Assembly: GCF_964355755.1 (NCBI RefSeq)
Contig: NC_092671.1
Location: forward strand, 5,146,001 to 5,210,000
DNA from: Antedon mediterranea
Taxonomy: Eukaryota > Animalia > Echinodermata
DNA: 64,000 bases
Reading direction: 5' to 3'
Positions 1-64,000 of the stretch are shown piece after piece (within the stretch, counting starts at the first letter, position 1; the number at the start of each line of letters is the position of its first letter). The notes below the pieces were generated by a model. The model did not search any database. It had not been told where the DNA came from and saw only the letters and a program-made list of their open reading frames with translations. The translations under genes and the position numbers were made by a program.

Positions 1-344
1 TCCTCATCCACATGACGAAATCCTATATAACCGAAGGAATCACTATATCGGATCCCTCCTATTGTGCCAATAACTTCTCCAGAATCTGTCAGTGACATAT
101 AGTAACCTGATGGATCCAATTTATGAAACATCTTTAAATCTGTAGTTTTTGCTCTACAACCCTCAAGAACTAAGCTGTTGGCCAGTATGCCAGATTCTCC
201 TTCATGGATGTTCCTTATTTTTATTGACTGTGCTGCTTCTGATAATGTGCACATTCTATGGCATTGAGAACAATCGTTCCAAACCATTTTAAGAAGTTTT
301 CTTGATGTTTGTCTAAAGAAAGACATTTTTCTGAAATTCAACAT
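1..344 (-). CDS. GNAT-family acyltransferase-like protein, N-terminal part (runs off the window edge)
   Basis: Manual translation from ATG at 344 is open to the edge: MLNFRKMSFFRQTSRKLLKMVW...IKIRNIHEGESGILANSLVLEGCRAKTTDLKMFHKLDPSGYYMSLTDSGEVIGTIGGIRYSDSFGYIGFRHVDE. The pattern IRN...EG...DL..F..LDP.G.......GEVIG.I....Y.DSFGYIG...V resembles the YitH/holothin-acyltransferase-like GNAT N-terminal domain. Not in the ORF track because there is no stop in the window. Family assigned by eye. Confidence 0.7.
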   Translation of the reverse strand, partial: MLNFRKMSFFRQTSRKLLKMVWNDCSQCHRMCTLSEAAQSIKIRNIHEGESGILANSLVLEGCRAKTTDLKMFHKLDPSGYYMSLTDSGEVIGTIGGIRYSDSFGYIGFRHVDE

Positions 345-1544
345 GAAGCAAGTTGTATTTATATTCTCTTTTTTATTGTGGAGAAGCAAGTTAAATACAT
401 TCAACAGAAATAATTATCTGTACAGTAGGCCAAGCTAAAGTGTATAATAATAAATATGCAAATTAATATGCAAATTACCCATCAGATCAGGTGGAGTATT
501 TTTAGCATAGTTTAGATAATATTTAACATTATTAATCAAACATTTTATTGGAAAGCAAATAATTAATACAAAAATAACAAGAAGTAACATTCAAAGCAAG
601 ATGTTGTTTGAGTCAAATAGTTTCCTGGTGTAGCTAGGCCTAAAGGTTCCATCACGTTTACGGGTCGTTATGCACATTCTCTGGCGAACAATACATCGTC
701 ATATAGGCCTAGCTGGAGTTTTAGACGTCCGGCCTAAAAAGCCTAATAAAGGACCTTTAGAGAATGTGACGGAATATTGTGATGTATATGTTAGGACAAA
801 TGTATAAATAAATTCATATTTAATAAACAACTATATTACTGTTATTAAATACAAAACTTACAACGCGGTTTGATTTTCTATCTTTTTTTGCAACACAACA
901 CACAATCAAAACATAGAAACTTATCTAGTACTTCCTAATTTATTAAAAGCTGATCGTGCCAGACCGTAACTACTTTTAGTTCTACTTGCAATAAATTCTC
1001 GGGGGACAAACCGGAAAAACAAATCTACTGAACGTAAACAAAAAACAATTCAGTTTTCATTCACATTAAAAACCGGTGTTTCTTTAATAATTTATTCCAA
1101 TAATGTGCTGTATGTGTTAGCATCAGTTTTCATTTAGATAAAGTTGATTTGGTATGTATACTACAGGCTAAATAATTAAGAAATACATACTTTTGTCTAG
1201 GTAGGCCACAGAAAAGATAACAAATTCGAAGCGGAGGCAGCACCTAGAACCGCTCCACTTCCTGTTTAAAACACACTGATGTCATGATAGGCCTGGTTCA
1301 ATAAACAGGGCTACAGTTAGGTAAAATCTATGAATATCGAATATATTATACACATTAAAAAAAGGAAAATAAATAAGACAAACAATGGACTATTTAACTA
1401 GGCCTAGAGTATAAGACTAAATAAATTAAAATCAATTTAATGAATAATGATTGTTTCTATTCTATATTTATAAGGTAGGTCTAGGCCTATAATAAGAAAG
1501 AATGTTTTGTGGGTGCTATTAAGGACTAAAGTAACAGTTACAGT
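345..1544. promoter_or_regulatory. Shared divergent promoter/5'UTR region between the GNAT-like gene and NKIRAS
   Basis: Start codons are 1.2 kb apart and point away from each other; ETS-like CACTTCCTG at ~1256-1264. Exact TSSs cannot be determined from sequence. Confidence 0.5.
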
Positions 1545-1634
1545 ATGGGGAAAATATGCAAGATTGTTGTGTGTGGAGGAACTTCTGTTGGAAAGACGTC
1601 CATCCTTCAACAGGCGTTGCATGGCAAAGTAGAG
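1545..1634 (+). CDS. NKIRAS: kappaB-Ras coding exon 1 (P-loop)
   Basis: ATG at 1545; MGKICKIVVCGGTSVGKTSILQQALHGKVE; donor gtatgt. Confidence 0.92.
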
Positions 1635-4600
1635 GTATGTGAAAAATAAATTATTAATATTATTGTTTATCTTGATTTTCCTTTTTTTTTGGACATCTAA
1701 GCTATGATTCTGTGTCCCTCTGGTACATTCTATCTATAGTTACTGATTCTTCAGATTCTTCCAAAACTTCTAAACAGCTTTTAAGTTGGTTAACATTCAT
1801 AACTGCTATTACGTATTTTCACTAACCTTTTTTTAATACAGTATATTTAATTAATCTACAACTGAAATAAAGAGCTACGCTTTCAAAGTATTTTTATAAA
1901 TTGACTAAAATTAAAAGATATTGTTTTATTTTTGTACACAGACACCACCATTTAAAACAATTGAAGATATCCATGTTGCAATAATTGACACAGACAGAGG
2001 GGCAAAGGAGAAAGTGCAATTCTATGACACTAAGGGTTTGGTGAGCTGGTTTATTTTTTTATTCTTTGAATTCATGTGATTTTAAAATGTTTTAAATTAC
2101 ACAAGAATCCAAAGAATAAAAGACAACAAAAAACAAACAAAAATCCACTCACATCATTAAAATGATGAATTTTGAAAAAGTTCAGCTGACATGATCTAGC
2201 AAACTCCATATTAATTTTTTTTATTCTTTAGGATGTATCAACATATCAAGAATTACCAAGGCAGTACATACTAATGGCTGATGTAAGATTTAATATTAAT
2301 GAATGTTTATGAGTGGAACATAGAAAGTATTATGAGTTTGAAGGCAAACAGGTCTATTCAACGAAGCGAAGCTGGGTTGAATAAACCAGGTCATCTTTCA
2401 TCATATTTCTTCAATTACATGATTTGTTCTTTATTTTCTAGGGGTTTATTCTCGTATTTAGTCTTGCAAATCTTGATTCTTTTCATCAAATGGAGCAACT
2501 TAGAAAGAGCATAAAAAAAGAAAGAGATTTTAAAGATAAGGTTGGTAATTAATAGGTATCTGATATCTTTGAAATAAGTGTGTAGTTACAGACAATTAGA
2601 AAGTGTTTTATGAACCAATATGACGCTTAAAAACTAATCGATTTTATAAACAATATAAATATGATATGTTTATGAAATATATTGCGTAAATAAATTTATA
2701 TAAATATTGTAGAACACCCTTATTCATGAACACCTCTATTAAGGAGACACTTGTGAAATAAACGAGGAAGAAACAATGTATGTTTTGATTTGATTTGAAT
2801 TTATTAGGGAAACCATCATAAAAAAACATATACAAAGTGATAACATAAATTTCGGACATATAAACAAATAATACATTTATAAAAGATTTTCCAGGATAGC
2901 CCAAAAAGCTTATTAGCTTATTTCCATTGGGATCCTTTTACAATCTAAAATAAACAAGAATATTTCTTACAAAAAACGCTGCTCGCTTATTGTTATTGCT
3001 AAGGTCAAGTCTGGGGGTCACTTCATCACGCCTAGATACTTCAAGTATCCTATTACAAACAAAAACTTCAATGGGCTGTTTTGATAATAATTCAATGATT
3101 ATCTGACAGTGAATTATATCATGGGACTCATAAATACCAGAATGCTTTGGGATTTGTCGTTAGACTCTTTTCTCAGCCGTTTTTGGATTCAACAGGTGGT
3201 ACCAATAAATTATAGTGGAGTTTCCATTTTAACAAAAATGTCAAAGTGTAGTACTATAAAGCTGCTTGATTTCATCTAATGAATGAGTCATCTCGTGTGA
3301 CGTAGCGGGCTAGAGCAGCAGCGTGAAAATATAAACATTACAAAGTATTGCATTAAACACGTAAATATAACAAAAACAATAATATAATGAAACAAGTTAA
3401 ATTTAAAGACTATGATTGACTTATAGTTATTTTGTTAAACAGAAATGTGATTTAACGTTTTTCTTAAAATTAAATTTGTGTTCTATTTGCTGAATGGAAT
3501 GAGGTACAGTAGGTTAGCACTGCGACCAACCATTTCTTCAGAGGATTCAAAGTTCAAAAAACATTTATTTATTCAACAATGGCATTATACAGTATAATAT
3601 AATTATAGGTGTGTACATAAATGAAAACATAGTAATAAGCCATCATTTGGGGTCTTCTCTAGAAGAAAACAAGTTTCTTGTCTCGAGAAAGACCCCAGAA
3701 ACAATACACATACATTTAAACTAATACAATTTACTACATAAAATAAAAAATAAAAACAAAAACGATGAAATAAAAAAAAATAAATAGATACTTTCAGTAT
3801 TCCTATTAATGGGACAATTTCTTGTGAAACAAGGGAGAAGCAATGCGTGTTATAGCAGTACGACCAACCAGTTTTTAGGGAAACCTCTATTAAGGGGACA
3901 CTTGTGAAACAAACAAGGAATGGGCAATGTGTGTTTAGCAGTACGACCAACCAGTTTTTAGGGAAACCTCTATTAAGGGGACACTTGTGAAACAAACAAG
4001 GAATGGGCAATGTGTGTTTAGCAGTACGACCAACCAGTTTTTAGGGAAACCTCTATTAAGGGGACACTTGTGAAACAAACAAGGAATGGGCAATGTGTGT
4101 TTAGCAGTACGACCAACCAGTTTTTAGGGAAACCTCTATTAAGGGGACACTTGTGAAACAAACAAGGAATGGGCAATGTGTGTTTAGCAGTACGACCAAC
4201 CAGTTTTTAGGGAAACCTCTATTAAGGGGACACTTGTGAAACAAACAAGGAATGGGCAATGTGTGTTTGCAGTACGACCAACCAGTTTTTAGGGAAACCT
4301 CTATTAAGGGGACACTTGTGAAACAAACAAGGAATGGGCAATGTGTGTTTAGCAGTACGACCAACCAGTTTTTAGAGAAACCTCTATTAAGGGGACACTT
4401 GTGAAACAAACAAGGAATGGGCAATGTGTGTTTAGCAGTACGACCAACCAGTTTTTAGGGAAACCTCTATTAAGGGGACACTTGTGAAACAAACAAGGAA
4501 TGGGCAATGTGTGTTTAGCAGTACGACCAACCAGTTTTTAGGGAAACCTCTATTAAGGGGACACTTGTGAAACAAACAAGGAATGGGCAATGTGTGTTAT

Positions 4601-7600
4601 AGCAGTACGACCAACCAGTTTTTAGGGAAACCTCTATTAAGGGGACACTTGTGAAACAAACAAGGAATGGGCAATGTGTGTTTAGCAGTACGACCAACCA
4701 GTTTTTAGGGAAACCTCTATTAAGGGGACACTTGTGAAACAAACAAGGAATGGGCAATGTGTGTTTAGCAGTACGACCAACCAGTTTTTAGGGAAACCTC
4801 TATTAAGGGGACACTTGTGAAACAAACAAGGAATGGGCAATGTGTGTTTAGCAGTACGACCAACCAGTTTTTAGGGAAACCTCTATTAAGGGGACACTTG
4901 TGAAACAAACAAGGAATGGGCAATGTGTGTTATAGCAGTACGACCAACCAGTTTTTAGGGAAACCTCTATTAAGGGGACACTTGTGAAACAAACAAGGAA
5001 TGGGCAATGTGTGTTATAGCAGTACGACCAACCAGTTTTTAGGGAAACCTCTATTAAGGGGACACTTGTGAAACAAACAAGGAATGGGCAATGTGTGTTA
5101 TAGCAGTACGACCAACCAGTTTTTAGGGAAACCTCTATTAAGGGGACACTTGTGAAACAAACAAGGAATGGGCAATGTGTGTTTAGCAGTACGACCAACC
5201 AGTTTTTAGGGAAACCTCTATTAAGGGGACACTTGTGAAACAAACAAGGAATGGGCAATGTGTGTTTAGCAGTACGACCAACCAGTTTTTAGGGAAACCT
5301 CTATTAAGGGGACACTTGTGAAACAAACAAGGAATGGGCAATGTGTGTTTAGCAGTACGACCAACCAGTTTTTAGGGAAACCTCTATTAAGGGGACACTT
5401 GTGAAACAAACAAGGAATGGGCAATGTGTGTTTAGCAGTACGACCAACCAGTTTTTAGGGAAACCTCTATTAAGGGGACACTTGTGAAACAAACAAGGAA
5501 TGGGCAATGTGTGTTTAGCAGTACGACCAACCAGTTTTTAGGGAAACCTCTATTAAGGGGACACTTGTGAAACAAACAAGGAATGGGCAATGTGTGTTAT
5601 AGCAGTACGACCAACCAGTTTTTAGGGAAACCTCTATTAAGGGGACACTTGTGAAACAAACAAGGAATGGGCAATGTGTGTTTAGCAGTACGACCAACCA
5701 GTTTTTAGGGAAACCTCTATTAAGGGGACACTTGTGAAACAAACAAGGAATGGGCAATGTGTGTTTAGCAGTACGACCAACCAGTTTTTAGGGAAACCTC
5801 TATTAAGGGGACACTTGTGAAACAAACAAGGAATGGGCAATGTGTGTTATAGCAGTACGACCAACCAGTTTTTAGGGAAACCTCTATTAAGGGGACACTT
5901 GTGAAACAAACAAGGAATGGGCAATGTGTGTTTAGCAGTACGACCAACCAGTTTTTAGGGAAACCTCTATTAAGGGGACACTTGTGAAACAAACAAGGAA
6001 TGGGCAATGTGTGTTTAGCAGTACGACCAACCAGTTTTTAGGGAAACCTCTATTAAGGGGACACTTGTGAAACAAACAAGGAATGGGCAATGTGTGTTTA
6101 GCAGTACGACCAACCAGTTTTTAGGGAAACCTCTATTAAGGGGACACTTGTGAAACAAACAAGGAATGGGCAATGTGTGTTTAGCAGTACGACCAACCAG
6201 TTTTTAGGGAAACCTCTATTAAGGGGACACTTGTGAAACAAACAAGGAATGGGCAATGTGTGTTTAGCAGTACGACCAACCAGTTTTTAGGGAAACCTCT
6301 ATTAAGGGGACACTTGTGAAACAAACAAGGAATGGGCAATGTGTGTTTAGCAGTACGACCAACCAGTTTTTAGGGAAACCTCTATTAAGGGGACACTTGT
6401 GAAACAAACAAGGAATGGGCAATGTGTGTTATAGCAGTACGACCAACCAGTTTTTAGGGAAACCTCTATTAAGGGGACACTTGTGAAACAAACAAGGAAT
6501 GGGCAATGTGTGTTTAGCAGTACGACCAACCAGTTTTTAGGGAAACCTCTATTAAGGGGACACTTGTGAAACAAACAAGGAATGGGCAATGTGTGTTTAG
6601 CAGTACGACCAACCAGTTTTTAGGGAAACCTCTATTAAGGGGACACTTGTGAAACAAACAAGGAATGGGCAATGTGTGTTATAGCAGTACGACCAACCAG
6701 TTTTTAGGGAAACCTCTATTAAGGGGACACTTGTGAAACAAACAAGGAATGGGCAATGTGTGTTATAGCAGTACGACCAACCAGTTTTTAGGGAAACCTC
6801 TATTAAGGGGACACTTGTGAAACAAACAAGGAATGGGCAATGTGTGTTATAGCAGTACGACCAACCAGTTTTTAGGGAAACCTCTATTAAGGGGACACTT
6901 GTGAAACAAACAAGGAATGGGCAATGTGTGTTATAGCAGTACGACCAACCAGTTTTTAGGGAAACCTCTATTAAGGGGACACTTGTGAAACAAACAAGGA
7001 ATGGGCAATGTGTGTTTAGCAGTACGACCAACCAGTTTTTAGGGAAACCTCTATTAAGGGGACACTTGTGAAACAAACAAGGAATGGGCAATGTGTGTTT
7101 AGCAGTACGACCAACCAGTTTTTAGGGAAACCTCTATTAAGGGGACACTTGTGAAACAAACAAGGAATGGGCAATGTGTGTTTAGCAGTACGACCAACCA
7201 GTTTTTAGGGAAACCTCTATTAAGGGGACACTTGTGAAACAAACAAGGAATGGGCAATGTGTGTTTAGCAGTACGACCAACCAGTTTTTAGGGAAACCTC
7301 TATTAAGGGGACACTTGTGAAACAAACAAGGAATGGGCAATGTGTGTTTAGCAGTACGACCAACCAGTTTTTAGGGAAACCTCTATTAAGGGGACACTTG
7401 TGAAACAAACAAGGAATGGGCAATGTGTGTTTAGCAGTACGACCAACCAGTTTTTAGGGAAACCTCTATTAAGGGGACACTTGTGAAACAAACAAGGAAT
7501 GGGCAATGTGTGTTTAGCAGTACGACCAACCAGTTTTTAGGGAAACCTCTATTAAGGGGACACTTGTGAAACAAACAAGGAATGGGCAATGTGTGTTTAG

Positions 7601-10600
7601 CAGTACGACCAACCAGTTTTTAGGGAAACCTCTATTAAGGGGACACTTGTGAAACAAACAAGGAATGGGCAATGTGTGTTTAGCAGTACGACCAACCAGT
7701 TTTTAGGGAAACCTCTATTAAGGGGACACTTGTGAAACAAACAAGGAATGGGCAATGTGTGTTTAGCAGTACGACCAACCAGTTTTTAGGGAAACCTCTA
7801 TTAAGGGGACACTTGTGAAACAAACAAGGAATGGGCAATGTGTGTTATAGCAGTACGACCAACCAGTTTTTAGGGAAACCTCTATTAAGGGGACACTTGT
7901 GAAACAAACAAGGAATGGGCAATGTGTGTTTAGCAGTACGACCAACCAGTTTTTAGGGAAACCTCTATTAAGGGGACACTTGTGAAACAAACAAGGAATG
8001 GGCAATGTGTGTTATAGCAGTACGACCAACCAGTTTTTAGGGAAACCTCTATTAAGGGGACACTTGTGAAACAAACAAGGAATGGGCAATGTGTGTTATA
8101 GCAGTACGACCAACCAGTTTTTAGGGAAACCTCTATTAAGGGGACACTTGTGAAACAAACAAGGAATGGGCAATGTGTGTTATAGCAGTACGACCAACCA
8201 GTTTTTAGGGAAACCTCTATTAAGGGGACACTTGTGAAACAAACAAGGAATGGGCAATGTGTGTTTAGCAGTACGACCAACCAGTTTTTAGGGAAACCTC
8301 TATTAAGGGGACACTTGTGAAACAAACAAGGAATGGGCAATGTGTGTTATAGCAGTACGACCAACCAGTTTTTAGGGAAACCTCTATTAAGGGGACACTT
8401 GTGAAACAAACAAGGAATGGGCAATGTGTGTTATAGCAGTACGACCAACCAGTTTTTAGGGAAACCTCTATTAAGGGGACACTTGTGAAACAAACAAGGA
8501 ATGGGCAATGTGTGTTATAGCAGTACGACCAACCAGTTTTTAGGGAAACCTCTATTAAGGGGACACTTGTGAAACAAACAAGGAATGGGCAATGTGTGTT
8601 ATAGCAGTACGACCAACCAGTTTTTAGGGAAACCTCTATTAAGGGGACACTTGTGAAACAAACAAGGAATGGGCAATGTGTGTTATAGCAGTACGACCAA
8701 CCAGTTTTTAGGGAAACCTCTATTAAGGGGACACTTGTGAAACAAACAAGGAATGGGCAATGTGTGTTATAGCAGTACGACCAACCAGTTTTTAGGGAAA
8801 CCTCTATTAAGGGGACACTTGTGAAACAAACAAGGAATGGGCAATGTGTGTTATAGCAGTACGACCAACCAGTTTTTAGGGAAACCTCTATTAAGGGGAC
8901 ACTTGTGAAACAAACAAGGAATGGGCAATGTGTGTTTAGCAGTACGACCAACCAGTTTTTAGGGAAACCTCTATTAAGGGGACACTTGTGAAACAAACAA
9001 GGAATGGGCAATGTGTGTTATAGCAGTACGACCAACCAGTTTTTAGGGAAACCTCTATTAAGGGGACACTTGTGAAACAAACAAGGAATGGGCAATGTGT
9101 GTTTAGCAGTACGACCAACCAGTTTTTAGGGAAACCTCTATTAAGGGGACACTTGTGAAACAAACAAGGAATGGGCAATGTGTGTTATAGCAGTACGACC
9201 AACCAGTTTTTAGGGAAACCTCTATTAAGGGGACACTTGTGAAACAAACAAGGAATGGGCAATGTGTGTTATAGCAGTACGACCAACCAGTTTTTAGGGA
9301 AACCTCTATTAAGGGGACACTTTCTTGGAAGTATTGCTATATTATATAGTGTATTATTTTTCTTTAGGTATGCATGATAGCTCTTGGCAATAAAGCAGAT
9401 TTAGTGGAAGAACGACAAGTGAGCGCTGAATCTGTCAATACATGGGAAAAGAAACAAAAAGGTAAATTTCAAACCTTGGATCACGATTTCACCCATTACA
9501 TACTTTTGAATACTCTACAGTAAAACCCTTCCTATAAAGTTTACACAAAGAGCAATATATTTCACACTACAGCCAACTCCTATTCAGAGAAGACCATTTG
9601 TTGTCTTTTTTTACTCTGCTTCTCTCTTATCAAAGCTAAAATATCTATTTTTGACAGACAGATTAAAATAATATGTTAGCCCTTTTTAAATCATGAATCC
9701 ACCCCTGTATATAGTTCTCTATATTACAATTATTTTGCTAAGCCCCCTCTTGAGGTTTATGAACTGGGACAAAGTCAACACCAGTGACCGAAAACATGAC
9801 CTAAATTAGCCTGACCACAAATTGTGTTAGCTGGATGATAGACAGGTTGACTTCAATTTTTTGGTGGTATTAACAAGGAACCATTAACCTTCTAAATTAT
9901 GTACTACACGACAATGTTAAGCTTCTTTCAACAGAATTACCGCTGTCAGACATCTCACTGTTGTGTATATTGATACTGTCGTTTAGTTGTCAATCACCCG
10001 ATGCATTGGTGACAGATACGTACCACATTGATAAAATCGCCTAGAAAACCCCCCCTTGTTTGCAAATACCCCTTTCCCATGTGTGTAGTTGTCAGCCCAT
10101 ATTTTCTCATGGTTAATCCGCACCTTAAGTATTTCTTACAAGCCATGACACGATTTGAAATGTCGTTTTGCCAAGAAATAAAATTCAATTTGCACAGAGA
10201 TCTTGAAAAATGTTCTGTATTTTAGGGATACGGAATTAGGTACTTTTAAAATCGTCTGTCATTTGAAATAAAAATTGATCTGCTTTTAGCAAAACTTTAA
10301 AATTTGCTACATCATGATATAGGTATAAACGTAATTGACAGTAGTTTTGTTACTTTAAATTACTTATTCTGCGGGATCGAGTGATGTGTTCCATTTTCAA
10401 GAGTTTTTTTCTTGCTACTGTACATGACAAACAATGTTCTCAGCCTGTTGTTATCATTTCTATTGTTTGTTAGAAAATACAAGCCTTTGCAACAACATTG
10501 ATAATAACGCCACTATATGTCAGCAGTAAAGCAGAATAAGCGTCGTAAATAAAGCCTCTTTTTTAAAAAAGTGATGCTACAGGACTTTTTCATAATGGTG

Positions 10601-13600
10601 TTATTACGTTGTTGCAAATGTTTATATTTTATAATAAACAATACAAACTATATAAAGGCGGTTCCAGAGCGGCCGTCAGCGATACAAAAATTAAAACAAA
10701 TTGACTTCCAACCAATCAAATTTATTCCTGCAGACTACATTTTCACCACTTAAAGTTCTTTCGGTCTGGGTCCGACCAATACAATCGCATCTCAATGTTT
10801 TTTCTCCAGGATGCTCCATGCGGCTATGCGCCAAACTTTTTAGTCGATATGCCACAAAGACTTGAGCTGGATCCGGACCGGAACAGTGTGAAAGTCCCCC
10901 TTTAATCAAATCTAAACACTTTCTTACTTTTGTTTAATGAAAGTTCCATAAAAATAATTGTGATAATTTACAATTTACCATAGGGTAATGTTTAGCTTGT
11001 GGATAATGTTTTATACTGTGTTAATATTTCTCTACGTTGATATATATACATTTGTTTGAGGCATGACAGCATTTGACAAGCCATGATCTGTGCTCACATG
11101 GGTGTTTCAGATGGTATAGAAATGTTATGCCATTTGGCCGTACCCTTCTGTCCAAAGCTTCATGCGTCACCTTAACATTTATGTCAAATCATCGTTTCTG
11201 CGTTCCATCACCATGTTCTAACCCCTTCTGTCTAGTTAAAAATGTTGTGAATTTGCGTTTTTATTAACTCCAGATTCCTAGCCTAGCCCTGAGGTATACA
11301 TACTCCGTCTGTGGTACTCATCTGCACCCAGAATACTGTGGTATGCCAAGGGTAGATTGAACTTCTTAATGTGTACACTCATCAACTATCTAAGCCTAGA
11401 ATTTTTTTACAGTCTCGTGGGAATTGGGATGACACATCTTTTCAATTATATGTTTATCCAATTTCAAGAGCTTTTAATAACATAATCCTAACATTATTAG
11501 AGATATTGAACTTTTAACATGGCCCATAAATCAGAACGAAGTAAAGATTTTTTTTTATTTGTGTATTTTATTATATTTTTAAAGCAACTTTCTATAGATT
11601 TTTATGACAATTTTTTTTATAGTTATATCTTAGTGTGAATTGTAAATGAAATTTTAATGTCCATTTAATGTTTTTGTGTATTTGTAAATGTAACTGCATT
11701 TTAGCCATTGGCTATGAATGTTACAAATGGTGTGGTGTTCAGATAAAAGTGATATATAATAAGGATCATGTATTTAATTTATCATTGATTTCAATCACTA
11801 AATGATATACTAAGTTAGGATTGAACCCCGGATCTTGGGATTGGAAGGTATGCACATTAACCACCAAGCTCCACTCCATTTCATTAACAATACAACCAAA
11901 ATCTAGAGAAAAAAAAATTGAAATTGACAATGTAGAATAAAAGTATAAATAAATATATTTAAAATACAGTAGAACCCTAATAAAGGGGAGACACCTTCGG
12001 GCGGGTCCTAACAAAGTGTACAATAGGCGTGGTCATTTTTGCTATGAAAATCTTATAATTATAAATATTTTAACATCAATATTTGTTCTCATTATCATCA
12101 GTATCCAAACTCCTATTTAAAATGTGCTATTTTTTTACTCATTTTTGCAATGTCATTTTTCTTTTTAAATGCTGTCAAATTTCTTCTGAACATAATTATC
12201 GTATCTGCCAACTCACATGGGTGTGAAACATATGTAAAAATGAATGATGCATTCAGACAGACATTGAACCAAACCCGACCATCAAATTTAATCATATTAT
12301 TTTTTTAAAGCAATATAAACATTTTAAATCTATTTCAAAGTTTACATTTTCTGATGTTTTAAATTATATTAATCATTGGTATCATATGTTTTAATATTAA
12401 TTATTATAATTCAACTCATTGACTATCAAATTTAATTATCATTTATATACAAAATTATGTTTTTAAAAGTTATAATTTTTTGATGTGTCAAATTATATTT
12501 CTTATGAATATCATATGTTTTTGCTAATTTAAATGATCTCATTTGATTTTTTTATCTAATTTAATGTTATAGGTCGTTGTACAGGAAAGTTTATGTGCTT
12601 CTATGACAATATCTGAACTCATAAACAAAACACTTCAAAATTGTATAGTTTTCATTGATGTCTTACTATTAACCAAGATTATGTGTTATTTTCTCCTTTA
12701 GTGCGTTCATTCGAAGTATCTGCAACTGATCGCAACAGTTTAGTGGAACCAATCATTTACCTTACCTCTAGGTTAACACAGCCACCAGGTAAGCATAGCT
12801 GTCAGGTGATTCAGATACAATTATCACATGACTCATTTCCTGTCTCTAAACAATTTCTGTTTTATACCAATTTTTTTATTTTTAAAGAAAGTAGAGTTGT
12901 AGCTTTATGGTTAATGTACTTGCTTTCCAATCCCAAGGTCTAAGGATCAATTCTAACCTAGTGTCGGGGTTTTTGCCCAGCCTACCTCCACCCAGCACAA
13001 TTTAATCTATGATCATGTATGTTTGTTCATGAATTATTATTATGTAGTACTGTAGTTGTTTCTGGATATGTCCATTAACATTCAAATATTAGCATTGGAG
13101 CGAATCTAGTTTCAATTTGATTGTACATGTCACATGTCAGATTTGACGAGTCGATAAGGAAGATATCCTATCCACATAATCCCTCGTAAAGTCTGCCGAT
13201 ATTAAACTTCCAAAACTCTTTTCGCAAATCAAAACGCAAAAAAAGCGACCTATATTTTATGATCAAAATCATCCAATACCCTTTAAGTAGGAGGATACGA
13301 ATTGACGTGTTGCGTCCCGACAACATATCAAACCACGTCCCAACATGCTTTACAAAGTAAACATTACTTAAGCCATGCTGAGAATTGTCGTGCGCTGTGG
13401 CATTATAGATAGTATACATGCTTTCCCCCCGAGGAATGGAAACCTTGTTTGGCGCTTAATACAAAGCAATCGTGTTAATGTTCCTACTTTCCGTATTGAC
13501 GTAGCGTGTATGATTTTCGCCTTGTTTCCTCAATTATTTCTAATCCTGCTGCGTCGAACAAATCTCCGAATTACTGTAGTGTTTCTTTTTCAGAAAAAAA

Positions 13601-16600
13601 ACACCAATGTTTTTAGTTACTTTTTGAATTATTAGAAGTGTTAATTTTGAAAAAAGCATGTTCTTTTCATTTTCACTCATTTTTAGCCGTTCCATCTTTT
13701 AATTTTTGTATTAGTTTTGTTACTTCAACAATTCATTGTTCTCTACTAATAATTCAATTTATTCCTGATGCAAATCAAGGGTATTATTTTTTTGTTCTGT
13801 ATCTATTGTTATAGCTGATACGTGTTGCAAACTCCAATCCATGTATCCAATTTTGTAGAAAAATATTTTACTGATTCTAGAATTTCAAGGGACCAGAAAA
13901 CTGTAATCCTGCGGTGTTATTTAATAGTTACTGTAGTTCATGGGTACGGTTTAAAATTGCTTGTTGTAATTGCCATAGTTGATTCTCTCTGTAACAGAAC
14001 TTAAGTTTTGTAAAAAAGAAAAGTAATACAGTATACACATTTCAAATTAAATCTGTATTTATTCGATTCCCAAATCTCCCCCCCCCCCCCAAAAAAAACC
14101 ACCTCACCTCGTGTCTCTTGGGGCGCCCGCTGGCTATTCCCTGGATGTTGTCTCGCTATAATATTATTGAGAACACAGATAAGCTAGATGTGAGTGTGTT
14201 TACCTCGTTGTAGGACGTTGAATTGTAAGCATTTTCATGTTCACAGGAACGTGGCAAATTGCCTAATAAACATAGATAAAAAATGATTGATTAGGGCGTG
14301 CTTACAATTTTATAAAGTCATGTTTTAGTGCATAAACATCAAAATAAACTATTTCTGTGTTTGATTTTATGTCAATAAAATAAAATTAATAAAAATTAAT
14401 AAAATTTGGCTTGAAATACAGCAACTGAAAAGCTGTACAGTTGAAATTTCAAGACCCAACGGCGTCCCCTTAATAGAGGTTGGTCATAGTGTTGAAACAA
14501 TGTTGTCTATTTCATTTGACGGAAAGTGTCCCCTTAGTCAACAATGTTACCCCTTCCCTTGAATATGTGTTGGCTGTCTTAAAACACTTTAATTATAGTT
14601 TGTTTCACAGGGAAGTGTCCCTGTAATAGAGATGTCCCTATAGAGGTTTCCCAAAGGGTGTTTTACTGTAGTTAATTTTAAAGCTCTGTCTACACTATCA
14701 AACTAGTTTGACAAAAAATGTGATGTGCCCAAATATGGTAGTGATATAATATTCTGTTGTTGTTAATTGTAGGCACTGACCGTACCATTAGACATCATTG
14801 ATGATGTGTTTAAAATTTAATGGAACTCTTTTTCAAGATACACTGGTATCCCAGCAACCCCTACCTAACAGTTAAACAGCTTTAGCTCCTTATAATAACA
14901 TAATATGTCTAAAATAATTTAGAAATAATTATTATACCATATTTTCATCCTCATTTTATGCATCAGGGAAAAGCGATAAAAATGATTCAACTAAGTTGTT
15001 TTTTTTATAGCAGGTTCATTGGCATCATAATCCTTACAAATTAACTTAATTTATTTTAAGCTGTTGAACTAGTTTAGGGAAATTAAGAAATGCAGTATTC
15101 TCTGTTCAATTTGAAATTATAATTAACAATCAATATTTTTATTAGGAAGGAAACTAATTAATTTAAATCTGGGCCATCTTTTAAAAATCCATCAGTTTAA
15201 ATTTGAGTTGAAAAGAAGGGCTTTTGTTTTCTTTATGAAATTTGTCTAGCACAAATCATTTCCACCATTGACACTGACAGCGATAGTTAACATTATTCAA
15301 TTATAAATTAAAACAGTTTTAAAATGCTTTTTGAAAATTAGGGCTGGATTATTGACAATTTAGAACTAGTAGACGTAATGGATATTGTGATTGATTGCAC
15401 ATGACTATTAATTTGCTATTATTAATAGTTTGTAGTCATTAATTTCTATTTCTAAGATTTGTGCCTAAACACATGGACACATGTTTCTATCAATACTGTC
15501 GATGCTGGTTCGACTAAACACATTGACACATGCTTCTAACTACATTGGCACATGCTTCTCAACACATTGGCACATGCTTCTAAACACATTGGCACATGCT
15601 TCTCAACACATTGACACATGCTTCTAAACACATTGACACTATGCTTCTATCGGCACATGCTTCTAAACACATTGGCACATGCTTCCAAACACATTAGAAC
15701 ATGTTTCTAAACATATTGGCACATGCTTCTAAACACAATGGTACAATGTTCTAAACACATTAGAACATGCTTTTAAAGACATTAGAACATGGTTCTAAAC
15801 ACAATGGTACAATGTTCTAAACACATTAGAACATGCTTTTAAAGACATTAGAACATGGTTCTAAACACATTGGCACATGCTTCTCAACACATTGGCACAT
15901 GCTTCTAACTACATTGGCACATGCTTCTCAACACATTGGCACATGCTTCTAAACACATTGGCACATGCTTCTCAACACATTGACACATGCTTCTAAACAC
16001 ATTGACACATGCTTCTAAACACATTGGCACATGCTTCTAAACACATTGGCACTATGCTTCTATCGGCACATGCTTCTAAACACATTGGCACATGCTTCCA
16101 AACACATTAGAACATGTTTCTAAACATATTGGCACATGCTTCTAAACACAATGGTACAATGTTCTAAACACATTAGAACATGCTTTTAAAGACATTAGAA
16201 CATGGTTCTAAACACATTGGCACATGCTTCTCAACACATTGGCACATGCTTCTAAATACATTGGCACATGCTTCTAAACACATTGGCACATGCTTCTTGT
16301 CATATTATTATGTTGTGATTCTCTGTGTTTAGAGAAGGATGCTTTAGACCAGGTCCGCCTTATTATTAGGCAATCAAAATCGTATAATTTTTGGAGGGAA
16401 AATGTTATCCTCCTCTGAAGCCTAAAATTTGCATATCCAGTATAAAAGTAGAATGTAATAGATATTAGAGGAGAAGAGAGAATAAGATCAGAGTAGATAA
16501 ACGGAAAGATGATAAAGAAAATATTAAGGCTTGACTGGTAGTGGTAGAAAGATGTATTAATCGAATTACAAGGAATAAAAGCACATGTTGAGTTAAATAT

Positions 16601-19600
16601 ACTTTTTGTATGAGTTATCATTCAGTGTACGTCGCGTGGAGTTATATATATACGCCTGAGAAAGCTCGGAACCAACTAAAATAAATTCACTACATGATGG
16701 CAGCGGTGAAAATTTTTGTTTAAAGATACATGATTTAAGTATCTAGAAGAAGAAGAAGAAGAAGAAGAAGTGACAGTGCCTACTCTACGGGCCTGTTAAA
16801 TCAGTAACCAAAAAGTTAAATGGTTACGAAGATCTGGATTCCTGACAGTTTTTATACCGTGCGTTGTTTGGATATTACAACGAAGAAGAAGTACGTCTGT
16901 TGAGCTCAAGACTGCTGGATATTCATCGGAGATACTGTATATATTCACCGAGATCTGAAAGAAGAAGACTGAAGTAACAGAAGGAAGCCCTGTAAATTTT
17001 GAGAAGATTTGCAAAGCTGACTTTGTAAACTATTTTTATTTCGAAAGTAAATTTTTGTACGGAGCGAACTTGGAACGTTGTTTGTGACTTTGATTTTGAA
17101 GTAAATTAATGTCTTATATTGTATTGCATTTAAAAATTTATGTGGATTTCATATTTTTACATATCTGAATGGAATCAAGGTAATACAAATACTTTTATAA
17201 CATATTTTGTATAAATAAGTTTACATATTTCATTAGTAAAATTGTTATTAGCATGATAGCATGACAACTTTAAGATCGGGTAAAAATATAGATAAGACTA
17301 TGTCAGAAAAAGATACTAGGGAAGATATGGTTGACCAAGTCAATGAAATATATGATAACATGGCTAGGGATATTGATTTGCCCGAAATACCCGGCGGTAT
17401 GCCTAAAGATATGATGCTCGAATATTTTCGAATGAAGTTCGAGGCCGAAAACAAAAAGTTAGAATTACAATACCAACAAGCCCAATTAAAAGCAGATATA
17501 GAGCAAAGAAAAATTGAATCACAAGAAAGAGTGAAAATGATGGAATTAGAAAATAGGTCTAGCTACAGTAATGCTAGGAATATAGTAGATGAAATGAAGG
17601 TAAAGGTTCCTACTTTGAAGGAATCAGATGATATTGATATATATTTTAGAACATTTGAACACTTGGCAGAAGCCACAGGTTGGGATAAGAATACGTGGTC
17701 CGCTAGGTTAGCACCTGAACTGTCTGGTAAAGCTAGGACAGCATGCATATGCATCCTTAACCGTAAAAGAATGTGTAGATTATGATACCTTAAAGAAGGC
17801 AATCTTAGAAAAGTATGATGTGTCCGCAGAGACCTACAGATTTAAATTTAGAAATTCGAACAGAGTTAAAGATATGTCCATCAGGGAATGGCTGAATGAG
17901 CTCTCCCATTATTTAAAATGTTGGATGAAATGTGCTAATGTAAAAGAAGATGATGCTGCAGGCATTATTGAAATGATTATAATGGAACAGGCACTTGATA
18001 AAATGCCTGAAGATCTGAGGCTTTTTCTTAGAGATAAACAAGTAAATAAGAGCAATGATATGGCTATGATAGCCGATGATTATATAGCTAATAGAGGTGG
18101 CCGTGGCTATTGGAATGCCGTAAATTCTGAAAATAAGCCTACGTATTATAAGGGCCAAGAAAATAGTAAACCTAAGAATAGTACGACTCAGAATAACCCT
18201 GGAGCTAGGCAGCAAGGATACAATAGGTATCGCGGAAGGGGAGGCAAATTCCATAACTATGGTAGAAATTTCCAACAGAGAGAACCTTCAAATGAATGGA
18301 TTAATGGCCTATGCTTTAATTGTAAGGAGAAGGGACATAAAATAGGGGATTGTCCTAAGATGGTAGCAAAAGGAAAGACTAGTGACACTAAGAAGGGCCC
18401 GAATGTGAAAGATGGCTTAAGATGTGAAGGAATAAAATCAGATAGACCCCAAGTAGTTATGGATAGTGTAGAAAATAAAATGGAAAAATGTACAATACTA
18501 GGAAAATTAGAAGGACAGGATATAACTATGCTGAGAGACTCGGGATGTACCCAGTCAGCTGTTAAGGAAAGTCTAGTGCCTAACAAATGTTACTTGCCAG
18601 GAAAATGGGTTACGTTAAGAGGTATAGGAGGCGATATTACCGTCCCCTTAGCTGAGGTAGCTATAGAAAGTAAGATAGTGACAGGAAAAGTGACTGTAGC
18701 CGTAATCGAAGGATTACAGAGGGACATGTTATTGGGTCATGATTTGGACCAGAATTGTGGGGAAACAATGGCTAAAGAAATGTTCGTCCTAACTAGGGAG
18801 CAAGCCAGAATAGAAAATGATGTTAGAATACAAGACGAAATGAAATTGTTAGGGAAAGATAGTAACTTTAAGCCGATAGAAGAGCCGCCTAAAGAAACTA
18901 ATCTACAATTGTTGAAAACAGTAGTAAATGACAACAAAGTAAATAAAACTAAGTGTTTAGATGATATGAATAGAACAGAAATGAATAATTTGTTTGACGA
19001 AAATGAGGATAAAGCTAAAGATAAAACAGTCAAACATAAAACTTATGAACAACAGCACAAGCTGAACCTAACTAAACAAGAACTGATCAAATTGCAAACT
19101 AAGGATGACTCACTCAAAGGAGTGTTTGACAGGGTAGTCCCTATAGAAGAAATAGGTCAGCATAGGGTGTGTTTCTTTATGAGACAAGGTATATTGATGA
19201 GAAATTGGAGTAGTATTAAAGATAAGAATAACCAAGTGGAACAGATTGTATTACCCACTCAGTGTAGACAGGGTGTATTACACTTAGGTCATAATGTGCC
19301 ATTTGCAGGTCACATGGGTGTTGAGAAAACTAAAAGTAGGATCCTGAACCAATTCTATTGGCCAGGTATATTTAAAGATGTTGTAGTCTATTGTAAAGTC
19401 TGTAAGGAATGCCAAAAGGTAGATAAGGGTAAAAGTAAAAGGAAACATACTTTGATACCATTACCGATTATAAGTACACCATTTAAACGTATAGCGATAG
19501 ACATTGTTGGACCCTTATCTAGAACAAGCCGTAATAACAAATATATGCTTACTATAATTGACTATGCTACGAGATATCCGGATGCTATCCCGTTACCCAA

Positions 19601-22600
19601 TGTTAGAGCTGAAACAGTAGCCAGGGCTCTAATAGAAGTCTTTACTAGAGTAGGATTACCCGAAGAGATTGTACATGATCAAGGAACTAATTTCATGTCT
19701 TCAATTATGCAATCTATATGTAGTATGTTGGGGATTAATCAATTAAAGACTACAGTGTACCACCCCCAAAGCAATGGGCTTGTTGAAAGATTCCACGGTA
19801 CATTGAAAAATATGATAAGGACACTTACAGTTAAGCAAAGAAAAAATTGGGATAACTACATACCCCCCTTTCTGTTTGCATACAGAGAAGTTCCTAGTAA
19901 AGCGACGGGCCATTCACCTTTTAAATTGCTTTATGGTAGAGAGGTGAGGGGACCCTTGAGTTTACTCAAAAGTAATTGGGTAGAAGATGAAGAAACATCT
20001 ACTGATGTTATCAAATACATGTTAGACATAAGAGAAAAAATGGAGGAATTAATGAAAGATGCTAATGTAAACAAACTTGAACAACAAGAAATTATGTCCC
20101 ACAATTATAACAAGAATGCTATTGATAGAGAATTTGTAGAAGGGGACAAAGTGTTGATATTCCTTCCAGTAGGAAATAGTAAGTTAGACAGTAAATGGCA
20201 AGGCCCCTTCACTGTTACAAAAAAGGTCAATGATGTAAATTATGAAATATACATAGGAGGTAGAAGAAAAGAAAAACAAATTCTACATGTTAATATGTTA
20301 AAGAGATGGTATGATAAAGTAGAAATAAGTAAAGATGGTTATTATGTAGTAACAAATGTTCAGTCGATAGAAGAAGTAGACTTAAATGAAACAGTCCATG
20401 ACAATGAGTTAGATAGTGAAATAGACATAGGATTGTCTTATCATCAATCACAAACATGGAGAGATGTTAACGTTAGTAGTAATTTAAATGATACACAAAC
20501 TAAACAATTAACAGAATTGTTAAAGTACCAACAGAATGTATTCTCGGATGTACCAGGTAGAACTCACTTAGTGACACATGAAATTAAGACTAATGGTGAA
20601 ATGCCTATAAGGCATAGGGCATATAGAACGCCCAAGCATTAAAGGGTAAATTGAAAGAGGAATTAGATAGTATGTTGGCTATGGGTATAATAGAACCTAC
20701 AGTTAGTGCCTATGCTGCACCTATTATTGCCCTGAAGAAAGGCCAGAATCAAATTAGAATGGTGACAGATTTTAGATCACTAAATAAGACTACACAATTT
20801 GACCCTTATGTTATGCCTCGCATAGACGAAATGTTGGATGAGGTATCATCCGCAATATACATAACTACGTTAGATCTAACTAAAGGATTTTACCAGGTGC
20901 CTCTGGATCCTAAGACCAAAGACAAATCAGCATTTATTACACAATTTGGACAGTATTGTTACAATGTACTTCCATTTGGTATGCAAAATAGCTCTAGTAC
21001 TTTCCAAAGATTAATGGATAAGGTATTACAAGGTACTGAGGGATATGCTAAGGCATATATAGATGACATATGTATTTATAGTCAAACTTGGAAAGATCAT
21101 ATTTTTCATTTGAATGATGTATTAGAAAGATTAAGTAGTGCTGGATTGACAGCAAAGCCTTTGAAATGTAAAATTGCCTATGCACAGGTAGAATTTCTGG
21201 GGCATAAGATTGGTAATGGAGAAATTAGACCCATGATTGATAAGGTTGAGGCTGTGGAAAAGTTCCCCAGACCTTTGTCTAAGAAACAAGTCCGATCATT
21301 TCTCGGATTAACGGGCTATTACAGAAAATTTGTACAGAACTATGCCGATATTGCTAAGCCATTGATTGATTTAACTTTAAAGAGTAAAAGTAATACAGTT
21401 AAGTGGAATGAACAATGTGAAAATGCCTTTGTAGCTTTAAAGAAACGACTTACTGATGATAATGTATTAAAAGCCCCAAATTTTGATAAGATGTTTATAT
21501 TGCAAACCGATGCCTCAAATTATGGCATAGGTGCAGTGCTGAGCCAAATAGATGGTGAGGGTAATGATTATCCCATTGTGTACTTAAGTAGAAAGTTATC
21601 TGTACATGAGCAGAGATATTCTGTGCCAGAAAAAGAGTGCCTCTCTATTGTTTGGGCTATCAATAAACTTAAGTATTATCTGTATGGTTGTGAATTTCAA
21701 GTTCATACTGACCACCAGGCATTGAGATGGATGGACTCAATGAAGGGTGCCAATGTTAGACTTATGAGATGGGCTCTGTTTTTACAAGGATATAAATTTA
21801 AAGTTATTTACAAGAAAGGATCATTAAATGGAAATGCAGATGGATTAAGCCGTGCATAAATAATATTATAGAGGTGTTGTAGATAGTTTAAAGTAAAATG
21901 GTTTTAAATGTTAAATTTTTGGAAAGATTGACACAATCTTTTTCCCAAAAAGGGGAATGTCATATTATTATGTTGTGATTCTCTGTGTTTAGAGAAGGAT
22001 GCTTTAGACCAGGTCCGCCTTATTATTAGCCAATCAAAATCGTATAATTTTTGGAGGGAAAATGTTATCCTCCTCTGAAGCCTAAAATTTGCATATCCAG
22101 TATAAAAGTAGAATGTAATAGATATTAGAGGAGAAGAGAGAAAGAGATCAGAGTAGATAAAGGAGAAGAGAGAATAAGATCAGAGTAGATAAACGGAAAG
22201 ATGATAAAGAAAATATTAAGGCTTGACTGGTAGTGGTAGAAAGATGTATTAATCGAATTACAAGGAATAAAAGTTCTAGTTGAGTTAAATATACTTTTTG
22301 TATGAGTTATCATTCAGTGACAGTGTACGTCGCGTGGAGTTATATATATACGCCTGAGAAAGCTCGGAACCAACTAAAATAAATTCACTACACTTCTAAA
22401 TACATTGGCACATGCTTCTAAATACATTGACACATGCTTTGAAACACATACAGTTACTTTACGGTGTAGCTTTATCCTTCCCTTCTAAATCCTTTTACTA
22501 AATAAACATAAATTAAAAAAAATAAACAGTTCAGTTCTTATTTTCCTTTCTATCTTTTCTGCTAATCTTTTTTGAGTGCTTTATCCTATGAATACCAGTC

Positions 22601-23849
22601 ACTGTACTGTGAAATAATGAATGATATCTAATGTACTTGAAGGTGTCTCGTTTGATTGACAGTTACCATAGCAACCATTGGCTCCCAAATACCAACATGA
22701 ACTTGACCTTGTCCATCCATCCTATAAATAAAAATATTGCTCATTATTAGTTTAGAATAAAACTCCTCTTCTAAATTTATCCTGGACCGAAACTTAGTTA
22801 CTTACATTTAAAAATGATAAATGATTTTTTTTTATTGATTTATATATATAAAATATGAAATATAATAATAAGATTTGATTTAATCATGACGTAAGTACAT
22901 TATAAAAATAGATTTTTAAAATGCTCCATACAAGTTTGTTACAAACTACACAAAAGTAAAAAAATTAAATTAATTGATTAATGATATTCCTGTAGTACGA
23001 TCGTGATCAAACTAATTAAATTTTCAAGGTACTGTAATATAACTGTGTTTTTTCTATTCAGGTTTATTGCTATTGCTTTTATAATTCTCTTATAGTTTTT
23101 CAATTAATATCAGTCACTGCAATTGATAAAATTTAATATTGCTTTGTGAAAAAATTTAATTGATTTGGACAGAATGTATCACTCTATAGAATTTCTTTTA
23201 TGGTGATATGTTTTTTAAAATGAATTACCTGTGATATATATCTGTGATTATCACAGTTGTGTCAAATAGCCGTGTAATTGTTTCACTCGCGGGAACTATC
23301 TTGCTAAACGCTTCATAAAAATCGTAATTGAACACTGATAATAGAGGATGTAATAAATGTAACAAGTAAATTAGATTAGTTGGGTTTTATTCAATAAAAC
23401 GTTTACTTCTAGATATGGATAGTAATGTCAGCATTGGGAATATATTAAATTAATTGTAAAGCTCAAAGGAGCGCTACACACAGGGTGTCCATCCTTTTGT
23501 AACTGTATAACTTTATAGATTAAAGTAATTTAAGATTTGAAGGGGTCCATTCTAGAGTAACTCTGTAAAGGAATAATTTTGTTAATATCTAAGCGGAATC
23601 AAAATGTCTAGAAGAAAACAGGTTTTTGGTTGAACCATTACATTTTGAATTTTTATATCTATTTCTATTTTTTTTGTTGGTAAAAGTTAATCACTTCTTA
23701 ATAAACTAAAAGATGGTCTTTTAAAGTTGGATTTTGTTCATCTTTATTTTCATGTTTTGGAAGACAATACATTAAATAAAATACTTTGTTTTGCAGCGAA
23801 ATCGTCTTTTCTCAGTGGTGGAAAGAAAAGCAAGTCTGTGGACCCGTGA
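1545..23849 (+). CDS. NKIRAS: NF-kappaB inhibitor-interacting Ras-like protein (kappaB-Ras), complete spliced CDS, 7 exons, 190 aa
   Basis: join(1545..1634,1942..2040,2232..2282,2442..2540,9368..9461,12702..12788,23797..23849) = 573 nt, all GT-AG with compatible phases. Protein MGKICKIVVCGGTSVGKTSILQQALHG...TIEDIH..IDTDRGAKEKVQFYDTKGL...GFILVFSL...LGNKADL...FEVSATDRNSLVEPIIYLTSRLTQPPAKSSFLSGGKKSKSVDP* matches kappaB-Ras along its length; no CAAX. Confidence 0.93.
1942..2040 (+). CDS. NKIRAS: kappaB-Ras coding exon 2
   Basis: cacag|TPPFKTIEDIHVAIIDTDRGAKEKVQFYDTKGL|gtgag. Confidence 0.92.
2232..2282 (+). CDS. NKIRAS: kappaB-Ras coding exon 3
   Basis: tttag|DVSTYQELPRQYILMAD|gtaag. Confidence 0.88.
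2442..2540 (+). CDS. NKIRAS: kappaB-Ras coding exon 4
   Basis: tctag|GFILVFSLANLDSFHQMEQLRKSIKKERDFKDK|gttggt. Confidence 0.9.
3802..9321. repeat. 83/84-bp tandem array (~66 copies) in NKIRAS intron 4
   Basis: Unit agcagtacgaccaaccagtttttagggaaacctctattaaggggacacttgtgaaacaaacaaggaatgggcaatgtgtgtt(a)t is almost invariant apart from a 1-bp indel; degenerate first unit at ~3802-3855. Confidence 0.98.
9368..9461 (+). CDS. NKIRAS: kappaB-Ras coding exon 5 (NKxD motif)
   Basis: tttag|VCMIALGNKADLVEERQVSAESVNTWEKKQK+G|gtaaat. Confidence 0.92.
11812..11877 (-). mobile_element. tRNA-derived SINE head fragment
   Basis: Minus strand gagtggagcttggtggttaa...tccaatcccaagatccggggttcaatcc has A-box- and B-box-like motifs; related copies at 12894, 38848 and 53681. 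Confidence 0.55.
12702..12788 (+). CDS. NKIRAS: kappaB-Ras coding exon 6
   Basis: tttag|(V)RSFEVSATDRNSLVEPIIYLTSRLTQPP+G|gtaag; phase 1-1. Confidence 0.92.
12894..12963 (+). mobile_element. tRNA-derived SINE head fragment
   Basis: gagttgtagctttatggttaa...tccaatcccaaggtctaaggatcaattctaacc aligns with the reverse complement of 11812-11877. Confidence 0.55.
14461..14670 (-). mobile_element. MITE-like element (TACAGT/ACTGTA ends, internal cctctattaaggggacac motifs)
   Basis: Ends in ...ttttactgta with repeated gtcccct(t)aatagag motifs; related fragments at ~2708-2779, 11965-12020, 26151-26290, 43395-43510, 45075-45213, 49594-49622 and 57241-57269. TA|CAGT termini suggest Tc1/mariner-pogo type (inference). 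Confidence 0.6.
15466..16297. repeat. 22-bp minisatellite (aaacacattggcacatgcttct)n, interrupted by the LTR element and resuming at 22393-22450
   Basis: Direct inspection; variant units recur in a higher-order block starting at ~15535 and ~15904. Confidence 0.95.
16298..16694 (+). repeat. 5' LTR (397 bp)
   Basis: TGTCATATT...CACTACA; TATAAAA at 16441, AATAAA at 16574; preceded by TSD cttct 16293-16297. Confidence 0.96.
16695..16708 (+). promoter_or_regulatory. Primer binding site, tRNA-Leu type
   Basis: TGATGGCAGCGGTG directly after the LTR; complementary to the 3' end of eukaryotic tRNA-Leu(AAG/TAG) (...CACCGCTGCCA+CCA) with one mismatch. Confidence 0.75.
17261..21859 (+). pseudogene. Gag-Pol polyprotein (SCAN-like capsid, CCHC knuckle, protease, integrase, RT, RNase H) broken by two frameshifts
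   Basis: ORFs 17261..17785, 17820..20642 and 20651..21859. Motifs: ETYRFKFR...IIMEQALDKMP...ADDY; CFNCKEKGHKIGDC; LRDSGC; H..PFAGH/CKVCKEC; IAIDIVG..DQGTNF..ERFH; KWQGPF; YIDD; LQTDAS..EKE..TDH..NADGLSR. A 4-bp duplication (gcatgcat 17741-17748) and an apparent 1-bp loss at ~20631-20633 break an otherwise single frame. Confidence 0.92.
21947..21957 (+). promoter_or_regulatory. Polypurine tract
   Basis: AAAAAGGGGAA immediately before the 3' LTR. Confidence 0.85.
21958..22392 (+). repeat. 3' LTR (435 bp)
   Basis: Copy of the 5' LTR plus a 32-bp and a 6-bp internal duplication; followed by TSD cttct 22393-22397. Confidence 0.96.
23797..23849 (+). CDS. NKIRAS: kappaB-Ras last coding exon
   Basis: ttttgcag|(A)KSSFLSGGKKSKSVDP*; phase fits and it resembles the KSxF..basic tail of kappaB-Ras. 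Confidence 0.82.
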
Positions 23850-26764
23850 AGATGGTAGATAATGGTAATATAAAAAGTTTGACATTTTATTATTTGTGAT
23901 ATTTTAACCCATCAGTACACCTTCAACAATTTATTATATTCTACTTTACTATAGATCAAACTATTAGCAAAGCTTCCCACTCTTACTCTCTCACAACTTG
24001 GTACATTTGTAGCTACACTGTTTTTTTTATTTGTTTGCTTTGTTGTTTATATATGTGAACCTCCCATCTGGTCATGTGGCCTTTCTGTCGGCCAAATCCT
24101 GGTACCTCTTTGCACAGAATTAGTGTTTTTCTACCCAGCTTCCATCAAATTTGAAAATTACCATTTTAATAAAAAGTTGTTTTTATTTTTTCATAGCCAT
24201 TTTTACCACAACCTGTAGTTGAGAAGGACAGAAGAATTGACACACTTCCAACATACAGAAATTATGTAATACAATTAGATTTCTAGATTCATAGATTTCT
24301 ATGAAAACAAATACATATAAGCTTACATTTCAACTATAGAGATGTTCATAATAAATCACGAAAAAACTACCTCATATGAATGATAGATGGTGTACCGCAA
24401 ACTTTATACCATTATATTGATTTTCTCAGACCCTCTAGCAATGATAGACATATAAGTATGTCACTGAATTGAAAGGTATTACATCGTTTTCCAAGATTGA
24501 CAGAAAAAAAAGATTTTTTGAAGGATATTTTACTTAGAAAAAAAGTCTAGCCGACATTGTAACATGGGAATTAGTCGTTTTAACAATGACTTCAGACTGC
24601 TAAGTAAAAATCTAATTAGTGACTTAGAGTTTGTTGACCGACGTTATTATGTCGATTTTATTTTGTAATTTGTGTTAAGATCCGTCAATCAGTCACTCAC
24701 GGCTTTGATTGACAGTCGGGCAAAGAGAAAGTACCGACACAGATTAAACCGTATTTGTGGGGAATTTCGGTGAGTACCCGTATATGGCCTCTTTTGCATG
24801 ATGTAAGCATCCCGACTTATGTATAACTTTATAACTGGGTTTTCTTAGACAAGATGTTTTTGAGTCATTGCATCATAGTTTTAAAGGGATGTTTAAGAAA
24901 GTGGCCAGCACAGCCAAACCATGGAGTTAAAAATTGATTTCATAATCAGTATATTTTTTTGATAGGACAATATTTGTGGATGTAGAGAATAATTTGCCGT
25001 TGATCTACATTCTTGCAGTACACTTAATTATTATTAGCGTAATTTACTGTTATTAGTATAGCCAGTTAAATGGCAGTCCAAGTACACATGAGCAGTGCCG
25101 TAAAACATGGAACAAAAAAAGCTAATTTCACACTATGTTGTTACTTCTTGCATTTGTGAAAAAGATAGGTAATCCATGCAGAATTAAAAACTTCTTCTAT
25201 ACTTTGTGACATAGTGGATTCATCCTAAAAATGCTGCTGCTCATAATCTACATAGTACAATAGTAGTTTCTTCTATAACTGAAGGGACCATAATATATAC
25301 TGGACACCAGACACCTTGGGCTGGCCTAATAATGTCTAGAAAATCTGGTATTCGGGTATTGAGGAGTCTATTCACCACAAGCTTTGCTTTCTTTTAGGCT
25401 CCTCCACTTTATATTTATATATTTGTAAAGTGAAATAATGAAATGAAATGAAATATGTTTTTAATGGTAAAACAGAATTTGGAAGAGTTTCCCATTTTCG
25501 CCGGTATTGATATGACTTGACTGTACTTGCAATGCTGTTTAATATTAGTTAAGGAATTAGTTATAGCACATATATAATTTACACATTATGCACCTTATGC
25601 TTGACCAAAGAAATAGTATATATAAACAAAGAGTAGCTACATTCCATAGGTCCAGTTAGTTAGCAAGAATGCACATAGATTGGTCAGTGAACACTAACAG
25701 GATGATGTCTGGTCAATAAGCAGAAAAATATCTATTACACTTTTTAATTGAATATAGATACAGTATATTATATAGAGTATCACTTATATAAGTTTTGTCT
25801 GTGAACGAGAATTGCCACCTTTACACTCTAAAACCATCCTTTATTTCAAATAAAATACATAAGAATGCCCAGCTCACAGCTTTGAGGACCAATCATATGC
25901 AGGCAACATTTTTTACTGAAATGTGACTGAATTGAGAATAGTGTGTGTATTAAAATGAAATAAACCCTAAAATACATAAATTATAAAATGAAGCAATATG
26001 AAACTTTATTTATTTATTTTTTATACATAATTTTCCAAATTAGAAAACTTTACTATACAATGCATATTTTAAATTATATATTTTGCAATAACATCTACTT
26101 ATAACTTGGAACTATAATTAAATGCATTGATTATTGAGCATAGTAAGGCTTACAGTAGAACTTCTATTAAGGGGATACCTTCAGGACCCAGCAATGTTTC
26201 CCCTCAGGAATTGGTCCTAGTGTAAAAAATGATATATTTTGCCTTGTTTTTTTCCCATAGGAATGTGTCCCATTAATAGGGGTCCCAAAGTAATTGTAAA
26301 GATAAATTGAATTTAATTTTATCATTTACAGTATATATTTAAAAAAAACAATATGGAATAGTGATATGTTCACCCACCTCTTAGTTGAATATGCAAATGT
26401 ATGAATTTATTTATAGAATATTATTTACCACATATATAATTATATACTTTGATTGTGATGTTCTGATTCATGCTGCCAATCAAAGTTTTATTGTTAAAAG
26501 ATATATTGTTCCCCTGAAAAAGAAAGATTGAATATGCCATTTTAATGTCATATAAGAGTTTGACAAAAAATTGAATGAAAAAAGGTTATTCCCTGAAAAA
26601 AAAGAGGAAACAATTAGTTTACTGGAAGACTGATTTGGGGAACAACAGCTTTAACATTTGTTTGATTTGTAGCAAAATATCTCTTAATTTCTGAAATAAT
26701 TGTATCTGGTCTGGCGATGTTAAACATCCTGCAGTATCATGTCTGCTGACAGCCACAGCCACAT

Positions 26765-26960
26765 ATTTATTTATTTTATTTTATTTTATGTCTTTAGGCA
26801 ATGTGGCCAAGGATTACCAATACTGAATTAATCACTGTCCTATCAGATAGGTGGTAATCCCCCTGATATAGGGGCTATTGTGTGAACCAGTTCACCGGGG
26901 TAACCCCCTACTCTTTTTCGAATAATGAACTGGGTTTCTTTAAAGTACACACAGGTTATA
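26765..26960 (-). mobile_element. SINE fragment (Nin-domain-like core, A-rich tail)
   Basis: ccctactctttttcgaataatgaactgggtttctttaa resembles the conserved Nin-SINE core as I recall it; (TTTTA)n tail at the left end. Confidence 0.4.
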
Positions 26961-27544
26961 ACTGTGTACACAGTACACAGTATATCATAGCATCTAGCTC
27001 CAAAATATTAACAGTAACCCAAAACTCTAAGTATCACTGTACTAAATGGCATTAATATACCTGTCAGAGGATGCGATACTAAGGGATTTTTAACGTCGCT
27101 GAACGTAACACAGCTCGTGTATGTCTGGTATTTTATTATAGTGTTGTAGAAATAATTTGTTTATACACTGAAAATATTTCGTTATTATACTAAAATTTAC
27201 ATGATAAAATTTATAAATTTCTATCAAATTATATTTAAAAGATATCCAACATCATTGTGCATTCCACAAGTTATACAATTGCATAGTTTTAAATCCATCC
27301 AGCTACTGTACGACATGAGAGTGCCTAATATTTTCTGATGTATTTTCTACACTTTTTATCACTTTCTGTACTGGGAAACTTTGTTTGCTTCTCATGTATT
27401 AGGTAGTTCTGTAATAATGTTAGTACATTTAAATGTCGCAATAAAGATGCTTAATTTTACATGTTTGCTGTTTGCCTGTACTATAGAGTAGAGTAGTAGA
27501 GTAAGAATTTTGTTCTCGGAATTTGTAACCAAAATATCAACTTC

Positions 27545-29940
27545 TAAAAATCCCTGAACTATAGCACAAGGATTTTGTCGAAAAATGGCTAAAACATTCA
27601 TTTTTTTAAATTTTATTATTTAATATGCAATAATATTGCTATATATGTGTATATATTGCGTTATCATCATCTTATAGACACATAGTAAGCAGTTATGTCA
27701 AAAAATAAAAGGGTCAACATTTTGGCATTTTTTGAAAAAATCCCTGTATTATAGCACAGGGATTTTTTCGAAAAATGATGGCCATAATATACATTTTTCA
27801 AAATTAAATTATTATGCAATAATATTGCCACATATGCGTAATTATTGCGTTATCATCAATAGACACATAGTAAGCAGTTATGTCAAAAAATAAAAGGGTC
27901 AAAATTTGGGCATTTAAAAAAAAAATTCCTGTACTATTAGCACAGGGATTTTTTTCGAAAAATTGCCAAAATATGCACTTTTCAAAATTTAATTATTATG
28001 CAATAATATTGCTATATGCGTTATCATCAATAGACACATAGTAAGCAGTTATGTCAAAAAATATAAGGGTCAAAATTTGGGCATTTAAAACAAAAATCCC
28101 TGTACCTGTAGCACAGGGATTTTTTTTTGAAAAATTGCCAAAATATGCACTTTTCAAAATTCAATTATTATGCAATAATATTGCTATTTGCATTATCATC
28201 ATCTTATAGACGCATAGTATTGCAGTTATCTAAAAAAATAAAAGGGTCAAAATTTGGGAATTTTTGGAAAAAAATCCCTGTATTATAGCACAGGGATTTT
28301 TTTCGAAAAATGGCCAAAATATACATTTTTCAAAATTCAATTATTATGCAATAATATTGCTATATATGCGAGTATATATCGGTTAGCATAATCTTATAGA
28401 CACATAGTAAGCAGTTATGTCAAAATATAAAAGGGTCAAAATTTTGGAATTTTTTGAAACTATATATATAATATATGGAAATTTTCTAAAAATGGCCTAT
28501 TTTCGACCCTTTTATTTTTTGAGATAAATGGTTACTAATGCATAATAAACATGCGCAGTGTCGAATAATGGGTTCTGCGCATGTCAATTGTGCTATCATA
28601 ACCATATTTGACATAAATGGTTACTTTTGACAATGGTTACTATAGCATAATAAGCATGCGCAGAGTCGACTAATGGGTTCTGCGCATGTTAATTGTGCTA
28701 TAGTAACCAGTTTTATCGAAAAATAAAAAGGTCGAAAATTGGCAATTTTTTGACAAAATTCCTGTACTATAGTACAGGAAAATTTTGGAAAAATTGCCGA
28801 TTTTCGACCCTTTTATTTTTTGACATAAATGGTTACTATTGCATAATAAACATGCGCAGAGACGAATAATAGGTTCTGCGCATGTCAATTGTGCTATAGT
28901 AACCAGTTTTGACATAAATGGTTACTTTTGACAATGGTTACTATAGCATAATAAACATGCGCAGAGGCCACTAATGGGTTCTGCGCATGTTAATTGTGCT
29001 ATAGTAACCAGTTTTATCGAGAAAAAAAAGGTCGGAAATTGGCCTTTTTTTAAAAAAAATTCCTGTACTATAGTACAGGGAAATTTTCGAAAAATGGCCC
29101 ATTTTCGACCCTTTTATTTTTTGGACGTAAATGGTTACTATAGCATAATAAACATGCGCAGAGTCGAATAATGGGTTCAGCGCATGTCAACTGTGCTATA
29201 GTAACCAGTTTTATCGAAAAATAAAAAGGTCGAAAATTTGCCATTTTTTGAAAAATGCCTGTACTATAGTACAGGGAAATTTTCGAAAAATTGCCGATTT
29301 TCGACCCTTTTATTTTTTGGACGTAAATGGTTACTATAGCATAATAAACATGCGCAGAGTCGACTAATGGGTTTTGCGCATGTCAATTGTGCTATAGTAA
29401 CCAGTTTTATCGAAAAATAAAAAGGTCGAAAATTGCCATTTTTTGAAAAATCCCTGTACTATATATAGTACAGGGAAATTTTCGAAAAAATTGCTGATTT
29501 TCGACCCTTTTATTTTTTGGACGTAAATGGTTATTATTGCATAATAAACTTTCAGAGACAAATAATGGCTTCTGCCCATGTCAATTGTGCTGCAGTAACC
29601 AGTTTTGACATAAATGGTTACTATAGCATAATAAACATGCTCAGAGGCGACTAATGGGTTCTGCGCATGTTAATGTACTATACTGTATCTCTATATGTAC
29701 TGTACTATAGCACATGGATTTTTTCGAAAAATGATGGCCAAAATATACAATTTTCAAAATTCAATTATGCAATAATATTGCTATATATACGTATATATTG
29801 CGTTATCATCATTTTATAAATGCATAGTAAGCAGTTATGTCAAAAAATCGAAGGGTCAACAGCGTTTTTTCCGAAAATTTCCCTCTACAGATGTATGGAT
29901 GTTTTTTAAAAATTACCAAAATATATAGACTTATATGTTG
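27545..29940. repeat. Compound tandem array of ~190-bp palindromic units (two unit types)
   Basis: Type-1 units ~27545-28460 and ~29700-29940; type-2 units ~28480-29690 with palindromes ttcctgtactatagtacaggaa and ggttactatagca...catgcgcag...ctgcgcatg...tgctatagtaacc. Confidence 0.9.
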
Positions 29941-32499
29941 AGGTAACATGCACAAAACAGATTATGTGATTTGCACATGTCAATTTCTCTGTTAAAAAAT
30001 AAAGGGTTGAAATTTTGCAATTTTTCGACAATTTTAAAAAGTTTATAAATGTATAGATGCACAGACCACATTATGTTTTTGCCAAAAATGTTCAAAAACC
30101 CCCATAAAATCAACTGTAAACAATTTTAGTACATTTTGTTGAACCCAACATACTTATAAATAATAATAATAACAATTCATTTCTTATACAGATTTATTCC
30201 AAGCAATGATGGTCAAGGTAACGCCCATTGAGGGCCAACAACTCCCACATTTTAAACCCCTGGAGGCCAAATAACTTCCATATTGTGTCCATGTTTTATC
30301 ATTTATAACATGCTTTCCCAATGAATAATTAATTAACGGTATGAAATCATCTTAAATACTATAAAATTACTTAAAGACGATTTACAAACACTATTAAAAA
30401 ATAAATCATAAATCATTAATTTTCAGCTCAAAGAAAAGAAAATATGAAAATAAAACACAGATCTTTCAACATTTTATGAATAAAAAAAAATTGTTATTTT
30501 GAAGACTTTACTATTTTGTATCAAAAGACTACAAAAATATGATTATTTACTGGTTCGAATACAAACTTTGGATTGGATACCTAAAATATATAAAATAATA
30601 ATTATTCTTTGAAAAAGTTAACAAAATGACTTTGATGTCACTCTATCAGAACATCTGAGATGGTCTTGGAATCTCCTGGTATGCCACGGAAAACATCTTT
30701 TGTTTGTAATCATTTTCATTGTCAATAAAGCAGTAATGTAAAAATAATATTAACTATTATTATGAATGGCACTGAAAAAATTAAAATGATATGCAAAAAT
30801 CATAAATATTAAACACAACAAATCAATATAAAGTAAAATGTAAACATTTTGGTTACTTTTTACTAGTTTAACCCATTTTACAGTTCATAAATTCATTATT
30901 AAAATGGTTCCTTTTGAATTAATGATATGCACATAGACTTTGGCAAATTTGTTACATTTTAAGCGACAAACTGAAAACTGGAGAAGACTTGAAATTTAAA
31001 AAAAATAGAGGAACAGACTTATACTACAGTATCTTTCTACCATTTCCTTAGAGTTACTGAACATCTTTGGGGTCACCAATGCTGTTTTAGGGGCGGATCC
31101 AGAGAGTGGTGTTCTACCCCTACCACATTTTGACAGCTAATATGAAATTTTAAACTACTTTTTAATAGATTAAAATTATTATATTTGTCAGAACTCCTCA
31201 TTTGAAAAATCCTGAATCCTCCCCTGTACATGGCCACCCAAATATGGCAAAACGTAGTTATAGGTATTATACTGTACTTTTTTAATAACAATATTTTATC
31301 TTTTAAGTCGCTTTAATTATATTTTTTGCAGCAGTGTTTTGATTGTTTATAAAACAAATGAGTACCAAAATATTTCATCTTTTTATAGCCAACATCTGTT
31401 GCATCATTCTTTCATTTTCCCTTCATATTTCTACAGCTTTGAAAAATACATAAAAATTGATCAAACGTAGGCTTAACCATATAAAACGCACTTGCATATA
31501 TAAAAAAAAACCTAGATACATATTTACAAAAGAAGATTTAAAATGTTGCATGCATGCAGAGTTATGTACATGCAACTAATTTTATCCTATGGTTAAATTC
31601 ATCTTTTTTTTCTCCAGTATTTTATTTAAATTTAATAAGAAATAAAGATATGAATTGCGTTCAGATCTTGAAAGACCATATTTGGCTTAAAAATCATTCA
31701 CAACTCATCACTTGTACTTCAAACAAAATATAAAAAATAACTTACAAATTAATTATAAATTTAATGTTAAAGTAAATGTATTCATTTAACTGCTTGTATA
31801 ATTAATTTGAATGAAATTAATCAACAGCATCTTATTTTTTAGTTATTACTGCCATTGTACTAGTTTGTTGAATTTGCTCACCAAAATTGGAAATTCCAAA
31901 ACGAGTTCTGTTTAAAAAAATCATTTATCAAAATATTAGGTTCCTGCAGTTTTCAATATATAGAAATTTAGGCAAGAAATAATGTAAATTTCTAAACAAT
32001 TCAAACATCTTCAAGCTTATATCAAGCAAGGTGATGCATGCTGGAGCTGGTATCAAACATTTTAGGTGGCTATATACCCACTCATTATGACTCATGGTAA
32101 AAGGATTTATAAATAGTGAATACATTAATTCAAGATTAAAAAAAGAAATTGCATTACAACAAGTAATTTGTTCATTTCCCCTTCTTTTCAGTATTATAAA
32201 TATTAAGTATCTTTTGTTTAAAACCACAGCACCTATGAACAAGTGGAAGGTACTATGAAACTCAACCATTATCCTTTATTGTTCGTACAAAACTGTCTAA
32301 ATCTTCTATCCTTTACAATTTAAATTCTTACTATGAACATGGGTTTGGTAAAATAAGAGGAACAACCAAAAGACTACACATTTTGTGTGAGCAAATACCT
32401 GCATTGATTAAGAGATTGAGGAAGTTTAGACTACAATATCCAAAGTAACTTTGATATATTTTTTTTGGAAGTTTACTTTTACTCAGAAGTATTACAAAC

Positions 32500-33215
32500 T
32501 TTCTTGGCAACTTAGAAACTTCCATACTTTTAAAGAAACTTAACTCCACATAACGTTTAAAGAAGTTAGAACTTCTCACATTCTTTGAAGTAATTCCATA
32601 CTTTACAGACACTTAAAGCCATACTTTCTAGAAGCAACTCCACACAATGAAGAACACTTTCTAAAAAGGAAGTTCACACAACTCCACACTTCTAGGGAAG
32701 TTAGCATCGCACTTTCTACAAGTAACTCCACACCATGAAGAACACTTTCTAAAAAGGAAGTTCACACTACCAAGTAAACTATGTCACACTTCCAGGGATG
32801 TGAACATAGCACTTTCTTCACCTTCAAAAAACCAATTACGTACTTTCTGGAAAATAAGCCCCAACTTTCAATGAAATTATCCTCACACTTTCTAGGAAGC
32901 AAGTCCCAACTTTCTAAGAAGTTAACTTCACATTTTCTGTAAGAATCTTCACACTTTGTAGGAAATAACTTCACACTTTGTAGGAAGCAAATTCTCATTT
33001 TTAAGGAAGTACAGTAACTTCATCCTTTCTAGGAAGTAATTCCACATTTTCTAGGAAGAAAGTTCACATTTCCAAGAGGCAGAGAAAGCAAGTCCCCCAC
33101 ATCTTCAAAAAGCAACTCCTCAAGTTCAAGGGAGGAACTCCACACTAGGAAGCAAGTTCAGAACATCAAGGAAGTAATGCCACTCTTTATAGGAAGTCAC
33201 TCCACACTTTCCTGC
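32500..33215. repeat. Degenerate ~22-bp minisatellite (cacactttctaggaagtaactc-like)
   Basis: Recurring ctccacactttctaggaag variants. Confidence 0.75.
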
Positions 33216-35440
33216 AGATCTTCAAGTATAGATATCGTAGAAGAAATTGTATTCGCAGAATTTATATAACTTATCGTTGTAATAAATCCAAAAGAATCGT
33301 TCACAATCTAGCAATTGTTCCTCTACATTTTCACAAACCCAATATTACAATTTTATCCCTTGGTTACCTACATTCTTACTTATGAAATCCATCATATTGC
33401 AACTTCACTAAGAATATAAATCTAATTAGAACATGTTGTTCATGAACATAAGTTACTATTTGTTTTTAATTAACATCCTTTAGTACATTTATTATTATCT
33501 GTTTCTTTTTGTTGTAAAAATAAGGTATTTCTACTCATTTTATTTATCATTGTTATTAGCTACTTTTCATTTTCATGACGCGCCACATGACTACACACGC
33601 ATGTTAAGTAAAAATATTGTTCTACGCAGAATTAACTTTTTACTTATTAAGCATGTGTCACGGTATGAAAACGAAAAGTCGCTATTATTGATTATCAATA
33701 CAAAAATCTAAAAAGTCTTTATCTCTGTATGAGCCTAAATACATAGTTAGTGATATGTTACACTTTTTACAATTACAAAAACACACCCTATATTCATTAC
33801 GTTATATCCCCATCATCGTATACGATAGGGTTTCATATATTTTTGGAATAAAATACCCCAAAAAGCTTATTTTACTGATAGGGGACAAACTCCCGGTTTA
33901 ACCACTGTTACTAAAACACACAAATCAGACGGAAGCTACAAGTTTGATGAATGATGTAAAATTTAAGCAGAATTATTTAATCTACATTTTATTCAATACA
34001 AAATTATTAAAGATTTCTAATAAATAATAATAAATAAAATTGTATTTTTCAAAATGAATAAAAATTCATGTTTAAATTAATTTTTGTTTAAATTGATGTT
34101 TTTAAATTATTGAGTACAAGGCAAATGTAGAAAGGATAGGCAATCTTACTCAGAATTTGAATTTAAAGGTGAAGTTATAAATTTGTAAATTGTAAATTAT
34201 GAACAAAATTTAAATAGTGCTTTTTGAGGTTTTTACTAACCAAGGTTTTTCCACAAACTTTTTATACTTCCGCAATTTTATTTCATTTAAGAAATAACCG
34301 ACTTGCAATCAAGGTATTTTGCGTCAACTTAAGGACGGAAAAATAATGCATTGAAATATCATTCATGCACATTTTCCAAACAGTAAATAAAAAGATTTGA
34401 TTATCACTAAAAAGTCTATCACTTTATCAAGGCACTATTGTATATCAGGATTTTATATAGGCACCAGAAAAAAAACAAACAAAACTTTCTACTGTAAAAA
34501 GACACTTGTAATGTATCTAACAGAGGTTCAAAGGCACAAATCATTAAGCAAGCTTGTGAGATAAACTAACCAATAATATTGATATAAAACAATCACATGA
34601 CAACTAGCACATTGTTTAATTGGTCACTTAGGGTCAGTGTCTATCACTAACGATTTAATTTCTATTACATGATTCCCAACCTGTTACAGATATACGACAA
34701 TTAAGAAACATGTTTCAATTAAGATTAGGATGCAGTCAGGACATCTGTTAGATTGGACAGATGTGTCCAGCATTTGAACATCTGGGCTCATTCTTAGTGA
34801 ATTCCCTTGGTATTGGGTTGACCTCGTCATCTGACCCAGGGGAAGCAATCCAACGATACCCATCTCCTCTGAAAAGGGATGACGCAGCCGTTTCTAGGGT
34901 ATGGGATTGTACATCAACTTCCTGAATTAGCAAGGTACAGATTTGATTATTCCATGACAGGACCTTTTCCTTTTGGGTTGTTAGATTCTGAAATTTCATT
35001 CTTTTTTTTCCAAACGAAACTACACAGATAGAAATTAAAACCACACTATCTATATTACATTTATGTTCCGTCATTTATCATGATTTCAGATGAGGACATT
35101 ATCGTACGTTGAAACGGTCAATCAAAAAATGCTGCTAATTTTATTTTGTTAAGTAGTCTTCCTGATTTCTGTAGGCTTCTCATAAAATCATCCAGACGTC
35201 TTAACAGAAACTGTTCCGTGAAAAACCTGCACGGATATATGACGATTACAACTTGAGTCTGGTGTTGCAAGTTTAGGATATACATCATTACAGCAATATA
35301 TAAAAGAAGCACCACATGATGTTTGAAACAAACGGTTTTTGTTTCAAAATGTTAAAATATATTTCATAAAATTCCACCACAGAACAAGTTGTAGAAAGGA
35401 TCTAAAATTTGTGTTGCTTAGCCAAAAGCTTGGAAACTCT

Positions 35441-35554
35441 TTAATCTTTGACCAAGCGATAAATGTGATGTTGTGCTCCATGTTCACTAGTGGATACTTC
35501 AAATACGTAAGCTATACACAGTAAGGTTTCCTGAGTCTCAACGTTTGATACGAC
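35441..35554 (-). CDS. TEAD: TEAD last coding exon
   Basis: tgtag|[37 protein letters not shown]. Confidence 0.96.
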
Positions 35555-38500
35555 CTACAAAAAAAATATGTATATATTTTACTAATATGATTGTTTATGA
35601 GTGCTTATTCTTCTGTCCACAGCGACAGTGGCTGAGGTGTGATAGTGAACAGAGGTAAACTCCAAATGATGCACTGTTTACTTTGAAGGGCACACAAGGC
35701 ATATGTGTACACTGAACCTCCCAAGAAGTCCTTATCTGAGAAGACTTCTTCAACCACCAGAACAAATTTACTATACTACTAGGGGAGTTTCTGGTTTTCA
35801 GGAGTCTGGTATTGGGATAGTTGACTGTCTGTATCTAGATAGATATTGCATTGACCAGTACACCTAGATAAATCTTTTAAGCTCTGTCTTTGCAAGACTA
35901 ATTGGTGACTAAGAGCAACAGAATGCACCTGAATAGACCAACTGGTCTGGGCGACAACAAACAACAGAATACACTTGGTGCTACAAGGCAATACCAACTC
36001 ACAGCATATGTAACCAATAGGCTCTAATTAGTGACAACATTGACTCTGTGCGCTTGGCAATACCCATGAGAGACAGACACTAATGTCATCAACCAACACC
36101 TGATCAACCGTTCGTTTCCGCTTGTCTGCAAGTTCCCTACCAGCATTCCCAAGAGAGGCGCACATACGCCCTGCATTCTGCCGGCTGGGGTCATTTTTGA
36201 AAAAAAATCACAATGGAAGCCTGTATTTTTTAGGTTGAAGTATTCATTCTATTTTGTCCCATCACGTAAATTGAACTTAACAGCCATTGGTCTGTGTCAG
36301 AGTGATTGTTTAGAATCAACGGCGACATTTACTACATGTATATGGGTACTTATAATAGAAGTATGTACACAACTTCGAACAGGAGTTTCTAGAATGCATT
36401 GGCATAGAATCAAGACATTTTAAACTAAAAATCACAATCTAGCTAACCAAAGCCTATTGGGATAGGCTGATGAATTTCTGATTCCATATACAATCAACTG
36501 TATGTATAGCAGAATACATGTGTAGTAGTACTGTATCAGTTAGTGTGACTGTGTTTCCATCATCTTCACTTAGTAACAGTCTATTCTGACCGATTAGAGC
36601 TAATAGTGATTTTAGAGATTTCTTTTTAAACAAACAGGATTTTGTACTGTATAACATTTAGAATTTTTGTTATTATGCTGAAGCTAATCCAAAAAAAACC
36701 TGTTATATTTTATAGCATATAGCACTGGTCATTCAGAATGTATGGAAGTTACAAATTATTTTTACCATTTAATAATAAACTACTATTTAATAAATTGTCT
36801 AAAAAATCTGAATAAAAGGAAATGGAATAATGTGTTATTAGTGTGAAAATGCTTTGAGGTTTTTTTCTCTGTCTATCATCGATTCCAATTCAATAGTAAA
36901 TTAAGTATTTCCTCTCATAGCAAGATATTCTACGCTTGAATGCATCGGGGACAATTTGTACTGTAAACTTGTTATCACTACCAGACGTGTGTACATACAA
37001 ACGATGAGACAAATCTTGATAACTCTTGTTCCATTATTATTAGAGTAGAACACCTTCTTTTGGAAACCCCTGTCAAGGGAAATTCTCTTCCCATTATGCA
37101 AATTATTCTTCTTGGGACTTGAGTTTTGTCTCCAATAATGGTTTGCCACACATACAGGCTGCTTATGATTCGTGGACCTTGTGTACTAACTCTCATTTTG
37201 TTAGGAGGATTTGAAGTCACGACGAAGTGTTCGATGGCCCCCATTAAACTGCTTTGGAAGCAGTGGAATAACAGCTATGAGCGCTCACTGGTTAAAACCC
37301 AGGGGCACCAGAGAATGAGCAGTCCAATGCAACTACCCATCGTTAGAGCGCCCTTAGGAGTGCTAAACCAGAGGCCTCTGCGCTGTGTGGAAGCCTTTGT
37401 AGATGGTTGTGTCTGCCCACCACAAGTACATCTTTGTTACTCCTCATTTAAATATCGGGAAAAGTGAAAGTAGTATAGAAACTATAAATTTGTTTTAATC
37501 TAAAAAAACAAATACTCACCTGTAAAATAGTGAAATTCTCTAAGACACTGTTCATCATATATTTTTCTGGCAAGTGTTTTAATTTGTGGATGAAATTTAT
37601 CATATATTCACACATCGGGGACCGGTGTATTCTAAACACAAAACGGTTGTTTTCAAACCTTGCATATTCAGTCTGCAATTTCAATGACAAAAAAATATTA
37701 TTTAGTTTTTTAGTTTATATATAGAGACAATTCACAAAAAAAAAAAAAATGTTACAACTTTGTACAATGCTGTCAAATGATAACAGTTATTGAGTTAGTC
37801 TTTCCTTATTTCTAAGTCTTTGACCTGGTAACAAAATATATTCAATTCAATTATTTAAGTGACTCCAATTAGAATCTCCAGCCCCACCGAGCCAGTAAAT
37901 TAAACTGCTTCTATTCAGGCAGAAATAATAAAGGAATATCTACCGCACTATTCAACTAATTTAACAATAAAATTTTAGGTTGTTTAATAATCAACATACT
38001 ACACACTGTATGACCGTCTAAAATTCAAAGCTAATTCTAAACTAGCCATCACTTTTATTATATTTGACTGCTCGGGTAATTCATACATCTGATTGAATTA
38101 AACGAATTACTGGGGGTTACAGGACGACAGATTTCACTAAAGGCCTGCTCGATCCGGTCTGTCAACGAGTATTTACTTGTTCCTCGACATAAAACAGACC
38201 CTATACTTTTTAAATTTTATTTCCCTTATACATGTTAGTATTAATAGATTGAACAACGTTACGATGTTGTATGTTTAACGTCATTGTATTCAAGGTATAT
38301 TCATTCGACATATTCTAGAGGTAAAACGTGTGGTAGAGAGGGTATGTGATGGTGTTAAATAAAGATAGAGTCGGACACATGGGACAGTTCATATGTTGTA
38401 TTTGTTCTATTTATATCCTGTGTTGAGGGATAAGTTAATGCCCATACAAATTATCTTGTCTTCTATTCCAACCAACAACTGTCCTTTCATATCTTTGACT

Positions 38501-41500
38501 AGATAATTCTAAATTGACTAAATAAATTCATGATATCGTCACATTTTATCTAATGTGGTGGGTGCTACAGGTTTTTTTTATGGTGCTACAGGGTTTTTTA
38601 TGGTGTTAAAAGGTAAAAGTCAAATTAGAATATAAAATATTACTTAAGACAGAAACAATCAATTTAAAATCTGCAAAAGTAAAGATTTAAGAACATTTAG
38701 ATTAATGATATTGATTTAGTTTTTATTTCATACGCACGCATCAGGATGGTTCAACTATTTTATTATTTATCATGCTTATAAGCCAAGTCTCATTTGAGAC
38801 TTAGGGAGTGTAGTTTAAAGTGTTATGAGTTACAACCCTGACACTTGGTCAGGATTGAACCCTGGATCTTAGGATTTGAAGGCCACAAGCTCCACTACTT
38901 TTTGAAAACAATTTATTTCTAGGAATTGCAACACTGTAACCATTACATCTAAGCTTGAATATAGCGTAACACAATAGGAGGATATAACCAATAGTTTAAT
39001 AAACAAATATGTGTATAATCTATTCAGACTATAAAGCCCAACATTTCCACAATTTTACATTTCAAAATGAGCAAACAAGATTACACCATTTGAGCGCACC
39101 AGATGACAATTACAATGTTGATCGACGATTAAGCATTGTAAATGGTTTCACTTTTGACTAAAAACTATAGCCATTTAAACACACTTACCTCAACTTTCTC
39201 TACAACTTGTTTTCCAAATGAGCACACCTTAGTAGAACATTGTATAGTCATGTTTTCAAGGCTCTCATATCTAAAACGAAGACATAAAAATTAAATGAAA
39301 AATAAAGCATTATCTTTGGTTATAAAAAACACCAGACTAGACATGAATAAGACCAAACATGAACATGATTTGTTATCGATACCAGGACATTTTCTAAAAA
39401 GCCAGCCATATCACATCATCATTCACTTTATGGGTTGAACATATTTATGTTTAATGCAACTTGTGATGTGGGTCAATAACAGACAGATTCTAGCTTGAGT
39501 TTAATTTCATTTTTACCTAAAACCTATCCTTAAAATTAATTATCTTTTCATCTATTTATTGCGTTTGTAATTCTAAAATATCAGTTGATAAATCTTGTGT
39601 TTAAATTCTGATTCTTGCATTCAAATTCTGATTCTTGTGTTCAAAATTCTGATTCTTGCGTTCAAATTCTGACTGACATTTAAATTCTGACAGTCGCTTT
39701 CTAATTCTGACTGTTGTGTTAAAATCTGAATCTTGTGTTATCATTTTAACTCTTGTGTTCAAATAATTCATATTATGTAAGTTATGATTTAAATTTTGTA
39801 AGAATATTTTCAAAACATTGCTTTTATTATACTCACTGGCTTGTAACTCCATAAAATGCGTTGGCATCTTCTGTCATATTTGAATTAAGATCCGCCTAAT
39901 TAAGACAAAAATTAATTAAGGACGACAATAAACAAAATAACATAATTCAATTGAATATTTATTATATATCTAAATTAAGTTAATAAATTTGTTTTATAGT
40001 AGCAATTAAATAAGCAATACACATAAATAAAATGAGAACAGAAAGATTTTCACAAATATATAGTCTGCAAAGTTATATTTGTTATATAATTTTGCATTAT
40101 AAATGTATTAAAACACGAATCACCAATAATACTGTACACTCCAGAGAGATGGTATGTTAAACAATTTTTTTCGATTTTCTAAAATCATGAAAAAAGAACA
40201 TTAACTATCTAATAATTATATTGTCTTATTGCAAACTGATCTATCTCACAATTTAAATTCTATTTATTGTCATTTAACATGTTTTAATCAAAATAAATCC
40301 TTCATTGAGATTTTTAAGTAGTAACATTGTATTCACTTATGCTAATAGTAAATCCAACCAATCACGATCAACTTGTCAAAAGTAATCCTAAACCCTTGTT
40401 GTCAATGATACTAATTTTCATCGACATTCAATAGGGGGCTAGGCCTACCGCTTCACACATATTTTGACTACACATCTAGTCACCACCTGTGAATTCCAAT
40501 CTCTAGCCTAGACACGATGGCCAGGTGTTTTGATTGGTTAGGTTTAACTACTTCCTGTGTCGATGCGATACAATTCAGTTCATACGGGAAGTGACAACAT
40601 TGGAAATTTAATTAACGAGAACATGACCGTTGAAGGACATAACGCACGGTCAAATTTTGATTTGTTTATTATCGTCATAGATACAGAGCTAAACTCGCTA
40701 CAAAATATTTTGGTCATAATCTTTTATGTAATATAATTCTTTAAAATGCATTTATTAATTTATTTATTGCTTACATAAAACTAAAATTTAATACTAATTC
40801 CAATAAAATCACATCACCCAAACATTCAGAAAATGCAGAACATTTTTTTAATGAAATACTTATTTTGAACTTACCCAAAATTTGACTAAATAAAAGCCCT
40901 CTTGTGGGCCTTTATCATACAGTTCCTTTAACCCTCCTTTTTTCTCGGGAAATTTATCGTATATTTGACGGATATCAACAGACTAAAAACGGAGCAGAAA
41001 ATATGGAAGTTATCAATATTGCATTTGTCAGACATGTTAATGTTAAATACCTCCGGGCCAAAACCGAAAAAATTTCAACCATGACTACAACAGTCACAGA
41101 AAGGTGAGGGGAAATAGCAGAGGGCTAAACAAAGCGTAAAAATATCATTCATTTTATTGACAGTTTAAACAAATCAATATCGTATGTTTGTGTTCGTTCA
41201 TATGGTGGCTATTATAATTACGGACCAGAATTGTTTGCTTCCCGCCAACGTCAAATTAGATTCCAGTATTCACGAGTCACATGTTATTAAATGACATAGC
41301 AGAATCTTTACTGATGAAGGCAGGAAGTTGGACATTTTACCCCATTGTCTTTTAGTTAAAAAAGGCAGACAAAAACGAAATGAGAAGGGAAAAAATTTAG
41401 CTGACTATGCTGACACCTGTTTTATACCAACCCATATTATATCATCAGCTCACCTGGTAATGAATTACCAGGTGTGCAACTCTAAACCACCTGGATATGC

Positions 41501-44500
41501 GTACAAGGTTTGCAACTATTGAAATTATATAAAATGGGAACTAGGCGTTTAGTAGCACTAGTTATGGTCTCTTATTTAATATTTGGAATCATTTTATCTG
41601 TAACTAGGTAGCTCAAATTTGATTGGTCATAATAACTTATAGTATAGATCTGGTCATTTAATTATGATTTTTGTAGAATTTTAGATGTTTGGTCTTAAAT
41701 TAGAATCACTTAATAAATTAGTAATTGGAGGTAGACCTTATTACAATTTTGTTTGTTTTAATTATCTTATTTAAAAAATGTTCAACAAAATGTTGTTGAA
41801 AGTAAATGTAAAAGAATTGATCTCACGCAAACAAATTTTTGGAAGATACGTATTATTGTTGAGACATATAGTGCCCGGCCAGCAATTAATGCCATATGAC
41901 ATACATAAATGGAAATGTTGCGACATATTTACCAGATTTTTGACATGTTTAAAATAGGTCATAGAAAGTGTAACTCTATCAAAAATAATTTAGTGTTGAG
42001 AACATAAAGAGGAAATTGGTAAAATTCAGAATCTTTTAATCATAGATGAGATTATCGCTGATGTCGTTATCTTTGACACCATGCCATGCAATAAAAAAAA
42101 AACGGATATGTTGTAGATGCTGGGATAAATATAAATTCATAATTGGGATATACAGGTCCAGATAAAGAAATTCCGCATAGGGAGGGCCTGGTATTAAAAT
42201 GGAAATAAGCATAAATTAAATAAAGCTACAATCCTTTCTCTGTATCTGCACTCGATAACAAAAATGTGATAAGATGGGATTAATACTTGTACCAAATGGG
42301 CTTATATACCAGAATGAACATAAATGATGGGCTTACAAATGAAGAGTGGATACCAAAATGGACATAAAATAAGCAATTTTTATTAAATACATAAAAAATA
42401 AAAGCAGGTTGACTTACTTCTAGCATAGGGTCGGAATAGCTGACATTTGAGCCAAGGTGTACAAAAAGGTGTTTTGCATACTATAAACAAAAATAAAAGG
42501 GAAAATGTAAAAGTAGTATATATAGCAATTTTTTAAAACAAAACAAATTGTGTAACAGATCATCAATTTAACTACTATGTAATATTATTGGTATAATATA
42601 TATATATATATAGATTTTATCCAATTAGAGGGTGGGATTATACTTGAGCATGGGATTATAACTGATCATATAGTGTTGTTACATTTTGTAGTGAAGATAA
42701 AGATAATAAAATTGATGACGCTGATGATAATGGCAACAAAAAGAATGAGGATGATGTTGGTGAAGATGATGATGATAATGGCAACAAAAAGAATGAGGAT
42801 GACGTTGGTGAAGATGATGATGATAATGTCAACAAAAAGAATGAGGATGGCATTGGTAAGGATGATGATGATAATGGCAACAAAAAGAATGAGGATGACA
42901 TTGATGAGGATGATGATGATAATGTCAACAAAAAGAATGAGGATGGCATTGGTGAGGATGATAATGGCAACAAAAAGAATGAGGATGACATTGATGAGGA
43001 TGATGATGATAATGTCAACAAAAAGAATGAGGATGGCATTGGTGAGGATGATGATGATAATGGCAACAAAAAGAATGAGGATGACAATGCAGTGAGGATG
43101 ATGATGATAATGTCAACAAAAAGAATGAGGATGGCATTGGTGAGGATGATGATGATAATGGTAACAAAAAGAATGAGGATCACATTGGTGAAGATGATGA
43201 TAATGGTAACAAAAAGAATGAGGATGACATTGGTGAAGATGCAGATGATGATAATGGTAACAAAAAGAATGAGGATCACAGTGGTGAAGATAAAGATGAT
43301 GAATATGATGGTAACACAGATAATGATGATTATAAAATTGATGAAGATATGGATGGCATGTTAAGCTATACACATGAAACATAAAGAAATGGATTACAGT
43401 ACAACCCTCTATTGGAACACCATAATTCATGGACATACAGGGATATATGTTACTGTGTGATAAAGAACAAACACCATGAGACCCAACAAGGTGTCCCCTT
43501 AATAGGGGCGTAGCAAAGGAGTACTTGTATGTAAAAACCAACTTACATTATCAGGATCTCGTTGGTAGTCCAAGAAAGCTTGGAACTCTACAAGTCTTAA
43601 CTTCCTGGTACCTATGGAACGTCCTTCCCACGCAGGAGGAGCGTTATTTGTCTGTGGTGGAGCTGGGTAATCTGTGGTGTGGGGGTAAGGCTGTGATAAC
43701 TGGAAAGGCTTTTGACTAAAAAATCAATATGTATAAAAATGTATAATTAGATGTAAATATATAGTTTTTCAATACTGGACATCATAGGGCTGGTCTAATA
43801 TGTTTGGTTTCCCTGGGTTAGCTTAATATGTCTGGTTTCGCCAGGCTGGCCTACTATGTCTTTTTTCTCGGGCTGGCCTACTATTTCTGTTTTCTCGGGC
43901 TGGCCTACTATTTCTGTTTTCTTTGGGCTGGCCTACTATGTCTGGTTTTCCCCGGGCTGGCCTAGTATGTATGTTATCCCAGGGATGGCATACTATGTCT
44001 GGATTCCCTGGGCTGGCCTAATATGTCTGTTTTCTCAAGCTGGCCTACTATGTATGGTTTTCTTGGTCTGGTCTGGTTTCCAAATTGAAAATCAAAATCT
44101 CCATAATTTTGAAAATCTTATTTGGAATATTTGCAGAATACTTACTCCTGCGACGGTCCTGCCTGTGGCAATGCAGGGTTCCAAAGCTGTGGGAAACAAT
44201 ATAATAAACAACCTTTAAAATAAGACATATCCAAAAATAAACAAAAATGTTGCATCATATTATTGATACACTCTGTGCCAAGTTTTGAATTTTAACAAAA
44301 AATGCCAGACAGGTTTGATTATTGCCACAGCTGTATACAACTATTAGAAAATTGTTCAGTTGATGTTGATATATTTAATAATAATAATAATAATACGAAA
44401 TTAAAGGTTTTTGTTTTGTGGGATTATGTTTCTATACGTATTTGATCTAAAAAAATAAGTGGGTAATATTGTGAAACAAATTATTTGGCTATTCTGGTAT

Positions 44501-47500
44501 TATTATGGATAAAATATATTTAAATCTTTTTTTACAAGATATAGGCGAATGACCATTTAATATTTTCATATAATTGTCAATTTGGGAAACATCTGGGATC
44601 TTTAGGAGCATAAAGAATAAACTAAATTGATACACAATAATAATTTATTGAACTGAATATACCATATGGCTTTTTAATTATTATAGTAAAATATAATTTA
44701 GTATTATTAGGTTAACTACTAATCGAGGGTATAGTTTGGAAAATTGTCAAAAAGGGTAAAAATCTGGTACTTTTACGACTTGATTGATAGGAACTTCTAA
44801 CCGAGTGAGAGTGCTTTTAGCTGGAGAATATTCTTTTATTGTTTATTTCAGTAAAAATAATAATATCCTGGATTTATAAAGCACCTAATCATGTGAAAAG
44901 CTCTGTACATATTATTACCCCATTTTTGGGTCAAACATATACCAGCTACCAATTTGTATACCTGGGTGTAGAGAGGCAAACGTAAGTAAAGTGTCTTTTC
45001 TAAAGATATAAGGAATGTGATGGATTCGACCCCACGTTCAGTAGTCCAACACACTGCACCACACGGCCTCAATAAAACCACTATTAAGGAGAAAACTTTA
45101 GGACCCAAAAGTGTCCCCCTGGCCCTTGTTTATTTGGTTGGACAGTTCCTCAATAGGGGTTTCTCCTGGAAAGTGGCGTCTCCTGAAAAGTGGCCTCCCA
45201 AAGTTCTACTGTAAACGAGTATTCGGTATTATGCAGCTGATACAGATAACCTGTTTTACCTTTTACCAAATTTGTTATTATCGGAATGAACTTGGTATCC
45301 AAAGATTTCAGTAAAAACTAAATATATAAAATGTAAATAGTAGAAGTTTGCAACAATTGTCCAAACAAGTGTTTTTCGTAAAATTATTGTTTTGATTTAA
45401 AAAGTGATTTTTATTATAAAAACAAAGCTAGGACTAAAATAAAAAAAAAATGTTGAACCAATGGAATGAATTAGGTCAAATGGATGATGAATGATGAAGA
45501 AGTTATTCACCAAAAACCAAAAAAATGTTTTGAACCACTATGACGAAACACCTGATTCCGCAAGTAATAACATGAATATGTATATTTCTACTCGGAAACA
45601 AAATTATTTATTTAAATTTAGGAAAATATGATAGTACAACATGTATACTTTCTGTGTCCAATAGTTGCGAAAATTTGTTTCGGAAAGATAGACGATCAAG
45701 ACGGTAATTAAACAGAGCGTGATGGATGCGGTAACATGGTCAGAATACACGTTCTACTGTACTTGTCATGGTCTCTTAAATTACCGTTTTTTTTTGTCTA
45801 CTTTTCCAAAACAAAAGCTTAATATTCTTACCGGTGGACCAGTTGTATATGGTGATCGTAAAGGTGATGGTCCAATAACACCAGGTAAACCATGTGGTAC
45901 TGCTTTATTATGGATGGCGGTTGCGGAGACAATTTGAGCTGAAGACATGGCGGCCATACTTTGAAGTGCTTTATCTTTGGCAGCTTGATCCTACAGAAAA
46001 GAAAACACTGTATTACAATCTAAGAATATTATTCCTAACCTTTACAACTGGGCTATCAATCTTTTTACTTGAGTCAAGACATTTTAGAAGTGCTTAAGTG
46101 AAAATACTTAGGTAAAATTGTTTATTTAAAACAAACTTAAGATGATTTTGTTGCCAAGAATGTTAGGTAAATCTAAGTCTATAAATATAATTTCTGTAAA
46201 CAACCTACATGTCAAGCTACAATATTTATTATAGAATTATCAACCAATCAAATTTATTCCTACATTCACAGTGGTTTAATGTGAAAGAGGTATTAACCAT
46301 TATCCATCAAAACTGTACAAATAGGAAAACTTAATAAGAACAGAATGACAAATACTTTATTGTATTCAAGGTTCTCATAATAGGTAGATATAAAATCCAC
46401 ACCAGGAAAAGAAAAATGCCCTTCTTTATACAGTATCCAATATAAAACTATAGAACAAATGAATAAGCAGAAAATAGCATTATGCTGGCCATGTTACTAG
46501 GCAATTGTAATCAAGATTCTAAGTTGATATAAATCAGTCAGATATCCAGACTGGATCTATCATTTTAAAAAAGAAAACGCCTTTTTTGTACTTTCCAATT
46601 TGATATAAAACAACAACTCTAGATATGTAAACCATTTCTTTCAATTTCTGCTTCAAGTGGTAGGCAAAAACTAAAGATACAGGTTACCATATGACCCCAA
46701 GAACAAAATTAAATTGCTCATTTCATATCTTCTTTTCCTTATCTTTTTTTTGCAAGCATATTATATGCTTGATCTCTTAGCTCTGTCTACACTATCAAAC
46801 TTTATGTGACAAAAAAATGTGATGTGCCTATATATGGACATGATGATGTCATATCAATATCATATTTGGTTTGATAGTGTAGACGGAGTTTTAGAAAGAA
46901 TTTACTAATAACATTAAATTATATTAGCCCTATTTGAACTACACTATGTAGAATGAACAACATAGTATTAAATGATGTATAAAGAACTTTTATTTTTTAA
47001 CCAGACCCCTACGGGAACCACGGTTGTTATGTTATAAGAATAATACAGGTTTGAGTTAATAATAGTAACTTGTGTTCTCATTTGTATCTTTTTTATTGCG
47101 TCAACCCTAAACTAGTCTATTAAATAAATAAATGAATAATCAAGTTAATGACCACAGTTGAAAAATTTTCATGAAAATTAAACAAATAAATCACTGAAAT
47201 AAGAAAATTTGATTAGAAATTTACATAAATCAATTATTATGTGTATAAAATAATGTAAAATACGATATATTAGAATTTATAACTGATAATTAGTAATAAA
47301 TATGATTGAAGATTAGGCTTGATATAAGTTGTTCTACACTCTACATTCTCTATTGGAGTTAAATAGTCAATCTCACGGTTTAGCTTGTTTGTTCAAACGA
47401 TAAAAAACAGAGGGGTTAAACATCCAATAATTCATTAAAAAAAACCAATCCGAGTTATATCGGAGATAAATTAAAGTTATATATCAGCTTATGGAGAAGG

Positions 47501-50500
47501 ACATAGACCATCCCTTGCGCTGGTTGTTACTCTGATCAGATTATCTCTGTTCTATGCACGCTTGACTCAATAGCACGTGTGAACACAACTATTGTAAGTA
47601 AAATTTTACTGTAAATGTAACACACAAAAAATAAATTGATAAAAAAAATTGCAATAAAAAAAATTGGCATTGGCTGAACATTTTAAGAAATAATTCTTAG
47701 ATCATGAATATTGGATCAGTTGCTAAACATTATATTGTTAAAATCTTTAAAATTTCTGTTTATTTCTTTCAAACAAAAATGATCTTACATAAATATTGAC
47801 ATGAAATAATGTAATGTTATGTAATGAAATCTGATTACTAACAAAAATATTGTGAATACTAAGACAATTGAGTGCAAATTAGTTACATGCAGGCTCTCTA
47901 TACAATATAATGTTATATGTAATTATTGTATCATATGAATTTAATTAGAAACAATCTACATAAATACATATAATTAATAATAAAAAAAATAATATCTAAT
48001 ATCTATCTTGCATATATTATATATTGGGAATCAAATCAAATTGAAATTGAATTTGTTTTCTCTAATTTAAATAGTTTCCATATACAGTAGATGAAAAAAA
48101 TATTATAAATTTACACAATTTTAAATCAATCAATCAATCAATAATTTTTATTTCTCAAATAAAAACAAAAAAAAAGTTAACATTTTCTAAAAATAATAGA
48201 TAATAAATGAGAAAAAGGTTAATTAATAGTGTGATAATTTAAAAAGTACAATTTAATATTTTTTCATTACAAAAATAAGAACAATTAGACGTTTGTTACT
48301 TTTTAAAGTAAATCATGAATAATGGAAAGCTGTTAATTTTAGGATTAACAATATAATGCTTCACATAGGACTTAAATTATTTGTGGTTTTAAATGCGGAT
48401 TCAAAGGTTTTAGTCAGGTCAAAGGAGAACAGACACAAAAGAACAATTTATACTTTCAGTTAAATTTGTATAACATGACCTTCCGGGAGAAATTAGAAAA
48501 GTTAAAAGATTTGTTGGAAAATTTTTTAAAATTTTAACGCAACCTTTGGTTTTTTGATAAATGAATGTAAACATGATGTTACCTTTATCGTTCGCTTGAC
48601 GTCTCTGGACTTGCGCTTCGCAAGTACTTGCATATGACTCGAAACCTGATCAAAAAGCAGAAAATCAAAAACACATTCTAAGACATGCAGGTAGGTTGAA
48701 TGTAATAAAATGCAAGCCGTGCTAATAGCCTACCTTACACATTGCCTGTAGCTCCCTGGCCTTGCGCCTGGCTAACACTTGTATATGGCTAGAAACCTAG
48801 GAGAGATAGGCAAAAAGGCAAGAAGAAGCCGTGAGAGAAAAACCAGTGCCACAAATACAAAGTGCCTTCAACACGAAATCAAAGCAAAGTGGTTACACTG
48901 AAGAAAATATGCGAAAGTTAAGTAGCCGCTGTTTACGTATACAAACGTAAGCTCCGAGTTTGTGCGTACGTCTAATACAAACAAAAGTTAATAGATTTTG
49001 AAGAACGAGATTTTAGAGATACGCAAACTTCACACGCAAGTGCAAACAGCAGAAAGTTGGCAATTCACCAAAAGTGCCTCTTGCGACAATGTGGATCATA
49101 GTGGGTGTAAAGCGATCTTATATACGCATCGGCTGTGACGCTTGCACGCAAAAACATAGAAGAATAAACAGATGGCATAACGATGCAAGGATCAGAATAT
49201 TGCGTGGATTACAAAGACTTTAATACCAAATAAAATCAAAAGTAATGACACCATAAATAAAACAATAAATAATAATAAAACATAAAACGATACAACACTG
49301 ATAGCTGTTGAGTGAAAGGCTAGCTCCAGGCACACATTTGTAAACTGTATCAAATGGAGATTCAAGAGTTTTTGCTAACTCGTTTTGATACACGATTCTT
49401 ATAGAAAACAAATAATAAAATTCACTGTTCTTCCACAAAATGTTGAAAGTATTGTAACTATTAACTTATAAATCAAGAATAATATAATGTTCACATCGCC
49501 TTGTACTGGGCTGTACACTGAGCGCATACAGTACAATACAAAAAGTTGATGTTGATTCCTCGTTGTTGCTAGGCGATGCGAAGTGGTACGAACGTGTCCT
49601 CTAATTAGGGGCTTTTACTGTATATTGACATGTTTCTAGTGTGATAGCGTATCCAACAACGACACTCCCACTTTTAAATGAACACTTTACAATGTTTTCT
49701 CAGAGCTAGCCATAGACCACTCAATACAAAGAATCCCAAAGAACTTTAGAAAAAAGAAGACTAATAAAACATAGTAAAAGATGATCATAAAATTTAATAT
49801 CAAAGTGAAAGATAAATCTTTCAAGAAAATATAAGTTAAATCATATTTTATAAGTATGTTTTATGTCATCATACATAATATTTTATATTATATACACCAC
49901 ATGTTTCAATTAAGAATGCCCTCAACCCTATCTATTTTTTTATATATCATAATAAAAATAATGGGGTACACAACAATTGTTAATAAATTGGTACATTGTG
50001 TAAGGGTTTCTTTGTTTTAAAATTTCACTTCAATTTAAGTAAAATTTATTTCCATTTTTAAATATGAGCAACAACATTACAATTCAAGTGATTTCATTGG
50101 ATAAAAGTTTATGACCAACTCTTTGGAAATTAAAGAGCGTCTCATATATACAATTTACAGAAAGGACTTTAAAATCAATACAAAACCTTTAAAATTGATG
50201 TTTAGCAATTACTTCTTTTCTGTAATACATCAAAGCTTAAATTCCAATAAAATATGCATCAATTTTAAGACTTCAAATAATGGCACGTAATCAACGGAAA
50301 TCTCGTTTCCATCACAGCCTAGGAACATTTCTAATTGTGGCGCTGAAATAAGAGAACCTTCGTTCCGTCGCGTTTTATGAAAGCAAATTTGAAACGAGAC
50401 CTGTACTGCAATCAATCATACGCATGAATAGGCTCAATTGAATCGTTTTTAATTAATGTTACTTGTCAAAATTATAGTAAAATATGCATTAAAGTTTTTA

Positions 50501-53500
50501 ATAAATGCCATTTTCATAGTTCTGGAGCCAATTTAATGCAACTAAGATTAAAAACACAAATAAAAATTGATTTTTAAAGTGTGATCTTAAACATTTTAAA
50601 GCTTTTGACACATTACAACAAATATAATTGTTATTCATATCATAGTTTACTAATACTGTATGAAATTAGTTATTATACAATAAAAGTTAACAAAGTTTTA
50701 AATTTTAATAAAACAATTGAATTCTAAAATTCTGAGAAACATGAAAAAGTGAAAATACACTTGTTTTTGTTGGTACTTTTAAAGGAAAAAAATTTATTAT
50801 TCCAGACACTTCCTTATAGAATAGCAAAACATTTTTTTTCTAGACAGCTGTTGGTAAAAACCGTTCAGCTCCATCACGACTCCATCACGCTTCCGGATTT
50901 TAAGGGGAAGAAAAATGGTACAGTTTTGTTTTTTTCTAAATATCCAAATAGCCTAAGTAAATGAATGTCATTCATTCTGTAGATATGTTTATCAAACACT
51001 ATTTACTATTTATAGCTGGCTAAAATATAGTATTGTCAACTTCAATATTTGTTGGATGAAAAAATAATAAAAACGATTAAATTCTTTTTGTTAAAGTGTT
51101 TAAAGATAGTGATTGTTTTTTGTGTAAAGCATTCTGTAATAAAATAAATTCTGTTAAAATTTCAGTTTAAATAATTTATTTGTTGTTTTTATAGAATAAT
51201 TATATAAATTTTAATATCCTAAATAATTATGTTGCGAGTACATTATTTTGTTAATAAAAACACTATAATTTAATATGTTGAAATGTGTCTACATATGAAG
51301 AAAACCTGGTTAGTGTATTCGATTCTAGATTTTGGAAGCCTGGTAAAAGGCATTTATAATGATTTGCGTAGAATTTAAATTTATAATTCATTTGAATATT
51401 TTCAATGTCGAAGTTCAAAGATTAAGTTAATTGTTTGTTCATTAAAAATTGCAAAACTATGTTGGAATCTCACTATGACTAAAAAGCTAATTACTGCAGA
51501 TTAATATATCTTGGCGACTTAATAATATTCATTGTAATATTTAAAATGTCAAAGGTCATTTAATAAACATGGATACAATCAACAGCAGGTTCAATTTCCG
51601 ATACAATGACATGAGGCGCGTCGAGAAGAATGTAGATCACAATTGTTATTTAGAGATTATACGACATCCGCAATTTCTTTGAGACCTAGATATTGTGACT
51701 TCAAAATTCCATCTCTTGTTATCTTATTAATTATATTTGATTAATGATACAATGTTTGAGATTGAATCGTTTCATTACTGGCTCAGAAATCTGATAGAGG
51801 CTGTCCAATGGCAGCAGAACATTATACATAGACAATATTGGTCAAAGGATATATCGGTAACAAAGCTGTGTTTTAGAATTTTGTCGTCGGTTTTAAGATT
51901 ACGTTGTACTTTGGCGATATATTCAGGTCAGGGTATTATTCATATAGATTAGAGTACAATTTGAATTTATAATTTACAATAGTGGAAGTGACAATTTCAT
52001 TATACAGTACATACAATATACAGGACTTTAGTATATATTACCCCTTTTGGTGTGAAAGGGGTATATGTTAAGGACAATGTCAACATTTTTATAACGCAGT
52101 TACTATAGTACAACATTTTGTTTACATTATTATGACATTTTTTTTAATTTATTTTTTGGATAAACCATAAACTTCTCCATTAAACAAATATATTATGTAT
52201 TACAACTTTTTAAAATAATTTTAAGATTCATTTTTCAAATAAAGACAAATCCAAATCAAAACCTGATTTTTGTTTCATTTGATTTATATTTTTCTTTCTT
52301 ATACTAAAATCAATTTTTTTTGTGTGTTAAATTTAGATATGTAAAGCGTTAATAACTTTGAAAAAAAAAAAAGCGGTGTTCGATCAAATTTTGAAGTATT
52401 AGCAATTACTAATTAAAAAAGTACATTCATCCCATTAAGGATATTGAAACTTGGCACGGCATACCATATTTCATAATTGATATATTGATGAATTTTGATT
52501 TAAAATTAATGTTTTAACCTCAGAATGGCAGGAATTAATATAGGGTTAAACACCCATTATGAGAGACATTTTTAAAATTGAAACTTGCAGATGACATAAT
52601 ACCATATTTATAACATTTTGGCTAATAAAAATTATCAATATTATTATTACTGTACTATTACATATTAATCAGTATTTATAAATATCTATCAATTATTATC
52701 CTCACCTGTTTTCGTGATCTTGATTTCCCTGTCCGGAGTTTAATATACCTAGCTATAAGTTCATTACGACCTGTAAAGATTAAGACAAAAAAGTATATAC
52801 ATTTTAGAACATCTATTCGTCATTTTATTCAGGATGGAAACGGCAGATTTATTGAACAAAAGTTTACTTTACAAGCAGTTGTATGTTACCATCTTTGAAT
52901 AGGGAGAATACCATATTTATTTGAATTACCACCACACTTTGAATAAATTCTTCTCCTCCCACCCCCACCCATTAAACATAAGACATTATCGCCAAGGCTG
53001 AGGCATTTCTTTATTTCCTCAAAAACATTATATACACAATTTTGTATTATAAGACATTTATATTTGTAGTAGAATTCATTGACTGCCATGATCTACTTAT
53101 CACTTTTTTTATATTAATTGTTTTATATTTATTCATATTTACAGTTTTTATTATGTTACCATTATTACAACCAAAAAAAATAAAGGCTTCCCCAAATAAA
53201 TGCTTCCCTCAAATAAACGTGGTGTTTATTCAAATAAATATGGTATTTTTATTTCTTAAAAAAAGATTGATTTACATATTTGACATATTTTAGTTTAAAG
53301 TTCATATCATAATAACATGTTAAATTAATTAGAAGTGATCAATTTTATTCATATAGTTTTATTACATTGTTGTGAATATCTATTACAAACAATATTAATT
53401 ACTTTTATTACTTAATTCAATGATTAAATGAATATATGAATAAATTATCTTAAGATGACAATAATAAGTAATGTATAACCTAACCTAGATAGAACCTGGC

Positions 53501-56500
53501 AAACATTAAAAAAAATGTACAGTAATTATCATTTTTATTTATTTAATTAAATACTAAAATTGATTTTCTTTCCCCACATATTATATTTTGGATACGCAAT
53601 ACATTCAGTTTACTTCCATAACATACCACAAATATTTTTATAAAATGTTATTTTCAATATTATCACATACAACTGTCGATGTCGCAGTGGTTACCGTAGG
53701 TAGAGTATTTGACTCTCAATCCAGAGGCTTTGGGTTCAAGCTCTGTATGTTTATGTCAATTTTCAGAAAAAAAATTTAATTCAAAAGGAGAAACAACATT
53801 TAACCAGTTAGAAAACATGTTAGATTTTGATGGTGTTTGTACTGTACACTCCTTGCTTAATAATAATTCTTCAACACTCTGAACTTAAGAAATACCATAC
53901 CTTTAGGGTTGACAAAACAAAGTAATCATTCATAAATATAATTTAATCTTATTTTGGTTTGATTACGAGTACTTCTATAACGACCGAATGTGAAATTCTT
54001 TTATACAATAAACCCTTTAGGCCTAACACATCAAGATCGACATAATTATTTGTGTATTGCTTGCGTCGTCACATTTGCGACCTGATTTTAACGTTACATT
54101 ATTGTCCTAGGGTCATAAGAATCGAGACAATTACTTGTTGCACTTGCTTTCATATGTTCTTCTGTTACCCGATTTATGTAAATTTTATCAGTCAAATACT
54201 CGCAAGAAAACTATTATTTATGGTTTAATTATCATTATTGAATGAATAAGTGGAAAGGGGGAAAGGCCAATAAATTGTATTGAATTGCATTTTTTCAATC
54301 CACAAAAAAATATATCAGAAATGAAATTTAAAAGGAAAATTAAATTAATTGCAGAAACAATCATGTCATCATACTGTCAACTTAATTCTGTCAACTTAAT
54401 TCTGTCAACTTAATTCTGTCAAATAAATATATTTATTTATATTTTTTTAGATAGTTTGGTACAGTAGTTTTTGGATCATATAATGATATAGGTCCTGTTT
54501 CTGCTGCATAAAAATAATCGGTGAAAAACGGTGTTATTAAATTAACTCCAAATTTCTTGGGAGCAGAAACAGGACAATTTTGTGGTAAACAGTTAAAAGG
54601 CAGTGCAAAACAACCAGTTACAAACACCCATTCAAAATTGCATTTTGGGTAAATAATTTTTGTCAACAACCACCCACTGATTTAAATGGTTATTCTGGAG
54701 CAAAAATTGAGCAGAAAATGCAGTCAATATAAAAATTACATTTTTAAAATAATCGGTTTATTCGGCGCTATGCAGCAGATAATAACTTGAATCATATTTA
54801 AGTCACATGTTGCTACTATACCAACAATGTGCTCATTTCGTCAAATACTTTAAATATTTCTTTAACAGTATGTGATGAAATTGACACAATATAATTTTAT
54901 TATTGTCGCAAGTAATATAAAAGAATAAAACAGAGTAATGACATAAATATTGTGAATACACAAATGTTTTATTCATTAATAAGTGATATACGACAATATG
55001 AAAAACTATTTCTACAATTTTCTAACAAATATCACCGGAAACTTTCTTTCCTTATAAACACTATTATTTTTCAAAATATCGTTTATATTTCCAGCCATAC
55101 ATCATCACTATTATTAAATACAAACTGTTTGTACAATAGCAATAACCTTCTTCCGTTTTGTGTTATTTTTCTGTGAATAATTATATTTTGATATTTTTCT
55201 ATTCCAAATATGGACTGATAATTCAGAATGTTTAATTTCTAAAATAAATTCTGTTTATTGTTTACCACAAACATTATTTTAACAACTAATTATTATTAGT
55301 ACATTATTATGCATCAATTCTATCATATTCCATTCAATTTGATTTTTTATACAAAATTTCCTTTTTTGTAAAATTTATGTAAAAAAATCATACAATTTTA
55401 AATAAAAAAAAAACCATGGAAAATTTTAGAAAATAAAAACATAACTAAACTTTGTTGGTATTTCATTAAACGTTAACAATATATTTTATTAGGAAAATTG
55501 TTTTTCGAACTATGTAACCCTACCAAAGTGCAAGAGATCATTAAAAAACATGGAGTACTTTGGATGAAGTGAGCACATTAAGATTTAAGATTAAGTATCT
55601 ATTTTAGGTCTACAAAGACGCCCGAAGAAATACAACTGTGAACCGGCCAAGATGAAAACATTATTTATAGCCATCAAACCCAGACATGATCATTGTTATA
55701 CTTCTTATAATGTAGAAAAGCGATTTGTTTAAAGGTCAAAAGTCATTAGAACAGTGCTGTTTGTGAAGTAAAAATCTTATATAAACCTTTAAACTATAGT
55801 TGGGCTTTTCAGGGTTATTCAACTATTGTTGTGGAATCTCCTATCCACAAATTCATCGTTCAATATACACTGCTGTGATACAATAGAATAAAAAAAAACA
55901 ACAATAGAACCAGTGAGCCAAAATTGAGTATTGTTAATATTCTTTTAAAATAAAAACATGTTTTCATTGTAAAGACACTTGAACAAATATACACAGAGCT
56001 AACATCATTATGCACGGCTCTAAAAATGACTCAAATATATACAATAACACTTTTGGTTAGAAAATACAGTAGTATTTAAAAGTTAGAAATTCTAAAAAAA
56101 ATCACATTGTCACAAATTGTTTTGAGGGAAAAGATGGTAAAACAAGGGATTTCCAAGTTAAAAAGATTTATTTTTGGCAGACTTGGTGTAAAGCATGGTC
56201 AAACATTATATGGAGCTAAAACAATTTAAATAAATGATAGAGGCAGCTATATAAAGCACATTTATAGTAAAACAATTTTCTAGTAAACATTTGGTATAAA
56301 AGGCGCATTCCATATGGTATGATAAACTTTTCAAGAAGTAGTCATTTATTCACTCTCTGAAGTATTTCACCAATGTTTCCATGTTTGTATTAAAAGTTAA
56401 GTCCAACTCCACCCATATTTTGGCTACGCCAGATATTTTCAGGTGCTTGACAGTTGATAGATGACTGATAATTAATGTTATTATTAATAGTATTGTATAT

Positions 56501-59500
56501 TAATTCCAAATGGTTTTCACTTCCGAAACCAAAAACACATGACTAATACTGTAGTGTGCCCTCTATGTAAAGACAAAGAGGGTCCAATAACAGTTGATTC
56601 TGAGCCATTAGCGGGGATGCCACAGTGATGCTAGTTAGAGGCTTAGGTTACATGCCCATTGAGGTGATGGGTCATTTACATAGTTAATAACACCATTTAG
56701 TAGTTGACTTCTATACTTGCTTAATTAAGTTACAGGTTTTATTATTATTATTACAAATATGAATATCAACATCACAGATATAAGCATAACATTTCATTTA
56801 TGGGAAAATCTTTGGCAGTGTTTATTTTGATCAAATTTACAATGCTTGTAAAAAGTAAAAATCTACCGAGTAAAAAAATCAAAAAAGATAATTATCATGC
56901 TATTAAAAAAACTTCTGGGGTGAGGTAAAATTGGAGACCGCCAATTGCATGTCAGCTAAAAATTGCTCCAAAAAAATCTGTATACAGAACGGCTTTTGCC
57001 GACAAGATTAGAATCATTTGGATATTATTTTGAAATGGTTTATAAGATTGGTTCTGTTTTTTTTAATGTTTTTTTTTTTTTGGTGGACCTATTTCTGGTA
57101 TACCAAAAATATTCCTTCTAGTTGCCATAAGCATGGTATCTGAATAAACATAATTCTTGATAAAATTGATACAATCTCTTTAGTAGGGATAAAACACTAC
57201 AGCTTACCGATATTCAGGACACAACTATTATAGATCCAAAAGGTATCCTTTAATAAGGATTCTACTGTAGGCCTACTACCAGATAAAGTCATCTTATATT
57301 TATATAATAACTTTAAATTAATCCTGATTTACACCACATTGGTTAGAATTCTGTGTGATTAAATTTGACATTACAATGTCGGATTAATTTAATTCCTTAA
57401 GATTAAAATTTGGAAATTCATTAAAAAAGAAAACATGATGATAATCGTAACAGAGATCACACTAATTAAATACCATTCAGATTAAATTATAAAAGAATGC
57501 ATGCATACATGGAAATACGGCTACATTATATCAGTTATCAATTTGTGAATTACAGAAGTAGAATAACAATAATAAAATTATGTATTTTTTTATGTTTTAA
57601 TTTAATTGTTTTCCCTTTTAAATGAAACTTTAATAACTAATAGCATGATAAACATGAAAATACAGTTGACTCTCCCAAGACAAGAATTTTTATGGTAAAA
57701 ACAAATTCTAAATTTAAACTATATGGCACTTTTTCTGGAGAACCACCAGCAAAAAAAAATCTTGTTAAGCGTTAACCTTAAATAGATAAGATAAATTTCA
57801 GGGAATGTTGTGATTTTATTAATGAAATTAAACTTATTTTTTTTAACAGAGGCAGCTCAAAAATAAGGGGAGAAAGGTGATGCTTAATTAGAAATAAATG
57901 GTTTCACTTCTTTTGTAGGAGATAAAATGATAGATACAATTTTTAAAAACAAAAATGGTCATTGGAAAACTGCTTAATCGAATATTATAATATAAGTTGT
58001 GAGGCAATTTATTGGTCAATCTTTTTCATCCTTTCGCTCATATTTATAGAAAATGTTTTCTCTGCTTTGACCTGACAGGTCCTGGTGTTAGATACAGCTA
58101 ACATTGACCAATCATAATCAGCGTTTACATAAAGCTTTTACATGACTGGTATACTGTTAAGTCACTCAGCAGTCAGTCTCTGTCTGAGTAAACAAATCTG
58201 AACAAACAGTTGCGACTTGATAAATTAGGTTAAACCATGGAGGAAAATGGTTAAACCTATCAGACACAATACTGATTAGGCCTACTATAAGTGTTTTCAA
58301 CCTTTTTTAGGTTTCAGTGAATTTAGAAATGTTTTACTGATGGTGGCACTTCTTTAGTTGTAGCGCTGTGCAGCTTATTTGATCATGTCGGTTACAACGA
58401 TGCCTACTTTTAATGATGGCTGTGTAGTTTTGGTTGTAGCAATTTGGCATCGAAGTGCGAATTGAATAGATGCTTACTTCACTACGATGCTTTTTTTTAC
58501 TGCTTTTTTTTTGCTATACTTGACTAGGACATTTATTTTACTGCAACTTGCTTGACTGCGATGTTTATTGAACACTGTGCTAACAGCATCACTTGTTTGC
58601 GGCACATATTTGTCAATTTTTAACGCAATTAAACAATTTGATATTTGTACAAATCATGAAACAAGTTTATATTAATAGCCATAAAAAATATAATTATTGC
58701 CTTGAACAAAATAACCCTGCGATTGGCGACAATAAAACTTACTGACAACCATAAGGTGGGATTATACTTGATCGAGATCCAAAATAATTATATAGACTAT
58801 CTAAACTCTGGCCTACAATAATAAGCAATCAATATAGCAGTTCCTTGGGCACAATTGCATAGTCAATCAAAAGAGACATCACAGTACATATCACATAAGT
58901 TCACAGAATGAAATCTTATAATTTAATGATGTACTATACTTTTTTCCAATTCTAAAATTATCTAAACACTTAAAGGGTAACTCCGGGTTCAATATTTCTA
59001 GTGCTTATAAAATTTCAACCTTTGCAACAACATTGATCCCACTTGTTTTTCAAAAAGGTGTTAAGAAATAAGCCCCTTTAAAAAAAAAGTGATGCTACCT
59101 GACTTTTTCATGTTATAAGATAAGGAATTCACAAAAAGTTACTGTCATCTATGTAAATTTGAAGAATTTTTCTTTAGGAAAAATCGAAAGAACGATAAAA
59201 TTTACATAAGAAAATATTATTTTATTACAAATAGTTACCCGATTGACGATTGTAAACCATTGAAAATCAGAAAAAATTATATATATTTATAAAATAACAA
59301 ATTTGTAACCAGGAGCAGTCTGTTATAGTTAAAACAAGGAAACAAATTCATTGCAAGCTACCAAAAAAATAATCGCACTTATGATGTAGAATAGTATTTA
59401 TACTTAAATTTGACCCCTAAACCTTTCAATTTTTATTTCCTCAATCACTATAAAAACTGTATAACCACCACTCTCTGTTATCCACACTTTTCAAAAACTT

Positions 59501-62500
59501 TTGTTTGAGTTGACGAAATGGATTTGACAAAAGCCGGTTTAGCTTGTCAAAAGAATAGGCGAAGTTGTTAAAACCAATCATTGTGTTAACACTCAAAAGA
59601 AACAAATGGATCTCCTATCATGCTTGATTGAACACAACTCTATAAGAACTATACAGGAGATTGGTTTTCTAAAAAGCAGGTAACACCCAATATACAGCAC
59701 CATTCACTTTTCTTACCTATGAATTGCACACAACAAGTTTAGCAGCTGGTTCAGCTCTGACGTGATCAATTGAAAATTCCCGCTTTTCACATACATTACC
59801 CGAAGAATACCTCTAAGAAAAACGGTTCGATCGCAAACAGGTGTTGCACAAAAAAAATACACATAAAACAACATTATATATGGGTTGCCACATGGTTGAC
59901 ATTTCGAAAAATTAATATATAAAAATAATTATAGGAGTAATGTAATACTACAGATGCTATAATACATTTTTATTTGTTGGATGACTTAAAAGCAGTTGGA
60001 TTTTTGTTTGACCAACTAACGGTAATTTATATAACAGATTTAACATTCACGATTTTGAAGTATTTGATTTACTGGTCCGATATTTATTTTTTCGCAAAAC
60101 AATTTATAACAGTGTAGAAAAAATATTTCAATATTTATCAATCTTGGCTAGTTGACAAAGTGACTCATACAGTCTACTTTACAAAGAAGAAATAAGTCAC
60201 TGTATACCACATTGAAGAAATTAACTATTTAACAGAAAAATAAAACAGATTTAACAAAAAACATTTTTTAAAAACATTATATTAAGCTTAATATAAGTTT
60301 TGGTTTAATAAACTTACATTTTTTAATATTCAAAATTTAAACTGTTGCCTGTCCAATTAAACACTACAGGATGCAATTTTTGATTATCTAAAATTGATAA
60401 TACTGTAGCACTACAATATTTATTATATCTTGCAGTAATTTAAACATGAAATTTTCAAATTGCATACTTTTTTTGTGATAAAATATTTTAATAAATTCAG
60501 TTCAGGATACATAATCTATTGTTAAAACGATTTTTTAAATATTTTCCAGTTAAGAACATTTTTAATCAGGACTACACAAAAATATCTGATTGAAAAAATA
60601 TGTACTAAATGAAACTGAATTGTAATTGGCTCTCTGCTAGAGCTAAGCCGATCAAAGACACCAGATCGGGTTTAATTGAAATAAGATGTTCGAGTAATTT
60701 TTATTGCTCGTGTTTAAACTTCATTTATGGCAAACTTCCTTTTACATGGATTTCTTGGTATATTTACAAAACTAATTAAGTCCATATTTTTTTATAGATT
60801 TTTTTAAAGATACAAAACAGTAACTGTTCTTTAATGATTCAGAGTGATTCGTTCGTACTCAAAGGGCGTATAAAACCACCCTCCCTGGGGTGAACCATAC
60901 AACCCCCTTGGGAGCGGCCTTTTGTGTTACACCAATATTTATAATTTGTTGTTTTTTGTATTGCCTGTTAAATTGTTTCCAGCTATTTCATATTTTCGTA
61001 TCTGGGTAACCTTGTTCTTAAAACAACACTTATATCCTACTAGGCAGTCAGTAATAAGTAAACTCCAACCGAAAGGTCAGCACTAAGGTGTTACACACTG
61101 CATTTATTGTATACACAACTTTTGTGGTTGAAAAACAGGTTTATCAACATTTGTTCCTTGCTACTACAGTAGAAGTAAACTGACCTCTGACCTTGGCCAC
61201 CTACACAAAACCAGAGATAAAACTATATATTTCCCTTTTACAATCAACTTTGAGAGAAACACAAGTTTAAATCCGAGGCCATCCTCATCACACTACCGAA
61301 AATATAAAAGATCCAAAAACTGTGAAATGAACTCGGGTTGAACCCATTTATGCCATAGTGATCTGATAGATCATTTTTTATTTTAGAGCTGTATTGTAAT
61401 CAACCAACTATAAATATCGCATAACTTTTGCATGAATCAATGTTTTTTTTAATCCAATATCACCATTATTTAGCAAATCACAATGGTTGTTGCTTTACGT
61501 GCCTATTTCAATCAGAGTTAACACAGACGATGAATTAAGCTTCTATCAAGCCTGGTGTATGTGTACCACACCACTAAACCTAATTAAACTTCCCTGGTGT
61601 GAGTGATAGTATAAAATGGGTAAAACACCCAATTGTTTTGCGCAATAAAATAATAGTATTGAAATGCTTACAAATGACAACATGACTGATCTCTAAAGTA
61701 ATTGACATGATCAATCCGTGAAAAGGAGTTAATATACTGTAGATAATGGTTTAATCCGAAGACCATCCCATTATCACCTCTAATTAACTCTGATCTATAT
61801 TACACAAAGTTCATTCATTAGCACGTGTTTAAAATTAAGTAAAGAAACTTTACCAAAGGTAAATTTGACCATTGTTCGCACTTGAATAATTTCACAGTTT
61901 TACAGGTTTTACCAAATCTTAACCATGATGGTGATAAACAATATCAGAGTAAACAACCAATGTAAATGTGAGTTCTAACTCTCTTTCTCATATATCTCTC
62001 TCTGTTAACATTGATATAATATCAGACCAAGTATGTTTGAATGCAAAACAAGTTAAACCGCAAAGTTGACTTTAACTCCAATCGAAAAAAAGAGTGTGTA
62101 AACAAAGCAAATTATTTTTGGTGATGAAATAATAGAAATTTTTGAAAAATTTGTTAGGATAGAAATGTACAATGTATGATGTATTGAACATTTTTTGTAG
62201 TTTTTAAATTACTTTGTACATAAGTTGCGATGAGAAAATTTAATCATTAGTTGATGTGTGCATTATACAAGTACAACTACAATACCAGACACCTTTGGGC
62301 TGGCCAAATATGTCTGGTTTTCCAGAAAGTCTGTTACTGTATTTAGAATGTTTTAATGGTAAAGAGGAAATTGGGATCTTTCAGAAAGTCTGGTTTTGGG
62401 AGAGTTTTCTGGTTTTCAGAGAGTCCGGAATTGGGAGAGTTGAACTCTGGGAATTCAGATAAAACTTGCGTAAAAAGTGAAAGATATCGTACCATACATC

Positions 62501-62670
62501 TTGCCTTCATCAGACAGGATAATTTTCCGCCTTCCACACGGCGGATAAATTGCTAATGCTTCCTGGAAGCTTTGTTCAATCTCCGGACTCCATACTCCTT
62601 CCGCATCGTTGCCGGGGTCCTCGTCGGAGAGGTTCCCACTCTGACTGCTTGGGTTCCAACTGTCTGTCAT
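35441..62670 (-). CDS. TEAD: TEAD/TEF-1/scalloped transcription factor, complete spliced CDS, 417 aa
   Basis: complement(join(35441..35554,37520..37672,39189..39270,39837..39895,40875..40982,42418..42480,43547..43715,44146..44186,45832..45990,48734..48796 OR 48583..48645,52706..52770,62493..62670)) = 1254 nt; all GT-AG, phases compatible. TEA domain [18 protein letters not shown]...[16 protein letters not shown]...VSSHIQVL and YAP-binding domain ending HHIYRLVKD*. Confidence 0.97.
37520..37672 (-). CDS. TEAD: TEAD coding exon 11 (contains the palmitoylated Cys motif SPMCEY)
   Basis: tgcag|[51 protein letters not shown]|gtgag. Confidence 0.97.
39189..39270 (-). CDS. TEAD: TEAD coding exon 10
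   Basis: tttag|(Q)[27 protein letters not shown]|gtaag. Confidence 0.96.
39595..39765. repeat. ~20-bp intronic minisatellite (aaattctgattcttgcgttc-like)
   Basis: About 8 diverged tandem units. Confidence 0.8.
39837..39895 (-). CDS. TEAD: TEAD coding exon 9
   Basis: attag|[19 protein letters not shown]+CA|gtgag. Confidence 0.94.
40875..40982 (-). CDS. TEAD: TEAD coding exon 8
   Basis: tttag|[36 protein letters not shown]|gtaag. Confidence 0.96.
42418..42480 (-). CDS. TEAD: TEAD coding exon 7
   Basis: tatag|[21 protein letters not shown]|gtaag. Confidence 0.94.
42690..43350. repeat. ~48-bp GAT-rich intronic minisatellite
   Basis: Unit gatgatgatgataatggcaacaaaaagaatgaggatggcattggtgag, about 12 copies, between TEAD exons 6 and 7. 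Confidence 0.92.
43547..43715 (-). CDS. TEAD: TEAD coding exon 6
   Basis: tttag|(D)QKPFQL...[30 protein letters not shown]|gtaag. Confidence 0.94.
43785..44080. repeat. ~29-bp intronic minisatellite (gggctggcctactatgtctggttttccc-like)
   Basis: About 9-10 diverged tandem units; single related copies at ~25318 and ~62297. Confidence 0.85.
44146..44186 (-). CDS. TEAD: TEAD coding exon 5
   Basis: cacag|[13 protein letters not shown]+GA|gtaag, 41 nt; supplies the phase 0-to-2 link. Confidence 0.9.
44856..45070 (-). mobile_element. tRNA-derived SINE with LINE-like 3' tail
   Basis: Minus strand GAGGCCGTGTGGTGCAGTG...GGGTCGAATCC (A/B boxes), core AAGACACTTTAC...CCTCTCTACACCCAGGT, tail GTGCTTTATAAAT...TATTATTATT. 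Confidence 0.7.
45832..45990 (-). CDS. TEAD: TEAD coding exon 4
   Basis: tgtag|[29 protein letters not shown]...TTGPP|gtaag. Confidence 0.95.
46779..46890. mobile_element. Short MITE with ~22-bp terminal inverted repeats (PIF/Harbinger-like)
   Basis: agctctgtctacactatcaaac ... gtttgatagtgtagacggagtt; a truncated relative lies at 14682-14747. Superfamily is inference. Confidence 0.75.
48583..48645 (-). CDS. TEAD: TEAD coding exon 3B (TEA helix 3, variant B)
   Basis: atcag|[21 protein letters not shown]|gtaac, 63 nt, phase 0-0. Confidence 0.9.
48734..48796 (-). CDS. TEAD: TEAD coding exon 3A (TEA helix 3, variant A)
   Basis: cctag|[21 protein letters not shown]|gtagg, 63 nt, phase 0-0. Confidence 0.95.
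52706..52770 (-). CDS. TEAD: TEAD coding exon 2
   Basis: tacag|(G)[21 protein letters not shown]|gtgag, 65 nt. Confidence 0.96.
54374..54422. repeat. 14-bp tandem repeat (ctgtcaacttaatt) x3.5
   Basis: Direct inspection. Confidence 0.9.
62493..62670 (-). CDS. TEAD: TEAD coding exon 1
   Basis: [10 protein letters not shown]...[38 protein letters not shown]+G|gtacg; the exon acceptor lies 25 nt upstream of the ATG (exon starts at 62695). Confidence 0.95.
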
Positions 62671-62674
62671 CTTG

Positions 62675-62683
62675 CTAACTCAT
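62675..62683 (-). promoter_or_regulatory. Minimal upstream ORF (ATG AGT TAG) 4 nt before the TEAD start codon
   Basis: Minus strand ...ccatag|actgagaggagtATGAGTTAGcaagATGACAGAC; within the same exon as the main ATG. Confidence 0.7.
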
Positions 62684-64000
62684 ACTCCTCTCAGTCTATG
62701 GAAAAAAAAATTTAAAAAATAAGATATTGTATTTTTCCATTAGATTTACAGCTATGTAAAACTCGCTTAGCCAGTTTCACCGACCTTTGTCCAGAATAAT
62801 AAGTTACATGAGAGGTAACTTAAGTTTTCTGGGCTTTTCATATTGGACATTTTGTGATCAGCTAGTACCAGTTAATTTCTTCTGTGATTGAGACTACAGT
62901 TTAATTTTTGTATTCATTGATAAGTATTAAATATCTATCTGGGCTTTTCATACTGGACTTTTTGTGATCTATCTGTGAATTTTTGCTGTGATTGGGAAAT
63001 AATAGTATTAGTAAATAATTTTTGTAGTCAATTATAAGTATCAAATATCCATAATATTTAGATACAATAATTCAACATTTTCCATGATAATTACGGCATT
63101 CACTAAGAAATTATTGTCAATAAGTTTCAGTATTATACAATTCTACAACTATAAGAAACTATGTAAAATAGAAAGTCTCCCAACCTATATTCCCAAAATG
63201 TGTTTTTTATTTCTTAATACATTTTGAAAAAAACAAACTTTCTATAAAAATCGATTTAAAAAAAAAGTTTAATTGCATCCGAATTTCTGCTACTCTGTCA
63301 ATGGATTTCGGACCTTTTGGACAACTACAGTTTTTTTTTCTGTGTTAATGGGAGTTAAATCTTTATTGAAACACAAAGATTAAAACCACAGCAAAATGAT
63401 CAAATCCGCTTTTTACTGTACTGGGGCTTACGGTTTTAATTCTATGTGATCTTATGATAACTGTACAGCATTGTTATAGCTAAAACACTGCAGAGTTGTA
63501 TGCACCATTCTCTGTGATCCCTGTGGAGTTCAAAGGTTATATAAAGGTTCATAACAGCTGACAGCTGATCTAATCAATCCTGCTAAAAATATCAAGTTAA
63601 ATATGTAACCAATCTACAGACAAAAAGTCATTTTTTTCCTAAATTACTAATTGAATTACGTCATACAATTCTAAGCTTTAACAAATCTGGTGGTATATAA
63701 TCAGGAGAGACCAAAAACGATGGTTTGGCGAAGTTAAGCAATTCCCCTTGTGGTCCAAGTGGTCTTGGACAATTGGAGGGAGACGTGTATAGTGTAAGAG
63801 TTTTTTTTAACGCCAGACAAATGTGATTCATATTTATTTCAGTCAAAGTTTTCAGTCAAGAACAACCTTTTCATTCAGAATCTTTACTTTATTTCTTAAC
63901 TTTAATATTACTTTTCACACCTTATCGTTGTATCACTATAATTACAACACCTCCTCATTCGATGTCTTTAAAATTCTATGCATTTTTTAATATACTAATT

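What the first reader, a model, noticed from the sequence alone, without database searches (positions are those of the whole stretch)
48583..48796. TEAD DNA-recognition helix encoded by two intact tandem exons: candidate mutually exclusive splicing switch
Seen: two 63-nt phase 0-0 exons, each with a pyrimidine-rich AG acceptor and a GT donor, 88 nt apart. They encode [21 protein letters not shown] (A) and [21 protein letters not shown] (B). Third codon positions are strongly diverged while the N-terminal residues are kept, which points to an old duplication with both copies under purifying selection. Established: this exon encodes helix 3 (base recognition) and the basic tail of the TEA domain. 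Inference: one gene makes two TEAD proteins with different DNA-binding ends. From memory, vertebrate TEAD1 also has alternative versions of this exon (SRDFHSKLK-type and REIQ-type), so B and A may be their homologues and the switch may predate vertebrates; this needs checking.
Basis: partly seen in the sequence, partly recalled or inferred. Interest (0 to 1): 0.85.

Follow-up and report, generated by a model that had tools for sequence, protein, structure and literature searches.

The report
Ancient twin helix exons, crinoid TEAD
A feather-star gene for the growth-control factor TEAD carries two versions of the exon that ends its DNA-binding helix; gene models of sea stars, urchins, sea cucumbers and acorn worms show the same pair, used almost always one at a time, which likely tunes how the protein is regulated and may share an origin with a pair already catalogued in vertebrates.

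Summary
Confirmed. Two intact 63-nt exons (A 48734-48796, B 48583-48645, minus strand, 88 nt apart) lie in a TEAD gene that matches Antedon mediterranea RefSeq isoforms X2 (A) and X1 (B) letter for letter. An RNA contig shows B spliced to the next two exons; no A junction was seen. Both exon types occur in 10 of 10 echinoderm and hemichordate genera examined (49 models: 26 A, 22 B, 1 A+B), so the pair predates their split. Vertebrates have an equivalent pair (TEAD1, TEAD3, lamprey, hagfish); the human TEAD3 event is catalogued and dated 'Vertebrata', and this scan found it before in shark and lizard DNA. Whether the two pairs are one deuterostome event or convergent is unresolved: spacing matches (88 vs about 90 nt), but the divergent copy lies downstream here and upstream in vertebrates, and amphioxus and tunicates were not retrieved. 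Exon positions 1-4 and 6-9 never vary; differences fall in the basic nuclear-import cluster and tail, so the switch likely tunes regulation, not the motif read. Ten literature searches found no report of the invertebrate pair.

The parts
48734..48796 (-). Exon A, 63 nt, phase 0-0, TEA helix 3 plus basic tail (ancestral-like copy, ends in the ambulacrarian Cys-Lys)
   Evidence: (used in RefSeq XP_071941949)
48583..48645 (-). Exon B, 63 nt, phase 0-0, divergent copy (Lys at position 10, Ser at 13)
   Evidence: XP_071941948; spliced to 45990 in an RNA contig
48646..48733 (-). 88-nt GT-AG intron between A and B; branch-point-like sites at +28, +37, +55, +69
48684..48689 (-). UGCAUG (RBFOX-type element, motif named in PMC9410899) inside the A-B intron; function untested
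   Evidence: 20 matches in 128 kb of both strands; about 0.01-0.02 expected in 83 positions, post hoc
52706..52770 (-). Upstream constitutive exon (helix 2 to start of helix 3, first half of the bipartite NLS)
45832..45990 (-). Downstream constitutive exon, 159 nt
44146..44186 (-). Next exon, 41 nt; length fits the end of the RNA contig
62493..62695 (-). First coding exon (start codon 62670; TEA helix 1)
35441..62670 (-). Whole TEAD/scalloped coding span, 417 aa per isoform, 12 coding exons each
   Evidence: both RefSeq proteins map exactly apart from one codon split by an intron

Best explanation
The crinoid TEAD gene holds two tandem copies of the helix-3 exon, of which gene models use one per transcript, and the swap likely changes the protein's regulation (nuclear import, phosphorylation, backbone affinity) rather than the DNA motif it reads. 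Shown: both exons are intact; B is spliced into RNA; both types are kept in crinoids, asteroids, echinoids, holothurians and three enteropneust genera. Inferred: the duplication predates the echinoderm-hemichordate split; choice is made by splicing factors and is slightly leaky, because A+B stays in frame and no folding or clear steric block was found; B adds a Ser/Thr beside the basic cluster that would be a kinase site. Whether it is the same event as the vertebrate TEAD1/TEAD3 pair is about even (0.5).
For: RefSeq X1/X2 differ only in these 21 residues. RNA contig of 266 nt = 3 + 63 (B) + 159 + 41, its loose end equals window 45960-45989, and it stops at 48648, the branch expected for 52706>48645 (3 shared letters) and not for A>B (2). 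49 named ambulacrarian models: 26 A, 22 B, 1 A+B; both types in 10 of 10 genera. Unnamed continuous ORFs on short contigs carry B alone (P0041, P0149) or A alone (P0156); Saccoglossus NP_001161650 carries A. In a 43-row exon tree the 7 A and the 7 B rows each form one group (63/81 and 71/74, unstarred); A has Cys20 in 7 of 7, B has Lys10 in 7 of 7. Positions 1-4, 6-9 and 21 are the same in all 41 grouped rows. The Scalloped NLS cluster R157, R158, K159, R161 (PMC3121794 passages) falls on exon positions 10, 11, 12, 14, where A and B differ; 3 of 7 B types lose Lys12 to Ser/Thr. Ser/Thr at 12 or 13: B 6 of 7, A 1 of 7; vertebrate downstream 6 of 7, upstream 0 of 7. PKA and PKC inhibit TEAD DNA binding (PMC6628201 passage). 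Fold z 0.97.
Against: No A junction seen in RNA here; A use in Antedon rests on the RefSeq model and on relatives. One RNA run only, as contigs, so no tissue pattern or ratio. Asteroid A also has Ser13 and Ptychodera B has no Ser/Thr, so the kinase toggle is not universal. Net charge is equal in A and B in 6 of 7 genera compared. The base-contact residues (TEAD4 S100, Q103) and the PKA site (TEAD1 S102) are recalled; the primary papers were not held. Exon order is known only for the two crinoids. No binding or localisation data exist for either form.
Confidence: 0.7

Rival explanations
1. One duplication in the deuterostome ancestor gave both the ambulacrarian A/B pair and the vertebrate TEAD1/TEAD3 pair (origin question, compatible with the best explanation).
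For: Same exon, two copies, sister lineages. Spacing 88 nt here; 90 nt by in-frame read-through in a viper and two teleost TEAD1 models, 105 in a catfish; 87-90 nt deduced from mouse coordinates. Ser13 in the downstream copy in both. Present in lamprey and hagfish. No second exon type in 11 protostome and cnidarian sets (77 records; the two odd rows are a Rhopilema form with a shortened tail and a one-off unnamed millipede-like record).
Against: Polarity is reversed: the copy closest to outgroups is upstream here (A 17.1/21 identity to outgroups, B 14.0) and downstream in vertebrates (17.3 vs 15.3). Order-matched copies share no diagnostic residue beyond Ser13, which 4 of 13 outgroups also have. 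Human TEAD3 spacing is 189 nt. Amphioxus and tunicates not retrieved.
Confidence: 0.5
2. The helix-3 exon was duplicated independently in Ambulacraria and in vertebrates; it is a hotspot for recurrent duplication.
For: Reversed polarity and different diagnostic residues (B Lys10; vertebrate upstream Lys11, Val/Met13). An unnamed genomic read-through (P0166) holds three tandem copies of a longer exon that covers the same helix, so a different unit was duplicated elsewhere; a lophotrochozoan-like transcript L005 has a similar divergent tail. The catalogue dates the human event to Vertebrata.
Against: Needs two gains in sister clades with nearly equal spacing. The grouping vertebrate-up + vertebrate-down has the lowest AU p (0.093), though not rejected. 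P0166 has no name or taxon.
Confidence: 0.45
3. The swap changes DNA sequence specificity, giving two TEADs with different target sets.
For: The exon encodes residues 82-102, inside predicted helix 79-124, and helix 3 determines specificity (PMC7547805, PMC5876656 passages). Crinoid and asteroid B have Met for Ile at position 5.
Against: Positions 1-4 and 6-9 are invariant; solved TEAD1 (downstream-type) and TEAD4 domains differ in the same tail and the family shares one consensus (PMC9410899 passage).
Confidence: 0.2
4. A and B are cassette exons often included together, extending helix 3, rather than mutually exclusive.
For: A+B is in frame; Anneissia X1 has both; 7 of 15 listed tetrapod TEAD1 models have both; a mouse study cloned the two-exon form as 'full length'.
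Against: 1 of 49 ambulacrarian models; the RNA contig's end fits upstream-exon>B, not A>B.
Confidence: 0.1
5. One exon is a decaying relic or an assembly artefact.
For: No A junction in the one RNA run.
Against: Both peptides identical in Anneissia, both kept in 10 genera, B spliced, A and part of B on one contig of a second sample.
Confidence: 0.02

Closest known systems
Human TEAD3 tandem exon duplication-derived substitution, event 210 (Martinez Gomez 2021, PMC8373072 supplement rows)
   Same: Two 63-nt homologous exons for the same 21 residues of TEA helix 3, swapped between transcripts.
   Different: Dated Vertebrata there; spacing 189 nt; divergent copy upstream (TEAD3 strand recalled; order also seen in tandem models). 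Here a single-copy invertebrate TEAD, divergent copy downstream.
Vertebrate TEAD1 63-nt exon pair (RefSeq models; ESRP-silenced exon HsaEX0064366 / MmuEX0046859 in PMC5703972 supplements)
   Same: Same exon, about 90-nt spacing, alternative use.
   Different: Tandem inclusion is common in vertebrate models; the published exon cluster has human, mouse and zebrafish only, no sea urchin; which of the two exons the id denotes was not determined here; TEAD1 is not in the 2021 catalogue.
A. mediterranea RefSeq TEF-1-like isoforms X1 and X2 (XP_071941948, XP_071941949)
   Same: Exactly this pair, as automatic annotation.
   Different: No description, dating or functional reading.
TCF3 E12/E47 and MEF2C alpha exons (rows seen in PMC8373072 supplement; functions recalled)
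   Same: Duplicated exons swapped in or next to a transcription factor's DNA-binding region.
   Different: Unrelated families; here the likely base-reading residues are unchanged.

Membership tests
TEAD/Scalloped (TEA + YAP-binding domain) | TEA domain PF01285 and YBD PF17725 in one protein | tested here: met
Tandem exon duplication-derived substitution | Adjacent homologous exons of equal length and phase | tested here: met
   63/63 nt, phase 0-0, 43/63 nt identical
Tandem exon duplication-derived substitution | Each exon appears alone in transcripts | tested here: met
   B in an RNA contig; A in RefSeq X2 and relatives' records; no A junction seen directly in this species
Tandem exon duplication-derived substitution | Both copies conserved across species | tested here: met
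   10 of 10 genera
Strictly mutually exclusive exons | Never both, never neither | tested here: inconclusive
   48 of 49 models single, 1 tandem; no read counts
Strictly mutually exclusive exons | A built-in exclusion device (frameshift/NMD, U2-U12 clash, steric branch point, competing RNA pairs) | tested here: inconclusive
   NMD and U12 excluded by sequence; fold z 0.97; no convincing inverted repeat among the 25 longest of 286; branch point not mapped
Orthologue of the vertebrate TEAD1/TEAD3 exon pair | Order-matched copies group together | tested here: inconclusive
   six AU tests, p 0.09-0.32, 21 columns
Orthologue of the vertebrate TEAD1/TEAD3 exon pair | Pair present in amphioxus or tunicates | not testable with these tools
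   no named record among the listed hits; no animal genomes on hand
ESRP- or RBFOX-regulated exon | Inclusion shifts on loss of the factor | not testable with these tools
   only a motif; the sea-urchin Esrp list holds a 12-nt TEAD donor shift, not a 63-nt exon

The most novel reading that the evidence does not exclude
Probability: 0.4. Interest if true: 0.7.

Novelty: new member of a known kind. Interest (0 to 1): 0.5.

Why it matters
The vertebrate pair is catalogued but, in what I could read, not functionally compared; a 2026 mouse preprint even treats the two-exon form as full length without noting the duplication (section read). A pair kept in every echinoderm class and hemichordate genus examined shows that both forms have been under selection since before those phyla split (Cambrian or earlier, recalled). 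Either outcome is useful: homology redates the event, convergence marks this helix as a repeated target of duplication. Sea urchin and sea star embryos allow exon-specific knockdown without the four-paralogue redundancy of mammals.

Tried and rejected
No whole genome held. Run search listed no RNA holder on record. First read lay over 17 kb was swamped by repeats and showed no exon joints, and I first took X1 for DNA; the narrow lay corrected this. Absence of an A junction there is no evidence: contigs drop minor paths. Metagenome scan: 80 loci kept of 192, mostly transcripts or compact genes of other animals; none of the 80 held two helix-3 exons. Amphioxus and tunicate TEADs were not among the best 120 of three homologue searches; the 150 unnamed representatives gave tandem copies only of vertebrate type plus P0166. 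RNA folding and inverted repeats gave nothing above background. The exon tree cannot separate origins. The single-sequence AlphaFold model is usable only for the TEA domain (mean pLDDT 47). ESM Atlas only confirmed the family. Papers: PMC5867882, PMC4417111, PMC9117765, PMC13247214 passages held nothing on the pair; PMC9741552 text and its one held supplement have no TEAD; PMC5740500 supplements showed TEAD4 rows for a different exon (2 of 2 and 2 of 6 rows seen). Three primary papers were not held.

Full report
Observation. They share 43 of 63 bases and 12 of 21 residues; codon positions 1, 2, 3 are 15, 17 and 11 of 21 identical. There is no third copy in the window.

The gene. Motif scans found a TEAD/scalloped gene from 62670 to 35441. 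Its first coding exon is 100% identical to a RefSeq protein of the feather star Antedon mediterranea. RefSeq holds two 417-aa isoforms; both map exactly to the window and differ only in this exon: X2 uses A, X1 uses B. The pair is thus already in automatic annotation.

RNA evidence. Laid on 48200-49200, run X1 gave a 266-nt contig (depth 16.7) over 48582-48648 whose loose end equals window 45960-45989. Its length is exactly 3 + 63 + 159 + 41, i.e. exon B and the next two exons. It stops at 48648, where the intron and the upstream exon 52706 part after three shared letters; an A>B joint would share two. So B>45990 is seen and 52706>B is inferred. Exon A lay inside an unspliced contig (depth 4.6); contigs drop minor paths, so this says nothing against A.

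Range in Ambulacraria. Among 49 named isoform models from Antedon, Anneissia, Patiria, Asterias, Acanthaster, Apostichopus, Diadema, Saccoglossus, Glandiceps and Ptychodera, 26 carry A alone, 22 B alone and 1 (Anneissia X1) both; every genus has both types. No ophiuroid was retrieved. A has Cys20 in 7 of 7 representative genera and B has Lys10 in 7 of 7; each forms one group in the exon tree with modest support. The duplication therefore predates the echinoderm-hemichordate split (inference). Eleven protostome and cnidarian sets (77 records) showed no second exon type; these are protein models, not genome scans.

Vertebrates. TEAD1 of eel, teleosts, sharks, frog, reptiles and mammals, two lamprey TEADs, hagfish and unnamed TEAD3-like records carry an upstream KK[VM]RE-type and a downstream RK[SA]R[ED]-type exon, alone or together. 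The human TEAD3 event is catalogued as event 210 and dated Vertebrata (PMC8373072, supplement rows). A 63-nt TEAD1 exon is ESRP-silenced in human and mouse; its cluster has no sea-urchin member (PMC5703972, passages and supplement rows). Against a general switch, PMC9410899 (passages) did not confirm exon 5 exclusion in tumour data. Earlier notes of this scan found the TEAD3 pair in shark and lizard DNA; they are unchecked and gave the wording 'tunes import or affinity', which I then tested on sequence only.

One origin or two. For one: same exon, sister clades, spacing 88 nt against 90 nt in three TEAD1 read-through models (105 in a fourth) and 87-90 nt deduced from mouse coordinates (bioRxiv 10.64898/2026.04.17.719138, section 17 part 1 read), and Ser13 mostly in the downstream copy. 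For two: the outgroup-like copy is upstream here and downstream in vertebrates; diagnostic residues differ; the Asp15 shared by crinoid B and mammalian TEAD1 is absent from shark, teleost and cyclostome copies; and an unnamed record shows a longer exon over the same helix in three tandem copies (P0166). Six AU tests on 21 columns reject nothing (p 0.09-0.32); 43 rows were chosen, one per exon type and lineage, and Anneissia, Asterias and Acanthaster were left out as identical to rows kept. Amphioxus and tunicates, which would decide it, were not retrieved. I put the odds near even.

What the swap does. The exon covers residues 82-102 of predicted helix 79-124 and matches solved TEA domains. 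Positions 1-4, 6-9 and 21 are invariant in all grouped rows; these include the base-contacting Ser and Gln of TEAD4 (recalled). Variation sits at 10-20, which holds the C-terminal basic cluster of the Scalloped bipartite NLS (PMC3121794, passages) and the position of the TEAD1 PKA site (residue number recalled; inhibition by PKA/PKC in PMC6628201, passage). B carries Ser/Thr at 12 or 13 in 6 of 7 genera, A in 1 of 7. The likely effect is regulatory, not a new motif. This is inference; nothing was assayed, and asteroid A and Ptychodera B break the pattern.

How exclusion works. A+B and skip-both keep the frame, both introns are GT-AG, folding is at background and no convincing pairing was found. 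The most usual branch-point position is +69, beyond the roughly 50-nt steric limit (recalled), though candidates lie at +28 to +55. A UGCAUG sits mid-intron, placed to favour A and repress B by the usual RBFOX rule (recalled). Factor-driven, slightly leaky choice is the best guess.

Novelty. Ten full-text searches (seen as listings, with passages from 14 papers) found no description of the echinoderm-hemichordate pair; subscription journals are not covered. The kind of event and its vertebrate instance are known. Verdict: real, ancient, a new member of a known kind; interest 0.5, up to 0.7 if amphioxus shows the same pair.

Noticed in passing
P0166 (unnamed NCBI/ENA record) and L005:485-1759: A genomic read-through holds three tandem copies of a 43-residue exon (end of helix 2 plus helix 3) with two divergent tails and one ordinary tail; a lophotrochozoan-like transcript uses a similar divergent tail. 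Probably a separate duplication over the same helix.
   Followed up: partly
P0297, P0299, P0310, P0368 (vertebrate TEAD1 models): The intron between the two TEAD1 exons reads through in frame (30-35 codons) and looks conserved between a viper and teleosts, hinting at conserved splicing elements.
   Followed up: partly
Asteroid models P0018, P0019, P0035, P0044: A further optional 21-residue exon follows A or B in sea stars; no match in the Antedon window. Vertebrates have a 4-residue microexon at the same junction.
   Followed up: partly
window 17252-21859 (+): Gypsy-type LTR retrotransposon ORFs (gag-like, protease, integrase, reverse transcriptase by inspection) in three overlapping frames.
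   Followed up: no
window 3840-9322: 83-bp satellite, 66 copies, 99% matches.
   Followed up: no
window 46781-46888: Short inverted-repeat element in the intron after exon B, very high copy by read depth; MITE-like.
   Followed up: no
window 42722-43300: 48-bp tandem array in a TEAD intron with an open frame on the opposite strand; probably non-coding.
   Followed up: no
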